32,000 bases of DNA. Origin: Candidatus Saccharimonadota bacterium (GTDB taxonomy: Bacteria; Patescibacteriota; Saccharimonadia; Saccharimonadales; Saccharimonadaceae). The translations under genes were made by a program, and so were the position numbers. Of the stretch, positions 1 through 32,000 are shown one piece after another. How positions within the stretch are numbered: position 1 is the stretch's first letter; every line of letters starts with the position of its first letter. The stretch is taken from the NCBI RefSeq assembly GCF_025273655.1, contig NZ_CP045921.1, positions 30,001-62,000 on the forward strand. Reading direction: 5' to 3'. The notes below the pieces were generated by a model. That model searched no databases, was not told the origin of the DNA, and was given only the letters and a program-made list of their open reading frames with translations.

Positions 1-249
1 TCTACCGGCCAGACAAGCGGGGTTACATTTCAGCAGGGGGTTACGACAGTAACAAATATCCTACTGTTCCTTATTGGTCTTGTGGCCGTGATTATGATCA
101 TCATCGGTGGTATTCGCTACACTACATCTAACGGAGACGCAAGCCAGACAAAAGCAGCCAAGGACACTATTTTGTATGCTATTGTCGGACTTGTTGTCGC
201 AATCATGGCGTATGCAATTGTGAGCTGGGTTGTTAAAACCTTTGTGTAG
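1..249 (+). CDS. TrbC/VirB2-like (T4SS-pilin-like) small membrane protein, paralog 1, 5'-truncated by window edge
   Basis: Frame 1 is open from nt 1 to TAG at 247-249. The translation GVTTVTNILLFLIGLVAVIMIIIGGIRYTTSNGDASQTKAAKDTILYAIVGLVVAIMAYAIVSWVVKTFV shares the two-helix core of ORFs 320-760 and 2413-2838. Confidence 0.6.
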   Translation, partial: STGQTSGVTFQQGVTTVTNILLFLIGLVAVIMIIIGGIRYTTSNGDASQTKAAKDTILYAIVGLVVAIMAYAIVSWVVKTFV

Positions 250-319
250 TGAGTACAGAAGTTTACAACTGGTGTCTCATATGCTATAAACATACAAAGA
301 AAGAAAGGAACAAAATCAA

Positions 320-760
320 ATGAAACAACAAGTAAAATCTCTCGCGACGCAGGCGCAGTACTATATGGCGGTGGTGTTTGCGACACTGAGTTTCGCACTT
401 GCCGGTTTGTTCATGTTGGCTCCAGCTGCGCATGCAGCAGATTGTAACACCCAAGGCGGTGATAATCTTAGTATCTCGGCAGGTGTTAACTGTGCACAAG
501 GTAAGGATCAACCGACAGAACTGTTTGGCGATCAAGGTATCTTCACCACTGTCACCAACGTACTATTGTTCTTGATCGGTGCGGTCAGTGTGATTATGCT
601 GATCATTGGTGGTATTCGCTATACTATTTCAAACGGTGATCAGGGTGCAGTTACTTCTGCTAAGAACACGATTCTCTATGCGATTATCGGACTTGTCGTC
701 GCAATCCTATCGTTTGCAGCCGTCTCATTCGTGACTGGTCAGTTCTCGTCAGAGCAATAG
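320..760 (+). CDS. TrbC/VirB2-like (T4SS-pilin-like) small secreted membrane protein, paralog 2
   Basis: 146 aa. Signal peptide ends AAHA. Conserved core GIFTTVTNVLLFLIGAVSVIMLIIGGIRYTISNGD...AKNTILYAIIGLVVAIL forms two hydrophobic helices. AAAGGA lies upstream of the ATG. Confidence 0.7.
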   Translation: MKQQVKSLATQAQYYMAVVFATLSFALAGLFMLAPAAHAADCNTQGGDNLSISAGVNCAQGKDQPTELFGDQGIFTTVTNVLLFLIGAVSVIMLIIGGIRYTISNGDQGAVTSAKNTILYAIIGLVVAILSFAAVSFVTGQFSSEQ

Positions 761-783
761 TCTCTCCGTTTCTCGGCCATAAA

Positions 784-808
784 AATACTCCCCTATCTGG
801 GGAGTATT
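784..808. terminator. Bidirectional hairpin between convergent genes
   Basis: AATACTCCCC-tatct-GGGGAGTATT, a 10-bp stem. An A-run on the + side gives a U-tract for the minus-strand hsp20 transcript. Confidence 0.65.
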
Positions 809-828
809 CTTATGGGTTGGGAGCCAGA

Positions 829-1305
829 TTACATAATCTGAATCTTCTTTGCCTGCTCTTGTACTACTTTCGGGAAACTGATAGTTAGTACACCGTCTTT
901 GAGCGCAGCCTTGGCCTCGTCTTCTTTGACAGCCAGGGGTAATGCTAGTGTACGGCTAAACTCACCCCAGTAGCATTCCTGAATATGCCAGTTGTTGGCC
1001 TCAGATTCGTCACCGCTGCTCAGTGTACCGCTAATTGTCAGAATACCCTCACTAATACTGACATCGAGGTCGTCTTTGTTGACACCTGCGGTACGGGCTT
1101 TGATAACAAGCTCGTCATTTGTTTCATATACATCCACGGCGAGTTGCCCTGGGAAGTCATCTTCCTCGGGTTCGTCGAGTGGTGCTGGTTGGGCTGCTGG
1201 TTGAACGTAGTCGTCCTGAGGTGTTTGGGTCAGATCGTCGTCGTTCAGAAATGCAGCCGCCAGTTCGTCTTCGATTAGTAAATCGTCGTCTTTTTTACGG
1301 GCCAT
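829..1305 (-). CDS. Hsp20/alpha-crystallin family small heat-shock protein
   Basis: Alpha-crystallin domain (LAVDVYETNDELVIKARTAGVNKDDLDVSISEGILTISG ... GEFSRTLALP ... DGVLTISFPK). The ATG at 1305 is preferred over the GTG at 1317 because GGAGG lies 5 nt upstream of it. Confidence 0.85.
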   Translation of the reverse strand: MARKKDDDLLIEDELAAAFLNDDDLTQTPQDDYVQPAAQPAPLDEPEEDDFPGQLAVDVYETNDELVIKARTAGVNKDDLDVSISEGILTISGTLSSGDESEANNWHIQECYWGEFSRTLALPLAVKEDEAKAALKDGVLTISFPKVVQEQAKKIQIM

Positions 1306-1352
1306 GATATCCTCCACTTTTCTCTAGGCTCTATCGACAGATAGTCCCTTTT

Positions 1353-1380
1353 AGTATAACAAAGGCAAGGTTATAATCAA
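1353..1380 (-). promoter_or_regulatory. Candidate hsp20 promoter (TTGATT-16nt-TATACT), followed by a CTATC-N4-GATAG palindrome at 1331-1344
   Basis: Hexamers read on the minus strand. The palindrome lies between the -10 and the SD. Confidence 0.35.
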
Positions 1381-1411
1381 TAGCGACACTACTATAGACG
1401 TAAAAAGTACA

Positions 1412-2080
1412 ATGCTAGATTCACTATTTTCACGACTTGCACCCCACTACTGTTTGTCTTGTGGTCAGATTGGTGCGCAAATTTGCGAAAGTTGTTTTTA
1501 CGACATCGATTTAAGTGCTCGCCAGACCTGCTTCAAATGTCATAGACTACTCGTCTTACAACAGTGTATGTCTTGCCCGGAGCTGGCAGGTGTGCAGCAG
1601 TGCGTGCTGGCCGAACGTCGCGATGTGTTGGCATGTCTACTCGACGACTATAAATTTGGCTATAAGCGCGAAGCATCTCATATCATTGCGCGGGTCTTCG
1701 ATGAATATGTGCCATATTTGCCTACTAATACACATGTCGTCCCTGTCCCTACTTCAACGGCACATATCCGCAAGCGCGGCTTTGATCATACGTACGATAT
1801 TACGCGATATTTTGCGGCGCGCCGTAATCTTGGACATTCCTCCCTACTGGTCCGCTGTCATAACTACTCTCAGGTGGGCGCAAGTCGTGCCGAGCGCAAG
1901 CGACAAGCGCAGTCGGCATATAAATTGCGTGTAGATTACCTCGACAGCGACACATGTTATGCTGTATGCGATGACATTGTCACTACTGGCGCATCTATGC
2001 TCGCAGCAGTCGGTAGATTGCGCGAGGCTGGTGCTGAGAAGCTTGTGGCGATAGCGCTCTTGCAACAACCCTGGAAATAA
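1412..2080 (+). CDS. comFC: ComF family protein (phosphoribosyltransferase-type competence protein ComFC)
   Basis: N-terminal Cys-rich zinc-finger-like CxxC motifs (CLSCGQ..CESC, CFKCH..CMSC). C-terminal PRTase motif VCDDIVTTGASM. Confidence 0.75.
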   Translation: MLDSLFSRLAPHYCLSCGQIGAQICESCFYDIDLSARQTCFKCHRLLVLQQCMSCPELAGVQQCVLAERRDVLACLLDDYKFGYKREASHIIARVFDEYVPYLPTNTHVVPVPTSTAHIRKRGFDHTYDITRYFAARRNLGHSSLLVRCHNYSQVGASRAERKRQAQSAYKLRVDYLDSDTCYAVCDDIVTTGASMLAAVGRLREAGAEKLVAIALLQQPWK

Positions 2081-2146
2081 CAGAGACGCTATGCTATAGT
2101 AGCGAGAGTAATTTGTAGAGTGCACCTCTAACAAAGCACGCAATTC

Positions 2147-2234
2147 GGAGAGGTGACCGAGTGGTTTAAGGTACTTGTCTTGAAAACAAGCGTGGGGCAA
2201 CTCACCGCGAGTTCGAATCTCGCCCTCTCCGCCA
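2147..2234 (+). tRNA. tRNA-Ser (anticodon UGA), CCA encoded
   Basis: Acceptor GGAGAGG/CCTCTCC. Anticodon stem CTTGT/ACAAG with loop CTTGAAA. Long variable arm. T-arm GCGAG-TTCGAAT-CTCGC. Confidence 0.9.
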
Positions 2235-2275
2235 TAGAAAATCTGTGACCATTTGGTCGCAGATTTTCTATTTCT
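2235..2275 (+). terminator. Intrinsic terminator after tRNA-Ser(UGA)
   Basis: TAGAAAATCTGTGACC-attt-GGTCGCAGATTTTCTA, a 16-bp stem with one G.U pair, followed by TTTCT. Confidence 0.7.
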
Positions 2276-2370
2276 CCGAGTTTGGTGCAGCGAAGAGCAG
2301 TTGTGTGAAAGTTTGCTTTTGGTGCAATGAGCGAGTAAAAGAGGTCTTGGCTAATTACCTAGCCCTAATA

Positions 2371-2396
2371 GTAAAACACCCGAGTGGGTGTTTTAC
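2371..2396 (-). terminator. Hairpin terminator downstream of the minus-strand pilin-like gene
   Basis: GTAAAACACCC-gagt-GGGTGTTTTAC, a perfect 11-bp stem with U-rich flanks on both strands. Confidence 0.7.
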
Positions 2397-2412
2397 TAAA
2401 CAGTAGCTTGCT

Positions 2413-2838
2413 CTAGAAGTTTGTCGCTCCGCCCCCGCTACCTCCGCCTGTAAACGACCCGCCACTCGCGAATGTACCAGTGATGAAGCTAACGGCGGCG
2501 TACGCCAGTAGCGCTACGATAATACCCACGATTGCGTAGAGGATGGTGTTTTTAGCAGCACTCACGTTGGCTGAATCGCCACCCGACAACACATAACGTA
2601 GGCCACCGATAATGATCATGATTACACTGATCGCACCAATAATGAACAGCATCACGTTAGTTACTTGAGCGAAGATACCACCATCGCCAAACAACACCGA
2701 AGGCTGGTCGTCTCCTTTGGCTGCTGCCGCACCAGCGGATACGCCACCAGCCGGAACACTTTCGGCATATGCGCTCACGCCGAGCAAAAGCGTGCTTGTG
2801 ACTATGCTTATCGCCAGAAACTGTAGTGTTCGCTTCAT
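2413..2838 (-). CDS. TrbC/VirB2-like (T4SS-pilin-like) small secreted membrane protein, paralog 3, Gly-rich C-terminal tail
   Basis: 141 aa with a signal peptide (..GVSAYA). Core GIFAQVTNVMLFIIGAISVIMIIIGGLRYVLSGGD...AKNTILYAIVGIIVALL. SD AAAAGGGG upstream. Confidence 0.7.
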   Translation of the reverse strand: MKRTLQFLAISIVTSTLLLGVSAYAESVPAGGVSAGAAAAKGDDQPSVLFGDGGIFAQVTNVMLFIIGAISVIMIIIGGLRYVLSGGDSANVSAAKNTILYAIVGIIVALLAYAAVSFITGTFASGGSFTGGGSGGGATNF

Positions 2839-2886
2839 TATCTATCCCCTTTTACTATGGCTTCACTATACCAAACAACAATACGT

Positions 2887-2915
2887 TTGTCTATCAGGGG
2901 TAGGTATGCTACAAT
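2887..2915 (+). promoter_or_regulatory. Candidate promoter TTGTCT-17nt-TACAAT driving the repeat leader plus tRNA-Ser(GCU)
   Basis: -35 at 2887-2892 and -10 at 2910-2915, with an exact 17-nt spacer. No terminator until 3276. Confidence 0.5.
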
Positions 2916-2941
2916 TGTCCAAGTCAGCTAGGAGCAAAACG

Positions 2942-3139
2942 ACCCAAGTGGCTGCTGCGTGAAACGCAAAGAATGAGACGGAAACCGTCCGCTTCAGCTA
3001 AGTGCAGAAGTATGCGTATTATGCAGGAGCTACGTGAGAGCGAAGCTTGTCCGAGGCAGTATCCAAGTAGCTGCCAGAGCGAAACGCAAAGAATGAGACG
3101 GAAACCGTCCGCTTCAGCTAAGTGCAGAAGTATGCGTAT
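2942..3139 (+). repeat. Tandem ~120-nt repeat (2 units) with a 59-nt perfectly identical structured core; candidate ncRNA/tRNA-leader element
   Basis: The core gaaacgcaaagaatgagacggaaaccgtccgcttcagctaagtgcagaagtatgcgtat is identical at 2961-3019 and 3081-3139. Each unit starts with a tRNA-Ser D-arm-like segment: 2942-2954 is identical to 3185-3197, and 3061-3073 matches 11/13. Confidence 0.85.
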
Positions 3140-3176
3140 CGGGATAGGCTATCATTCAAGCATAGCCCAGCTCCAA

Positions 3177-3269
3177 GGAGGAGTACCCAAGTGGCTGAAG
3201 GGGACGGTTTGCTAAATCGTTAGTTCGGGGAGACCTGAAGCGGGAGTTCGAATCTCCCCTCCTCCGCCA
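3177..3269 (+). tRNA. tRNA-Ser (anticodon GCU), CCA encoded
   Basis: Acceptor GGAGGAG/CTCCTCC. Anticodon stem ACGGT/ATCGT with loop TTGCTAA. Long variable arm. T-arm GGGAG-TTCGAAT-CTCCC. Confidence 0.9.
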
Positions 3270-3275
3270 AGTAAG

Positions 3276-3306
3276 AAAGTCAGAGTCATCACGACCTGAC
3301 TTTTTT
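3276..3306 (+). terminator. Intrinsic terminator after tRNA-Ser(GCU)
   Basis: AAAGTCAG...CTGACTTT stem with an inner GTC/GAC extension, followed by a T6 run. Confidence 0.75.
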
Positions 3307-3550
3307 ACTTCTATGGGCTTTCTAGGGAGCTGCATGCGGCAATTATTAATCAAAGTTTCAAATTTTCTGGCTCAATCCGTTACTATGCAACGAAAGCTAT
3401 TGCTTTTGCTGCGACATTTGTGGCGGTTTTCGTCAATCTTGTGGGTATTTGCATGAACGCAAAATTCTACGTCTCACTTGTGAGCTTATCTTGAGGGTGA
3501 ACATGCATATACCTCAGTCTTTACTTTTTACGCTTAACTCTGTTATATAT

Positions 3551-3579
3551 TTGCAATATGCTGACTCTGTGCGTAAAAT
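3551..3579 (+). promoter_or_regulatory. Candidate promoter TTGCAA-17nt-TAAAAT for the protease gene
   Basis: Exact 17-nt spacer. The downstream 5' UTR contains CTCCAGgaCTGGAG, which overlaps the GGAG SD. Confidence 0.45.
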
Positions 3580-3616
3580 CGCATGCACCTTACTCCAGGA
3601 CTGGAGAAACACGAAA

Positions 3617-4534
3617 GTGAAAACCAGACGCACGAAACTCGCAGTACTCGCAACAGCCACAATGATTGTCGCTACGGGCATCGGAGGGGCGACAGCTTCG
3701 GCTCAGGAGCTTCCGGGAACGGTCAGGATCCACAATGCAACCCAGTGGCTCCCCAATGACACTCTTCCTGATACCTACTGCACGATTGGAGCAGTTGGTA
3801 CCGACAAGTATGGGCGCGAGATCGGCATAACCGCCGGTCATTGCTTTGCCGACGGTCCATACGCGAACACCAATATCGCCGAGGACATTCAGCCGGTCTT
3901 CGATAGGAACAATCTGAACTGGAGAGAGGGTGGAAACGAGCGGGGCAACGACCCAATTGGCTACCTACGGTGGTACAAGGGCGCGGAAGGCTCCCCTGCA
4001 GGTCATCCCGGCAGGGATTACGCCATCATCGAGTTTGTCGATGGCGTGCAACTTTCGTCGCAAGGCCCGCACATCAAAATGACCGGCATTCATGAGCTGC
4101 CATCGGGGACGATTGATTCTCCGTATGCAACTGCGCCGGCGCAGCCGCGTGAGAAGGTGCTGGGCACGGGCGTTCTCACGAACCACCAGCTGGTCACATC
4201 GAGTTATCCAAACGGTGTCCAGTATGGTCGTATCACGAACAACTCGTTCACCGGTACGGTCGGCATCTATCAAGCCGGTGCATCCCATCTGGCCGGCGAC
4301 AGCGGTGGACCTGCCGTCATCAAGGATGCTAGTGCGCAGTATCCATCTGCGTCCAACGGTTTCCAGACGCAAGGTAGATGGGTCGGTATCACGAAGGCAC
4401 GTGTAATTGGATACCCTCCATACACGTACACTTCATCCGCGAATATTCTCGCGGACCTGTGTACGCGGGATTTGGCTTCGGGCCAGAACGGATCGGTGGC
4501 CGGTGCAGGATTCGAGGTCACCACTAACCCGTAG
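3617..4534 (+). CDS. Secreted trypsin/chymotrypsin-fold (S1 family, streptogrisin-like) serine protease
   Basis: Catalytic motifs ITAGHC (His), RDYAIIEF (Asp) and LAGDSGGP (Ser). The GTG start at 3617 gives a signal peptide VKTRRTKLAVLATATMIVATGIGGATASA/QE. The ORF-track ATG at 3449 would add a non-protein-like extension. Confidence 0.8.
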   Translation: MKTRRTKLAVLATATMIVATGIGGATASAQELPGTVRIHNATQWLPNDTLPDTYCTIGAVGTDKYGREIGITAGHCFADGPYANTNIAEDIQPVFDRNNLNWREGGNERGNDPIGYLRWYKGAEGSPAGHPGRDYAIIEFVDGVQLSSQGPHIKMTGIHELPSGTIDSPYATAPAQPREKVLGTGVLTNHQLVTSSYPNGVQYGRITNNSFTGTVGIYQAGASHLAGDSGGPAVIKDASAQYPSASNGFQTQGRWVGITKARVIGYPPYTYTSSANILADLCTRDLASGQNGSVAGAGFEVTTNP

Positions 4535-4554
4535 TGTGTAAGGTGCGCAACTAG

Positions 4555-4597
4555 ACTACCCCCTCCACCCCGTAAATGGGTAGATGGAGGGGGTAGT
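4555..4597 (+). terminator. GC-rich hairpin after the protease gene
   Basis: ACTACCCCCTCCA...TGGAGGGGGTAGT, a 13-bp stem. A T-run follows about 20 nt downstream. Confidence 0.55.
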
Positions 4598-4671
4598 CGG
4601 CACTCCTTAGATTTTTTCCTTATTTGTACGAGCAATATCTATTCCCTAGTTTGTACGCATCCGTATAAGCC

Positions 4672-4704
4672 CGCCAAAAAAGACCCTCTCGGGTCTTTTT
4701 TGGC
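4672..4704. terminator. Bidirectional intrinsic terminator
   Basis: CGCCAAAAAAGACCC-tctc-GGGTCTTTTTTGGCG, a perfect 15-bp stem with A/T runs on both arms. It lies 3' of both convergent genes. Confidence 0.75.
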
Positions 4705-4739
4705 GGTATGTATAGCTGACTGTTCGTCTTAGTAACTTG

Positions 4740-5804
4740 TTATTGTACCTCTATCACCACACACGACATGTCATCTGGTTTGCCACGGAAACTGTCTTCC
4801 ATGTCTTGAGCGCTCATGATAAGTGATTTTGGAATAGCTGCAGCATCACTTCCACCTATGTATTGTCGCATTTGCTGCGCGGATAGGTTATCGTGAACAC
4901 CATCCGTAGTTAAGACAATACGATCGCCAGGCGATACTTTATGCAAAATGATCTGTGGGATGACGCGTTCGCTACCGAGCGCGCTACCGATTATATTCCG
5001 CGTCTGCCATGCGCGCTTGTCTTCGGGACTGAGTGTGTCATAGTCGTCTCTACGCTCCACATGGTCTAATCTGCTTTGGCGAGCCCGTAAGGCATCTTGG
5101 GGTAATCTGCTTGGCGTCTGATCTGTCGTGATACAAGAAAAATAGTCGTGCGATGGGCTATGTATATATGCGCGGCTATCTCCCACAGAAGCTACGGCTA
5201 CATATTGGTCACCGTCGAAGTTGCGAAACACTTGTGCGATTGTCCCTGTGGTTGCGGGAGCTTCCCTTCCTGCAGGTACGGTTGCATCCATATCACATAC
5301 TACCTCATGGGCAGCAAACAACGCATCTCGCATGAGGTTGGCAGCACGCTTCTCGGTTAATACATGGTCACGCGCAAGAGCCTTTTTGGCTGCAGCGCCT
5401 GCCGCATACGCTGCTTCGTCTGCCTTAACAGCACTGCCTACGCCATCGAATACACCGGCCGCGTTATTTTCCGCGTCCATGAATATATAGTCGTCCGAGG
5501 AGTGTTTACGTAGTGATTGCTCGGTTGTGCCAAATAGTTTTGTGTGGATAGCATAGTGCTCACGCAAATTACTGAGATCTAGTGATTCAACGGGTTGATC
5601 AAAACGAGGAGAGCTGACAATCTCTTGGTTCTGTACGTGAGATGTGGGAGGGGTAATGTGACCCTGAGTAGGCACGTGTTTGTTGGGATGAGGACGTTGG
5701 CGTAGGATGAAATCGGGTATCCGTATGCTCCGTGCATGGTTCCACTCGGGATTATTCGGAGAGATGTCGTCGAAATTATTGAATCCTTCGTTCTGACGCG
5801 TCAT
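4740..5804 (-). CDS. PP2C/PPM-family Ser/Thr protein phosphatase with ~110-aa non-homologous N-terminal extension
   Basis: PPM motifs AGVFDGVGS, ASVGDSRAY, LTTDGVHDNL and DDMSCVVIEV. The ATG at 5804 (MTRQNEG) is preferred because a TATAAT sequence sits inside the longer ORF. Confidence 0.75.
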   Translation of the reverse strand: MTRQNEGFNNFDDISPNNPEWNHARSIRIPDFILRQRPHPNKHVPTQGHITPPTSHVQNQEIVSSPRFDQPVESLDLSNLREHYAIHTKLFGTTEQSLRKHSSDDYIFMDAENNAAGVFDGVGSAVKADEAAYAAGAAAKKALARDHVLTEKRAANLMRDALFAAHEVVCDMDATVPAGREAPATTGTIAQVFRNFDGDQYVAVASVGDSRAYIHSPSHDYFSCITTDQTPSRLPQDALRARQSRLDHVERRDDYDTLSPEDKRAWQTRNIIGSALGSERVIPQIILHKVSPGDRIVLTTDGVHDNLSAQQMRQYIGGSDAAAIPKSLIMSAQDMEDSFRGKPDDMSCVVIEVQ

Positions 5805-5864
5805 AATAATTATATTATACATGAAAGTCATAAAATGTCAAGAACAGGCCTCTTTCCGTTGCGT

Positions 5865-6317
5865 TTAAAATGACTTGCGTAGCTCGTCAAATTTGCGCTT
5901 GGTGTCGGCGGACTCTGATGCCATGCTACCAATATATGAGCCGCGTAGTGAGCTGCCAAACATCACATCTTTTACGATATGGGCTAGTATCATAAATTTC
6001 GGGGTGCCAAGCTCTACGGCCAGTGTTGTAACACCTGCTACGATATCTTTTGTCAGACGCCGCTGTTTCTTGTCGAGTTTAGGGTGGAGACGCGAGATGA
6101 TTACAAAACAAAGCGACCAAATACCTATCCCTACGAGGAATAGCGGTGCCAGAAGTACCGCTAGGAGCCACCAGAGTTGATCGACGGCGATCGCCAACCA
6201 CCAGGATAGACCAAAGATGATTGCGAAGATCGCCAACCACACTACGAGCGCGGGCCAGAGAAGCTGACGGCCATAGACGGCGGTGATGGCGCGGACTGCA
6301 AGTACTGTCGAATCCAT
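5865..6317 (-). CDS. Hypothetical membrane protein (2-3 TM helices plus basic cytosolic C-terminal domain)
   Basis: 150 aa. Trp/Leu-rich hydrophobic segments. AAGGAG immediately upstream of the ATG. No family recognised. Confidence 0.55.
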   Translation of the reverse strand: MDSTVLAVRAITAVYGRQLLWPALVVWLAIFAIIFGLSWWLAIAVDQLWWLLAVLLAPLFLVGIGIWSLCFVIISRLHPKLDKKQRRLTKDIVAGVTTLAVELGTPKFMILAHIVKDVMFGSSLRGSYIGSMASESADTKRKFDELRKSF

Positions 6318-6341
6318 ATCTCCTTAGTATACACTGGGTGT

Positions 6342-6737
6342 ATGAACGAGTCGATTTTCACCAAAATTATCAACGGAGACATTCCGAGCTACAAGATATA
6401 CGAAGACGAGCATACGTATGCGTTTCTCGATATCCACCCTATCGCATCTGGGCATACGCTGGTGGTGCCCAAGCAGCAAGTAGAGTTTGTTTGGGATCTC
6501 GATACTGCCGCCTATCAGGCTTTGCAGGCGAGCGTGCAGAAGATTGCTAGACATCTTCGTACTACACTTAATGTACCGTACGTGGGCGAGCAAATCATTG
6601 GCGTAGATGTACCGCATGCACATATCCATCTAATTCCGTTTACGGATGTATCACAGTATCGTCACATGCCAGATATGACTGCCGAGCCAGACCATGTGGC
6701 ATTGTCAGAAATTGCCGCGCAGCTTCGCTTCTCATAG
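6342..6737 (+). CDS. HIT (histidine triad) family nucleotide hydrolase/transferase
   Basis: HIT motif HAHIHLIP. N-terminal IFTKIINGDIPSYKIYEDEHTYAFLDIHP and GHTLVVPK. Confidence 0.85.
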   Translation: MNESIFTKIINGDIPSYKIYEDEHTYAFLDIHPIASGHTLVVPKQQVEFVWDLDTAAYQALQASVQKIARHLRTTLNVPYVGEQIIGVDVPHAHIHLIPFTDVSQYRHMPDMTAEPDHVALSEIAAQLRFS

Positions 6738-6747
6738 TTTACAAAAC

Positions 6748-6783
6748 CATAAGATTAGGCAATTATATACTTGACATTACCAA
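6748..6783 (+). repeat. Orphan copy of the IS1595-element terminal repeat (inverted relative to 21150-21185)
   Basis: 33/36 nt identical to the reverse complement of 21150-21185 (mismatches at 6753, 6754, 6776). No transposase is adjacent. Confidence 0.75.
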
Positions 6784-6819
6784 ATTATACAGAGGTGAGA
6801 TTCTCTAAAAAGAAATTAT

Positions 6820-7047
6820 CTAATGATTTTCTAAATCCTCAATCTCCTTACGCTGGTCTTTGACCCACTTTGCTACTTCATCGTTGGTCATAGGTGGTGT
6901 TTTGGCCATTGTCTTCACTGCATCATCAAAAGTGCCGCCAATCCGTACACGTCGCTCGTGCTCGGCTACCGGCTTTTCTTGGTCGTGTTTAATTTGAGCT
7001 TCGAGAGCTTTGATTTCTTCTTCGTTTGGCTTATCATCTGTTGCCAT
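6820..7047 (-). CDS. Hypothetical small charged protein (75 aa)
   Basis: The ATG at 7047 is preceded by TATAAT (7054-7059) with a 6-nt gap, a leaderless arrangement. The ORF-track start at 7092 is a TTG upstream of that -10. Confidence 0.45.
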   Translation of the reverse strand: MATDDKPNEEEIKALEAQIKHDQEKPVAEHERRVRIGGTFDDAVKTMAKTPPMTNDEVAKWVKDQRKEIEDLENH

Positions 7048-7185
7048 ATCTTGATTATAGCAAAAAGTAGTGTGGCTGGTTTTAGTCGCCAAGAACTTTG
7101 GTTGCTTTTCGCTTTTTTATCTTGCGTTTGAGTAGAATTGTTGATTCATGGTGATTTTAATTCCCGCCTTTTTTGGCATAGCGTG

Positions 7186-7767
7186 CTAGTCTTTCGTATC
7201 GCCAGAGCCGCTACCTTTTTGTGCTTGAGCAGTTGCTGGCTTCAGACCGGTCGCGCTGACTTCGATTGAAAAGTCTACCGCGTTTTGTGAGGTATGGTAA
7301 ATACTGTACTTGTTGTCTGGGTAGTGACCAGTACCCGTGCCGTTATCAAAGAAGACGGTCATACTCTTGCCAGGTTCGATTGTCACGCCATCAAGTTTTT
7401 GGTAGTAGCTTTCACTTTGTTTCGTCTTGGCGTCGGTCATGGTGTAGTAGGCTTCAAGGTTTTGCGCTGGCTGGCTGCTGCTATTTTGAATCGTAAACTG
7501 GATGCGATCATTAACTGCCGCGCCTGTCGCTGGGTCGGTATTGTTTTCAACCTGCGCATTAGTAATGGTCAAACCGGCCTGTGTTGAGGTGTTTTTAATC
7601 GGATTATCTTTTACCGGCAAAACTGTCGGTGTTTGATTCTGAGATGTTGTGTTCGTGGTGTTTGTTTGCGACGGATTACTACCACTATTCGTGTAGTAGA
7701 GGTACGCTGCGCCTCCGCCTACGACGATAACCGCCCCGATAATGATGCCTATAGTGTTCTTTTTCAT
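7186..7767 (-). CDS. Membrane-anchored extracytoplasmic protein (N-terminal TM, S/T/N/Q-rich linker, beta-rich domain), last gene of the ABC operon
   Basis: 193 aa. MKKNTIGIIIGAVIVVGGGAAYLYY anchor. 4-nt overlap (7764-7767) with the upstream permease gene. Confidence 0.6.
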   Translation of the reverse strand: MKKNTIGIIIGAVIVVGGGAAYLYYTNSGSNPSQTNTTNTTSQNQTPTVLPVKDNPIKNTSTQAGLTITNAQVENNTDPATGAAVNDRIQFTIQNSSSQPAQNLEAYYTMTDAKTKQSESYYQKLDGVTIEPGKSMTVFFDNGTGTGHYPDNKYSIYHTSQNAVDFSIEVSATGLKPATAQAQKGSGSGDTKD

Positions 7768-8747
7768 ATTGACTCCTTTCTAAGTAGTCGTTTCTTATTA
7801 CATTGCCAGATCGCCCAGAGCGTGCCGCCAAGCGCCCATGCACACACCGTCACGATATTGCCCCACAGGTGCGCGAAGACATACCCGAGCGATTGCTGAT
7901 TATAGATTGGTTTGATGCCGGTAAACCCGAACGTTGACCGCTCAAAATGCTTTTCGACAGAGGCACTTTCGACATAGTTGCGCCCGTTCTCATAGCCGCT
8001 AAAATGTGCCATGATGTCGTGCTGCTGCGGTCGAGCGATTTGCAAACTGTTGAATAAACCGCCTGGCACTTGGTTATCCGGATCCATCGTGTCGCCAATT
8101 TGCGGCAAAACTAGCACGACGACCAACCACAACATCAACCCGACGATCAGGGCGGTCGATGGTTGCTTTGCCCATGCTGCCAACCCCAGCCCTACCGCGC
8201 TCCAAAAGAACAAGTAGACAGCTGCGAGTGCGGCAGTTTCAATGATGCGAACATAATCAATCCCTGAGATATGCGCACCGCCAATCAACAGCAAGATAGC
8301 CACCATGCCAAACCCGATACAACAACTAAAGACTGCCCACGTAATCGCCAATGCGGTCAGCTTACCGATCGCAATATCTTTACTGCGTAGCGGACGGCTC
8401 AAGAGGAGCAAAAGTGTACCCCTCGATTTTTCCTTGGTGATAATCCCATAACCGATCACGATAGCCAGCAGCGCACCGATAATCTCAAGGTATTCGATGC
8501 CGCCGATCAACTGTTGTAGCGGGTAAAACTCTGGCGCATTGGCGGGCGTCGCGGTGCTACCGGCCTGTTTGAGCGCGTCAAGATAGTGCTGGTAATCTGC
8601 CACCTGCGCATGAAACGCAACTGCCGACACGACAATCGAGGCTAAGATCAGGGCGCACAACCCAGCCAGCAGCGCCACAAATAGCCCGCTGCGGCGCATA
8701 TCACGCAAGTCCTTTTTGCCGATAACCCACCATGCCATACTACTCAT
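7764..8747 (-). CDS. ABC-2 type transporter permease
   Basis: 327 aa. Multiple TM helices with a large first extracytoplasmic loop. Overlaps the upstream permease by 8 nt. Confidence 0.7.
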   Translation of the reverse strand: MSSMAWWVIGKKDLRDMRRSGLFVALLAGLCALILASIVVSAVAFHAQVADYQHYLDALKQAGSTATPANAPEFYPLQQLIGGIEYLEIIGALLAIVIGYGIITKEKSRGTLLLLLSRPLRSKDIAIGKLTALAITWAVFSCCIGFGMVAILLLIGGAHISGIDYVRIIETAALAAVYLFFWSAVGLGLAAWAKQPSTALIVGLMLWLVVVLVLPQIGDTMDPDNQVPGGLFNSLQIARPQQHDIMAHFSGYENGRNYVESASVEKHFERSTFGFTGIKPIYNQQSLGYVFAHLWGNIVTVCAWALGGTLWAIWQCNKKRLLRKESI

Positions 8748-9636
8748 AGAGTTCTCCCTTGCGCATCAGTTGCGGCGCACAGACAAGCAACGGTACGACT
8801 GTCACGCCAACGATCAACGCAAACTCAAGCATTTGTCTTGTAGTGTCGTGATCGTCGGTAAAATGGAGTGATGCCGCGCTCAATTCTTTGTAGTGATCGG
8901 TAAACGAAAACGGTTGAAGCACTTGGTGGTTTATTTGAAAGAAAGCACCCTCAGAGGCGGGTTGTGCCGGTACAGGGTTGAGAAACGAGATCGGTTCTTC
9001 GGCAGTGCCAAACTGCGGCACAACAAAGGTCACAAGCGCCCACACCAGAATTGGCACGAGCAGCGCCGTCGTCTCGCCCTTGGCACGCATACCGCTCATC
9101 ATGCCAAGTGCCATAAACGGCAACAGAAACAGCCAGCTCAAGGCAAAAAATGCCAGAAGTCGTCCGGTATTCCCGAGAGAGGTAGCGTGACCTTGGACAA
9201 TCCATAGACTAAGCCATGTCAGTACCGCAGCAATAACCGTAATTACCCCCAACCAGATCGCCATGCCAATAAAGCGAGCCGCGACATATTGCCGTTTACT
9301 TACTGGCCGACTAAATACCAAGTCAAGCACGCGTGATTTTCGGTCACGCACACTGGAACGTACCCCGATCAGTACCGCGAACAACGCCCCGATCAGCGCC
9401 ATATAGATAACGACATTTTTTACCGGGTCGAGCTGCGGGATTTGGAGAAACGGATTTGGCTGGGTCGTCGCGCCTTGGCGCAAGGCTTCATTGTAAACAC
9501 TCGTAACCGTTTCATGCGTCAGCCAGCCGATAAAACTAGCGGCTGCGACCATGAACAGAAATACGATCAAGATAAGTTGCGGTAGCCGCTCCCGCCTGGC
9601 TGCTTTTATCTCGTGTCGTATCGTCGCCGCGAACAT
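8740..9636 (-). CDS. ABC-2 type transporter permease
   Basis: 298 aa polytopic membrane protein. Starts 2 nt after the ATPase stop. Confidence 0.7.
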   Translation of the reverse strand: MFAATIRHEIKAARRERLPQLILIVFLFMVAAASFIGWLTHETVTSVYNEALRQGATTQPNPFLQIPQLDPVKNVVIYMALIGALFAVLIGVRSSVRDRKSRVLDLVFSRPVSKRQYVAARFIGMAIWLGVITVIAAVLTWLSLWIVQGHATSLGNTGRLLAFFALSWLFLLPFMALGMMSGMRAKGETTALLVPILVWALVTFVVPQFGTAEEPISFLNPVPAQPASEGAFFQINHQVLQPFSFTDHYKELSAASLHFTDDHDTTRQMLEFALIVGVTVVPLLVCAPQLMRKGELYE

Positions 9637-9638
9637 CG

Positions 9639-10376
9639 TTACCGCTCCGTCGTCGTGTCGATTTGTAGGTAGATATCTTCAAGCGACCCGTTGCCTGCAA
9701 ATCGTTTGAGCGTATCAGCCAGCGAGTTCTGGTAAATCAGCACACCCGATCTCAAAATACCGATACTCGTACAGGTCTGCGTCACCTCTGATAGTAAGTG
9801 CGTATTCATAAAAATGGTGATGCCAAGCTCCTTATTGAGCTTCAAAATAAGATCACGCAAGCTTTTGACACCTTGCGGGTCGAGGCCGGATGTCGGCTCG
9901 TCGAGGAATAATAACTTTGGCTTATGCAAGATCGCCTGTGCGATACCGACGCGCTGGCGCATACCCTTACTGAATGTTGCCAGTCGTTCGTTATCGTGTC
10001 CGGTGAAATCAAGCAGTTCAAGTACCTCAGCGATGCGTTTACGCGGGTTTTTCAAGCCCGATAACTTGCCGAAATACTCAAGATTTTCATAGAGCGTCAT
10101 ATTGTCGTAAAACTGGACGTTCTCGGGCAAGTAGCCGATTGACTGCTGGACAGCGCGTGATTGCTTTACGATGTCATGCCCAAGCACCGACGCCGTGCCG
10201 CTGGTCGGTGTCAGTAATGTCGTGAGGAGACTCACGGTGGTTGTTTTACCCGCACCATTATGTCCGAGCAAGCCGAATATCTCGCCAGTCTTTACGGTGA
10301 GGTTGAGACTTTTGACGGCAGGCTTAGCCCCGTATACAAGGCTGAGATCGTGGGTTTCGATGGCAATAGCTTTCAT
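9639..10376 (-). CDS. ABC transporter ATP-binding protein
   Basis: Walker A GHNGAGKTT, signature FSKGMRQRV, Walker B LLFLDEPTSGLD, H-loop NTHLL. Confidence 0.9.
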   Translation of the reverse strand: MKAIAIETHDLSLVYGAKPAVKSLNLTVKTGEIFGLLGHNGAGKTTTVSLLTTLLTPTSGTASVLGHDIVKQSRAVQQSIGYLPENVQFYDNMTLYENLEYFGKLSGLKNPRKRIAEVLELLDFTGHDNERLATFSKGMRQRVGIAQAILHKPKLLFLDEPTSGLDPQGVKSLRDLILKLNKELGITIFMNTHLLSEVTQTCTSIGILRSGVLIYQNSLADTLKRFAGNGSLEDIYLQIDTTTER

Positions 10377-10423
10377 CTACTGCCGAGTATAGCCATCTAT
10401 ATATGAGACCAGCGTGAGAAATG

Positions 10424-11221
10424 CTAGTGCGATTTACTTGCTATGCGTCGCTGGCTATCTCCGTGCGACACCGCCAAATAGCCGACCGCGATGACAAGCA
10501 GGGTCGTCAGTACCAATGTCACTAGACTATCACCGTAGCCCATACCGCCGATGCTATGCGGCTTGCCGAGCCAGTCAGCCACCGATGCGCCAAGTGGCCG
10601 TGTTAGCACATAGGCGCACCAAAATGTGAGGATAGCATTGGCATTAAATAGCCAGTATGCAACTGCCGGAATAGCGATCAGTACGCCAAACAGGAGGATA
10701 GAATCGAAGTACCCAAGGTTGAGCGTCATCGCCGTCATATCACCGGCAGCCGTACCGAGCGCAAAGGTTGCCATGATCGTCAGCCAGTAGAACGCTTCAC
10801 GTCGTGGCGTGTGAATACTATGGATTGATAGTGTTCCCTCAACTTTGTACCACAGCCCGAACATCACCAGCATACTCACCGCAAAAAAGATCGTCGAAAC
10901 AACGTACGGAACACCGAACTGAATATGTAGCACGTCAGCCGCCATCGTGCCAAACACCGCTACCATAGCGACAGCAAACCAATAGGTCGCCGGTCTATAC
11001 TCTTTCGCCCTGAACTGAAGCGTCAGCGCTACCAGTAGCAACAAAAAGCCACCAATCACGGCAATATACGGATTGATAACCACCACTGAATAATCTGCGG
11101 CAGCCTCGCCAAGCGCAGTTGTGAGCAGTTTGACTACCCAAAAGATCGCCGCGATCTGCGGTACTTTTGTGACAGTTTGCCAGGCAACGCGATGAGCGGT
11201 ACGGTGATGCTCTACAGCCAT
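10424..11221 (-). CDS. Polytopic membrane protein, DUF347/COG4705-like repeat family
   Basis: Repeated motif of the type VPxIxxxFWxxKxLTTxxGExxxD (KVPQIAAIFWVVKLLTTALGEAAADY). The ATG at 11221 lies 9 nt after TACAAT (11231-11236). Confidence 0.55.
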   Translation of the reverse strand: MAVEHHRTAHRVAWQTVTKVPQIAAIFWVVKLLTTALGEAAADYSVVVINPYIAVIGGFLLLLVALTLQFRAKEYRPATYWFAVAMVAVFGTMAADVLHIQFGVPYVVSTIFFAVSMLVMFGLWYKVEGTLSIHSIHTPRREAFYWLTIMATFALGTAAGDMTAMTLNLGYFDSILLFGVLIAIPAVAYWLFNANAILTFWCAYVLTRPLGASVADWLGKPHSIGGMGYGDSLVTLVLTTLLVIAVGYLAVSHGDSQRRIASKSH

Positions 11222-11272
11222 ATACATTTCATTGTAGCAGCGTGAATATGATAACATGATGAGGTACCTGCG

Positions 11273-11773
11273 CTATAAGACATGAACTTCTCCTCCATTG
11301 TGTCGTCGAGACAGATTTTTGGCTACTATGATAGTGAGAGATACGGCTATCGTTGCAGCAATCAGCCCGACGGCAATACCACCAAGAATGTCAGACCAGT
11401 GATGGACATGAGCAAATACGCGGGCAGCACCGATCAGAATAGCTACTGGAATCATCACTAGCCCCCACTTACGAGCATAGAAAAAGCTGATGAACGCCAG
11501 CGTCGTACCAAACGTCGTATGATCTGATGGAAAGCCGTTGTCCGGTGCGTGCGAAAACAGCGGCACAAGATGCTCACTCACAAATGGGCGTGGGTCGGTA
11601 ATTACTAGCCCCGCAAGCTTGGCGAGGATAAACGCGCAGATGCCACCGATCGCTAGTGATATGAAATACTTTTTGCGCTCACCGCTTGGCAAGCGAAAAA
11701 AGATGATCGCAGCGAGGAGTGGCAGCACAAAAAAGAGATACTGCGCTACAAAAACGATCAGCCCATCAATCAT
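11273..11773 (-). CDS. PAP2 superfamily phosphatase (BcrC/undecaprenyl-diphosphatase-like)
   Basis: PAP2 motifs ITDPRPF (KxxxxxxRP-like), FPSDHTT (PSGH) and ARVFAHVHHWSDILGG (SRxxxxxHxxxD). Confidence 0.8.
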   Translation of the reverse strand: MIDGLIVFVAQYLFFVLPLLAAIIFFRLPSGERKKYFISLAIGGICAFILAKLAGLVITDPRPFVSEHLVPLFSHAPDNGFPSDHTTFGTTLAFISFFYARKWGLVMIPVAILIGAARVFAHVHHWSDILGGIAVGLIAATIAVSLTIIVAKNLSRRHNGGEVHVL

Positions 11774-12386
11774 TAGTCACCTCCGTTGTCTTTGCGTGTT
11801 TGCGTTTTTGCAAATGGACGACGGCTGGAATAAAGGACACGACCATAACGACAATCACAACTGGCAAAATATAGTGATCCATATTCGGAATGATACGGCC
11901 AAGCGTATAGCCAAGCAGTGTCACCACCAAGCCCCACAGCGTACCGCCAAGCACGTTATAGGTCAGGAACTTTTTGTATGACAGTTTGCTCACACCAGCG
12001 ATTGTCGGTATGAACGTACGCACGATCGGCACAAACCGCGCAAAGATAATCGACTGCGCACCGTACTTTTCAAAGAACGCATGGGCTTCGTGCAGGTTCT
12101 TTTGCGAGAAAAAGCGTGAGTCCGGTCGCGTAAACAGTTTCGGTCCAACTTTTGAGCCGATAAAATAGCCGACGCTATCACCAACGATTGCCGCGACAAC
12201 AACGATCACTAGCGTCAGAAAGATATTGAGATGTCCTTGCGACGCAAGTATGCCAGCAGTAATCAGTAGTGTATCACCCGGCAAGAAAAAACCAGCTAGT
12301 AACCCCGATTCGGCAAACACAATCACGGCAAGCCCAACATAGCCAAATGTCAGCCAGTACACCGGGTCGAGTAAATTATGCAGCAC
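11766..12386 (-). CDS. DedA family membrane protein
   Basis: DedA signatures FAESGLLAGFFLPGDTLL and FARFVPIVRTFIPTIAGVSKLSYKKFLTYNVLGGTLWG. 8-nt overlap with the PAP2 gene. Confidence 0.85.
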   Translation of the reverse strand: MLHNLLDPVYWLTFGYVGLAVIVFAESGLLAGFFLPGDTLLITAGILASQGHLNIFLTLVIVVVAAIVGDSVGYFIGSKVGPKLFTRPDSRFFSQKNLHEAHAFFEKYGAQSIIFARFVPIVRTFIPTIAGVSKLSYKKFLTYNVLGGTLWGLVVTLLGYTLGRIIPNMDHYILPVVIVVMVVSFIPAVVHLQKRKHAKTTEVTND

Positions 12387-12478
12387 AGCAAATACTCCGT
12401 TTTCTTGATAGCAGACTGTTCATGTGGTTAGTATGCCTGATGCTAGATGGGATGAACGTGAGAATGTGACATAAAAAA

Positions 12479-12507
12479 TATGGCTTGCCGCTCCTTGCCA
12501 AGCCATA
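12479..12507 (-). terminator. Terminator-like hairpin (repeat copy R1) oriented leftward, upstream of dedA
   Basis: TATGGCTTG...CAAGCCATA, a 9-bp stem. On the minus strand it is followed by T6 and then CTCACGTTC. Confidence 0.5.
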
Positions 12508-12604
12508 CTCGCATGTTTATTTGACCCTCCTTTCTAGGAGTATACGAATGTATACACTCTCTAGTATGAACCTCCAAATGTGATACGAACGTGAGAGCAA
12601 AATA

Positions 12605-12634
12605 ATACGGCTTGGTCTCGCAGGCCAAGCCGTA
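12605..12634 (-). terminator. Terminator-like hairpin (repeat copy R2) oriented leftward
   Basis: ATACGGCTTGG-tctcgcag-CCAAGCCGTAT, an 11-bp stem. On the minus strand it is followed by ATTATTTTG and then CTCTCACGTTC. Confidence 0.5.
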
Positions 12635-12660
12635 TCTGTATACAGCACTATAACTATAGT

Positions 12661-12840
12661 TTTGTTAGTCGTTTGTTTCGGCGTCTTTTTGACCGCCTTG
12701 CCATTCTGTCTATTTTGACCATTTCGGGTGCAGTGGGAGCTGTCATTTGCGGTGGTCATAAGATCATAGCTGCTCTACGGGTATTTTTTGGTGGTACGAC
12801 AGCTATGGTAATTACTTACTTTATTGGCGCAAATGTCTAG
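12661..12840 (+). pseudogene. Possible remnant of the C-terminus of a VIT1/CCC1-family membrane protein
   Basis: The frame ending at TAG 12838-12840 reads ...LSILTISGAVGAVICGGHKIIAALRVFFGGTTAMVITYFIGANV. This resembles the last TM helices of VIT-family proteins. There is no ATG or RBS, and stops lie upstream at 12562 and 12592. Confidence 0.3.
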
Positions 12841-12884
12841 CTGATTGTAAGCAAACTGCAAGCCAGTTAGTATACAATAGTACT

Positions 12885-13568
12885 ATGCGCCTACTTGTCG
12901 TTGAAGATGAAGCCCGTATTGCTGAAGCTATAAAACGCGCCCTTGAACTGCATCACTATGCAGTCGATATTGTGCATGATGCAGATAGTGGTCTTACTGC
13001 TGCAGCCCATCCAGACTATGATATGGTCATTCTTGATCGCATGTTGCCTGGGAATAACGACGGTATTGGCATAGCCCAGGAATTACGTAACCAAGGTGTC
13101 GATACGCCGATCATTATGTTGACTGCACTAGGTGAAGTTGATGATCGGGTAGTCGGCTTGCAAGCCGGTGCTGATGACTATCTGCAGAAGCCGTTTGCCA
13201 TGAAAGAACTGATTGCTCGCGTACAAACACTGTTTCGTCGACCTCGCTACACACTTGGCACGACACTGAAAATCGATGACCTGCAATATGACCCTGTGAC
13301 ATTTCAAGCTACACGCAGCGGTAAGCAGCTGTCGCTCTCGAACAAGGAAATAAAATTGCTGGAGTATATGCTTTACAATCAGGGTCAAGTGATAAGCAAA
13401 GACAAGATTATCACTCATGTCTGGGACGAAGATGCGCTGATCGTGCCTAATACTGTCGAGGTATACATGGGCTATCTTCGCAAAAAGATAGACGCTAATT
13501 TCCCCGACAGGCCACCACTTATACATACGGTTCGAGGGTTTGGTTATCAGCTAGGAGTAATCGCCTAA
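12885..13568 (+). CDS. OmpR/PhoB-family response regulator (TCS-1)
   Basis: Receiver domain (MRLLVVEDE, DMVILDRMLPG, LTALGEVDDRV, KPF) plus winged-helix domain (LSNKEIKLLEYM ... VRGFGYQL). TACAAT lies 6 nt upstream of the ATG. Confidence 0.9.
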   Translation: MRLLVVEDEARIAEAIKRALELHHYAVDIVHDADSGLTAAAHPDYDMVILDRMLPGNNDGIGIAQELRNQGVDTPIIMLTALGEVDDRVVGLQAGADDYLQKPFAMKELIARVQTLFRRPRYTLGTTLKIDDLQYDPVTFQATRSGKQLSLSNKEIKLLEYMLYNQGQVISKDKIITHVWDEDALIVPNTVEVYMGYLRKKIDANFPDRPPLIHTVRGFGYQLGVIA

Positions 13569-14561
13569 ATGTTTAAATCGGCAACGGTCAAACTTACCCT
13601 TTGGTATGTGCTATTAGCGGCCACGCTTTGCCTTGCGTACAGTGTTGTCGTGTATCATCTTTCAACTGAAGAACTCGATGAGGCACTTAACCGGCAATAC
13701 AGCAGCCTCATATCAACCGATGATCATGACAACGATAATGTGCCGCCACCGTATGCTGCGATACAAGAACACAGCAAGCATCTGCTCGGTGAATTAGTCT
13801 GGTTCAATATCACTGTTATTGCTGGTTCATCCGTTTTCGGTTACTTTTTAGCTCGACGAACACTGCGGCCAATTGAACAGGCGCATACGGCACAAATTCG
13901 TTTTACCGCCGAGGCCAGCCATGAACTTCGCACACCACTAGCTGCGATACGCGCCGATACTGAAGTTGCGCTCATGGAGAAAGGCTTAACCGCTAAAGCA
14001 AGGCGTACATTGGAGGGTAACTTGCAAGATATTGGGCGGCTCGAACAACTGACAACAAACCTACTGGATATCGCTCGCTACCATAACGGCTCGGCACCAA
14101 AACTTGGCGTGCTTGATTTCGATGAGCTAACACGCCAAGCCATTAAGCAACTCACCCATAAAGCAGACGAGAAGCACATCACCCTCAAATCGACGATTAA
14201 GCCGGTTCAGGTCATGGGCGATCAACGTACTCTAGAGCAGCTCGTCATCATCTTTATCGATAATGCCATTAAATACAGTCACGAAAATACCACAGTTACT
14301 GTCTCACTCAAGGCTGATATGGCACATGCCGTACTTACCATTAAAGATAAAGGCGTTGGCATACCGGCCGATGATATTCCACATATCTTTGAGCATTTCT
14401 ATCGCTCGCAAAATACCAGTAGAACAAAGCACGTATCGGGCTACGGGCTTGGCTTGCCACTAGCCCAGGAAATCATCAGGGCGCATGGCGGTCAGGCGGA
14501 AATCGAGAGTCGGGAAAATCACGGCACAACCGTCACCGTAACATTGCCGACTGCACCATAA
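13569..14561 (+). CDS. Sensor histidine kinase (TCS-1), 2 TM, 330 aa
   Basis: H-box FTAEASHELRTPLAAI; N, G1 and G2 boxes (DNAIKYS, KDKGVGI, GYGLGL). The start abuts the RR stop (TAAATG). Confidence 0.9.
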   Translation: MFKSATVKLTLWYVLLAATLCLAYSVVVYHLSTEELDEALNRQYSSLISTDDHDNDNVPPPYAAIQEHSKHLLGELVWFNITVIAGSSVFGYFLARRTLRPIEQAHTAQIRFTAEASHELRTPLAAIRADTEVALMEKGLTAKARRTLEGNLQDIGRLEQLTTNLLDIARYHNGSAPKLGVLDFDELTRQAIKQLTHKADEKHITLKSTIKPVQVMGDQRTLEQLVIIFIDNAIKYSHENTTVTVSLKADMAHAVLTIKDKGVGIPADDIPHIFEHFYRSQNTSRTKHVSGYGLGLPLAQEIIRAHGGQAEIESRENHGTTVTVTLPTAP

Positions 14562-14607
14562 GCGGCCAGTAAGCAAACCTACAGGCTTAATTCGTATAGT
14601 TGTAGGT

Positions 14608-15162
14608 ATGAAGAAAGCATCTATTGGACTGGCTGTACTTGTAACACTTGTTGGTTATAGCCTATTCGTCCGTCACGAACAACCAAAGATTAGCGCACCC
14701 TCATCATTAACAGCGGATACCTCGAATAATAACAAGTCGAATACCACCAGCACGCCTCCTAGTGAGGAGAGTACAAGTAGCGGTAGTGGTGGCGATGATA
14801 CTACCTCAAGCGGCAACTCGCCATCATCTTCATCGTCAAGTAGCAGCCAAGGTTCAAGCCAGTCCAGCACGAGTACAGGAGCGTACAAGGACGGCTCATA
14901 CACAGGTAGCACCGAAGATGCTTACTACGGCAACGTACAAGTAAAAGCTACGATTTCAGGTGGCAAGCTTACCAGTGTCGCGTTCTTAGATTACCCTCAC
15001 ACACACTCAACATCGGTCTACATTAACCAACAGGCTATGCCATACCTCCAGCAAGAGGCTATTAAAGCGCAGAGTGCAAACGTCAATATCATAAGTGGTG
15101 CAACGTACACCAGTCAGGCATTCATACAGTCACTCAGCAATGCACTGTCTCAGGCATCGTAA
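14608..15162 (+). CDS. Membrane-anchored extracytoplasmic FMN-binding domain protein (ApbE substrate-type)
   Basis: N-terminal TM anchor, Ser/Thr-rich linker and FMN_bind-like domain (YKDGSYTGSTEDAYYGNVQVKATISGGKLTSV). Flavinylation-type motif NIISGATYTS with Thr codon at 15103-15105. Confidence 0.8.
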   Translation: MKKASIGLAVLVTLVGYSLFVRHEQPKISAPSSLTADTSNNNKSNTTSTPPSEESTSSGSGGDDTTSSGNSPSSSSSSSSQGSSQSSTSTGAYKDGSYTGSTEDAYYGNVQVKATISGGKLTSVAFLDYPHTHSTSVYINQQAMPYLQQEAIKAQSANVNIISGATYTSQAFIQSLSNALSQAS

Positions 15163-15168
15163 GGCCTC

Positions 15169-15906
15169 ATGAAACAAACAAAAATCATCATGGGCATGCC
15201 AATTACTGTTGAGATTACGGACTCGGAAGATACACAGCTACTTGCTGACACCTTTGCTTTTTTCAATAAGGTAGATCGTCGCTACAGTACCTACAAAGAC
15301 GACAGTGAAATTACTCAGATCAATAACGGTATGCCGCGCAGCGATTGGAGTCCTGAAATGCAGGAAATCATGCAGCTCTGTGAGGAAACAAAGCAAGAAA
15401 CTGACGGCTATTTTGATATCAAACATGACGGCAAACTTGACCCGTCTGGCCTCGTCAAGGGCTGGTCTATTTGGGAAGCAGCCAAGCAGTTAGAAAAGCG
15501 TGGCCTCCGCAACTTTTACATTGAAGCCGGGGGCGATATTCAAGCCCAAGGCGTGAATAGTGAGCATGAGCCATGGACTGTCGGCATTCGCAATCCGTTT
15601 AATACAGATGAGATTATCAAGACACTGCATATGCATAACTGTGGTGTTGCAACATCAGGCACGTACATTCGTGGACAGCATATCTATAATCCACACCAGC
15701 CAGAAGAAGCCCCACACGGCGTGCAGAGCCTCACGGTTGTTGCGGCAAATGTCTACGAAGCCGATCGCTTTGCCACGGCTGCATTTGCAATGGGCATGAA
15801 CGGCATAGCGTTCATCGAGCAGCGCGACGGGCTTGAGGGTTACCTCGTAGATAACAATGGCATGGCCACCTATACGAGCGGCTTCAAGGAGTACGTACAT
15901 GCTTAA
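15169..15906 (+). CDS. apbE: FAD:protein FMN transferase (ApbE family)
   Basis: IMGMPITVEI, FNKVDRRYSTYKDDSEITQIN, DPSGLVKGW, IEAGGDI and VATSGTY, typical of ApbE. Confidence 0.85.
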   Translation: MKQTKIIMGMPITVEITDSEDTQLLADTFAFFNKVDRRYSTYKDDSEITQINNGMPRSDWSPEMQEIMQLCEETKQETDGYFDIKHDGKLDPSGLVKGWSIWEAAKQLEKRGLRNFYIEAGGDIQAQGVNSEHEPWTVGIRNPFNTDEIIKTLHMHNCGVATSGTYIRGQHIYNPHQPEEAPHGVQSLTVVAANVYEADRFATAAFAMGMNGIAFIEQRDGLEGYLVDNNGMATYTSGFKEYVHA

Positions 15907-17425
15907 AAGCATTGATGATTTTCTCAATAAGACGACCATGTATCGTCTGCTTATTTACTACCTAGGTGGACTGCTGGGCATCGCATTTGTCGTCAGTCTA
16001 TTTGGAAATCTCGGATTCAGTCCGGTTGCTCTATTGGTATCCACCGCGATTCTACTAGCCGCCTGTTGGGGCATCAACCGTGTCTTTGCATATGTGTTTC
16101 ATGTACCGATGAACCACGAGTCATCGATCATTACGGCACTCATTTTGGCGCTGCTCATTACGCCAAAACTTGGCCAGTATGACCTCTTGTTCTTACTCGC
16201 TGCCTCTGGCCTTGCTATGGCATCGAAGTACGTCCTGACCATACGTGATGTGCATATCTTCAATCCAGCGGCAATTGCTGTCGTCCTCACCGCGATCGGG
16301 CCACGGCAAGATGCAAGTTGGTGGGTCGGCACGGCTACCATGCTACCATTCGTTTTAGTCGGCGGCTTCTTGGTAGTACGCAAGATCAGGCGCGAAGCAA
16401 TGGTAATTGGTTTTCTGCTATCAACATTTATTGCAACAGCAGTCTTTACCATACTGAGCCACGGTGATGCGCTAACAGCACTCAAACAAGCAGCCCTGAC
16501 TTCGCCAGTGTTCTTCTTAGCGTTCGTGATGCTAACCGAGCCACTAACTTCGCCAGGTACGAAAGACAAACAAACGTGGTTCGGCATATTAGTCGGCCTC
16601 CTCGTACCACCGCAAGTACATATTTTTAGCTTCTATACATCACCAGAAATTGCCTTAGTCATCGGCAACGTATTCGCCTATATCGTGAATCCACGCGTTC
16701 GAGTTTTCCCAGTACTGACGCAAAAACTTAGGATTGCAGCCAATAGTGTCGATTTTGTCTTTAATTCTGACAAGAAACTCTCATATCGGCCGGGGCAATA
16801 CATGGAGTGGACGTTGCCGCATACTGGCATCGATAGCCGTGGTAATCGCCGTTACTTCACACTGGCATCATCACCAACGGAAGCAACACTACGGCTCGGC
16901 ATTAAGTTCTACGAACCAAGTAGCAGCTACAAGAAAGCAATGCTCGATATGACTGACAAGACGCAAATCGTGGCCGCCCAAGTTGCCGGTGATTTTGTCC
17001 TACCGCTTAGCAAAAAACAGAAGCTAGTTTTTATCGCCGGTGGTATTGGGGTCACACCATTCCGTAGCATGGTGAAATACCTGATCGATAAAAATGAACA
17101 ACGCGATGTAAAGGTGCTGTACGCCGCCAATAACTTACAGGACATTGCCTACGGTGATGTCTTTGAGCAAGCAAGACAACAACTGAATATTGCAACGACC
17201 TATGTGCTGGCGAAGCCTGATCAGAGCCAAAATCCAGCACCAAATACACGTGTCGGATATGTGGACGCAGCCGCAATCCAAGCGACCGTACCCGATTATC
17301 GCAGCCGCATATTCTACATTTCAGGCAGTCATCAAATGGTTGTCAGCGTGCAAGGCGCTTTGCTAGGTCTTGGCGTACCCCGTGGCCATATTAAGACGGA
17401 TTACTTCCCTGGATATGATGTATAG
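15899..17425 (+). CDS. Fusion protein: RnfD/NqrB-like polytopic membrane domain plus C-terminal FNR-like FAD/NAD(P)H oxidoreductase domain
   Basis: Membrane-domain motifs HIFNPAAIAVV and FVMLTEPLTSP. Reductase motifs RRYFTLAS (RxYS/T) and LVFIAGGIGVTPFRSM. The ATG at 15899 overlaps the apbE stop (ATGCTTAA). Confidence 0.75.
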   Translation: MLKSIDDFLNKTTMYRLLIYYLGGLLGIAFVVSLFGNLGFSPVALLVSTAILLAACWGINRVFAYVFHVPMNHESSIITALILALLITPKLGQYDLLFLLAASGLAMASKYVLTIRDVHIFNPAAIAVVLTAIGPRQDASWWVGTATMLPFVLVGGFLVVRKIRREAMVIGFLLSTFIATAVFTILSHGDALTALKQAALTSPVFFLAFVMLTEPLTSPGTKDKQTWFGILVGLLVPPQVHIFSFYTSPEIALVIGNVFAYIVNPRVRVFPVLTQKLRIAANSVDFVFNSDKKLSYRPGQYMEWTLPHTGIDSRGNRRYFTLASSPTEATLRLGIKFYEPSSSYKKAMLDMTDKTQIVAAQVAGDFVLPLSKKQKLVFIAGGIGVTPFRSMVKYLIDKNEQRDVKVLYAANNLQDIAYGDVFEQARQQLNIATTYVLAKPDQSQNPAPNTRVGYVDAAAIQATVPDYRSRIFYISGSHQMVVSVQGALLGLGVPRGHIKTDYFPGYDV

Positions 17426-17518
17426 ATATTAGTATAAAAAGCCCTGTATGAAACAAACGTGAGATTAAAATAGGAACTTATCACGCACCTCTCATCTTTC
17501 ATTGAGTACAATAGGAGT

Positions 17519-18190
17519 ATGCAATTATTATTGGTTGAAGATCAGAAACGTCTGGCAGGGCTGCTCAAGCGCTCGCTCATCGAAGATGGCTATGCGGTAG
17601 ATATCGCCTCAGACGGTCAAGAAGCAATCGACAAGTTTGATATCAACAATTACGATCTCATCATTTTAGATATAATGTTGCCAATCAAAGACGGCATAGA
17701 GGTTTGCCAAGAAATACGACGTTCCAATACGGACATTCCAATTCTCATGCTGACCGCACTCGATGGTGTTGATGATCGCATCAAAGGGCTGGATAGCGGT
17801 GCTGACGATTATCTCGTTAAGCCATTTTCAGACGGTGAATTGTCGGCACGGGTGCGGGCGCTCCTCCGACGTAGTGGTAACGGTCGCCCGACTATCCTGA
17901 TTATCGGCGAGCTGGTGTTAAATCCAGCGACAAAGAGCGTGACATACAAAGGCACTCTGTTGCCGCTAACCGCCAAAGAATATACGCTGCTAAGCTACTT
18001 CATGTATCATGCGGGCGAATTGCTTTCAAAGAACGATCTCTTAGAGCATGTCTGGGATATGAATTATGATGGCTTGTCGAACGTGGTAGAAACCTATGTA
18101 CGATATCTCCGTAAACGCCTGCGTGATGTTGATAGTAGCAAGGAACTTATCACAACCGTCCGCAATCTGGGCTACAGGTTAGACGCATGA
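17519..18190 (+). CDS. OmpR/PhoB-family response regulator (TCS-2)
   Basis: MQLLLVEDQ, DLIILDIMLP, LTALDGVDDRI and KPF, plus winged helix (LTAKEYTLLSYF ... VRNLGYRL). TACAAT lies 6 nt upstream of the ATG. Confidence 0.9.
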   Translation: MQLLLVEDQKRLAGLLKRSLIEDGYAVDIASDGQEAIDKFDINNYDLIILDIMLPIKDGIEVCQEIRRSNTDIPILMLTALDGVDDRIKGLDSGADDYLVKPFSDGELSARVRALLRRSGNGRPTILIIGELVLNPATKSVTYKGTLLPLTAKEYTLLSYFMYHAGELLSKNDLLEHVWDMNYDGLSNVVETYVRYLRKRLRDVDSSKELITTVRNLGYRLDA

Positions 18191-19179
18191 ACGGACTCAA
18201 GCAAACCACTCTCCGATTGACCATCCAATACTCGTTGATCTTTTTTGCCTTTGTATGGTTATTCAGTGGTGGTATCTATCTTTGGGTAAATAATTCACTT
18301 GGCGAGGGCTATGTCAATCGCATCAACAATGCGCTTGAGCAGCAGCATAGCACCACAAAACACCCGGTCGAGTTGTCCGATAGTGATGCGGCAGTGGCGG
18401 CAGATATTACGCTCGACAAGCTCCGTGACATACTCATCACGGTCAACACGGTCGCCTTGGTAGTTATCCCACTTGCCGCATACTACATCTCGCGTCGCAC
18501 GCTAAAACCTCTTGTCGAGAGTCAGAAATCGCAGCAACGTTTTGTTGCCAATGCCTCGCACGAACTCCGCACACCGCTGGCGGTGATGCTGGCTGATCTT
18601 GATTGGGCGGCCAAGAAGCCGCGCAGTGCCGACGAATACAAAACCACAATCTACAATACCCGCGAAGAAGTGAAACAAATGACCACGCTCGTCACCAGTC
18701 TTTTGCTACTGGCGCGACTCAATGACACGATGACGATCAAGAAACAAGCCGTGTCACTCAGTGATGCGGTACTAAGCGCCATAAAGTACTACGACCACGC
18801 AGCACAGGCGCGGCACATTTCGTTCAAAACAGCACTTGAAACCGATGAAATAGGAGGTGACACCGAACTTATTGGTATTGTTCTGCGCAACCTTGTCGAT
18901 AATGCAGTGAAGTATGCCAATGAACGCACGACCGTTGAGATTAGCAGCGAAACGGCAGGCAAAAAAGCCCGCGTGACTGTCCGCAATACCGCCGACGAGT
19001 TTGATGCAAGCAAACTCACGCACCTGTTTGATCGGTTCTACCAAAGCGACGAACATCAAGGTGGCGAAGGTTTTGGTCTAGGACTGGCGATTGCCCAGCA
19101 AATCGTTGAAGCACATGGCGGGCAGATTGAAGCACGCACACTTGGCGAGCATACAATCGAGATTAGTTTTGTACTGTAG
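18187..19179 (+). CDS. Sensor histidine kinase (TCS-2), 2 TM, 330 aa
   Basis: H-box FVANASHELRTPLAVM; DNAVKYA; GFGLGLAIAQQIVEAHGG. ATGA overlap with the RR stop. Confidence 0.9.
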   Translation: MNGLKQTTLRLTIQYSLIFFAFVWLFSGGIYLWVNNSLGEGYVNRINNALEQQHSTTKHPVELSDSDAAVAADITLDKLRDILITVNTVALVVIPLAAYYISRRTLKPLVESQKSQQRFVANASHELRTPLAVMLADLDWAAKKPRSADEYKTTIYNTREEVKQMTTLVTSLLLLARLNDTMTIKKQAVSLSDAVLSAIKYYDHAAQARHISFKTALETDEIGGDTELIGIVLRNLVDNAVKYANERTTVEISSETAGKKARVTVRNTADEFDASKLTHLFDRFYQSDEHQGGEGFGLGLAIAQQIVEAHGGQIEARTLGEHTIEISFVL

Positions 19180-19187
19180 GAAGCAAT

Positions 19188-19245
19188 GCTATTTTTCTTT
19201 CAGAAAAATAGCCAACTCCCCAAACGGCAAGCCGTTTACGGAGTT
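19188..19245. terminator. Two adjacent hairpins between convergent genes
   Basis: GCTATTTTTC-tttca-GAAAAATAGC at 19188-19212. AACTCC..AAACGGC-aa-GCCGTTT..GGAGTT at 19214-19245. Confidence 0.6.
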
Positions 19246-19255
19246 AGGTAAATAG

Positions 19256-20071
19256 TCACAGGCTCATACGCCCAGAATCTTCATCGTCATCATCTATCTT
19301 CTGCCATAGTTTAGCTGTGCCAGTGGTTTTATCGAGCTGCTCCCTCGTCACTGTCGCAAATGTTACCTCGTCAGTAATATATTTTTCGTCGAGCGCTCTT
19401 TTGATCTGTCCCATGAGTTTCTTCTGCGTCTTGGCGTCCTGACACACGGCGAGAACAGTTGGTAAAGCATACTCATCGGTTGGCCACTCTCCCTCTTCAG
19501 CGTAAGTGATATAATTACGGGCTTTCCGCACACTCACAAAGAAGGGCGTCGTGTCATCCCAGATATCAAGAAAGTAGCGACGAGGCGCTTCTTGCCTTGT
19601 TTTGGGCTTGAAGCTCAGGAAGAGATCAGGCTTCCAGGTTGGAAAGTAGCTATAGGCTACCATGGAGCTTTTGGTAAATAGACGGAGCTTGTCGCCATAT
19701 AGGGCTTGTAACTGCAACGCTATATCAGCCACGTTCAGACAATGTGCGATAAAGTCCGGCGACACGGTTTTGTTTTTGTAGAGGGCTTTTATAGCCCACT
19801 CGTTCGTACTATCGGGTGGTAATGTCCTAGCTCCTTTGGGTGTCAAAAAGTATTCTGCGGCACGTCCTGCAAGCTTGTATGATGGCTGGTAACGCTTGCT
19901 AATATAGCCTTGTTCTTCCAGTATTTGCAGCTTGTTTTGTATAGCTTTATGGCTCGGTTTACCTAGATGCTTAGCTATTTGTTTACTGGTACTGAATCGA
20001 GATTTATAGAGCCAATTTAATACTGCTAATTGTTCGGAGTTTAAGGGTCTATGGTATTTGGCTACAGTCAT
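19256..20071 (-). CDS. Replication-relaxation-like winged-helix protein (mobile-element associated)
   Basis: N-terminal wHTH LNSEQLAVLNWLYKSRFSTSKQIAKHLG...LQILEEQGYISKRY, followed by FIAHCLNVADIALQL. The resemblance to the Replic_Relax family is judged from memory only. ATG at 20071. Confidence 0.45.
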   Translation of the reverse strand: MTVAKYHRPLNSEQLAVLNWLYKSRFSTSKQIAKHLGKPSHKAIQNKLQILEEQGYISKRYQPSYKLAGRAAEYFLTPKGARTLPPDSTNEWAIKALYKNKTVSPDFIAHCLNVADIALQLQALYGDKLRLFTKSSMVAYSYFPTWKPDLFLSFKPKTRQEAPRRYFLDIWDDTTPFFVSVRKARNYITYAEEGEWPTDEYALPTVLAVCQDAKTQKKLMGQIKRALDEKYITDEVTFATVTREQLDKTTGTAKLWQKIDDDDEDSGRMSL

Positions 20072-20182
20072 ACTAATCGTCAATCACTTTCTTCTTTATA
20101 TTTATATATAAAAAGAGAGGAAAAAGAAAGAGAAAAAACAGATAGAAAAGAGTTTTATAGCTTGGGTATCGGTAACTAATTT

Positions 20183-21127
20183 TTAAGAACGCTTGCGAGT
20201 GAGGTTTTTATACATGAGGCGCTTGCCGTAGATGTTATCAAACCAAGCCTCAAAACGCTCGCCGTCAGTCAGTTCACGTGTGTTCCAGCGGAAACTATAC
20301 TCGTCACAATAAAGCTGCAAATGCTTGGCGCTGACATGGTGGTAAATGCCATTGATACCGCGCTTTAAGTGCGACCAAAAACTCTCTGCGGTGTTCGTAC
20401 TAGCCATACCGTTTACAAACTCTTTGACGCCGTGATTGACGCTTTCGTGCTTGAAACCAAGTTTAGGCAACGTGCGATATGGCATGTGTTCGTCTGTGTA
20501 GATCGTCGCGTCAATGTCGATGTTTTTGCGTGCCAAGTTCATGAGCGTATTGCTGCCAGTATCTTTTGTAGCAATCGCGCGTAGTCTGCCGCCGCGTTCA
20601 ACCATACCAACAACGGGCGCTTTACTATTCTTGCTGCCGTGACCTTGTGCGCCCTTGCCGGTGAGGGTCTTGAGCTTCTTACTATGGTGTTTGTTCTTAT
20701 CAGAGCCGCCTATATACGCCTCATCCATTTCAACCTCGCCAGTGAGCTTTTCAAAGCTGCCTGTTTCAAATACATGTCGTATACGCTGGAGCATAAACCA
20801 CGCGGTCTTTTGGGTAACGCCAATATACCGACTAAGCTGAAGCGACGATATACCTTTTTTGAGGCTTGTACATAGGTAGATAGCCAAGAACCATTTTTGT
20901 AGTGGCACGGGGCTATCTTCAAAGATACTGCCTATACGCACCGTAAACGGACTACGGCAGCTTGCGCATTTTAGACGGCCTGTTTTTAGTTTGTATACTT
21001 TGACGCCTATTTCGCCACATTTTGGGCATGTAACGCCGTTTGACCAGCGCTGCTCAAACAAGAACTTTTGACACTGTTCTTCTGTGGCAAATGAGTTGTA
21101 GAATTGAATGAGGTTGAATGCTTCCAT
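20183..21127 (-). CDS. IS1595-family (ISXO2-like) DDE transposase
   Basis: N-terminal transposase zinc ribbon (CPKCGE...CASCRSPFTVRIGSIFEDSPVPLQKWFLAIYL). DDE-domain region with EMDEAYIGG and YTDEHMPY. Confidence 0.85.
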   Translation of the reverse strand: MEAFNLIQFYNSFATEEQCQKFLFEQRWSNGVTCPKCGEIGVKVYKLKTGRLKCASCRSPFTVRIGSIFEDSPVPLQKWFLAIYLCTSLKKGISSLQLSRYIGVTQKTAWFMLQRIRHVFETGSFEKLTGEVEMDEAYIGGSDKNKHHSKKLKTLTGKGAQGHGSKNSKAPVVGMVERGGRLRAIATKDTGSNTLMNLARKNIDIDATIYTDEHMPYRTLPKLGFKHESVNHGVKEFVNGMASTNTAESFWSHLKRGINGIYHHVSAKHLQLYCDEYSFRWNTRELTDGERFEAWFDNIYGKRLMYKNLTRKRS

Positions 21128-21133
21128 ACCTCT

Positions 21134-21162
21134 ATTGTATCAGGGGTGATTGGTAACGTCAA
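21134..21162 (-). promoter_or_regulatory. Transposase promoter TTGACG-17nt-TACAAT, with the ATG 6 nt after the -10 (leaderless)
   Basis: -35 at 21157-21162, -10 at 21134-21139, ATG at 21125-21127 on the minus strand. Confidence 0.6.
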
Positions 21163-21200
21163 GTATATAATTGCCTAAGATTATGTCACAATAGTACTAC

Positions 21201-21680
21201 ATGCGGGAGAGTCCCCATGTGAGGCACGAGAGGTGTAAGATGGGACACAAAATAAGTGTTGATGCACAGCGCAGTGATATGCAGTTTGAAGCTGCAAATA
21301 CTAGTTGTCGCCGTGCGGTCTTGGGGTTTATTGCTGCAAGACTTGCTCACGCACAAGGTGTGGGTGATTCACCGGATCCAATTCCCGTCACGGTGTATAG
21401 TCGCAACGACGAGCTGTGTGAAGGTTGGTATCTCGTCTGGGTAGGGTTGACCGGTGCGGAGACGGTCTGTGTGTTGGCGCAAGATCTCGACACTGAGACG
21501 GAGGACATCCGTGCGATTTCTGTCACGGTCGATCTTTCGGTCGACGATTATGCCACCACGGATAGCTTTGAAGTAGTCACCACTGGCATGCGGGAAGGCG
21601 ACGATACCCCAACATTCTGGGCGTTCGTACAGAGTACGATCGCTCTGCAGTGGAGTGAGGGCATCTACTTTGCCCACTAG
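21201..21680 (+). CDS. Hypothetical acidic protein (alternative start at 21240)
   Basis: 159-aa ORF with no recognisable family. The ATG at 21201 follows CACAAT by 8 nt. The ATG at 21240 follows GAGAGGTG. Confidence 0.4.
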   Translation: MRESPHVRHERCKMGHKISVDAQRSDMQFEAANTSCRRAVLGFIAARLAHAQGVGDSPDPIPVTVYSRNDELCEGWYLVWVGLTGAETVCVLAQDLDTETEDIRAISVTVDLSVDDYATTDSFEVVTTGMREGDDTPTFWAFVQSTIALQWSEGIYFAH

Positions 21681-21712
21681 CAGGAGGGGGTAGCGCCCTT
21701 CCCTCGTGCCCT

Positions 21713-21766
21713 ATGCGTCGATAACTGCCTAGTTATCCTGACGAGTCCTGGTAGGACGAAACGCAT
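21713..21766 (+). ncRNA. Type III hammerhead self-cleaving ribozyme
   Basis: Parse: ATGCGT-C(17)/GATAACT-gcct-AGTTATC-CTGACGA-GTCC-tggta-GGAC-GAA-ACGCAT. All core nucleotides are present: CUGANGA, G10.1-C11.1, GAA, A15.1-U16.1 and a GUC cleavage triplet. Helices are 7 bp (I), 4 bp (II) and 6 bp (III), all Watson-Crick. Confidence 0.85.
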
Positions 21767-21767
21767 T

Positions 21768-22223
21768 ATGAGTATCAACATCATCACAATCGGCAAAAAA
21801 CACGAACCCTGGATCACTGAGGGCCTGGATCGCTATCAGAAGCGCCTCCAGAAGCCTTATGACGTGAAATGGGTCTTGTTGCCGCATAGTAGTCTGGAGG
21901 GCACACAGGCGCGTCAAGAAGAGTCGGAGCGTATCGTGCAAAAGCTTGGCAAAGCTGAGTACGTGGTGTTGCTAGACGAAATTGGCAAAAACTTATCGTC
22001 GCCGGAGCTAGGTGCTATGCTTGATACTCAGTTTGGTCGGGGTAGCGTTACGCTTGTCATCGGAGGTGCTTACGGTGTTACACGCGAGCTGCAGCAACGT
22101 GCCGATCTGGTGTGGTCGCTGTCGCGCCTGGTGTTTCCGCATCAGCTTGTGCGGCTACTGCTCATCGAGCAACTCTACAGGGCTCAGGAAATACAAAAAG
22201 GTGGCAAATACCACCATATCTAG
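21768..22223 (+). CDS. rlmH: 23S rRNA (pseudouridine1915-N3)-methyltransferase RlmH (SPOUT family)
   Basis: MSINIITIGKK...YQKRL..., VLLDEIGKNLSS, LVIGGAYGV and LSRLVFPHQLVRLLLIEQLYRA, typical of RlmH. Confidence 0.9.
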   Translation: MSINIITIGKKHEPWITEGLDRYQKRLQKPYDVKWVLLPHSSLEGTQARQEESERIVQKLGKAEYVVLLDEIGKNLSSPELGAMLDTQFGRGSVTLVIGGAYGVTRELQQRADLVWSLSRLVFPHQLVRLLLIEQLYRAQEIQKGGKYHHI

Positions 22224-22435
22224 ACACATTCACTACCCTGTGTTCAGTAGTTGACTTTGATTCGTGCGCCAGTGAACTCCTGTAGAGGTTGCGGCGGTGG
22301 ACAAGTGGGTTATGAGATCTACCCGCTCTAGGGCTACGGCCACTTGAGGGGAGCCATTTTGGTGACAATTATGTATATCGGGGTGCACGATGCCGCGCAA
22401 TATTTGTTGATGAACACACATACTTCATCATGATA

Positions 22436-22464
22436 TTGACTTTTAATCATACTTATGCTAATAT
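22436..22464 (+). promoter_or_regulatory. Candidate promoter TTGACT-17nt-TAATAT
   Basis: Exact 17-nt spacer, about 30 nt upstream of the ATG at 22494. Confidence 0.45.
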
Positions 22465-22493
22465 GTATATACACAATATAACAAACACAAATA

Positions 22494-22820
22494 ATGCAGT
22501 ACATCACACAACCTATTCTTGGACTTCTCGCACTCAGCACACTACTGGGAGTTTGCGTGCATGACATGCATATCGACAAAGCCATGGTACACGCCATCTC
22601 TCAGGCACATGCTGGCGATAGTGGTAACAGTAGTGATGGCGGCAAGGTGTCGGTGAGTTCTAATGCTCATACGCATAGCGAGAAGGTGTCATATAGCAAT
22701 CACGCCCGTGCTGCGACAGCTCGTGACCCACGCCAAGACAAGGCTAAGCACCATAGTCAATCCGACTACTATCGTTTACCCGGCGGCTCGGATATCGATC
22801 ACACGCTCGTACTAGCGTAG
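22494..22820 (+). CDS. Hypothetical small secreted His/Ser-rich protein
   Basis: 108 aa. Signal-like N-terminus ILGLLALSTLLGVCV. No family recognised. The 3' end overlaps the valS 3' end by 9 nt. Confidence 0.4.
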   Translation: MQYITQPILGLLALSTLLGVCVHDMHIDKAMVHAISQAHAGDSGNSSDGGKVSVSSNAHTHSEKVSYSNHARAATARDPRQDKAKHHSQSDYYRLPGGSDIDHTLVLA

Positions 22821-25361
22821 TACGTCGAGTTCTTCCTGGAGCCGTACGATGAGTATGGCGGTCGCTTCGATTTCGTGTTTAGTTTCTTCTACCAAATGTG
22901 CCGGTGCTTTGGCGACGTAGTTTTCGTTGGCGAGGCGGGCTTCGAGCGCGGCAGCTTTCTGGCGTGTCTCGGCTAGGCGCACTTCCAGGTTTGTCTGGTG
23001 CTCGTACAGGGTGTCGGCATCGATATCCAGCCAGGCCTCGCGACCAGAACTTGCCAGGCGCAGTCCCCTGGCTTGGTCGACATGGGCTACATCGCTCACA
23101 CGCGATAGCTGTTTGATCAAGGCGGCGTTTTCTTCTACGAGTGTGTCTTGCTGGAATAGGAGTGGATAACGCTTGTTGCCGGGGAGCTCACTCATCACAT
23201 AGCGGGCTTCAGACACCAGTGCTTGTACTCGAGTGAATTCACCTGCAGCAATCTCGTCGTGGTCGATCGCCTCTGGCCAATGTTCGAGTATGAGGACGCT
23301 GTCGGTCCACGGGAGCGTCTGCCAGACGGTCTCGGTCACAAATGGTGCAAATGGATGTGCGATACGCAGCGATGTCTCGAGTACCCATGCCAAGAGGTCT
23401 GGGTTGGTGTCGGCTTTGCTAGCTTCGACATACCAGTCGGCTACGCTATCCCAGATGGTGTGGTAGACGGTTTCGCCTGCGTCGGCGAAGCGGTAGCCGG
23501 CAATTTGCTGATCTATCTCGGTACTAGCCTGGAGTAGTTCGGCGACGATCCAGTGGTCGGCTAAGCTCTTCGGCGCCGGTGCACCAGGTGTGTAGTCTTC
23601 GCCTAGACGATCGAGTATGAAGCGAGAGATATTCCAGAGTTTATTGCAGAAATTGCGTCCCGCCAGTACTTTGCTAGTAGAAAACGCTTGGTTCTGCCCT
23701 GCCCCGCGACTAGAGATGAGCCCTAGGCGGAGTGCGTCGGAGCCGTATTTGGCAAGTGTTTCCATGGGGTTGACGACGTTGCCTTTGCTTTTGCTCATTT
23801 TTTGCCCATGTTCGTCGAGCACGAGGCCGTGGAGGTATACATCGCGAAACGGTACCTTGTCGGTAGCATAGAGACCGAGCATGATCATACGAGCGACCCA
23901 CTGGTAGAGGATATCGTGGCCTGTTTCGAGTACAGAGGTAGGGTAGTATTTAGCAAGTTCCCCACCGTCTAGGTAATCGGTAGTGATGAACGGCCACTGA
24001 CCGGAGCTAAACCATGTGTCGAAGGTATCTTCTTCTCTGGTATATGTTGTGCCATTTACTACGATTTCTTTTTCTTCGACCCGCTCGTCAAAGATCCAGT
24101 CCTCGGGATCATTGATGTTTACAAAAGCCGGAATAGGGATACCCCAGGGGATTTGGCGCGAGATGTTCCAGTCCTTGAGATTCTTGTAGTATTGCAGCAC
24201 GGCGGATTTGCGTGTCTCTGGATAAAATGTAATCTCCCCTGCCTCGATGGTAGTCACAGCCTTCTCTACGAGTGGCTTGACGTTGACGAACCACTGCTCT
24301 TTGATGAGCGGCTGGATGGGTAGGCCACTTTTGTAGTCGTAGCCTACGGAGTGTTCGATTGTCTCTTCGCCACGACGGAGCTCTTGGGCTTCTAGGGCTG
24401 CGAGTACGCGTTTACGGGCTTCGTCTACCTCAAGCCCGGCATAGTTGCCGGCGGCGGCTGTCATCTTGCCGTCAAAACCGATGACCTGAATGCGCTCGAG
24501 ATCGTGGCGATTACCCATCTCGAAGTCGTTGGGGTCGTGGGCTGGAGTGATTTTCACCACGCCAGTGCCATATGCAGGATCTACGTAGTCGTCGGCGATG
24601 ACGGGTATTTCACGATCTGTCAGCGGTAGCTGTACCTTGCTGCCGATGAGATGTTTGTAGCGTTCGTCGTCTGGATGTACTGCTACGGCGGTATCGCCGA
24701 GCAATGTCTCCGGGCGGGTTGTCGCCACGACTAGCTCCCCTACCTTGTCGATCAGCGGGTAGGCGATCTTCCAGAGCGTACCCTTTTCTGTCTTGTGGTC
24801 GACCTCGATATCGGCGTAGCTGGTCTGGTATTTGGTGCTGTAGTTGACGATACGCTCACCTCTGTAGATTAGGCCTTCATCCCACATCTTCTTGAATGTT
24901 TTGTAGACGGTGTCGATGACCTTTTTGTCGAGAGTAAACGTGAGATTGCTCCAGTCGGCACTGGCGCCAAGAGCGCGGAGTTGTAGCTCCATGTTGCCGC
25001 GCTGCTCATCGACGAAGTTCCAGACCTGACTATAGAGCTGTTCCCTACTGAAATCGAAGCGACTCTGCCCTTTCTCGCGCAGGATGCGTTCGTAGACTAC
25101 CCATGTCTCGAAGCCGGCATGGTCTGCTCCAGGCAGATACACCGTATCATAGCCTTTCATACGGTGATAGCGGATCAGGATATCTTCTACCTCTACCATG
25201 AGCGCGTGACCGACATGCAGGTTGCCGTTGGCATTTGGCGGGGGCATGACGATACTATAGGGTTCGCCTGTGCCTCGAGGTGAAAAAGCGCCAGAGGTCT
25301 CCCACATGGCGTAAATATTTGGTTCGTACTGATCCGGTTCGTATGTTTTGGCTAGCTGCAT
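22812..25361 (-). CDS. valS: Valine--tRNA ligase
   Basis: 849 aa. HIGH motif PPPNANGNLHVGHAL, KMSKS motif KMSKSKGN, and a C-terminal coiled coil. Confidence 0.97.
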   Translation of the reverse strand: MQLAKTYEPDQYEPNIYAMWETSGAFSPRGTGEPYSIVMPPPNANGNLHVGHALMVEVEDILIRYHRMKGYDTVYLPGADHAGFETWVVYERILREKGQSRFDFSREQLYSQVWNFVDEQRGNMELQLRALGASADWSNLTFTLDKKVIDTVYKTFKKMWDEGLIYRGERIVNYSTKYQTSYADIEVDHKTEKGTLWKIAYPLIDKVGELVVATTRPETLLGDTAVAVHPDDERYKHLIGSKVQLPLTDREIPVIADDYVDPAYGTGVVKITPAHDPNDFEMGNRHDLERIQVIGFDGKMTAAAGNYAGLEVDEARKRVLAALEAQELRRGEETIEHSVGYDYKSGLPIQPLIKEQWFVNVKPLVEKAVTTIEAGEITFYPETRKSAVLQYYKNLKDWNISRQIPWGIPIPAFVNINDPEDWIFDERVEEKEIVVNGTTYTREEDTFDTWFSSGQWPFITTDYLDGGELAKYYPTSVLETGHDILYQWVARMIMLGLYATDKVPFRDVYLHGLVLDEHGQKMSKSKGNVVNPMETLAKYGSDALRLGLISSRGAGQNQAFSTSKVLAGRNFCNKLWNISRFILDRLGEDYTPGAPAPKSLADHWIVAELLQASTEIDQQIAGYRFADAGETVYHTIWDSVADWYVEASKADTNPDLLAWVLETSLRIAHPFAPFVTETVWQTLPWTDSVLILEHWPEAIDHDEIAAGEFTRVQALVSEARYVMSELPGNKRYPLLFQQDTLVEENAALIKQLSRVSDVAHVDQARGLRLASSGREAWLDIDADTLYEHQTNLEVRLAETRQKAAALEARLANENYVAKAPAHLVEETKHEIEATAILIVRLQEELDVLR

Positions 25362-25477
25362 GAAGGTCCCGTGGTTTCACATGAAATGCGGCAACACCCA
25401 ATAGCTCACGTGTCAAATATCGTGAATATGCCTACCCAGGTTTGCCACATGTTTGTTTCTGTATTCAGTATAGCACA

Positions 25478-26419
25478 CTACGAGATAGTGCGTTTGATAT
25501 AGCGCGCAGCGCGGTAAGCCCGGTGGGTGAGTGGACGTACTGGGTATTCGTATGTCTCAGATAGGTCATAGAGCTCGCCACCGAACGAGCGCTTGAATTT
25601 GGTGAAGCCGGCCCATTTGTGCTCGGGGTCTTCACTGTCGGTCACACCGTAGAGGTCGCAAATAGATTTGCCATGTTCATGTGTATCGACGATGATAGCA
25701 GCGAGCAGGGCTGTAGAGGCACCTAGTTTGCGATGCTCGTGGCTAGCTGCAGCATGGGCGTAGTAGTGGGTGTGTTCATCTTCATATACTAGGGCTGCGG
25801 CGATTGTCTCTCCTTCGTATGTCATGAAGTGGAGCGAGGCGGCACCGAGAGGGAGTAGGGTAGTAGCCTGTTGTTCGAAGTAACTATCTGGATGCACAGT
25901 AATTTGATTGTGCGCGGCCACTCCATGGAGCAAGGTAGTGAGGCGCGTGATGTCGGCAGGATCAGTGCTGCGCTCATAGGTCATACCTTTTTTCTTGTAG
26001 GTTCGATAGAGATTGCGGTTGTTTTGCTTCATATCGGCCACGATCTCGTCTGTAGGCCGCGTAGTGTCGATGTGCCAGGTGTGGGCAGGCTGCGAATACG
26101 CGGTACGGTTGGCGCCCAGATGTTTCATATCGGTAGGGGTGAAGACGGTGCCAAGCGGCTGGATACGGACATAGGCGGCTTTTTGGCTGCGGGCGAGGGC
26201 TCTCAGTGACGCCAGTGCCGTGCGGAGTGCTCGGTGGTTGGTAGCAGTAGGACCGTAAGGGCAGTACAAGCGACTCAAGCCGAAGCGAGCGGGCTCCAGA
26301 ATAGCGCGGTATTCCCAGTTGTCACCACTACGGTGAAATACGGTGCGCCCCTGCGCTTCCTGAAACGCCTGCCATGCGGCAGATTGCAGAAAGTGGATAG
26401 ATGGAACGTTGTGACTCAT
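25478..26419 (-). CDS. FemAB-family peptidoglycan interpeptide-bridge aminoacyltransferase (FemX-like)
   Basis: HFLQSAAWQAFQEAQG at the N-terminus. C-terminal WAGFTKFKRSFGGELYDLSETYEYP, typical of the FemAB family. Confidence 0.7.
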   Translation of the reverse strand: MSHNVPSIHFLQSAAWQAFQEAQGRTVFHRSGDNWEYRAILEPARFGLSRLYCPYGPTATNHRALRTALASLRALARSQKAAYVRIQPLGTVFTPTDMKHLGANRTAYSQPAHTWHIDTTRPTDEIVADMKQNNRNLYRTYKKKGMTYERSTDPADITRLTTLLHGVAAHNQITVHPDSYFEQQATTLLPLGAASLHFMTYEGETIAAALVYEDEHTHYYAHAAASHEHRKLGASTALLAAIIVDTHEHGKSICDLYGVTDSEDPEHKWAGFTKFKRSFGGELYDLSETYEYPVRPLTHRAYRAARYIKRTIS

Positions 26420-27495
26420 ACAACATTCTCCTGTACCATCGACAAGCTTGGACGGATTTCGAGGGCAAACGGTGATGTGGGCTCGACGCGCTTGGATTGG
26501 TAATAGCCTAGGGTGGCGATCATGGCGGCGTTGTCGGTACAGAGCTGGATAGGAGCGTATTCAATATCGAGAGGCAAGGCGGCCGAGAGTTGACGGCGCA
26601 GTTCTTGGTTGGCAGCCACACCACCGGCGATTACGACAGAGGCGGGCTGGTATTCATCGTAGGCTCGGCGTGCTTTGTCCACGAGGGTTTCGATAGCGAT
26701 ATGCTGGAAGCTAGCGGCAAAATCATGCCGCATTTGCTCATCTACGCGCACTGGGAGCTCGTGAGAGGGAAAAGTGAAGTCTACACCCACTTCGCGCTGT
26801 AGACGGCGTAGGACGGCTGTTTTGAGGCCAGAAAAGCTGAAATCATACATACCAGCCAGTTTGGCTTTCGGGAAATCATATTTGTGTGCGTCACCTTGCT
26901 CGGCAGCACGGGAGATAGACGGCCCACCCGGGTAGGGGAGTCCCAGCATTTTGGCAACTTTGTCGAACGCTTCGCCTATAGCATCGTCCTGCGTCTGGCC
27001 GAGTAGTGTGTAGTCGCCATGATCGCGAAACAGCACGAGTTGAGAGTGACCGCCACTGACGATAAGCGCCAACATAGGGAAAGTAGGCTGCTTGGTTGGG
27101 AGCGTGAGGTTGAGCGAATCTGCTTGCTGAGTGATGAAGTTGGCATATACATGCGCCTCCACGTGATGGATAGGGTAGAGCGGCTTGTTGTGCAGATATG
27201 CCAGTGTTTTGGCGGCGAGTGTGCCGATGAGGAGCGAGCCAGATAGTCCGGGGGCATAGGTAACGGCGATCGCGTCGATATTATCCCAAGTTACGTCTGC
27301 GTCGCTCAACGCTTTGTTGACGACGGGCATAACAACCTCTAGATGACTACGGGCGGCTACTTCTGGCACGACACCTCCGTACTGTGAGTGGATATCTATC
27401 TGAGAATTCACGACATTACTGCAGAGTCGCGTACCGTCTTGTACCACGGCAGCGGCAGTTTCGTCACAACTACTCTCGATTCCCAAAATCAGCAT
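26416..27495 (-). CDS. tsaD: tRNA N6-adenosine threonylcarbamoyltransferase TsaD
   Basis: MLILGIESSCDETAAAVV, HHVEAHVYA, VSGGHSQL and VIAGGVAANQELR. 4-nt overlap with the downstream FemAB-family gene. Confidence 0.95.
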   Translation of the reverse strand: MLILGIESSCDETAAAVVQDGTRLCSNVVNSQIDIHSQYGGVVPEVAARSHLEVVMPVVNKALSDADVTWDNIDAIAVTYAPGLSGSLLIGTLAAKTLAYLHNKPLYPIHHVEAHVYANFITQQADSLNLTLPTKQPTFPMLALIVSGGHSQLVLFRDHGDYTLLGQTQDDAIGEAFDKVAKMLGLPYPGGPSISRAAEQGDAHKYDFPKAKLAGMYDFSFSGLKTAVLRRLQREVGVDFTFPSHELPVRVDEQMRHDFAASFQHIAIETLVDKARRAYDEYQPASVVIAGGVAANQELRRQLSAALPLDIEYAPIQLCTDNAAMIATLGYYQSKRVEPTSPFALEIRPSLSMVQENVV

Positions 27496-27701
27496 GTGTC
27501 ACTAGTGTAACATACGTATTTGCTGTGAAGAATCTGGCGATGAGCCCAACAATAAACCCTATAGTATCAGTTGAGACAATAGGGACATAGAGTCATTTGT
27601 CGCTACGAATGATTTGCCATGGCTGTTTCATGTCTTTAGTACATCTGGAAGATTAATGTCAGATGGCCCTCGGCCCTACGTTTGGTGGTAAAATAGATGG
27701 T

Positions 27702-28988
27702 ATGAAAGACAAACTTGTCCATGGGGTTCGAAAAGCGTTGCCGGCGCGTTCGGTGACCAAGCTCGAAGAGGGGTATCGCAAAGCGCGTGTGCGAGCGGTG
27801 AACGCACGCTACGGTTACCCAGCGCGAGGGCTCAAGGTGATTGCTGTGACTGGCACCAACGGCAAGACGACAACGATCAATTACATCAATTCGATTTTGA
27901 AGGCCGCCGACTACAAAACAGCTATGTTTAGTACCGCGCTTATTGAGATAGCAGGGCAGGAGCGAGCAAACGACCTCAACCGCACCGTACCGCTGACAAA
28001 CCAGCTGTACGAGTTCTTCGCTGAGGCAAAAAAGGCCAAGGTAGACTACGTGGTACTGGAGATCACTAGCCATGCGTTGCAGCAGCACAAACTCGACGGT
28101 GTGCCGATCGAAGCCGCTATCATGACCAATCTCACACAGGACCATCTAGATTATCACAAGACGATGGAGAACTACGCGGCAGCCAAAGCAATTTTGTTTA
28201 GAAACTCTCCACGCTATATCGTGCTCAATCACGACGACAAATGGTTCGACTACTACGACAAGTTTGAAGCTGGCGAGCAAAAGATGACATATGGTGAAAA
28301 CGAGGCCGCCGAAGCACACATTACCCGTACCAAGCTCTACAAGAAGGGGAGTGAAGCCGATGTGGTGTTTGACCACCAAACCAAGCTGGAGTTGGCGACA
28401 CATCTTCCGGGCAAGTTCAATATCAGCAATATGACGGCCGCAGCTACCATTGCCTACCTGCTAGGAGTGAGTGTGGATAAGATTGTAGAAGGCGTGGCCG
28501 ATCTCGAAGCGGTACCAGGTCGATTTGAACATGTCGATGTGGGCGACAAGGGTTACGAGGTAGTGGTGGACTACGCACACACCCCAGATGCCATCGAGAA
28601 GCTACTTGAAGCGGCGCGTTCGGTGACGAAGAACCGCGTCATATTGGTCTTCGGAGCAACAGGTGACCGCGACAAAGGCAAGCGTCCTATCATGGGTGAG
28701 ATTGCCGCTAGGTTAGCCGACCGTATCGTCGTGACAGACGAAGAGAGCTACAACGAAGAGCCGAGCGGCATCCGCGCGGCGGTGATCCAGGGTGTCGAGA
28801 GTGCGGGCGGTAGCGGCAAGCTGACCGAGATTCCCGATCGGCGCGAAGCCATCGAGAAAGCGCTGTCTATCGCGACAAAGGGTGATATGATACTCATCAC
28901 TGGTATGGGGCATGAGCAGTACCGTATCATAAACGGCAAGCAGATTCCATGGAATGATGCGGCGGTGGTGAAAGAACTAACGTCATAA
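27702..28988 (+). CDS. murE: UDP-N-acetylmuramoyl-L-alanyl-D-glutamate--diamino acid ligase (MurE)
   Basis: VIAVTGTNGKTTT, LEITSHALQQHKLDG, MTNLTQDHLDYH and DYAHTPDA. The ATG at 27702 follows an extended -10 (TGgTAAAAT) by 7 nt. Confidence 0.85.
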   Translation: MKDKLVHGVRKALPARSVTKLEEGYRKARVRAVNARYGYPARGLKVIAVTGTNGKTTTINYINSILKAADYKTAMFSTALIEIAGQERANDLNRTVPLTNQLYEFFAEAKKAKVDYVVLEITSHALQQHKLDGVPIEAAIMTNLTQDHLDYHKTMENYAAAKAILFRNSPRYIVLNHDDKWFDYYDKFEAGEQKMTYGENEAAEAHITRTKLYKKGSEADVVFDHQTKLELATHLPGKFNISNMTAAATIAYLLGVSVDKIVEGVADLEAVPGRFEHVDVGDKGYEVVVDYAHTPDAIEKLLEAARSVTKNRVILVFGATGDRDKGKRPIMGEIAARLADRIVVTDEESYNEEPSGIRAAVIQGVESAGGSGKLTEIPDRREAIEKALSIATKGDMILITGMGHEQYRIINGKQIPWNDAAVVKELTS

Positions 28989-28993
28989 ATTGA

Positions 28994-29024
28994 ATGCGCC
29001 CCGCCGAAGCGGGGCCGAACGCAT
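28994..29024. terminator. GC-rich hairpin between convergent genes
   Basis: GCCCCGC-cgaa-GCGGGGC with an outer ATGC/GCAT extension. No clear U-tract. Confidence 0.45.
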
Positions 29025-29034
29025 CCAGTGAGAA

Positions 29035-29256
29035 TCACTTCCGGTGGAAGTCAACCTCGACATTGAAGTCGAAGCGAATTCCTTGCTTTTCGAGCCACTG
29101 CTTGACCGAGTCTGGGCCATAGTGCGTGTGTTCACGTCGTTGGCCTTCGAGGTCGGTGTAGCGAACAACCCAGTAGTTGGTGGAACGTGGACTGGCGTAT
29201 CGCCGGTCGACTCCACTTTCGTGTTGGACGTTGATACGACGTGTGAAAGCTGCCAT
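29035..29256 (-). CDS. Hypothetical 73-aa protein (second gene of a two-gene cassette)
   Basis: GAGGAG lies 5 nt upstream of the ATG. The gene starts 2 nt after the upstream stop. No family recognised. Confidence 0.45.
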   Translation of the reverse strand: MAAFTRRINVQHESGVDRRYASPRSTNYWVVRYTDLEGQRREHTHYGPDSVKQWLEKQGIRFDFNVEVDFHRK

Positions 29257-29258
29257 GC

Positions 29259-29552
29259 TTACTCCTCTGTTTGGGGTGGGCGCAGAGCCAGGGTTGGCTC
29301 TCCGCTTGTCGGTACTGCGACTTGTACACGACGTCCATCTTCGGTGACACCTAGGATGAGGTCGAGTGTGTTGTCGGCGGGTGTGTGGTCGGTGCTTCTG
29401 ATCCGAAACGAAACGCTTCGAGTTCCTTCTGCGCCTAACACGCTGATAACTGCCGGTCTCCGATTGTACAGAGCGCTCGCGATCTCCTCTCGGATTTCTG
29501 ATGGGCTCATCGTGACCAGTAAGTTCTCACCCGTATTGTCGGGGTAAGACAT
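29259..29552 (-). CDS. Hypothetical 97-aa protein (first gene of a two-gene cassette)
   Basis: The ATG at 29552 (MSYPDNTG) has AAAGGA 7 nt upstream. The longer ORF-track start at 29639 would run through the promoter/palindrome region. Confidence 0.45.
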   Translation of the reverse strand: MSYPDNTGENLLVTMSPSEIREEIASALYNRRPAVISVLGAEGTRSVSFRIRSTDHTPADNTLDLILGVTEDGRRVQVAVPTSGEPTLALRPPQTEE

Positions 29553-29597
29553 GAGTGATCCTTTTCTGTTGGAGGTTCTAGCGCTTATGATAACGCA

Positions 29598-29627
29598 TTT
29601 TGTAATGATAGCATAAATGTTACAAAA
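29598..29627 (-). promoter_or_regulatory. Operator-like inverted repeat TTTTGTAA-N14-TTACAAAA in the promoter region of the two-gene cassette
   Basis: Perfect 8-bp arms at 29598-29605 and 29620-29627. A second near-palindrome, GCGCTTATGATAACGC, lies at 29581-29596. Confidence 0.3.
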
Positions 29628-29670
29628 AAGCAATAGCACTATTATTTGAGTATATCTTTATAGCATGTAA

Positions 29671-30150
29671 TTATGTTGAGTTAGATTCAAATCTGTCGGC
29701 AAGCCGTTTTAGTGTCACCTGCATGCCACGTTCAAGATGCTCCTGTCTATTATGAGCTTCGGATATATTTTACATAAATATAACTGGTAGAATCTGCTTC
29801 GTATCCTTTCGCATAGATTCAGTCACAAGAGTGCCGCCCGTAACATCTTCAAACGTATAAAGCCAATGTGTTTCTGATGGCCAGTCAGTAAAGAAGCCGA
29901 ATGATTGGGCGGGAATATCCTCCGTAACAGTGCCGGTCATCGACCATCGGTACAGCGCCCCGATCCGATTCCGGCCCTTAAGTCGCTTGCCTTGCTCAAA
30001 CCAAAATGTCTTTTGATTTTCAGGACTGAGTTGCCCCATATTTTCAATGTTGCTAATGAACTCGTACAACTCTTGGCGGGGCGCCTTAATGACTAGTTGA
30101 ACGGTCGCCTGTAATGCGGGCCGAGCAGGTGCTGTTTTTGGGGATTCCAT
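29671..30150 (-). pseudogene. SRPBCC (START/polyketide-cyclase-like) family gene interrupted by a single in-frame TAA
   Basis: ORF 29770-30150 (MESPKT...KQILPVIFM) stops at TAA 29770-29772. The same frame continues NISEAHNRQEHLERGMQVTLKRLADRFESNST to TAA 29671-29673, which looks like the expected C-terminal helix. Confidence 0.55.
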
Positions 30151-30261
30151 ATGAAATAGTTTACCAAGAATCTTCTGGCTGTTATACGGGTGTATAATAG
30201 TATATGGAGCACAACTACCATGTGCACGTACCAGCAAACTTAGAGGGAAGGAGCGTTCCAG

Positions 30262-31098
30262 ATGGATGACACTCAGAGCAACAAGTATAATGGTATACAT
30301 CTTAATGTGGAGGATAGCGGCGGCGAAGGTCGGCCAATCATCCTCATTCACGGCTGGCCGCTGTCGGGCAAATCGTGGAATAAACAAGTCCCGGCCTTGC
30401 AGGAGGCTGGTTATAGGGTGATCACCTATGATCGTCGCGGATTTGGCGACAGTGACAAGCCGAGTGACGGATACGACTACGATACGTTTTCGGACGATCT
30501 GGCGGGTATTATCGACTCGCTTGGCCTCGAGGGTGTGTCACTCGTCGGATTTTCGATGGGCGGCGGCGAGGTGGCGCGGTATGTGTCTCGTCACGGCGAA
30601 GACAAGCTGCATAGCATTGTGTTTGCGGGTGCCGTTCCTCCGTATTTATTGAAGTCTGACGATAATCCCGACGGGCCGTTGACGCAGGAAAAAGCCGACT
30701 CCATGACCGAGCAAGCCAATTCGGATCTGGACGGGTTGCTCGATCAATTTACCAAAGATTTCTTTTCGCCGAATGCAGACGGTAACCTCTTGATACTGGA
30801 CGAGGAGCGTCAAGACGCGCTCGAACAGGCACGCAAAGCGGATCCGACGGCTGTTCGCGGGGCGATGAAGGCGTTTGCGACCACTGACTTTCGAGACGAC
30901 TTGACGACGGTGACGATTCCGACGCTCGTGATCCATGGTGATTCGGACGGAATCATTCCATTCGAAGGATCGGGCAAACGCACGCACGAAGCGATTGCCG
31001 GCAGCGATTTGTACGTCGTAGAAAACGGCCCGCACGGATTCAACACTACGCATCCGGACGAGTTCAATAAAGTGGTGATCGACTTTTTACAGAAATAG
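30262..31098 (+). CDS. Alpha/beta hydrolase (non-heme haloperoxidase/arylesterase-like)
   Basis: ILIHGWPLSGKSW, YDRRGFGDS, nucleophile elbow GFSMGG, and C-terminal HGDSD...GPHG. SD GGGAAGGAG upstream. Confidence 0.85.
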   Translation: MDDTQSNKYNGIHLNVEDSGGEGRPIILIHGWPLSGKSWNKQVPALQEAGYRVITYDRRGFGDSDKPSDGYDYDTFSDDLAGIIDSLGLEGVSLVGFSMGGGEVARYVSRHGEDKLHSIVFAGAVPPYLLKSDDNPDGPLTQEKADSMTEQANSDLDGLLDQFTKDFFSPNADGNLLILDEERQDALEQARKADPTAVRGAMKAFATTDFRDDLTTVTIPTLVIHGDSDGIIPFEGSGKRTHEAIAGSDLYVVENGPHGFNTTHPDEFNKVVIDFLQK

Positions 31099-31120
31099 CG
31101 CGGGTGAGTAGTAGCGCTTG

Positions 31121-31152
31121 AAAGAACGGGGTAATGATCGCCCCGTTCTTTT
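31121..31152. terminator. Bidirectional intrinsic terminator
   Basis: AAAGAACGGGG-taatgatcg-CCCCGTTCTTT, an 11-bp stem with A/T runs on both sides. Confidence 0.7.
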
Positions 31153-32000
31153 AGTGAGGCCGAAGCAGCTGCGCGATGCCATCGCGGTAAGTGGTAATAC
31201 GAAATTCCGGAAAGCGTTTTGTGAATTTTGTTGAGACGAAAATGTTATTGCGGGCGTAGCGCGATAATAACTCTTGAGCTTCTCTTAACTGCGGGTTAAA
31301 CACACCGCCGATTTTGAACATGACCAGCGGGACCACCGTATACGGAAGGTCGCGGCCTTTGATCTGGGAGGCAGCCGCTATCAGGCTTTTGTAGGTCAAC
31401 CGGTTATCATCACACGGCAGGTGCCATGTCTGGTCGTACACGTCCGGCGTATTGCCAATGAGTGCCATTGCCCGGCTGGCGTCAGGCGTCCAAATCAGGG
31501 TCCGAAGCGTCTTGTCGCTGATGGGCACGCGGGCTTTTTTGCCGTGCTTGATCGCATCGAAAATCGCCGTGTTCGTCAAGCTTTGGGTCTTGCCGGGTCC
31601 ATAAAATTCCGGCGCCCGGCAGATAACGGCCTTGATGCGACCGGCGTTCATTTCGTCGAGCAGCAGGGTGGCGATGTTCGCTCGAACGGTTGCTTTTCGC
31701 CCGACGGGCACGAAAGGTGCCTCTTCGGTTTGCGGCTCGGCAGTTTTCGGGTACATGTAGGTGTTATCGAAAAAGACAAGTTTGCAATGATGTTTTTTAC
31801 ACGCGTCGATCACGTTTTTCATCATGATCGGGAACTGCTCTTCCCATAGCTTTGCATCCATAGGCAGGCCGACGGTAAAATAGGCGATATCACTGCCTTC
31901 GACGGCCCTGTCGGCCGCGTCGGCGTCCAGCAGGTTGGCGGCCATAAGCTGGTCCGATTCGTGAACTTTACGCGGATGCCGACTGACGAGGCGAATATCG
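31151..32000 (-). CDS. NAD(P)-dependent epimerase/dehydratase-type SDR family oxidoreductase, 5' end beyond the window
   Basis: The frame stays open upstream of the ORF-track ATG to the window edge (DIRLVSRHPRKVHESDQLMAANLLD...). The Rossmann GxxGxxG motif is not yet reached. Extended-SDR-like body. Confidence 0.7.
   Translation of the reverse strand, partial: DIRLVSRHPRKVHESDQLMAANLLDADAADRAVEGSDIAYFTVGLPMDAKLWEEQFPIMMKNVIDACKKHHCKLVFFDNTYMYPKTAEPQTEEAPFVPVGRKATVRANIATLLLDEMNAGRIKAVICRAPEFYGPGKTQSLTNTAIFDAIKHGKKARVPISDKTLRTLIWTPDASRAMALIGNTPDVYDQTWHLPCDDNRLTYKSLIAAASQIKGRDLPYTVVPLVMFKIGGVFNPQLREAQELLSRYARNNIFVSTKFTKRFPEFRITTYRDGIAQLLRPH

Follow-up and report, generated by a model that had tools for sequence, protein, structure and literature searches.

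The stretch of DNA analysed here, 32,000 nt of a Candidatus Saccharimonadota genome (the window; NZ_CP045921.1, positions 30,001–62,000), carries two tandem units of a conserved and structured leader RNA directly 5′ of its tRNA-Ser(GCU) gene. The array belongs to a 5′-leader RNA family that is specific to tRNA-Ser(GCU) and is found in a subset of Saccharibacteria, an assignment that we consider well supported. Each unit contains both an antisense to the D-loop and anticodon stem of the tRNA and, masking it within the leader, a sense copy of that same tRNA segment.

Organization of the locus

The features of the locus are listed in Table 1. A preliminary description had proposed that the repeat is tRNA-Ser-derived, structured and sited within the leader of tRNA-Ser(GCU), and our analysis bears this out. 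The two 59-nt cores are identical, and a 36-nt sub-pattern occurs twice in the window, compared to zero occurrences expected from shuffles. Copies of the tRNA D-arm precede both cores: ACCCAAGTGGCTG at 2942–2954 is the same as residues 3185–3197 of the tRNA gene, and ATCCAAGTAGCTG is its more diverged counterpart in unit 2. In many homologues, the sense copy of the tRNA 5′ end is identical to the tRNA at 21 of 21 positions. The identity of the cores beside diverged flanks, previously read as a sign of selection or very recent duplication, has the look of homogenisation between units and is therefore, in itself, no evidence of selection; another array (L164) contains the same 59-nt identical run between its units. 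Two features had escaped the earlier reading of the sequence, namely that each core matches the tRNA body in antisense (16 of 17 nt) and that a second hairpin, P4, competes with the closing helix.

The proposed promoter was recovered by a consensus scan, with 17 nt between the two hexamers and a TG preceding the −10 element. An extended −10 element of the form TGnTAnAAT (TATGCTACAAT-type) is located 19–55 nt upstream of the homologous leaders in many genomes, and most homologous loci have no comparable promoter in the interval between leader and tRNA. Relatives that have no leader carry a −10 element with its end 9–12 nt upstream of tRNA +1. The terminator 3′ of the tRNA was also found as described, as a stable hairpin with a U run at its end; it was missed by a consensus terminator scan because the loop limit of the scan was 3–8 nt. 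The first open reading frame beyond it encodes a trypsin-like protein. Judged from these signals, the leader is very probably co-transcribed with tRNA-Ser(GCU). In two loci with analogous leaders (L005 and L099), a −10-like TTTACAAT lies 11 nt before the real tRNA, so that the tRNA may also be made without the leader.

Table 1. Features of the tRNA-Ser(GCU) leader locus (positions in the window)
Feature	Position	Strand	Evidence or remark
tRNA-Ser(UGA)	2147–2234		
Putative sigma-70-type promoter	−35 TTGTCT, 2887–2892; extended −10 TGcTACAAT, 2907–2915	+	Consensus scan
Unit 1, degenerate sense copy of tRNA 5′ end	2930–2954	+	Pseudo-acceptor and D-arm 5′ side
Leader unit 1	2934–3052	+	Canonical family member; covariance model 90.1 bits, E = 4.5e-21
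59-nt core, copy 1	2961–3019	+	100% identity to copy 2
Unit 1, anti-tRNA segment AAACCGTCCGCTTCAGC	2982–2998	+	Complementary 16/17 to tRNA 3194–3210
Unit 1, P0	2948–2962/3020–3033		
Unit 1, P1	2964–2968/3013–3017		
Unit 1, P2	2977–2981/2985–2989		
Unit 1, P3	2991–2998/3004–3011		
Unit 1, P4	3027–3035/3040–3048		
Leader unit 2	3053–3176	+	tRNA-proximal, flanks rewritten; covariance model 59.9 bits, E = 7e-13
Unit 2, D-arm-like start	3061–3073	+	11/13 match to tRNA
59-nt core, copy 2	3081–3139	+	
Unit 2, anti-tRNA segment	3102–3118	+	Complementary 16/17 to tRNA 3194–3210
Unit 2, P0	3067–3072/3146–3152		
Unit 2, P1	3084–3088/3133–3137		
Unit 2, P2	3097–3101/3105–3109		
Unit 2, P3	3111–3118/3124–3131		
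Unit 2, P4	3147–3152/3162–3167		
tRNA-Ser(GCU)	3177–3269	+	ARAGORN and Rfam tRNA model
Antisense target in tRNA-Ser(GCU)	3194–3210	+	D-loop, D-stem 3′ side and anticodon-stem 5′ side
Predicted intrinsic terminator	3269–3310	+	Hairpin and U tract; 3268–3312 folds at −22 kcal/mol, z = −7.8

Structure and covariation of the leader

The three-way junction suggested for the 59-nt core was recovered by folding (−17.3 kcal/mol, z = −3.45), and unit 1 including the closing helix reaches −42.2 kcal/mol (z = −6.5). Comparative pair counts uphold P1, P2 and the long closing helix, whereas P3 is confined to the long-form members (∼40%). Across 55 distinct sequences, 87.6% of the proposed pairs are maintained, and 84–88% of the cells of P0, P1 and P2 are paired, compared to 32–47% for slid partners. 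Double-sided changes are observed at eight pairs, a number that none of 500 shuffles reached; at one pair of P1, 28 sequences have C-G and 16 have U-A. P4 pairs in 75.5%, compared to 28–44% for slid partners, and seven of its eight pairs covary. In the loops, the linkers and P3, the sequence is essentially random from one species to another, while the stems still pair via compensatory changes. The 3′ strand of P0 overlaps the 5′ strand of P4 (GAGCUAC), and both helices are comparatively supported. Covariance-model scores are 60–108 bits on the plus strand and 20–50 bits on the minus strand, and G-U pairs occupy fixed positions in the family. This strand asymmetry, together with the fixed G-U positions, points to an RNA rather than a DNA structure.

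With 10 sequences, RNAalifold chose a local hairpin (GCGU-GAA-ACGY) instead of P1; in the larger alignment, the compensatory support goes to P1, through the C-G/U-A pair mentioned above. The local hairpin is a possible alternative to P1. In the leaders of tRNA-Ser(UGA) and tRNA-Arg, an analogous hairpin with a GAA loop comes after the sense copy. The 5′ strand of the leader is more conserved than pairing demands, to a degree that is inflated in the metagenome set, since these sequences were picked by an exact 23-mer within that strand; the 23-mer is present in only 8 of 10 unbiased units.

An Rfam 15 scan of window positions 1800–3800 (E ≤ 10) matched tRNA models alone, in keeping with the earlier failure to place the leader in a known family. 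Seven homologous loci (E ≤ 1) gave nothing besides tRNA models, and weak matches to sX4 and Plastid-psbI-rps4 are merely the tRNA T-arm. In the literature searched, no description of this leader was found.

Several other identities were considered and rejected. Neither ARAGORN nor the Rfam tRNA model has a match in 2920–3176, and each unit holds only the 5′ 13–21 nt of the tRNA and an anticodon-stem-like hairpin, without the 3′ acceptor strand or T-arm of a cloverleaf; the units are thus neither tRNA genes nor pseudogenes. A T-box riboswitch is not indicated by any Rfam match, and a tRNA and a terminator follow the leader rather than a synthetase or amino-acid gene. The same arrangement, with the trypsin-like ORF next in line rather than a toxin endoribonuclease, speaks against ToxI-like repeats of a type III toxin-antitoxin system. 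A TIGR-Tas array would consist of many ∼36-nt units instead of two of ∼120 nt, and no Nop-domain match was obtained among the Pfam-scanned ORFs of the window. The motif CUGCGUGAAAC superficially resembles a hammerhead core, without stem II, and no Rfam match to a small self-cleaving ribozyme was found. An 80-residue ORF (2973–3215) spans both cores and enters the tRNA, and the family has indels of variable length (presence or absence of P3); we do not regard the ORF as coding.

Distribution of the family

The element is not confined to the genome of the window. Among 120 Saccharibacteria species representatives, whose loci were chosen only via the tRNA sequence, eight carry a leader of ∼110 nt, usually in single copy, 5′ of tRNA-Ser(GCU). 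Additionally, 56 metagenome contigs carry it, essentially always 87–122 nt upstream of this tRNA, and no copies elsewhere were found in ∼1.2 Mb of fetched loci. The core variant of the window (CCGTCCGCTTCAGC) is rare; an exact 22-mer of the core had no match in the species-representative genomes, and the family was retrieved only through loci fetched by tRNA sequence. The element had no match in E. coli genomes. Viral contigs also contained no match and thus give no sign of a phage-borne element.

One unit is the normal state of the family, and the two units of the window are one of several recurrent tandem arrays; arrays of 2–4 units are present in contigs L143, L164, L157 and L184. The array of the window probably arose by unequal recombination, either between cores or between the repeated tRNA 5′ copies, after which the 59-nt core was homogenised. 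Leaders built in the same way are located 5′ of tRNA-Ser(UGA) (L005, L126) and tRNA-Arg(GCG) (L099, L023, L038, L083). As the element is carried by only ∼7% of the sampled species and decayed copies occur (L129, L149, L155, L162), it is dispensable. Both the arrays and the presence or absence of the element differ among close strains.

Relation of the leader to the tRNA

The tRNA and the mimic within the leader are each complementary to the antisense strand, and both leader strands track the tRNA where its sequence differs between lineages. Antisense cells between leader and tRNA are paired in 88%, compared to 36–57% for slid partners. The longest run of perfect antisense has a mean length of 10 nt (maximum 19), compared to 6.2 nt in shuffled leaders, and spans tRNA positions 24–31 in 36 of 43 members. 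These statistics replaced RNAduplex energies, since RNAduplex returned long spurious duplexes between leader and tRNA and shuffles gave similar energies. The tRNA sequences GGGGACGG, GGGGAUGG and GGGGCGGC are matched in their own leaders by GGACGG/CCGUCC, GGAUGG/CCAUCC and GGCGGC/GUCGCC, respectively. Two C residues after P2 are conserved and complementary to the tRNA, and are unpaired within the leader.

The co-variation of tRNA and leader possibly reflects only two or three independent events. tRNAs of the AUGG type share variable-arm types with those of the ACGG type, a pattern that fits either repeated co-substitution or homoplasy/recombination. In the four-unit array of L143, unit 2 retains the ACGG type beside a GCGGC tRNA.

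The minimum-energy fold contains at least six leader:tRNA pairs in 25 of 39 precursors; in the precursor of the window, the antisense of unit 2 is paired with the tRNA. The energy advantage of such folds is mostly only 0–5 kcal/mol, occasionally up to ∼20 kcal/mol, in nearest-neighbour terms that disregard the modifications and tertiary structure of the tRNA.

A possible gate on tRNA folding or maturation

We tentatively favour, at somewhat short of an even chance, a cis-acting leader that functions as a self-masked anti-tRNA and gates the folding or maturation of the pre-tRNA. A unit of ∼110–120 nt is very probably transcribed jointly with the tRNA from the strong upstream promoter. Its first part is a sense copy of the first ∼21 nt of the tRNA, followed by the conserved CUGCGUGAAACGYAAAU. 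The 5′ strand of P2 is a copy of tRNA positions ∼26–31, and its 3′ strand, together with the following CC(UUCAGCC), is antisense to positions ∼16/24–34. The 3′ strand of the optional P3 again mimics the D-loop. The return strands of the long P1/P0 helix come after P3, and then the small hairpin P4, 8–11 nt upstream of tRNA +1.

In the closed state of the model, the tRNA-mimic strands of the leader would hold the antisense, so that the tRNA could fold and be released by RNase P. In the open state, the antisense would invade the D-arm and anticodon stem of the downstream tRNA and P4 would replace P0, keeping the precursor in a non-tRNA fold. Exchange of strands between mimic and tRNA could thereby gate tRNA-Ser(GCU), with the leader serving as an inhibitory switch or as a transient folding chaperone. 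As the leader hairpin should form first during transcription, invasion of the tRNA may never occur in vivo.

An extension of this model, in which Saccharibacteria possess a general natural class of self-masked antisense pre-tRNA leaders (Ser-GCU, Ser-UGA and Arg-GCG so far) that gate folding or RNase P maturation by mimic/tRNA strand exchange, seems to us somewhat unlikely.

Alternative explanations

The strongest rival is a functionless relic, which we regard as unlikely. A sense-antisense-sense template switch at a hairpin-rich, highly transcribed tRNA gene would have copied the tRNA 5′ half upstream of the intact gene, once partially in sense and once inverted. Inertia and the homogenisation of its arms by template switching would then preserve the hairpin, and unequal crossing-over would add or remove tandem copies. 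Inverted triplication, also known as tandem inversion duplication and brought about by template switching (PMC4689423), yields exactly this order of sense copy, antisense copy and intact tRNA, and arm homogenisation is documented for inverted repeats (PMC7202029, through template switching of quasi-palindromes; PMC8604942). Inverted triplication is a plausible origin of the unit. Template-switch “correction” of quasi-palindromes could also keep some complementarity without selection. The recurrence of the design at three different tRNAs, the few carrier species, the decayed copies and the variation among close strains are all expected of a relic. However, inverted triplication is a mutational mechanism rather than a function, and it leaves the RNA-type covariation and the long-term retention unexplained. 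The randomisation of loops, linkers and P3 while the stems change in compensation argues against inertia, and the fixed G-U positions and strand-asymmetric scores favour selection at the RNA level over correction of a DNA palindrome. A 110-nt insert between 21-nt direct repeats should vanish quickly from deletion-biased genomes of ∼1 Mb, yet the family is widely diverged and retained in place. Gene conversion is also unlikely to hold the 6-nt island of the P2 5′ strand, which has non-homologous flanks, identical to the tRNA.

Distinctly less probable is a trans-acting small RNA, in which RNase P cleavage at tRNA +1 would free the ∼110-nt hairpin as a stable product. It could capture tRNA-Ser that is unfolded or cleaved (5′ halves), in the manner of an antisense or sponge, could be a decoy for a protein that binds or cleaves tRNA, or could act on unrelated targets via the conserved CUGCGUGAAACG strand. 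The stability of the unit 1 hairpin, the conservation of the 5′ strand beyond the needs of pairing, the joint presence of mimic and antisense, and the −10-like element close to the tRNA in L005 and L099 are consistent with such a product. However, encounters should be inefficient with the antisense base-paired in the hairpin and the mature tRNA tightly folded, no target was identified, and the strictly kept position directly upstream of the cognate tRNA favours a role in cis.

We consider it very improbable that the units are scars of an integrative element, with the tRNA 5′ copies as att-type direct repeats and the tandem units formed by accretion. Direct repeats of the tRNA 5′ end do bracket each unit, units accumulate in tandem and their distribution is patchy. 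However, tRNA-targeting integrases reportedly duplicate the 3′ part of the tRNA and not the 5′ part (Williams is said to have described this in 2002), whereas the 5′ part is repeated here; the unit is merely ∼110 nt long with RNA-type covariation and has no match in viral contigs; and no domain of an integrase or recombinase was revealed by Pfam in the ORFs between 320 and 27495. At a distance of 17 kb from the array, an IS1595 transposase is encoded.

Expansion of the repeat by the assembler, to which short-read assemblies of the same species that break or contain N-gaps within the repeat and a contig with a single chimeric unit (L006) might point, is scarcely credible, because the unique junction between the units (3020–3080) recurs in independent metagenome assemblies from different samples (L001, L002, L005), the flanks of the two units differ, and similar arrays exist in unrelated contigs.

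Significance

In bacteria, transcription and decay are generally seen as the main points at which the supply of tRNAs is controlled, and pre-tRNA leaders are usually treated as disposable. We know of no natural precedent for a cis-acting RNA switch or chaperone that acts on tRNAs themselves, and to our knowledge the non-coding RNA repertoire of the phylum Saccharibacteria has been little explored. The only leader-based switch of tRNA maturation found in the literature searched is synthetic (PMC7897497). If the gating model is correct, the leader would be a natural, RNA-level gate on the folding or maturation of several tRNAs in a reduced-genome epibiont lineage; leader and tRNA together (∼210 nt) make a concrete construct that is easy to test. 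The leader also adds a candidate RNA family to the phylum. Were the leader functionless, it would still show that tRNA genes repeatedly undergo sense-antisense-sense rearrangement and tandem amplification; the rearrangement breaks short-read assemblies.

Comparison with known systems

Tandem units of 178 bp, each with the 3′ end of tRNA-Tyr, were reportedly described at E. coli tyrT by Egan and Landy in 1978 and by Rossi and colleagues in 1981. The leader array resembles them in having tandem units that adjoin a tRNA gene and each contain a tRNA fragment (here, a D-arm copy), and in a copy number that shifts through unequal recombination. In contrast, the tyrT repeats lie downstream and carry a 3′ fragment, and they lack a folded RNA family shared across species or an antisense to the tRNA; the leader units lie upstream as part of the leader, carry a 5′ fragment, are structured and covary, with both sense and antisense copies.

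The leader of bacterial rRNA operons is said to act as a transient folding chaperone of 16S rRNA (reportedly proposed by Besancon and Wagner in 1999). There, as we propose here, a 5′ leader would form short-lived pairs with the 5′ portion of the RNA that follows and guide its folding before removal; the rRNA leader differs in acting on rRNA instead of tRNA and in having no internal mimic that masks the antisense. T-boxes lie upstream of protein-coding genes, read the anticodon and 3′ NCCA of a tRNA in trans and contain the conserved T-box sequence. They share with the present leader an RNA sequence matched to a particular tRNA; their location, mode of reading and motif are absent here.

TIGR units are reportedly ∼36 nt long, numerous and located beside a Nop-domain Tas gene, whereas the leader arrays comprise 1–4 units of ∼110 nt, always before one tRNA. 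Both are tandem, non-CRISPR RNA units; TIGR (tandem interspaced guide RNA) arrays are described from phages and parasitic bacteria, in lineages that include the Candidate Phyla Radiation (PMC12045711).

The synthetic RNase P riboswitch (Ender et al. 2021; PMC7897497) is engineered and ligand-dependent, and sequesters leader positions −1 to −4. Like the arrangement predicted here, it places before a tRNA a structured 5′ leader whose mutually exclusive helices control maturation; in the present leader, by contrast, the 8–11-nt linker is single-stranded and the competing helix is directed at the tRNA body. In its manner of working only, the leader is comparable to riboswitch-like leaders, in that two conserved helices, P0 and P4, share one strand.

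Organization of the locus

The tRNA-Ser(GCU) leaders form a conserved, covarying and strand-specific family that is tied to one tRNA and combines a mimic (sense copy) and an antisense of that tRNA, two mutually exclusive helices and recurrent tandem amplification. In the window, two leader units precede the tRNA, each holding one copy of a 59-nt core. The preliminary description had reported this block as 100% identical between its two copies, together with three D-arm-like starts and a promoter (TTGTCT-17-TACAAT), and all are present in the sequence; the promoter also has a TG extension. A 36-nt sub-pattern of the block occurs twice, versus none expected. The junction fold proposed for the core was reproduced, as was the long closing helix of unit 1 (−42.2 kcal/mol, z = −6.5), and the terminator placed 3′ of the tRNA folds at −22 kcal/mol (z = −7.8); a consensus terminator scan missed it because of its loop size. 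An antisense segment had gone unnoticed: AAACCGTCCGCTTCAGC, found in both cores, is complementary at 16 of 17 positions to GCTGAAGGGGACGGTTT of the tRNA.

Positions of the features discussed (window coordinates unless a locus from another genome or metagenome is named)
Feature	Position	Strand
Promoter	2887-2915	
Leader units 1; 2	2934-3052; 3053-3176	
D-arm-like starts	2942; 3061; 3185	
59-nt core copies	2961-3019; 3081-3139	
Antisense in the cores	2982-2998; 3102-3118	
tRNA target (D-loop, D-stem 3′ side, anticodon-stem 5′ side)	3194-3210	
tRNA-Ser(GCU)	3177-3269	
ORF upstream of tRNA-Ser(UGA)	1412-2080	
tRNA-Ser(UGA), second tRNA gene	2147-2234	
Terminator hairpin after tRNA-Ser(UGA)	2234-2271	
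16-nt inverted repeat	2136-2151 / 2273-2288	
T4SS-pilin/TrbC-like proteins	320-760	+
	2413-2838	-
	L001:5079-6426	
OmpR-type two-component systems	12885-14561; 17519-19179	
FMN_bind, ApbE, oxidoreductase genes	14608-17425	+
Replic_Relax-domain protein	19256-20083	-
IS1595-family transposase	20183-21127	-
Leader-bearing species loci	L010, L023, L033, L072, L075, L078, L096, L098	
Four-unit array	L143:64-553	-
Chimeric single unit	L006:77-344	-
tRNA-Ser(UGA) leaders	L005:902-1150	-
	L126:680-918	+
tRNA-Arg(GCG) leaders	L099:400-601	+
	L023:49-215	-
	L038:6437-6635	-
	L083:6490-6684	+
Second ~100-nt domain	L148:6020-6118; L173, L180, L134, L146, L154, L096	
Second ~100-nt domain, between units	L181/L157	

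In most leaderless relatives (tRNA-Ser(GCU) loci among L009-L128), an extended −10 element (TGnTAnAAT) ends 9–12 nt before tRNA +1, which implies leaders of a few nucleotides and almost leaderless primary transcripts. Where a leader is present, a strong TGnTAnAAT element lies 19–55 nt 5′ of the pseudo-5′ end. On this comparison of −10 positions, the proposed co-transcription of the leader with tRNA-Ser(GCU) is well supported. The tRNA-Ser(UGA) gene and its terminator hairpin are enclosed by an inverted repeat (81% complementary) that may be a leader/trailer processing helix.

Genes flanking the leader locus encode T4SS-pilin-like small membrane proteins, HSP20, a trypsin-like protein and PP2C. 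The closest homologues of the pilin among the matches listed are from Candidatus Saccharibacteria. Paralogous small T4SS-pilin/TrbC-like membrane proteins cluster around both tRNA-Ser genes; the protein encoded at 2413-2838 has >4,000 homologues, and the named ones among the 120 matches listed are all Saccharibacteria/Saccharimonadales.

Distribution of the leader

An exact 22-mer of the window core had no match in 185,579 species genomes, and 120 loci were therefore fetched with a 33-mer of the tRNA itself; all are from Saccharibacteria/Saccharimonadia MAGs. Eight of these carry one homologous unit ~110 nt 5′ of tRNA-Ser(GCU). With a 23-mer of the conserved 5′ strand as query, 56 metagenome contigs were matched, a set biased by that search sequence; in essentially all 56 the element lies 87–122 nt before a tRNA-Ser(GCU). 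The covariance model of the leader unit (R1) scores window units 1 and 2 at 90.1 and 59.9 bits, and detected no more copies in the remaining 112 species loci; in all the loci fetched, it gave no hit at any site other than tRNA-Ser(GCU). The leader occurs in only ~7% of the species sampled, and some copies have decayed. Searches of viral contigs yielded no match to it, nor did Rfam, in keeping with the preliminary description, which could not assign it to a known RNA family; a literature search likewise found no description of this leader. The defining features of the T-box, TIGR, ToxI and att-scar classes are missing from it.

Structure of the leader

The closing helices P0 and P1 and the core hairpin P2 are 84.2% paired in a MAFFT alignment of 50 sequences, compared to 34–44% with slid partners, and 87.6% paired in a model-fitted alignment of 55 distinct sequences, compared to 32–47%. 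In the latter alignment, double-sided changes are found at eight pairs, a number that no shuffle out of 500 attained; at one P1 pair, 28 sequences have C-G and 16 have U-A. The hairpin P3 is optional, being present in “long” forms (116–134 nt) and missing from “short” forms (102–112 nt). A further hairpin, P4, located 8–11 nt before tRNA +1, is 75.5% paired (28–44% slid), with seven of its eight pairs covarying. As GAGCUAC forms both the 5′ strand of P4 and the 3′ strand of outer P0, these two helices are mutually exclusive. All three P0/P4 partner strands are coherently rewritten in unit 2 of the window (GUAGCU, AGGCUAU and AUAGCC). The G-U pairs are fixed and plus-strand model scores are 2–4 times the minus-strand scores, which indicates that the leader is an RNA on the tRNA strand.

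Sense and antisense copies of the tRNA

At the head of each unit, the 5′ end of the tRNA is repeated in sense orientation, with up to 21 of 21 positions identical. The 5′ strand of P2, GGACGG, repeats tRNA 26–31, and its 3′ strand plus CC (in long forms, plus UUCAGCC) is antisense to tRNA 16/24–34; the P3 3′ strand of long forms, GGUUGAAG, likewise mimics the D-loop GGCUGAAG. Leader:tRNA antisense cells are 88% paired, compared to 36–57% when slid. The longest perfect antisense run has a mean length of 10 nt, with a maximum of 19 nt in L138; shuffled leaders give 6.2 nt. In 36 of 43 members this run covers tRNA 24–31. Where the tRNA has GGGGAUGG or GGGGCGGC in place of GGGGACGG, both P2 strands are altered to match, with unit 2 of the four-unit array as the sole exception, a co-variation in which independent events may be few. 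The predicted minimum-energy fold contains at least six leader:tRNA pairs in 25 of 39 precursors, with a gain over independent folding that is usually only 0–5 kcal/mol and at times up to ~20 kcal/mol; the window precursor behaves in the same way.

All tRNAs in L001-L128 and the window were scanned for upstream sense and antisense matches. A tRNA-Ser(UGA) leader of the same design (L005 and L126) begins with a 36/36 copy of tRNA 1–36 and continues with a 22-nt insert containing a GUUGC-GAA-GCAAC (GAA-loop) hairpin, after which come a copy of tRNA 38–46, a hairpin and a stretch of 11–15 nt that is antisense to the anticodon arm. Although L005 is from the strain group of the window itself, no such leader is present in the window, where just 66 nt separate the upstream ORF from tRNA-Ser(UGA). 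The tRNA-Arg(GCG) leaders extend this design to a class I tRNA: a 12–19-nt sense repeat of the gene's 5′ end is followed by a small hairpin, which has a GAA loop in L099 and L023, and behind it, in L099 and more weakly in L023, by the D-arm antisense CGCTCTATCCAGCT. The leader-bearing tRNA differs from genome to genome.

A subfamily has a second conserved ~100-nt domain before the (pseudo-)tRNA 5′ end (consensus CUGUUUGUAAAAYUGAGAGGAG..AUAACGAAR..AGCUUU-hairpin-AAGCGAGA..AAGUGAnUnCGACGA), which lies directly 5′ of a real tRNA in L038 and L123. It has neither an Rfam match nor a conserved ORF, and may represent a second, distinct kind of leader for tRNA-Ser(GCU).

Tandem arrays

Assembly artefact would account for the tandem units in a region where several short-read contigs end or carry N-gaps. 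However, among contigs of other samples encoding an identical pilin, the unique junction of units 1 and 2 recurs in L001, L002 and L005, so the duplication is not artefactual. The short-read assemblies L003, L004, L006, L007 and L008, of the window's species, stop at the repeat or collapse it. L006 is a different strain, distinguished by another trailer and by compensatory changes within the variable arm of the tRNA; its single chimeric unit (unit-1 5′ flank, core and unit-2 3′ flank) reflects either genuine deletion from one core to the other or collapse during assembly.

Further tandem arrays are those of L143 (four units), L164, L157, L139 and L184, and the second unit of L142 is decayed. 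In both the window and L164, the upstream unit is canonical, the 3′ flank of the tRNA-proximal unit is rewritten, and the units agree at every position over 59 nt (100% identity). This common pattern suggests old duplications with later core homogenisation, and not the very recent duplication that had been considered initially. The cores and the repeated 21-nt copy of the tRNA 5′ end lend themselves readily to unequal recombination, by which units could be both gained and lost. In the L143 array, P2 of units 1, 3 and 4 fits the local GCGGC-type tRNA and unit 2 retains the ACGG type; the unit similarities follow an A-B-B′-A′ pattern, unlike simple tandem copies.

Possible role of the leader

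We rate this RNA as a structured leader with competing helices. The favoured reading is that it acts as a self-masked anti-tRNA, whose antisense would swap between the body of the tRNA and the mimic strands of the leader in a manner coupled to the P0/P4 alternative. Such an exchange would gate pre-tRNA folding or RNase P maturation, with the effect of a transient chaperone or an inhibitory switch. The leader may represent a natural control of tRNA maturation of a new class; the probability of this is below even but appreciable.

The leader plausibly originated in a sense-antisense-sense template-switch rearrangement, a concept found in PMC4689423 and PMC7202029, and might be a functionless relic of it; alternatively, it might yield a trans-acting leader-derived RNA. 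The relic is the main rival, and the trans-acting RNA is the less likely of the two. A scar of an integrative element is disfavored, as Pfam scans of the window ORFs (320-27495) revealed no integrase domain. An IS1595-family transposase adjoins a Replic_Relax-domain protein in the window; the two are the remnant of a mobile element and lie 17 kb away from the leader.

Of its three nearest analogues, the leader shares its genetics with the tyrT tRNA-linked repeats, although position and structure differ, and its logic with the rRNA leader chaperone, whose target RNA is different. The third, a synthetic RNase P riboswitch (PMC7897497), embodies a similar idea, but that device is engineered and acts at −1 to −4. 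Elsewhere in the window, genes for FMN_bind, ApbE and a fused NQR2/RnfD-like plus NAD-binding oxidoreductase are flanked by OmpR-type two-component systems.

Follow-up and report, generated by a model that had tools for sequence, protein, structure and literature searches.

The block at 12885–19179 raises the question of what three flavin genes lying between two sensor kinase–response regulator pairs do, and which of the pairs controls them. We analyzed it within a window of 32,000 nucleotides (contig NZ_CP045921.1, positions 30,001 to 62,000, Candidatus Saccharimonadota bacterium), in which an earlier note on this DNA had located all seven open reading frames, with their domains and motifs, correctly (Table 1). 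Our preferred reading, to which we assign a probability of about 75%, is that an 'Nqr/Rnf-like' module under RR1-HK1 control is carried on a 4.7-kb cassette inside an IS1595-type transposon, and that RR2-HK2 belongs to the transposon.

Table 1. Coordinates of genes, candidate regulatory elements and mobile-element features in the window
Feature	Coordinates	Strand	Evidence
Target-site duplication TAAGATTA, perfect 8 bp	6750-6757 and 21176-21183		
IS1595-type transposon with passenger genes, 14,418 bp	6758-21175	.	
Terminal inverted repeats, 26 nt	6758-6783 and 21150-21175		
Cassette, 4,718 bp (VIT1 3′ fragment, RR1, HK1, FMN_bind, ApbE, fusion)	12709-17426	+	
VIT1 (Fe2+/Mn2+ transporter family) 3′-end remnant	12709-12840 (stop 12838-12840)	+	Pfam VIT1, E = 3.8e-5
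Degenerate operator-like element before RR1 (pRR1), AGCAAACTGCAAGC	12850-12863	+	<9 bits
RR1, OmpR/PhoB-type response regulator	12885-13568	+	Pfam Response_reg, Trans_reg_C
HK1, minimal sensor kinase, 330 aa	13569-14561	+	Pfam HisKA, HATPase_c
Operator-like element before FMN_bind gene (pFMN_bind), AGCAAACCTACAGG	14572-14585	+	Best PWM score in window, 21.1 bits
NqrC/RnfG-like FMN_bind protein, 184 aa	14608-15162	+	Pfam FMN_bind, 39.1 bits
Compact ApbE (FAD:protein FMN transferase), 245 aa	15169-15906	+	Pfam ApbE, 147 bits
NqrB/RnfD-like + FNR-like fusion, 508 aa	15899-17425 (ORF 15857-17425)	+	NQR2_RnfD_RnfE, 35.4 bits (cut-off 27.7); NAD_binding_1, 54.5 bits
RR2, transposon backbone, outside cassette	17519-18190	+	Pfam Response_reg, Trans_reg_C; L087
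HK2, transposon backbone, outside cassette, 330 aa	18187-19179	+	Pfam HisKA, HATPase_c; L087
Replic_Relax gene	19256-20083	-	
DDE transposase	20183-21127	-	

The three flavin genes had been taken for a flavinylation-dependent transmembrane electron-transfer module, and both Pfam domains and gene order fit that description. With the curated cut-offs as threshold, the anticipated FMN_bind, ApbE, NQR2_RnfD_RnfE and NAD_binding_1 profiles were recovered, while FAD_binding_6 stayed below threshold in the fusion protein. The available text of PMC8238504 defines an 'NQR/RNF-like' class operationally by PF03116 and PF00175 in one protein, adjoining ApbE and FMN_bind genes, and the window triad has both families in a single protein beside these two genes. 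Identical sets of apbE, an NqrC/RnfG-like FMN_bind gene and a PF03116/PF00175 fusion are described in the available parts of PMC8238504 and PMC10979944, where the exact triad architecture is already published as this class; there it is found mainly in Actinobacteria and the candidate phyla radiation, without conservation of the NqrB Thr site and with an occasional VIT1 neighbor. No two-component system or operator dedicated to the triad is mentioned in the same parts (the term 'two-component' does not occur in the available text of PMC10979944), nor is transposon or ICE-like carriage, nor a family-wide lack of the ApbE export signal. The earlier note was silent on the published class, and the literature searched yielded no experimentally characterized member.

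Gene-neighborhood comparison covered 77 non-redundant loci from Saccharibacteria, other Patescibacteria, Chloroflexota and Dormibacterota; apbE immediately precedes the fusion gene in 70 of them, and in at least 56 an FMN_bind gene stands two places before the fusion. At least 556 genomic matches were counted, as were 359 clusters at 50% identity, which suggests a family larger than the 127 clusters given in the available text of the two papers.

The FMN_bind protein consists of an N-terminal anchor helix (residues 3–21), an S/T-rich linker (62% S/T/P/A) and the FMN_bind domain, for which the closest solved relative is the FMN-binding domain 8p2a_A. By direct count, the SGAT threonine of its flavinylation motif NIISGATYTS is T166 (codon 15103–15105), as previously described, and 64 of 65 orthologues have an SGAT-type motif. 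The anchor starts with a conserved M(K/R)K and has an N-in/C-out charge bias (net +1.9 at the N-terminus versus +0.8 beyond the helix); from its sequence, this ApbE substrate appears to be exported. The fusion protein most likely starts at M15 of its reading frame, its homologues being ~507 aa long and beginning MLKxIDDFLNK, and counted from this methionine (15899) it overlaps the apbE stop codon, as had been noted, by 8 nt. In the PDB, its NqrB/RnfD-like membrane part (~1–270) has matches to RnfD and NqrB alone; flavinylation loop and motif are missing from it, as Huang et al. (2024) also report in the available text of PMC10979944. The cytosolic FNR-like FAD/NAD(P)H part (~272–508) carries an FAD motif (RRYFTLASSP) and an NAD motif (GGIGVTPFRSM) that are invariant or nearly so among homologues, and the predicted AlphaFold structure of the fusion matches complete FNR-type modules.

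Homology and a published AlphaFold-multimer model of a homologue together suggest an electron path. NAD(P)H would reduce the FAD of the cytosolic FNR-like domain, electrons would cross the membrane through a flavin in the NqrB/RnfD-like domain, which has lost its own covalent-flavin loop, and they would arrive at the FMN carried on Thr166 by the membrane-anchored NqrC/RnfG-like protein, where ApbE would have attached it, and be passed on to an acceptor outside the cytoplasm. Na+-NQR (NqrA-F) and RNF (RnfA-G) share the homologous NqrB/RnfD membrane domain, the ApbE-flavinylated NqrC/RnfG FMN domain and an NqrF-like FAD/NADH module, whereas the window system has two subunits, lacks NqrA, NqrD, NqrE, RnfA, RnfB, RnfC and RnfE, has no 2Fe-2S ferredoxin domain in its reductase and no covalent-FMN loop in its NqrB-like domain, and presumably moves electrons one way outward instead of semicircularly. 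Gram-positive flavin-based extracellular electron transfer, as in Listeria FmnB/PplA/Ndh2/EetAB, likewise combines an ApbE-type transferase with a surface FMN_bind protein, a monoderm-type envelope and NADH as ultimate donor, but in the window Ndh2, demethylmenaquinone and EetAB are missing and the membrane step falls to the NqrB-like/FNR fusion. The module is as minimal as the earlier note had it: cytochrome, quinone and Fe-S genes are absent from the whole 32 kb, as are further Rnf/Nqr genes.

We propose RR1-HK1 as the module's own, dedicated regulator because pair and triad are inherited together in 13 Saccharibacteria loci and an operator-like element is conserved with them; the 'Nqr/Rnf-like' system encoded by 12885–17425 would then be one under two-component control. 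RR1 orthologues (52–82% identity) are found just upstream of the triad in loci among L004–L034, and by Pfam annotation L091–L093 have response regulator genes at the same position. HK1 has two transmembrane helices, no HAMP domain and an extracytoplasmic loop of ~45 aa holding a conserved DHDxDN cluster (residues 51–57, nt 13719–13739). A 9-nt spacer separates the conserved 14-nt element (AGCAAATMTACAGY) from the downstream −10 box before the FMN_bind gene, in the window a −10-like TATAGT (14595–14600) with 7 nt to the ATG, and this distance does not vary across loci. RR1 would bind there, at the −35 position, and also at a weaker copy before its own gene. An element of this type occupies the same position in 13 of 13 RR1-HK1-type loci and in none of the loci without a two-component system, the pattern having been derived from nine of the loci where it was later found; four outside the derivation agree (L009, L091 and L093 exactly, L092 with one mismatch). 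As a regular expression the operator had 18 matches in 1.15 Mb on both strands, and 10 of them, all in two-component-positive loci, lie 1186–1291 nt before the fusion start. These positive loci may form one clade, in which case the association would be partly phylogenetic. The RR1 promoter has the same 9-nt spacer, a −10 TACAAT (12873–12878) with 6 nt to the ATG, and an exact 10-mer (GTAAGCAAAC, 12847–12856), but its element is conserved in the 5′ half only and its score, compared with 10–16 bits at the orthologous sites of L091–L093, counts against our preferred reading. The arrangement resembles autoregulated PhoB/OmpR-type operons with an activator box at −35 in its OmpR-family regulator, the copy at the regulator's own promoter and the AG...AG at 11-nt phase within the putative element; unlike theirs, the window transcripts appear leaderless.

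The accessory segment bounded by inverted repeats that had been reported is real, and we refined it to 26-nt repeats with an 8-bp target-site duplication; its flanks differ in other contigs. It shares with IS1595-family insertion sequences a DDE_Tnp_IS1595 plus Zn-ribbon transposase, terminal inverted repeats and the 8-bp duplication, but it measures 14.4 kb, carries ~17 passenger genes and has no detectable inverted repeat next to the transposase stop. It acts as a large cargo transposon that is itself the recipient of the further 4.7-kb cassette. Sister contig L087 contains the same element at ~96% identity, but 264 bp of different sequence stand there where the window has 12709–17426, and a small gene truncated in the window is intact there. 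The cassette is colinear with L091 4811–9522, and its VIT1 remnant, covering profile positions 172–213 of 214, is 71% identical over 41 aa to residues 187–227 of the intact 234-aa VIT1 of that locus. In relatives, an intact VIT1-RR-HK-triad order resides inside recombinase/T4SS elements, with L091 and L092 as donor-like loci. These comparisons show that the cassette evidently derives from such a VIT1-RR-HK-triad locus and was then inserted into the 14.4-kb transposon.

As far as sequence comparison can tell, this insertion created the bracketing by two pairs; because the cassette entered the transposon, the second pair is the transposon's and not the flavin system's, most likely serving the divergent DedA-PAP2-DUF347-ABC exporter genes. 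The earlier note had instead suggested a duplicated sensor pair, and that both pairs jointly bracket and co-regulate the module strikes us as very improbable. Common domain architecture, 330-aa kinases with SHELRTPLA and TACAAT-N6-ATG before both regulator genes were all found as described, yet this H-box is the generic HisKA consensus, 328–331 aa is the usual length for minimal kinases of this type, and TACAAT-N6-ATG also precedes the transposase gene. Identity is just 45% between the regulators and 29% between the kinases, and HK2 lacks DHDxDN. Whereas RR1-HK1 is co-inherited with the triad, L087 has RR2-HK2 beside DedA-PAP2-DUF347-ABC but no module, and this second pair is missing from the RR1-HK1-triad loci of every other species. 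Some support for joint control comes from the lack of a detected terminator between the fusion gene and RR2, which makes read-through possible, and from five distant loci (L031, L047, L059, L068 and L081) where the triad adjoins an OmpR-type pair nearer RR2 (40–55% identity) than RR1, so that RR2-type systems may have some functional link to it.

Two further alternatives concern the proteins themselves. ApbE retains the GVATSGTY and EADRFAT motifs, with an internal deletion of ~55 aa relative to its best solved match, E. coli ApbE (4xgw, 3e-18), and signal peptide, transmembrane helix and lipobox are absent in 76 of 76 orthologues, a point that the earlier note had overlooked. This complicates its label of extracytoplasmic flavinylation: Listeria FmnB works extracytosolically, and a cytosolic enzyme modifying an exported FMN_bind domain would be puzzling, which counts against our preferred reading. 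Since ApbE looks cytosolic, the flavinylated domain might face the cytosol, which would make the system no extracytosolic electron conduit but an NAD(P)H:flavin oxidoreductase associated with the membrane and using an acceptor there or in the cytosol. Cytosolic ApbEs do exist, as in Klebsiella pneumoniae, where a signal peptide-free enzyme flavinylates soluble fumarate reductase (PMC12052999), but that substrate is cytosolic whereas the window substrate has a signal-anchor. The anchor charge and linker composition, homology to NqrC/RnfG with their periplasmic FMN domains, and a published multimer model that puts the FMN at the NqrB-like subunit's outer flavin pocket make this orientation distinctly unlikely. 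Rather unlikely, too, is that the same machine is an NAD(P)+-regenerating electron sink of a fermentative epibiont, using soluble or host-derived flavins, quinones or O2, or an ion-translocating mini-NQR, and not an iron reductase. NqrB/RnfD belong to the core of ion-pumping complexes, an FMN-binding protein of S. azureus can pass electrons to O2 (ApbE review, PMC12052999), ~95% of loci have no VIT1 neighbor, and VIT1 adjoins the module without an operator upstream; the pump subunits NqrD/E are absent, however. VIT-family proteins usually carry metal out of the cytosol, so the neighbor suits detoxification equally with assimilation. With an extracytosolic acceptor as preferred, Fe(III)/iron is our best guess because VIT1 recurs: it is the sole transporter or enzyme neighbor recurring specifically with the nearest relatives (L091 and L092, plus the remnant in the window), and the available text of Méheust 2021 (PMC8238504) places it beside six more clusters. 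The His/Asp cluster in the HK1 loop is likewise suggestive of metal sensing.

All seven co-directional open reading frames lie exactly where the earlier note had placed them, and its family assignments largely stood: FMN_bind, ApbE, NQR2_RnfD_RnfE and NAD_binding_1 scored above the curated Pfam cut-offs, as did Response_reg plus Trans_reg_C (twice) and HisKA plus HATPase_c (twice) in the sensor genes, whereas the proposed FAD_binding_6 stayed under threshold. NCBIfam assignments were concordant with Pfam for these seven frames. Within the fusion frame, PF03116 covers residues 158-274 (35.4 bits against a cut-off of 27.7), and PF00175 follows C-terminal to this NqrB/RnfD domain in the same protein (residues 392-499, 54.5 bits). 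The fusion gene overlaps the apbE stop by 8 nt, as described before, when its start is placed at Met15 of the frame (15899), the most likely choice because homologues are about 507 aa long and begin MLKxIDDFLNK. Neighbourhood comparison over 77 non-redundant loci (Saccharibacteria, other Patescibacteria, Chloroflexota and Dormibacterota) upheld the linkage of these genes: ApbE immediately precedes the fusion in 70, and the FMN_bind gene stands one position further upstream in at least 56, the order also seen in the window. One protein with an N-terminal PF03116 and a C-terminal NqrF-type PF00175, encoded beside ApbE and FMN_bind, is the operational definition of "NQR/RNF-like" systems in Méheust et al. 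(PMC8238504), who report 127 clusters, chiefly from Actinobacteria and the candidate phyla radiation; the type is one of five flavinylation-linked transmembrane electron-transfer systems predicted in 2021; an AlphaFold-multimer model of a homologue appears in Huang et al. (PMC10979944). Judged by its domain architecture, the triad of FMN_bind, ApbE and fusion genes belongs to this published class, and the tests made here agree with both papers. The original observation is confirmed and its interpretation partly supported; the module is a further member of an already known, experimentally uncharacterised class, and the literature searched yielded no experimental work on any member. With 359 clusters at 50% identity for the membrane domain (E <= 1e-30), mostly of 480-510 aa, the family exceeds its first reported size and is still modest.

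The two halves of the fusion protein were assigned by different routes. A profile of the membrane domain built from 20 sequences retrieved only RnfD (E = 7e-5) and NqrB (E = 0.014) from the whole PDB, and a single-sequence PDB search with the same domain gave no match. In a Foldseek search with the full-length fusion model (AlphaFold, pLDDT 82.7) the FNR module dominated and NqrB/RnfD were absent among the top 50, so the NqrB/RnfD-like assignment rests on sequence profiles. The segment that bears the flavinylated Thr in NqrB/RnfD is shortened here, and no [ST]G[AS][ST] motif occurred in the membrane domain among 45 + 20 sequences; Huang et al. (PMC10979944), in their treatment of the NqrB-like subunit, likewise describe this Thr as not conserved. 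The C-terminal half has two invariant or almost invariant motifs, RRYFTLAS, which fits the RxY(S/T) of an FAD-binding beta-barrel, and GGIGVTPF, which fits the GxGxxP of an NAD(P)-binding Rossmann subdomain. Foldseek superposed this half on the FAD domains of NqrF, on Fre and on the reductase module of flavohaemoglobin (target-normalised TM-scores 0.72-0.84). As modelled, this half is an FNR-like (ferredoxin-NADP reductase superfamily) FAD and NAD(P) module.

The flavinylation Thr named in the earlier note is indeed residue 166, within NIISGATYTS, and agrees with the pattern [D/N]xx[S/T]GA[T/S] near the C-terminus of the PF04205 domain. Of 65 FMN_bind orthologues, 64 have an SGAT-type motif 17-21 residues before the C-terminus, and the SGATYTS of the closest solved relative, the FMN-binding domain 8p2a_A, aligns with NIISGATYTS; T166 is a predicted covalent FMN site. 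ApbE (PF02424, 147 bits) matches solved ApbEs down to E = 3e-18, with GVATSGTY and EADRFAT aligned and some 55 aa deleted internally; it has the FAD:protein FMN transferase fold with its FAD/Mg2+ site motifs.

On this basis we propose a route in which NAD(P)H would reduce the FAD of the cytosolic FNR-like domain, the bound flavin of the NqrB-like domain would carry electrons onward to the covalent FMN at T166 of the NqrC-like subunit, and this FMN would pass them to an acceptor outside. By analogy, this would be the FMN/riboflavin part of the Na+-NQR pathway operating in the outward direction, with route and cofactor positions as in published NQR structures. Whether the module might instead be a fragment of a full NQR/RNF complex can be judged from its surroundings. 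Na+-NQR and RNF comprise full sets, NqrA-F or RnfA-G, with an NqrD/E (RnfA/E) pair, and no such full set or pair occurs in the window; as originally noted, cytochrome, quinone and further Rnf/Nqr genes are absent within the 32 kb, and so are Fe-S genes. Because the other subunits were never present in the neighbourhoods of 80 loci, we reject the fragment. VIT1 adjoins the module in the closest relatives (L091 and L092) as well as in 3 loci of the broader set of 77, and Méheust et al. (PMC8238504) noted this adjacency in six clusters. Our best guess for the acceptor is iron.

A second question concerns where the FMN is attached. Canonical ApbEs are extracytosolic, as lipoproteins or through a signal peptide, but the ApbE here has no signal peptide, transmembrane helix, lipobox or hydrophobic N-terminus, and the longest possible frame adds 5 residues or fewer in 62 of 76 orthologues, the longer extensions being non-hydrophobic. 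The FMN_bind protein, by comparison, begins with a KK n-region (M(K/R)K conserved) and a hydrophobic anchor; the net charge of +1.9 before the helix versus +0.8 after it, and a linker of 62% S/T/P/A, point to an N-in/C-out topology. Cytosolic ApbEs are known, but their substrates are cytosolic (PMC12052999). This family-wide mismatch between a signal-less ApbE and an apparently exported substrate must be accounted for by every model of these systems. Méheust et al. (PMC8238504) selected on predicted export signals, and this may account for the under-representation of the candidate phyla radiation that they saw. One account, which we hold to be unlikely, is that ApbE is cytosolic throughout the family, with FMN either added before or during export of the signal-anchored protein or held by a domain on the cytosolic face, and that HK1 in addition senses a metal (iron) through a DHDxDN cluster. 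Flavinylation before or during export would be a new biogenesis route suited to organisms unable to export FAD; a cytosolic-face FMN domain would mean that the entire family has been wrongly assigned as extracytosolic; and metal sensing by HK1 would mean that the candidate phyla radiation has a redox cassette that moves horizontally and responds to metal.

Features of the window, with strand or spacing where recorded
Feature	Positions	Strand or spacing
Direct repeat, 95 nt	43-137, 545-639	
T4SS-pilin-like small membrane proteins (PF18895)	320-760, 2413-2838	
Perfect direct repeat, 59 nt	2961-3019, 3081-3139	
Target-site duplication	6750-6757, 21176-21183	
IS1595-type transposon	6758-21175	
Terminal inverted repeats, 26 nt	6758-6783, 21150-21175	
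DedA, PAP2 (undecaprenyl-diphosphate-phosphatase-like), DUF347, DrrA/lantibiotic-protection-type ABC-2 exporter	7186-12386	-
Cassette	12709-17426	
-10-type hexamer before the RR1 start codon	12873-12884	6-7 nt
Exact 12-mer	12874-12885, 21188-21199	
RR1-HK1	12885-14561	
-10-type hexamer before the FMN_bind start codon	14595-14607	6-7 nt
FMN_bind gene	14608-15162	+
T166 codon	15103-15105	
ApbE gene	15169-15906	+
NqrB/RnfD-like and FNR-like fusion gene	15899-17425	+
-10-type hexamer before the RR2 start codon	17507-17518	6-7 nt
RR2-HK2	17519-19179	
Tandem hairpins	19183-19254	
-10-type hexamer before the IS1595 transposase start codon	21134-21145	6-7 nt
Unannotated 159-aa frame	21201-21680	

Both kinases are 330 aa long with SHELRTPLA, and TACAAT-N6-ATG precedes both response regulator genes, as reported; the duplicated sensor pair read from these likenesses did not hold, RR1 and RR2 being only 45% and HK1 and HK2 29% identical, and a recent duplication of the two-component system is rejected on identity and genomic context. 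A pair of the RR1-HK1 type stands upstream of the triad in 13 loci (the window, L004, L007, L008, L009, L013-L015, L029, L034 and L091-L093), directly adjacent in 12 and separated by two genes in L009, with identities to RR1 of 52-82% where measured. All 13 loci share a 14-nt element (consensus AGCAAATMTACAGY) downstream of the kinase stop codon, separated by about 9 nt from a -10-like box, which lies 6-8 nt before the FMN_bind ATG in the window, L004, L007, L034 and L091-L093; in L013-L015 the start codon is farther downstream. The corresponding regular expression found 18 matches in 1.15 Mb on both strands, 10 of them 1186-1291 nt before a fusion start and all 10 in loci with the two-component system; none occupied this position in the approximately 60 loci lacking it. 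Four loci played no part in deriving the pattern; the match is exact in L009, L091 and L093, with a single mismatch in L092. Weaker copies in the response regulator promoter keep this spacing to its TACAAT box (10-16 bits in L091-L093); the RR1 promoter of the window retains only the 5' half, GTAAGCAAAC, an exact 10-mer occurring just twice in the window. No copy was found upstream of VIT1 in L091 or L092, and the one other window match above 13 bits, inside rlmH, is taken as chance. This layout is that expected of an autoregulated OmpR/PhoB-type activator box at the -35 position, and we infer binding by RR1. HK1 orthologues carry the DHDxDN cluster in an extracytoplasmic loop of about 45 aa, while HK2 does not, and we hypothesise a metal-sensing role for HK1.

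A generic sigma-70 and terminator scan returned no more sites than in shuffled sequence and missed the promoters found by comparison. TACAAT-N6-ATG precedes 3 of the 33 window genes, all within the transposon, against a background of 2.8%; the -10 hexamers 6-7 nt before starts imply that the transcription units of the transposon begin with leaderless genes. Response regulator promoters of other species show a similar hexamer-start layout. The exact 12-mer ACAATAGTACTA spans the RR1 promoter and start and recurs just outside the right target duplication, where it immediately precedes the ATG of the unannotated 159-aa frame; chance alone would give about 0.004 such matches.

The inverted repeat bounding the accessory segment proved real and resolves to 26-nt termini with one mismatch, flanked by a perfect 8-bp target-site duplication, TAAGATTA; the transposase matches PF12762 (157.8 bits) and PF12760. 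The repeat search reported no third copy near the transposase stop. The same termini abut other AT-rich 8-mers and other flanking genes in L087, L089 and L090 (left ends) and in L001 (right end), which identifies the 14,418-bp unit as an IS1595-type cargo transposon independently inserted at several sites, and the flavin cassette is nested inside it. The sister contig L087 has a version of about 10 kb lacking the cassette, with RR2-HK2 beside divergent DedA (UptA-like), PAP2 (UPP-phosphatase-like), DUF347 and ABC-2 exporter genes; RR2-HK2 goes with the transposon backbone, and together with the backbone genes it resembles a mobile unit for envelope-stress or bacitracin-type resistance that brings its own sensor. 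The 72 non-coding nt between the convergent HK2 and Replic_Relax genes form two tandem hairpins (-31.5 kcal/mol, z = -6.8) and are 86% identical to a stretch just downstream of the L091 Replic_Relax, inner-stem differences keeping the base pairing; they probably serve as a bidirectional terminator, possibly something more.

The accessory segment of L087 is about 96% identical to that of the window but has 264 bp in place of the cassette, namely the 5' part of an intact gene for a 78-aa secreted protein. In the window this gene is truncated, and so is a VIT1 gene at the same junction, represented by its 3' end (Pfam positions 172-213 of 214), which shares 71% identity with the C-terminus of the L091 VIT1. 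Because two truncated genes meet at one junction, the window arrangement is derived, through insertion of a 4,718-bp cassette. Sequence comparison shows an apparent donor-type arrangement in the closest relatives of the cassette: L091 (82% identity) reads Replic_Relax-VIT1-RR-HK-FMN_bind-ApbE-fusion-DedA beside genes for a serine recombinase and a T4SS, in L092 (80%) RR-HK and the triad stand with VIT1 and a serine recombinase, and L093 (87%) has an IS1595 fragment adjoining RR-HK and the triad. Insertion by homologous recombination through DedA, which follows the fusion in L091, misfits in orientation and position, and no junction repeats were found by eye at the cassette edges. What the locus adds to the class is a dedicated regulator with a candidate operator, a mobile setting of one element nested in another, and the puzzle of where ApbE resides. 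The sensor-regulator pair, the 14-nt candidate operator at two promoters, the candidate metal-binding motif in the sensor loop and the repeated genetic link to the VIT1 metal transporter are four handles that make the questions of acceptor and signal in the class open to specific experiment. The cargo transposon and nested cassette, with their breakpoints and target-site duplication, document a redox module moving among Saccharibacteria, and hence an accessory, horizontally traded trait.

Around the 82%-identical cassette, L091 1-17527 is an apparent Saccharibacteria integrative/conjugative element with genes for a serine recombinase, Replic_Relax, T4SS pilin, TrbL, a VirB4-like ATPase, a CHAP hydrolase and a coupling protein. 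DedA lies near the triad in about six loci, and in L007 (Saccharimonadales, ~9500-13500) DUF347 and DedA come right after the fusion, followed by a second ApbE-fusion pair; a functional link of DedA/DUF347 to the flavin module is possible. At the left end of the window, the 95-nt direct repeat (73% identity) lies between two PF18895 proteins, and the 59-nt perfect repeat adjoins tRNA-Ser genes.

Follow-up and report, generated by a model that had tools for sequence, protein, structure and literature searches.

Why does a hammerhead ribozyme lie directly in front of rlmH, a housekeeping gene, in the 32,000-nucleotide stretch of Saccharibacteria DNA analyzed here (the window)? The initial annotation described a complete type III hammerhead with predicted cleavage at 21719/21720, and our results indicate that this is a real motif that is under purifying selection and has undergone compensatory changes. 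By direct reading of the + strand, all core nucleotides and 17 Watson-Crick pairs (6 + 7 + 4) are present from 21713 to 21766, laid out as ATGCGT (from 21713), C (21719), GATAACT, GCCT, AGTTATC, CTGACGA, GTCC, TGGTA, GGAC, GAA, and ACGCAT (to 21766), after which a single T precedes the rlmH ATG at 21768. The parts are given below, with relatives cited by their L numbers.

21713 to 21718, + strand: 5' arm of stem III, AUGCGU; 7/7 lineages retain the inner 4 bp, and the outer 2 bp vary.
21719, + strand: C17, with predicted cleavage at 21719/21720; position invariant in 7/7 lineages.
21720 to 21737, + strand: stem I, GAUAACU/AGUUAUC, with loop GCCU; 95.9% of cells paired (7 lineages), double changes at 3 pairs.
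21738 to 21744, + strand: catalytic core CUGACGA (C3 to A9); invariant in 7/7 lineages save N7 (C or U).
21745 to 21757, + strand: stem II, GUCC/GGAC, with loop UGGUA; 96.4% of cells paired, C-G changed to U-A in L087.
21758 to 21766, + strand: core G12 A13 A14, then the 3' arm of stem III, ACGCAU; from direct reading, the Rfam alignment, and lineage comparison.
21768 to 22223, + strand: rlmH, 23S rRNA pseudouridine-1915 N3-methyltransferase; Pfam SPOUT_MTase E 1.6e-45, identical protein so named by NCBI.

The core comprises C3 U4 G5 A6 N7 G8 A9, G12 A13 A14, the pairs A15.1-U16.1 and G10.1-C11.1, and C17. Three helices surround the junction, loops close stems I and II, and stem III is open, as in type III hammerheads; the cleavage site is a GUC triplet in which C17 (21719) provides H17 and not G. 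Judged by its sequence, the segment from 21713 to 21766 looks like a functional type III hammerhead.

In a local scan, the Rfam family RF00008 (Hammerhead_3) aligns over positions 1-54/54 of its model to 21712-21767 (+) with 41.1 bits and an E value of 4.7e-08, corresponding to 8.2e-06 for a window-wide scan of both strands with all 4227 families, which returned no second hammerhead-like match at E < 1 in the 32 kb. The family has a gathering score of 48.5, which 41.1 bits does not reach, so the default scan left the hammerhead unlisted and routine annotation would miss it. The hammerheads of relatives align at full length with 37.0-43.0 bits, and all lineages are below 48.5. The initial annotation had named a score under this threshold as a reason to abandon the motif, and such a score was indeed obtained; conservation and covariation outweigh it. 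The gathering threshold is an annotation cut-off and no biochemical definition, and the E values stay significant (8e-6 for the window). The locus thus shows genuine Patescibacteria hammerheads concealed by Rfam gathering thresholds.

The ribozyme is kept in six further lineages, five of which (L039/40, L041, L042, L087, and L089-91) were reached through rlmH protein homology alone, independently of the RNA. Among the 7 distinct hammerhead sequences, the core CUGA(C/U)GA and GAA is invariant (7/7), 90.8% of cells are paired, and compensatory double-sided changes occur at 7/17 pairs in all three stems. None of 500 shuffles reached the observed pairing and covariation, and slid registers were 30-48% paired. 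The pairs U21718-A21761 and G21745-C21757 (alignment pairs 6-51 and 33-47) are unchanged in 7/7 sequences, and an inner C-G pair of stem III is replaced by U-A in L087 and L089. In the comparison of rlmH upstream regions that the initial annotation had proposed, substitutions in relatives compensate in stems I-III. Hammerhead DNA identity is 72-90%, versus 48-61% at third codon positions of rlmH. By these comparisons, the hammerhead is evolutionarily conserved and under purifying selection. The copy in L089-91 is weakened: its stem II has only 3 bp, and stem I contains an A.C mismatch. In 4/7 lineages, the outer pairs of stem III, those adjoining the ATG, are broken.

Two aspects of the fold deserve comment. 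Stem lengths of 7 bp (I) and 4 bp (II) place loops I and II side by side, and the complementarity noted earlier between GCC of loop I and GGU of loop II is present in the window, but as a Watson-Crick contact it is not kept and shows no covariation in relatives (loop I/loop II in the 7 sequences: GCCU/UGGUA, AUCU/UUUCGGA, AGUG/UAGGA, AUAU/UAAGA, GCGU/GAAA, GAAU/AAAA, and GAGU/AAAA). Unconstrained folding, of the single sequence and of the alignment, favors a 4-bp helix between CGUC (16.3-17) and GAYG (G5-G8) over stem III, so that an inactive conformer may compete.

The initial annotation treated the hammerhead as a feature of rlmH. Its distribution instead places it in a small, lineage-specific gene cassette, inserted between a HIT-family gene and rlmH in the Saccharibacteria subclade around Ca. 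Mycosynbacter amalyticus. Hammerhead and an orphan ORF of ~146 aa co-occur strictly, both being present in 6 lineages and both missing in 5 (L037/38, L044/45, L046, L088, and L043). We found no hammerhead at rlmH in five closer lineages without the upstream ORF, nor at 29 further rlmH loci (≤65% identity). In L043, the ORF is deleted and a decayed 3' remnant of the hammerhead is fused to the cassette promoter, and in L080 a related hairpin-linker-hammerhead module lies 3' of a different gene, with the downstream gene convergent. The ORFs upstream of the hammerhead in L080 and L087 showed no detectable homology to that of the window. Since HIT and rlmH abut or overlap in nearly all distant Saccharibacteria, the cassette is the derived state. 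The locus occurs once, in conserved synteny, and its divergence parallels that of rlmH; its native neighbors are HIT, rlmH, and valS, and the native arrangement contains no phage or integrase genes. No IMG/VR contig matches the lineage-specific pattern, which recovers all clade members.

The distance of about 530 nt to IS1595 noted at the outset came out as 538 nt, counted from 21175, where the IS1595-bearing element ends, to the start of the hammerhead. The element that holds the transposase is 14,418 bp long and has inverted repeats together with an 8-bp duplication. We rule out a link to the hammerhead and regard the association as coincidental, because strains that are 98-99.9% identical lack the whole 14.4-kb element and carry the identical hammerhead.

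In order, the cassette consists of promoter, 5' hairpin, Shine-Dalgarno (SD) region, orphan 146-aa ORF, G+C-rich 3' hairpin, conserved linker, and hammerhead. Its parts upstream of the ribozyme are as follows.

6738 to 6743, + strand: -35 box TTTACA of the predicted cassette promoter, directly after the HIT stop codon; identified by conservation.
21184 to 21192, + strand: extended -10 box TGT CACAAT of the predicted promoter; TGn and a -10-like hexamer in five lineages.
21199 to 21220, + strand: predicted 5'-terminal hairpin ACAUG.GGGA...UCCC.CAUGU; minimum-free-energy folding yields it in all five lineages.
21223 to 21233, + strand: SD region GGCACGAGAGG, 5' arm of the predicted fold-back helix; complementary to 21700-21710.
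21240 to 21680, + strand: orphan ORF, 146 aa, fast-evolving; SD GAGGTG with a 4-nt spacer.
21683 to 21702, + strand: G+C-rich 3' hairpin GGAGGGG/CCCUUCC after the ORF stop; U-tract absent.
21700 to 21710, + strand: conserved linker UCCCUCGUGCC, anti-SD 3' arm of the predicted fold-back helix; overlaps the 3' hairpin by 3 nt.

The predicted promoter is contiguous in L031-L033 (TTTACA-17 nt-TGTCACAAT) and conserved in L040, L041, L042, L089, and L043. In the window strain, a transposon-like insertion puts 14.4 kb between the -35 and -10 boxes, so that promoter strength is uncertain there. Transcription would start at about 21199-21201. A 159-aa reading from the ATG at 21201 was rejected, its frame being broken in L042 and its ATG absent in L089; because this frame is not conserved, the stretch from 21201 on is read as 5' UTR and the ATG at 21240 as the ORF start. 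The 146-aa ORF had no family match in Pfam, PHROG, or PADLOC. Only 3 homologs were found among 5.8 billion proteins, and a profile search gave 4 matches among 1.84 billion representatives. Syntenic copies are 72%, 59%, and 28% identical, the L089 copy matching the family HMM at E 2e-10, and the AlphaFold model has a mean pLDDT of 45.5. A PADLOC match to HamA (E 0.005), seen with a single ORF homolog only, was disregarded.

Is the hammerhead transcribed together with both genes? Every relative has a hairpin of different sequence at the position of the 3' hairpin. As an intrinsic terminator, 21683-21702 was rejected: it lacks a U-tract, and the terminator scan makes no call. A promoter scan recognized no promoter in the 87 nt from the ORF stop to the rlmH ATG. 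Given no promoter-like site and a hairpin without a U-tract, any transcription of rlmH implies transcription of the hammerhead. The hammerhead most likely cuts a shared ORF-rlmH transcript in two, in keeping with the earlier proposal that the predicted cut would detach the upstream ORF transcript from rlmH.

A second conserved element bears on the fate of the upstream product. In 5/5 lineages, the linker is complementary to the SD region of the ORF itself ~490 nt upstream; the SD-region arm is always 488-502 nt upstream of the hammerhead, and the linker ends 9 nt 5' of the predicted cleavage site. Over the five lineages, 96.4% of cells in the two arms are paired, with 3 double (compensatory) changes, all in L089. 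Partition functions give a pairing probability of ~1.0 in L040, L041, L042, and L089 and of ~0.49 in the window, where the helix is imperfect (8 bp, mismatch, 2 bp). Compared with mononucleotide-shuffled tails, the duplex energy is no better and not significant, because both arms are G/C-rich purine or pyrimidine tracts; support is drawn from register-specific complementarity, covariation (one lineage), and whole-mRNA partition functions. No comparable long-range complement was seen in ~29 other hammerhead hits, and apparent fold-backs in L086 and L071 were repeated palindromic hairpins instead. We also discarded pairing of the linker CUCGU with ACGAG of the ribozyme core as a switch, which has just 5 bp and is lost in L080. 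The complementarity between SD region and linker suggests a fold-back mRNA whose end is defined by the ribozyme.

The hammerhead probably generates the 3' end of the cassette mRNA and sets rlmH free as a separate mRNA. From the motif, its conservation and covariation, its co-occurrence with the ORF, and the complementarity, we infer that the site is transcribed and cut in vivo, with effects on stability and translation, in the following steps. Transcription from the cassette promoter, probably with read-through from HIT, would pass the hairpin lacking a U-tract into rlmH. The hammerhead would then fold and cut between C21719 and G21720. Hammerhead cleavage leaves a 2',3'-cyclic phosphate on the upstream RNA and a 5'-OH on the downstream RNA. 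The upstream product would be the ORF mRNA, with its 2',3'-cyclic phosphate end 9 nt past the linker, and folding of the linker back onto the SD region would hold the two ends of the mRNA together and restrict re-initiation. On the downstream side, the product would be an independent rlmH mRNA with its 5'-OH right at the base of stem I, in which the start-codon region would be unpaired once the short stem III strand has departed.

More tentatively, the cassette might be a self-limiting, ribozyme-finished mRNA, in which the 3' end made by the predicted cut, 9 nt past the anti-SD, folds ~490 nt back onto the mRNA's own SD while the same cut frees rlmH as an independent message. If so, the orphan protein would be made only co-transcriptionally before the anti-SD emerges, or once a trigger opens the helix, and a chromosomal bacterial hammerhead would have a concrete biological role.

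Alternatively, as first proposed, the hammerhead could be a 5' leader of rlmH whose cleavage frees an SD-less start codon, so that rlmH translation needs self-cleavage. At every rlmH-linked locus, the hammerhead ends ≤14 nt from the rlmH start, and the cassette broke an ancestral translational coupling to HIT. In the predicted post-cleavage leader, stems I and II are kept and GAAACGCAUU-AUG is unpaired, and the beginning of the rlmH coding region has less structure than shuffled sequences (z = +1.1). Ribozyme-dependent translation initiation has a precedent in eukaryotic viruses (bioRxiv 10.1101/2024.05.16.594327). The stated lack of an SD was borne out: there is just AGGA 11 nt upstream, within stem II, and a usable SD is missing from rlmH across these genomes. 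This is not unusual, however, because about half of the genes in the window, as in the genome, likewise lack one. The placement 1 nt before the rlmH ATG, true in the window, is not a conserved spacing: at rlmH-linked loci, the start codon lies 3, 3, 6, 12, 13, and 14 nt from the conserved ACGC/ACAC, and the broken outer pairs of stem III in 4/7 lineages are those adjoining the ATG. L043 keeps rlmH despite a lost ribozyme core, and L080 carries the same hammerhead lineage without a co-directional downstream gene. We thus regard a leader function as unlikely to explain the locus; it is compatible with release of a separate rlmH mRNA, as a secondary benefit.

Could the hammerhead instead have no present function, having come with the ORF on mobile or phage-derived DNA and persisting because there has been too little time for its loss? 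Cassette presence is polymorphic, and a link to prophage or mobile DNA is frequent among bacterial hammerheads (PMC3088659); L089-91 carry a seemingly weakened copy, and L043 shows that decay occurs. We nevertheless consider this improbable given the excess of ribozyme identity over that at the neighboring gene's synonymous sites, the finding that changes fall mainly in loops or are compensatory, the invariance of the core while the flanking ORF drops to 28% protein identity, and the absence of this hammerhead lineage from viral contigs in IMG/VR. Finally, it is most improbable that the SD/linker complementarity is a DNA feature, in which the two arms would be inverted repeats at the ends of a small mobile cassette and the hammerhead would lie beside the right end. 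In favor of this view, 10-12-bp inverted repeats ~480 bp apart flank the ORF, and comparison with related genomes shows the cassette to be an indel. However, the repeats are off the indel boundaries: promoter and 5' hairpin lie outside on the left and the hammerhead on the right, yet all are missing together from cassette-less genomes. The L043 deletion spares the promoter, the single-copy syntenic locus has diverged at the pace of rlmH, and in every lineage the left repeat coincides exactly with the SD, at 6 nt from the start codon. In L089, pairing survives through compensatory changes, and the ORF is too small and too variable for a transposase.

As a natural experiment, the locus is unusually clean: the hammerhead is conserved, its three-gene context is defined and non-phage, and close relatives have the cassette, lack it, or retain a deletion relic. 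The bacterium that carries the locus, Ca. Mycosynbacter amalyticus, is ultra-small, parasitic, and cultivable, and is grown with its host Gordonia amarae (PMC11880426). Because the organism is cocultured with its host and contrasting relatives are available, cleavage, mRNA half-lives, and translation of both cistrons are directly measurable. The locus is thus a tractable case for the open question of bacterial hammerhead function and points to a possible, testable connection between ribozyme cleavage and translational control by 5'-3' fold-back.

Among known systems, the closest are other type III hammerheads (RF00008, clan CL00010; PMC3088659), with which the window motif shares the junction, the open stem III, and an identical core. 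Hammerheads of bacteria and phages also lie between co-directional genes, with a proposed role in converting polycistronic RNA into single-gene mRNAs (PMC3088659), and where bacterial hammerheads flank single genes, such cutting of polycistronic RNA has been put forward as their role (PMC3088659; PMC6765202). Unlike those examples, the window hammerhead is single-copy, sits in a chromosomal housekeeping neighborhood, and is tied to one orphan ORF on one side only. Clustering of the prophage type (Perreault et al. 2011) was not observed, there being one ribozyme in 32 kb and none upstream of the ORF; L086 (IMG/VR), by contrast, is of the clustered type, with four hammerheads. The initial annotation knew of no hammerheads in this kind of genome, and in the literature searched we likewise found no report from Saccharibacteria or Patescibacteria.

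According to a 2019 review, glmS is the only well-understood bacterial self-cleaving ribozyme, and the roles of the others are "largely elusive" (PMC6765202). As in glmS, a self-cleaving RNA in a bacterial mRNA is predicted here to alter the fate of the downstream coding RNA. The glmS ribozyme, by contrast, has an unrelated fold and a metabolite cofactor and is always in the glmS 5' UTR, whereas the window hammerhead shows no hint of ligand dependence. Insulators of the RiboJ type are synthetic, sTRSV-derived hammerheads placed upstream of a gene. Like these, the hammerhead just 5' of rlmH is predicted to strip upstream context and leave a fixed 5'-OH end starting in a hairpin; unlike these, it is natural, has no added SD-exposing downstream hairpin, and precedes an SD-less gene, and the upstream fragment would itself be a functional mRNA.

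In the hok mRNA of the type I toxin-antitoxin system hok/sok, the 5' tac element pairs with the 3' fbi element in fold-back inhibition. Similarly, the 3'-terminal element of the cassette mRNA is predicted to pair with its own 5' initiation region, giving a closed, silent molecule. Unlike in hok, this 3' end would be made by a ribozyme and not by a terminator, and the 146-aa ORF has no recognizable toxin features. The cassette falls outside the hok family but may act like hok-type fold-back mRNAs; if so, it would be the first natural hammerhead to define a bacterial mRNA 3' end for hok-like fold-back control.

Direct reading of the window recovers, letter for letter, the type III hammerhead described in the initial annotation:

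21713-21718, + strand: stem III 5' arm, ATGCGT
21719, + strand: C17
then, + strand: stem I (GATAACT-GCCT-AGTTATC), core CTGACGA, and stem II (GTCC-TGGTA-GGAC)
to 21766, + strand: core GAA and stem III 3' arm, ACGCAT

A single T separates its end (21766) from the ATG of a 151-amino acid ORF, which matches SPOUT_MTase/RlmH (Pfam, E 1.6e-45); the identical protein is named RlmH of Candidatus Mycosynbacter amalyticus in an NCBI record. A default Rfam scan of the window listed two tRNAs only and not the hammerhead. With permissive filters, RF00008 (Hammerhead_3) covers 21712-21767 (+), model positions 1-54 of 54, at 41.1 bits, with E values of 4.7e-08 in a local scan and 8.2e-06 for the whole window (both strands, all 4227 families), and no other ribozyme-like match was found among these families on either strand. 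The covariance match is full length and significant, but it scores below the curated gathering score of 48.5, so that standard annotation would miss it. Relatives likewise give full-length Hammerhead_3 matches of 37-43 bits, every member of this hammerhead lineage scoring under the Rfam threshold.

At 29 rlmH loci of representative genomes (Saccharibacteria MAGs and some Actinobacteria, identity at most 65%), the hammerhead was absent according to a descriptor search and a lineage-specific covariance model. For closer relatives, a large protein collection supplied rlmH proteins of 73-84% identity, and the DNA surrounding their genes was examined. An ORF of about 139-158 amino acids, a G+C-rich hairpin, a conserved linker, and the hammerhead precede rlmH in five distinct lineages (L039/40, L041, L042, L087, and L089-91), and one further relative, L080, came from a metagenome pattern scan. 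Five other lineages lack this arrangement. The HIT-family gene adjoins or overlaps rlmH in L037/38, L044/45, and L088, and the spacer between them is 25 nt in L046 and 71 nt in L043. The L043 spacer retains the cassette promoter fused to a decayed ribozyme 3' remnant ("...GAGGATGAAACGCTACTAATTATG") in which the CUGANGA core is not present:

L043, 2029-2099: deletion relic directly before rlmH, promoter TTTACA-17-TGTCATAAT joined to the hammerhead's final ~20 nt (GAGGATGAAACGCTAC); ORF and ribozyme core gone

Compensatory changes in stems I-III, proposed earlier as a check, were found among the seven distinct sequences. This result is not circular, because it was the rlmH protein that led to five of the six relatives. 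The core is invariant except at N7, 90.8% of cells are paired, and 7 of 17 pairs show double-sided changes, for example, G-C to A-U, A-U to G-C, and C-G to A-U in stem I, and C-G to U-A in both stem II and stem III. None of 500 shuffles matched the observed pairing values, and slid registers gave 30-48% paired. Identity to the window copy is 72-90% for the hammerhead, compared to 48-61% at rlmH third codon positions in the same comparisons and as little as 28% for the orphan ORF protein, a signature of purifying selection on RNA structure. We consider it very likely that the hammerhead is genuine and under selection.

When the 54 nt were folded thermodynamically on their own, the centroid structure was the hammerhead. 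In the minimum-free-energy structure, stem I is instead extended by a CGUC/GACG pairing, and both RNAfold and unconstrained RNAalifold favored this helix, which involves C17 and core G5-G8, over stem III:

21716-21719 with 21740-21743, + strand: alternative CGUC/GAYG helix

It can form in all seven lineages and may be a competing inactive conformer. Its changes are one-sided only, compared to changes on both sides of stem III pair 4-53, and the preference could be an artifact of nearest-neighbor models blind to hammerhead tertiary structure.

The surroundings of the ribozyme include the following features:

6342-6737: HIT-family gene
6750-6757 and 21176-21183: 8-bp duplication TAAGATTA, flanking the segment missing from L031-L033
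6758-6781 and 21152-21175: imperfect 24-bp inverted repeats bounding that segment
19256-20083, - strand: relaxase-like gene
20183-21127, - strand: IS1595 transposase
21201/21240-21680, + strand: ORF without any family (orphan ORF), then hammerhead and rlmH
22812-25361, - strand: valS, convergent

Contigs 98-100% identical to the window were retrieved by exact rlmH protein look-ups. The hammerhead is identical in all of them, and they are therefore uninformative on covariation. Three (L031-L033) lack 6758-21175 and have the HIT-family gene 76 nt upstream of the orphan ORF. This 14,418-bp segment, absent from strains 98-99.9% identical, is a strain-specific transposon-like insertion to which the IS1595 gene belongs, and the proximity of IS1595 to the ribozyme noted in the initial annotation reflects no connection. 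The insertion interrupts the cassette promoter within the spacer that separates its -35 and -10 boxes, and leaves the TGn extended -10 box intact. It carries the IS1595 transposase at one end and, as cargo, an ABC-2 transporter, DUF347, PAP2, DedA/VTT, two two-component systems, an NQR-like oxidoreductase, and a Replic_Relax protein, a cargo of unusual extent for an IS1595-family element.

The suggestion that the hammerhead is an rlmH leader holds only in part. Hammerhead and orphan ORF are jointly present or jointly absent in every lineage examined. Conserved stem III lies at no fixed distance from the rlmH start (3, 3, 6, 12, 13, and 14 nt), and in four of seven lineages the outer two stem III pairs beside the ATG are disrupted. 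L080 has a closely related hairpin-linker-hammerhead module after a different ORF, facing the 3' end of a convergent glycosylase-like gene, and cannot be a leader for this reason. L043 shows that after deletion of the ORF the ribozyme decays while rlmH persists. Thus, the most fitting description of the ribozyme is a module at the 3' terminus of the cassette, with any benefit for translation of rlmH being secondary. Distant Saccharibacteria nearly all have HIT and rlmH adjoining or overlapping (gap -11 to +12 nt); the cassette is therefore a derived insertion, which broke an ancestral HIT-rlmH junction that was probably translationally coupled. Many unrelated environmental type III hammerheads likewise have a strong hairpin directly upstream. 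Viral contig L086 (IMG/VR UViG_3300008262_000065; 3948-6197) contains four type III hammerheads within 2.3 kb, each following an almost identical palindromic hairpin (GGTGTCTTyAAAGACACy), the classic arrangement of ribozymes flanking single genes (see also L056 and L068).

The absence of a Shine-Dalgarno (SD) sequence at rlmH is real, but it is nothing special in this genome, where several genes look leaderless. About half of 34 ORF starts examined in the window lack an SD-like motif, and in many genes without one a TAnAAT-like box precedes the ATG by 7-10 nt (e.g., starts 6342, 12885, 17519, and 20183), which suggests that leaderless mRNAs are widespread in this Saccharibacterium. Actinobacterial RlmH proteins (L001-L003, L009, L010, L012, and L016; Nesterenkonia, Citricoccus, Leucobacter) are 58-64% identical to this RlmH, a similarity on a par with that of RlmH from other Saccharibacteria. 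Their contexts differ, with no HIT gene upstream, and the similarity may reflect gene transfer between Saccharibacteria and actinobacterial hosts. Other features of the window are:

2147-2231, + strand: tRNA gene, long variable arm, 85 nt, Rfam 60.5 bits
3177-3266, + strand: tRNA gene, long variable arm, 90 nt, Rfam 53.9 bits; also near the HIT gene in L037 and L044
22494-22820, + strand: 108-amino acid ORF overlapping the 3' end of convergent valS by 9 nt; no Pfam, PHROG, or PADLOC family

Among relatives whose sequence covers the position of the 108-amino acid ORF (L030-L033, L037-L046, and L087-L091), nearly all have a gene of 78-120 amino acids called there, about 40 to 550 nt from rlmH.

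Immediately downstream of the HIT stop, boxes resembling TTTACA-17 nt-TGnCACAAT are common to five lineages, as is a ~40-nt 5' UTR in which a small terminal hairpin accompanies the SD region GGCACGAGAGG. The conserved linker between 3' hairpin and hammerhead, CCUCUCGUGCC, is the reverse complement of this SD region, which lies consistently 488-502 nt upstream. Complementarity is perfect over 12 nt in L040 and L042, 10 nt in L041, and 9 nt in L089, where RNAduplex lengthens the pairing to 14 bp by bulging out one nucleotide; in the window, 8 nt are followed by a mismatch and two more pairs. When the two elements were aligned, 96.4% of cells were paired, compared to 38-69% in slid registers, with double-sided changes at three pairs, all in L089. 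The predicted mRNA, about 520 nt between its transcription start and the cleavage site, was also folded whole by partition function; in four lineages this fold-back helix had a probability of about 1.0, and for the window the value was about 0.49. Compared with shuffled tails, the duplex energy gave no significant difference, since both arms are rich in G and C, and about 29 other hammerhead matches contained no similar complement. We judge the helix to be probable.

Between the ORF stop and rlmH there is no recognizable promoter, and the hairpin has no U-tract; therefore, transcription of rlmH must pass through the ribozyme. A self-inflicted cut at 21719/21720 would split the transcript into an ORF mRNA with both ends structured, presumably ending in a 2',3'-cyclic phosphate just past the anti-SD linker, and an rlmH mRNA whose 5'-OH end lies at the base of stem I and whose start region is predicted to be unpaired. 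Cleavage, the transcript ends, and effects on expression are all inferences. A role in forming the 3' end of the cassette transcript and splitting the operon appears somewhat favored, and control through the fold-back helix is a more doubtful proposal. The locus is of interest for its clean context, with natural presence, absence, and relic variants, for its cultivable host-parasite system, and for a possible coupling of ribozyme cleavage to SD sequestration.

A literature search turned up no publication that connects hammerheads with Saccharibacteria or Patescibacteria; the hammerhead is an additional member of an already known ribozyme class. Bacterial hammerheads have been suggested to process polycistronic RNAs into units differing in stability or translatability (PMC3088659; PMC6765202). 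The mechanism proposed here agrees with this general suggestion and adds to it a specific, testable fold-back element.
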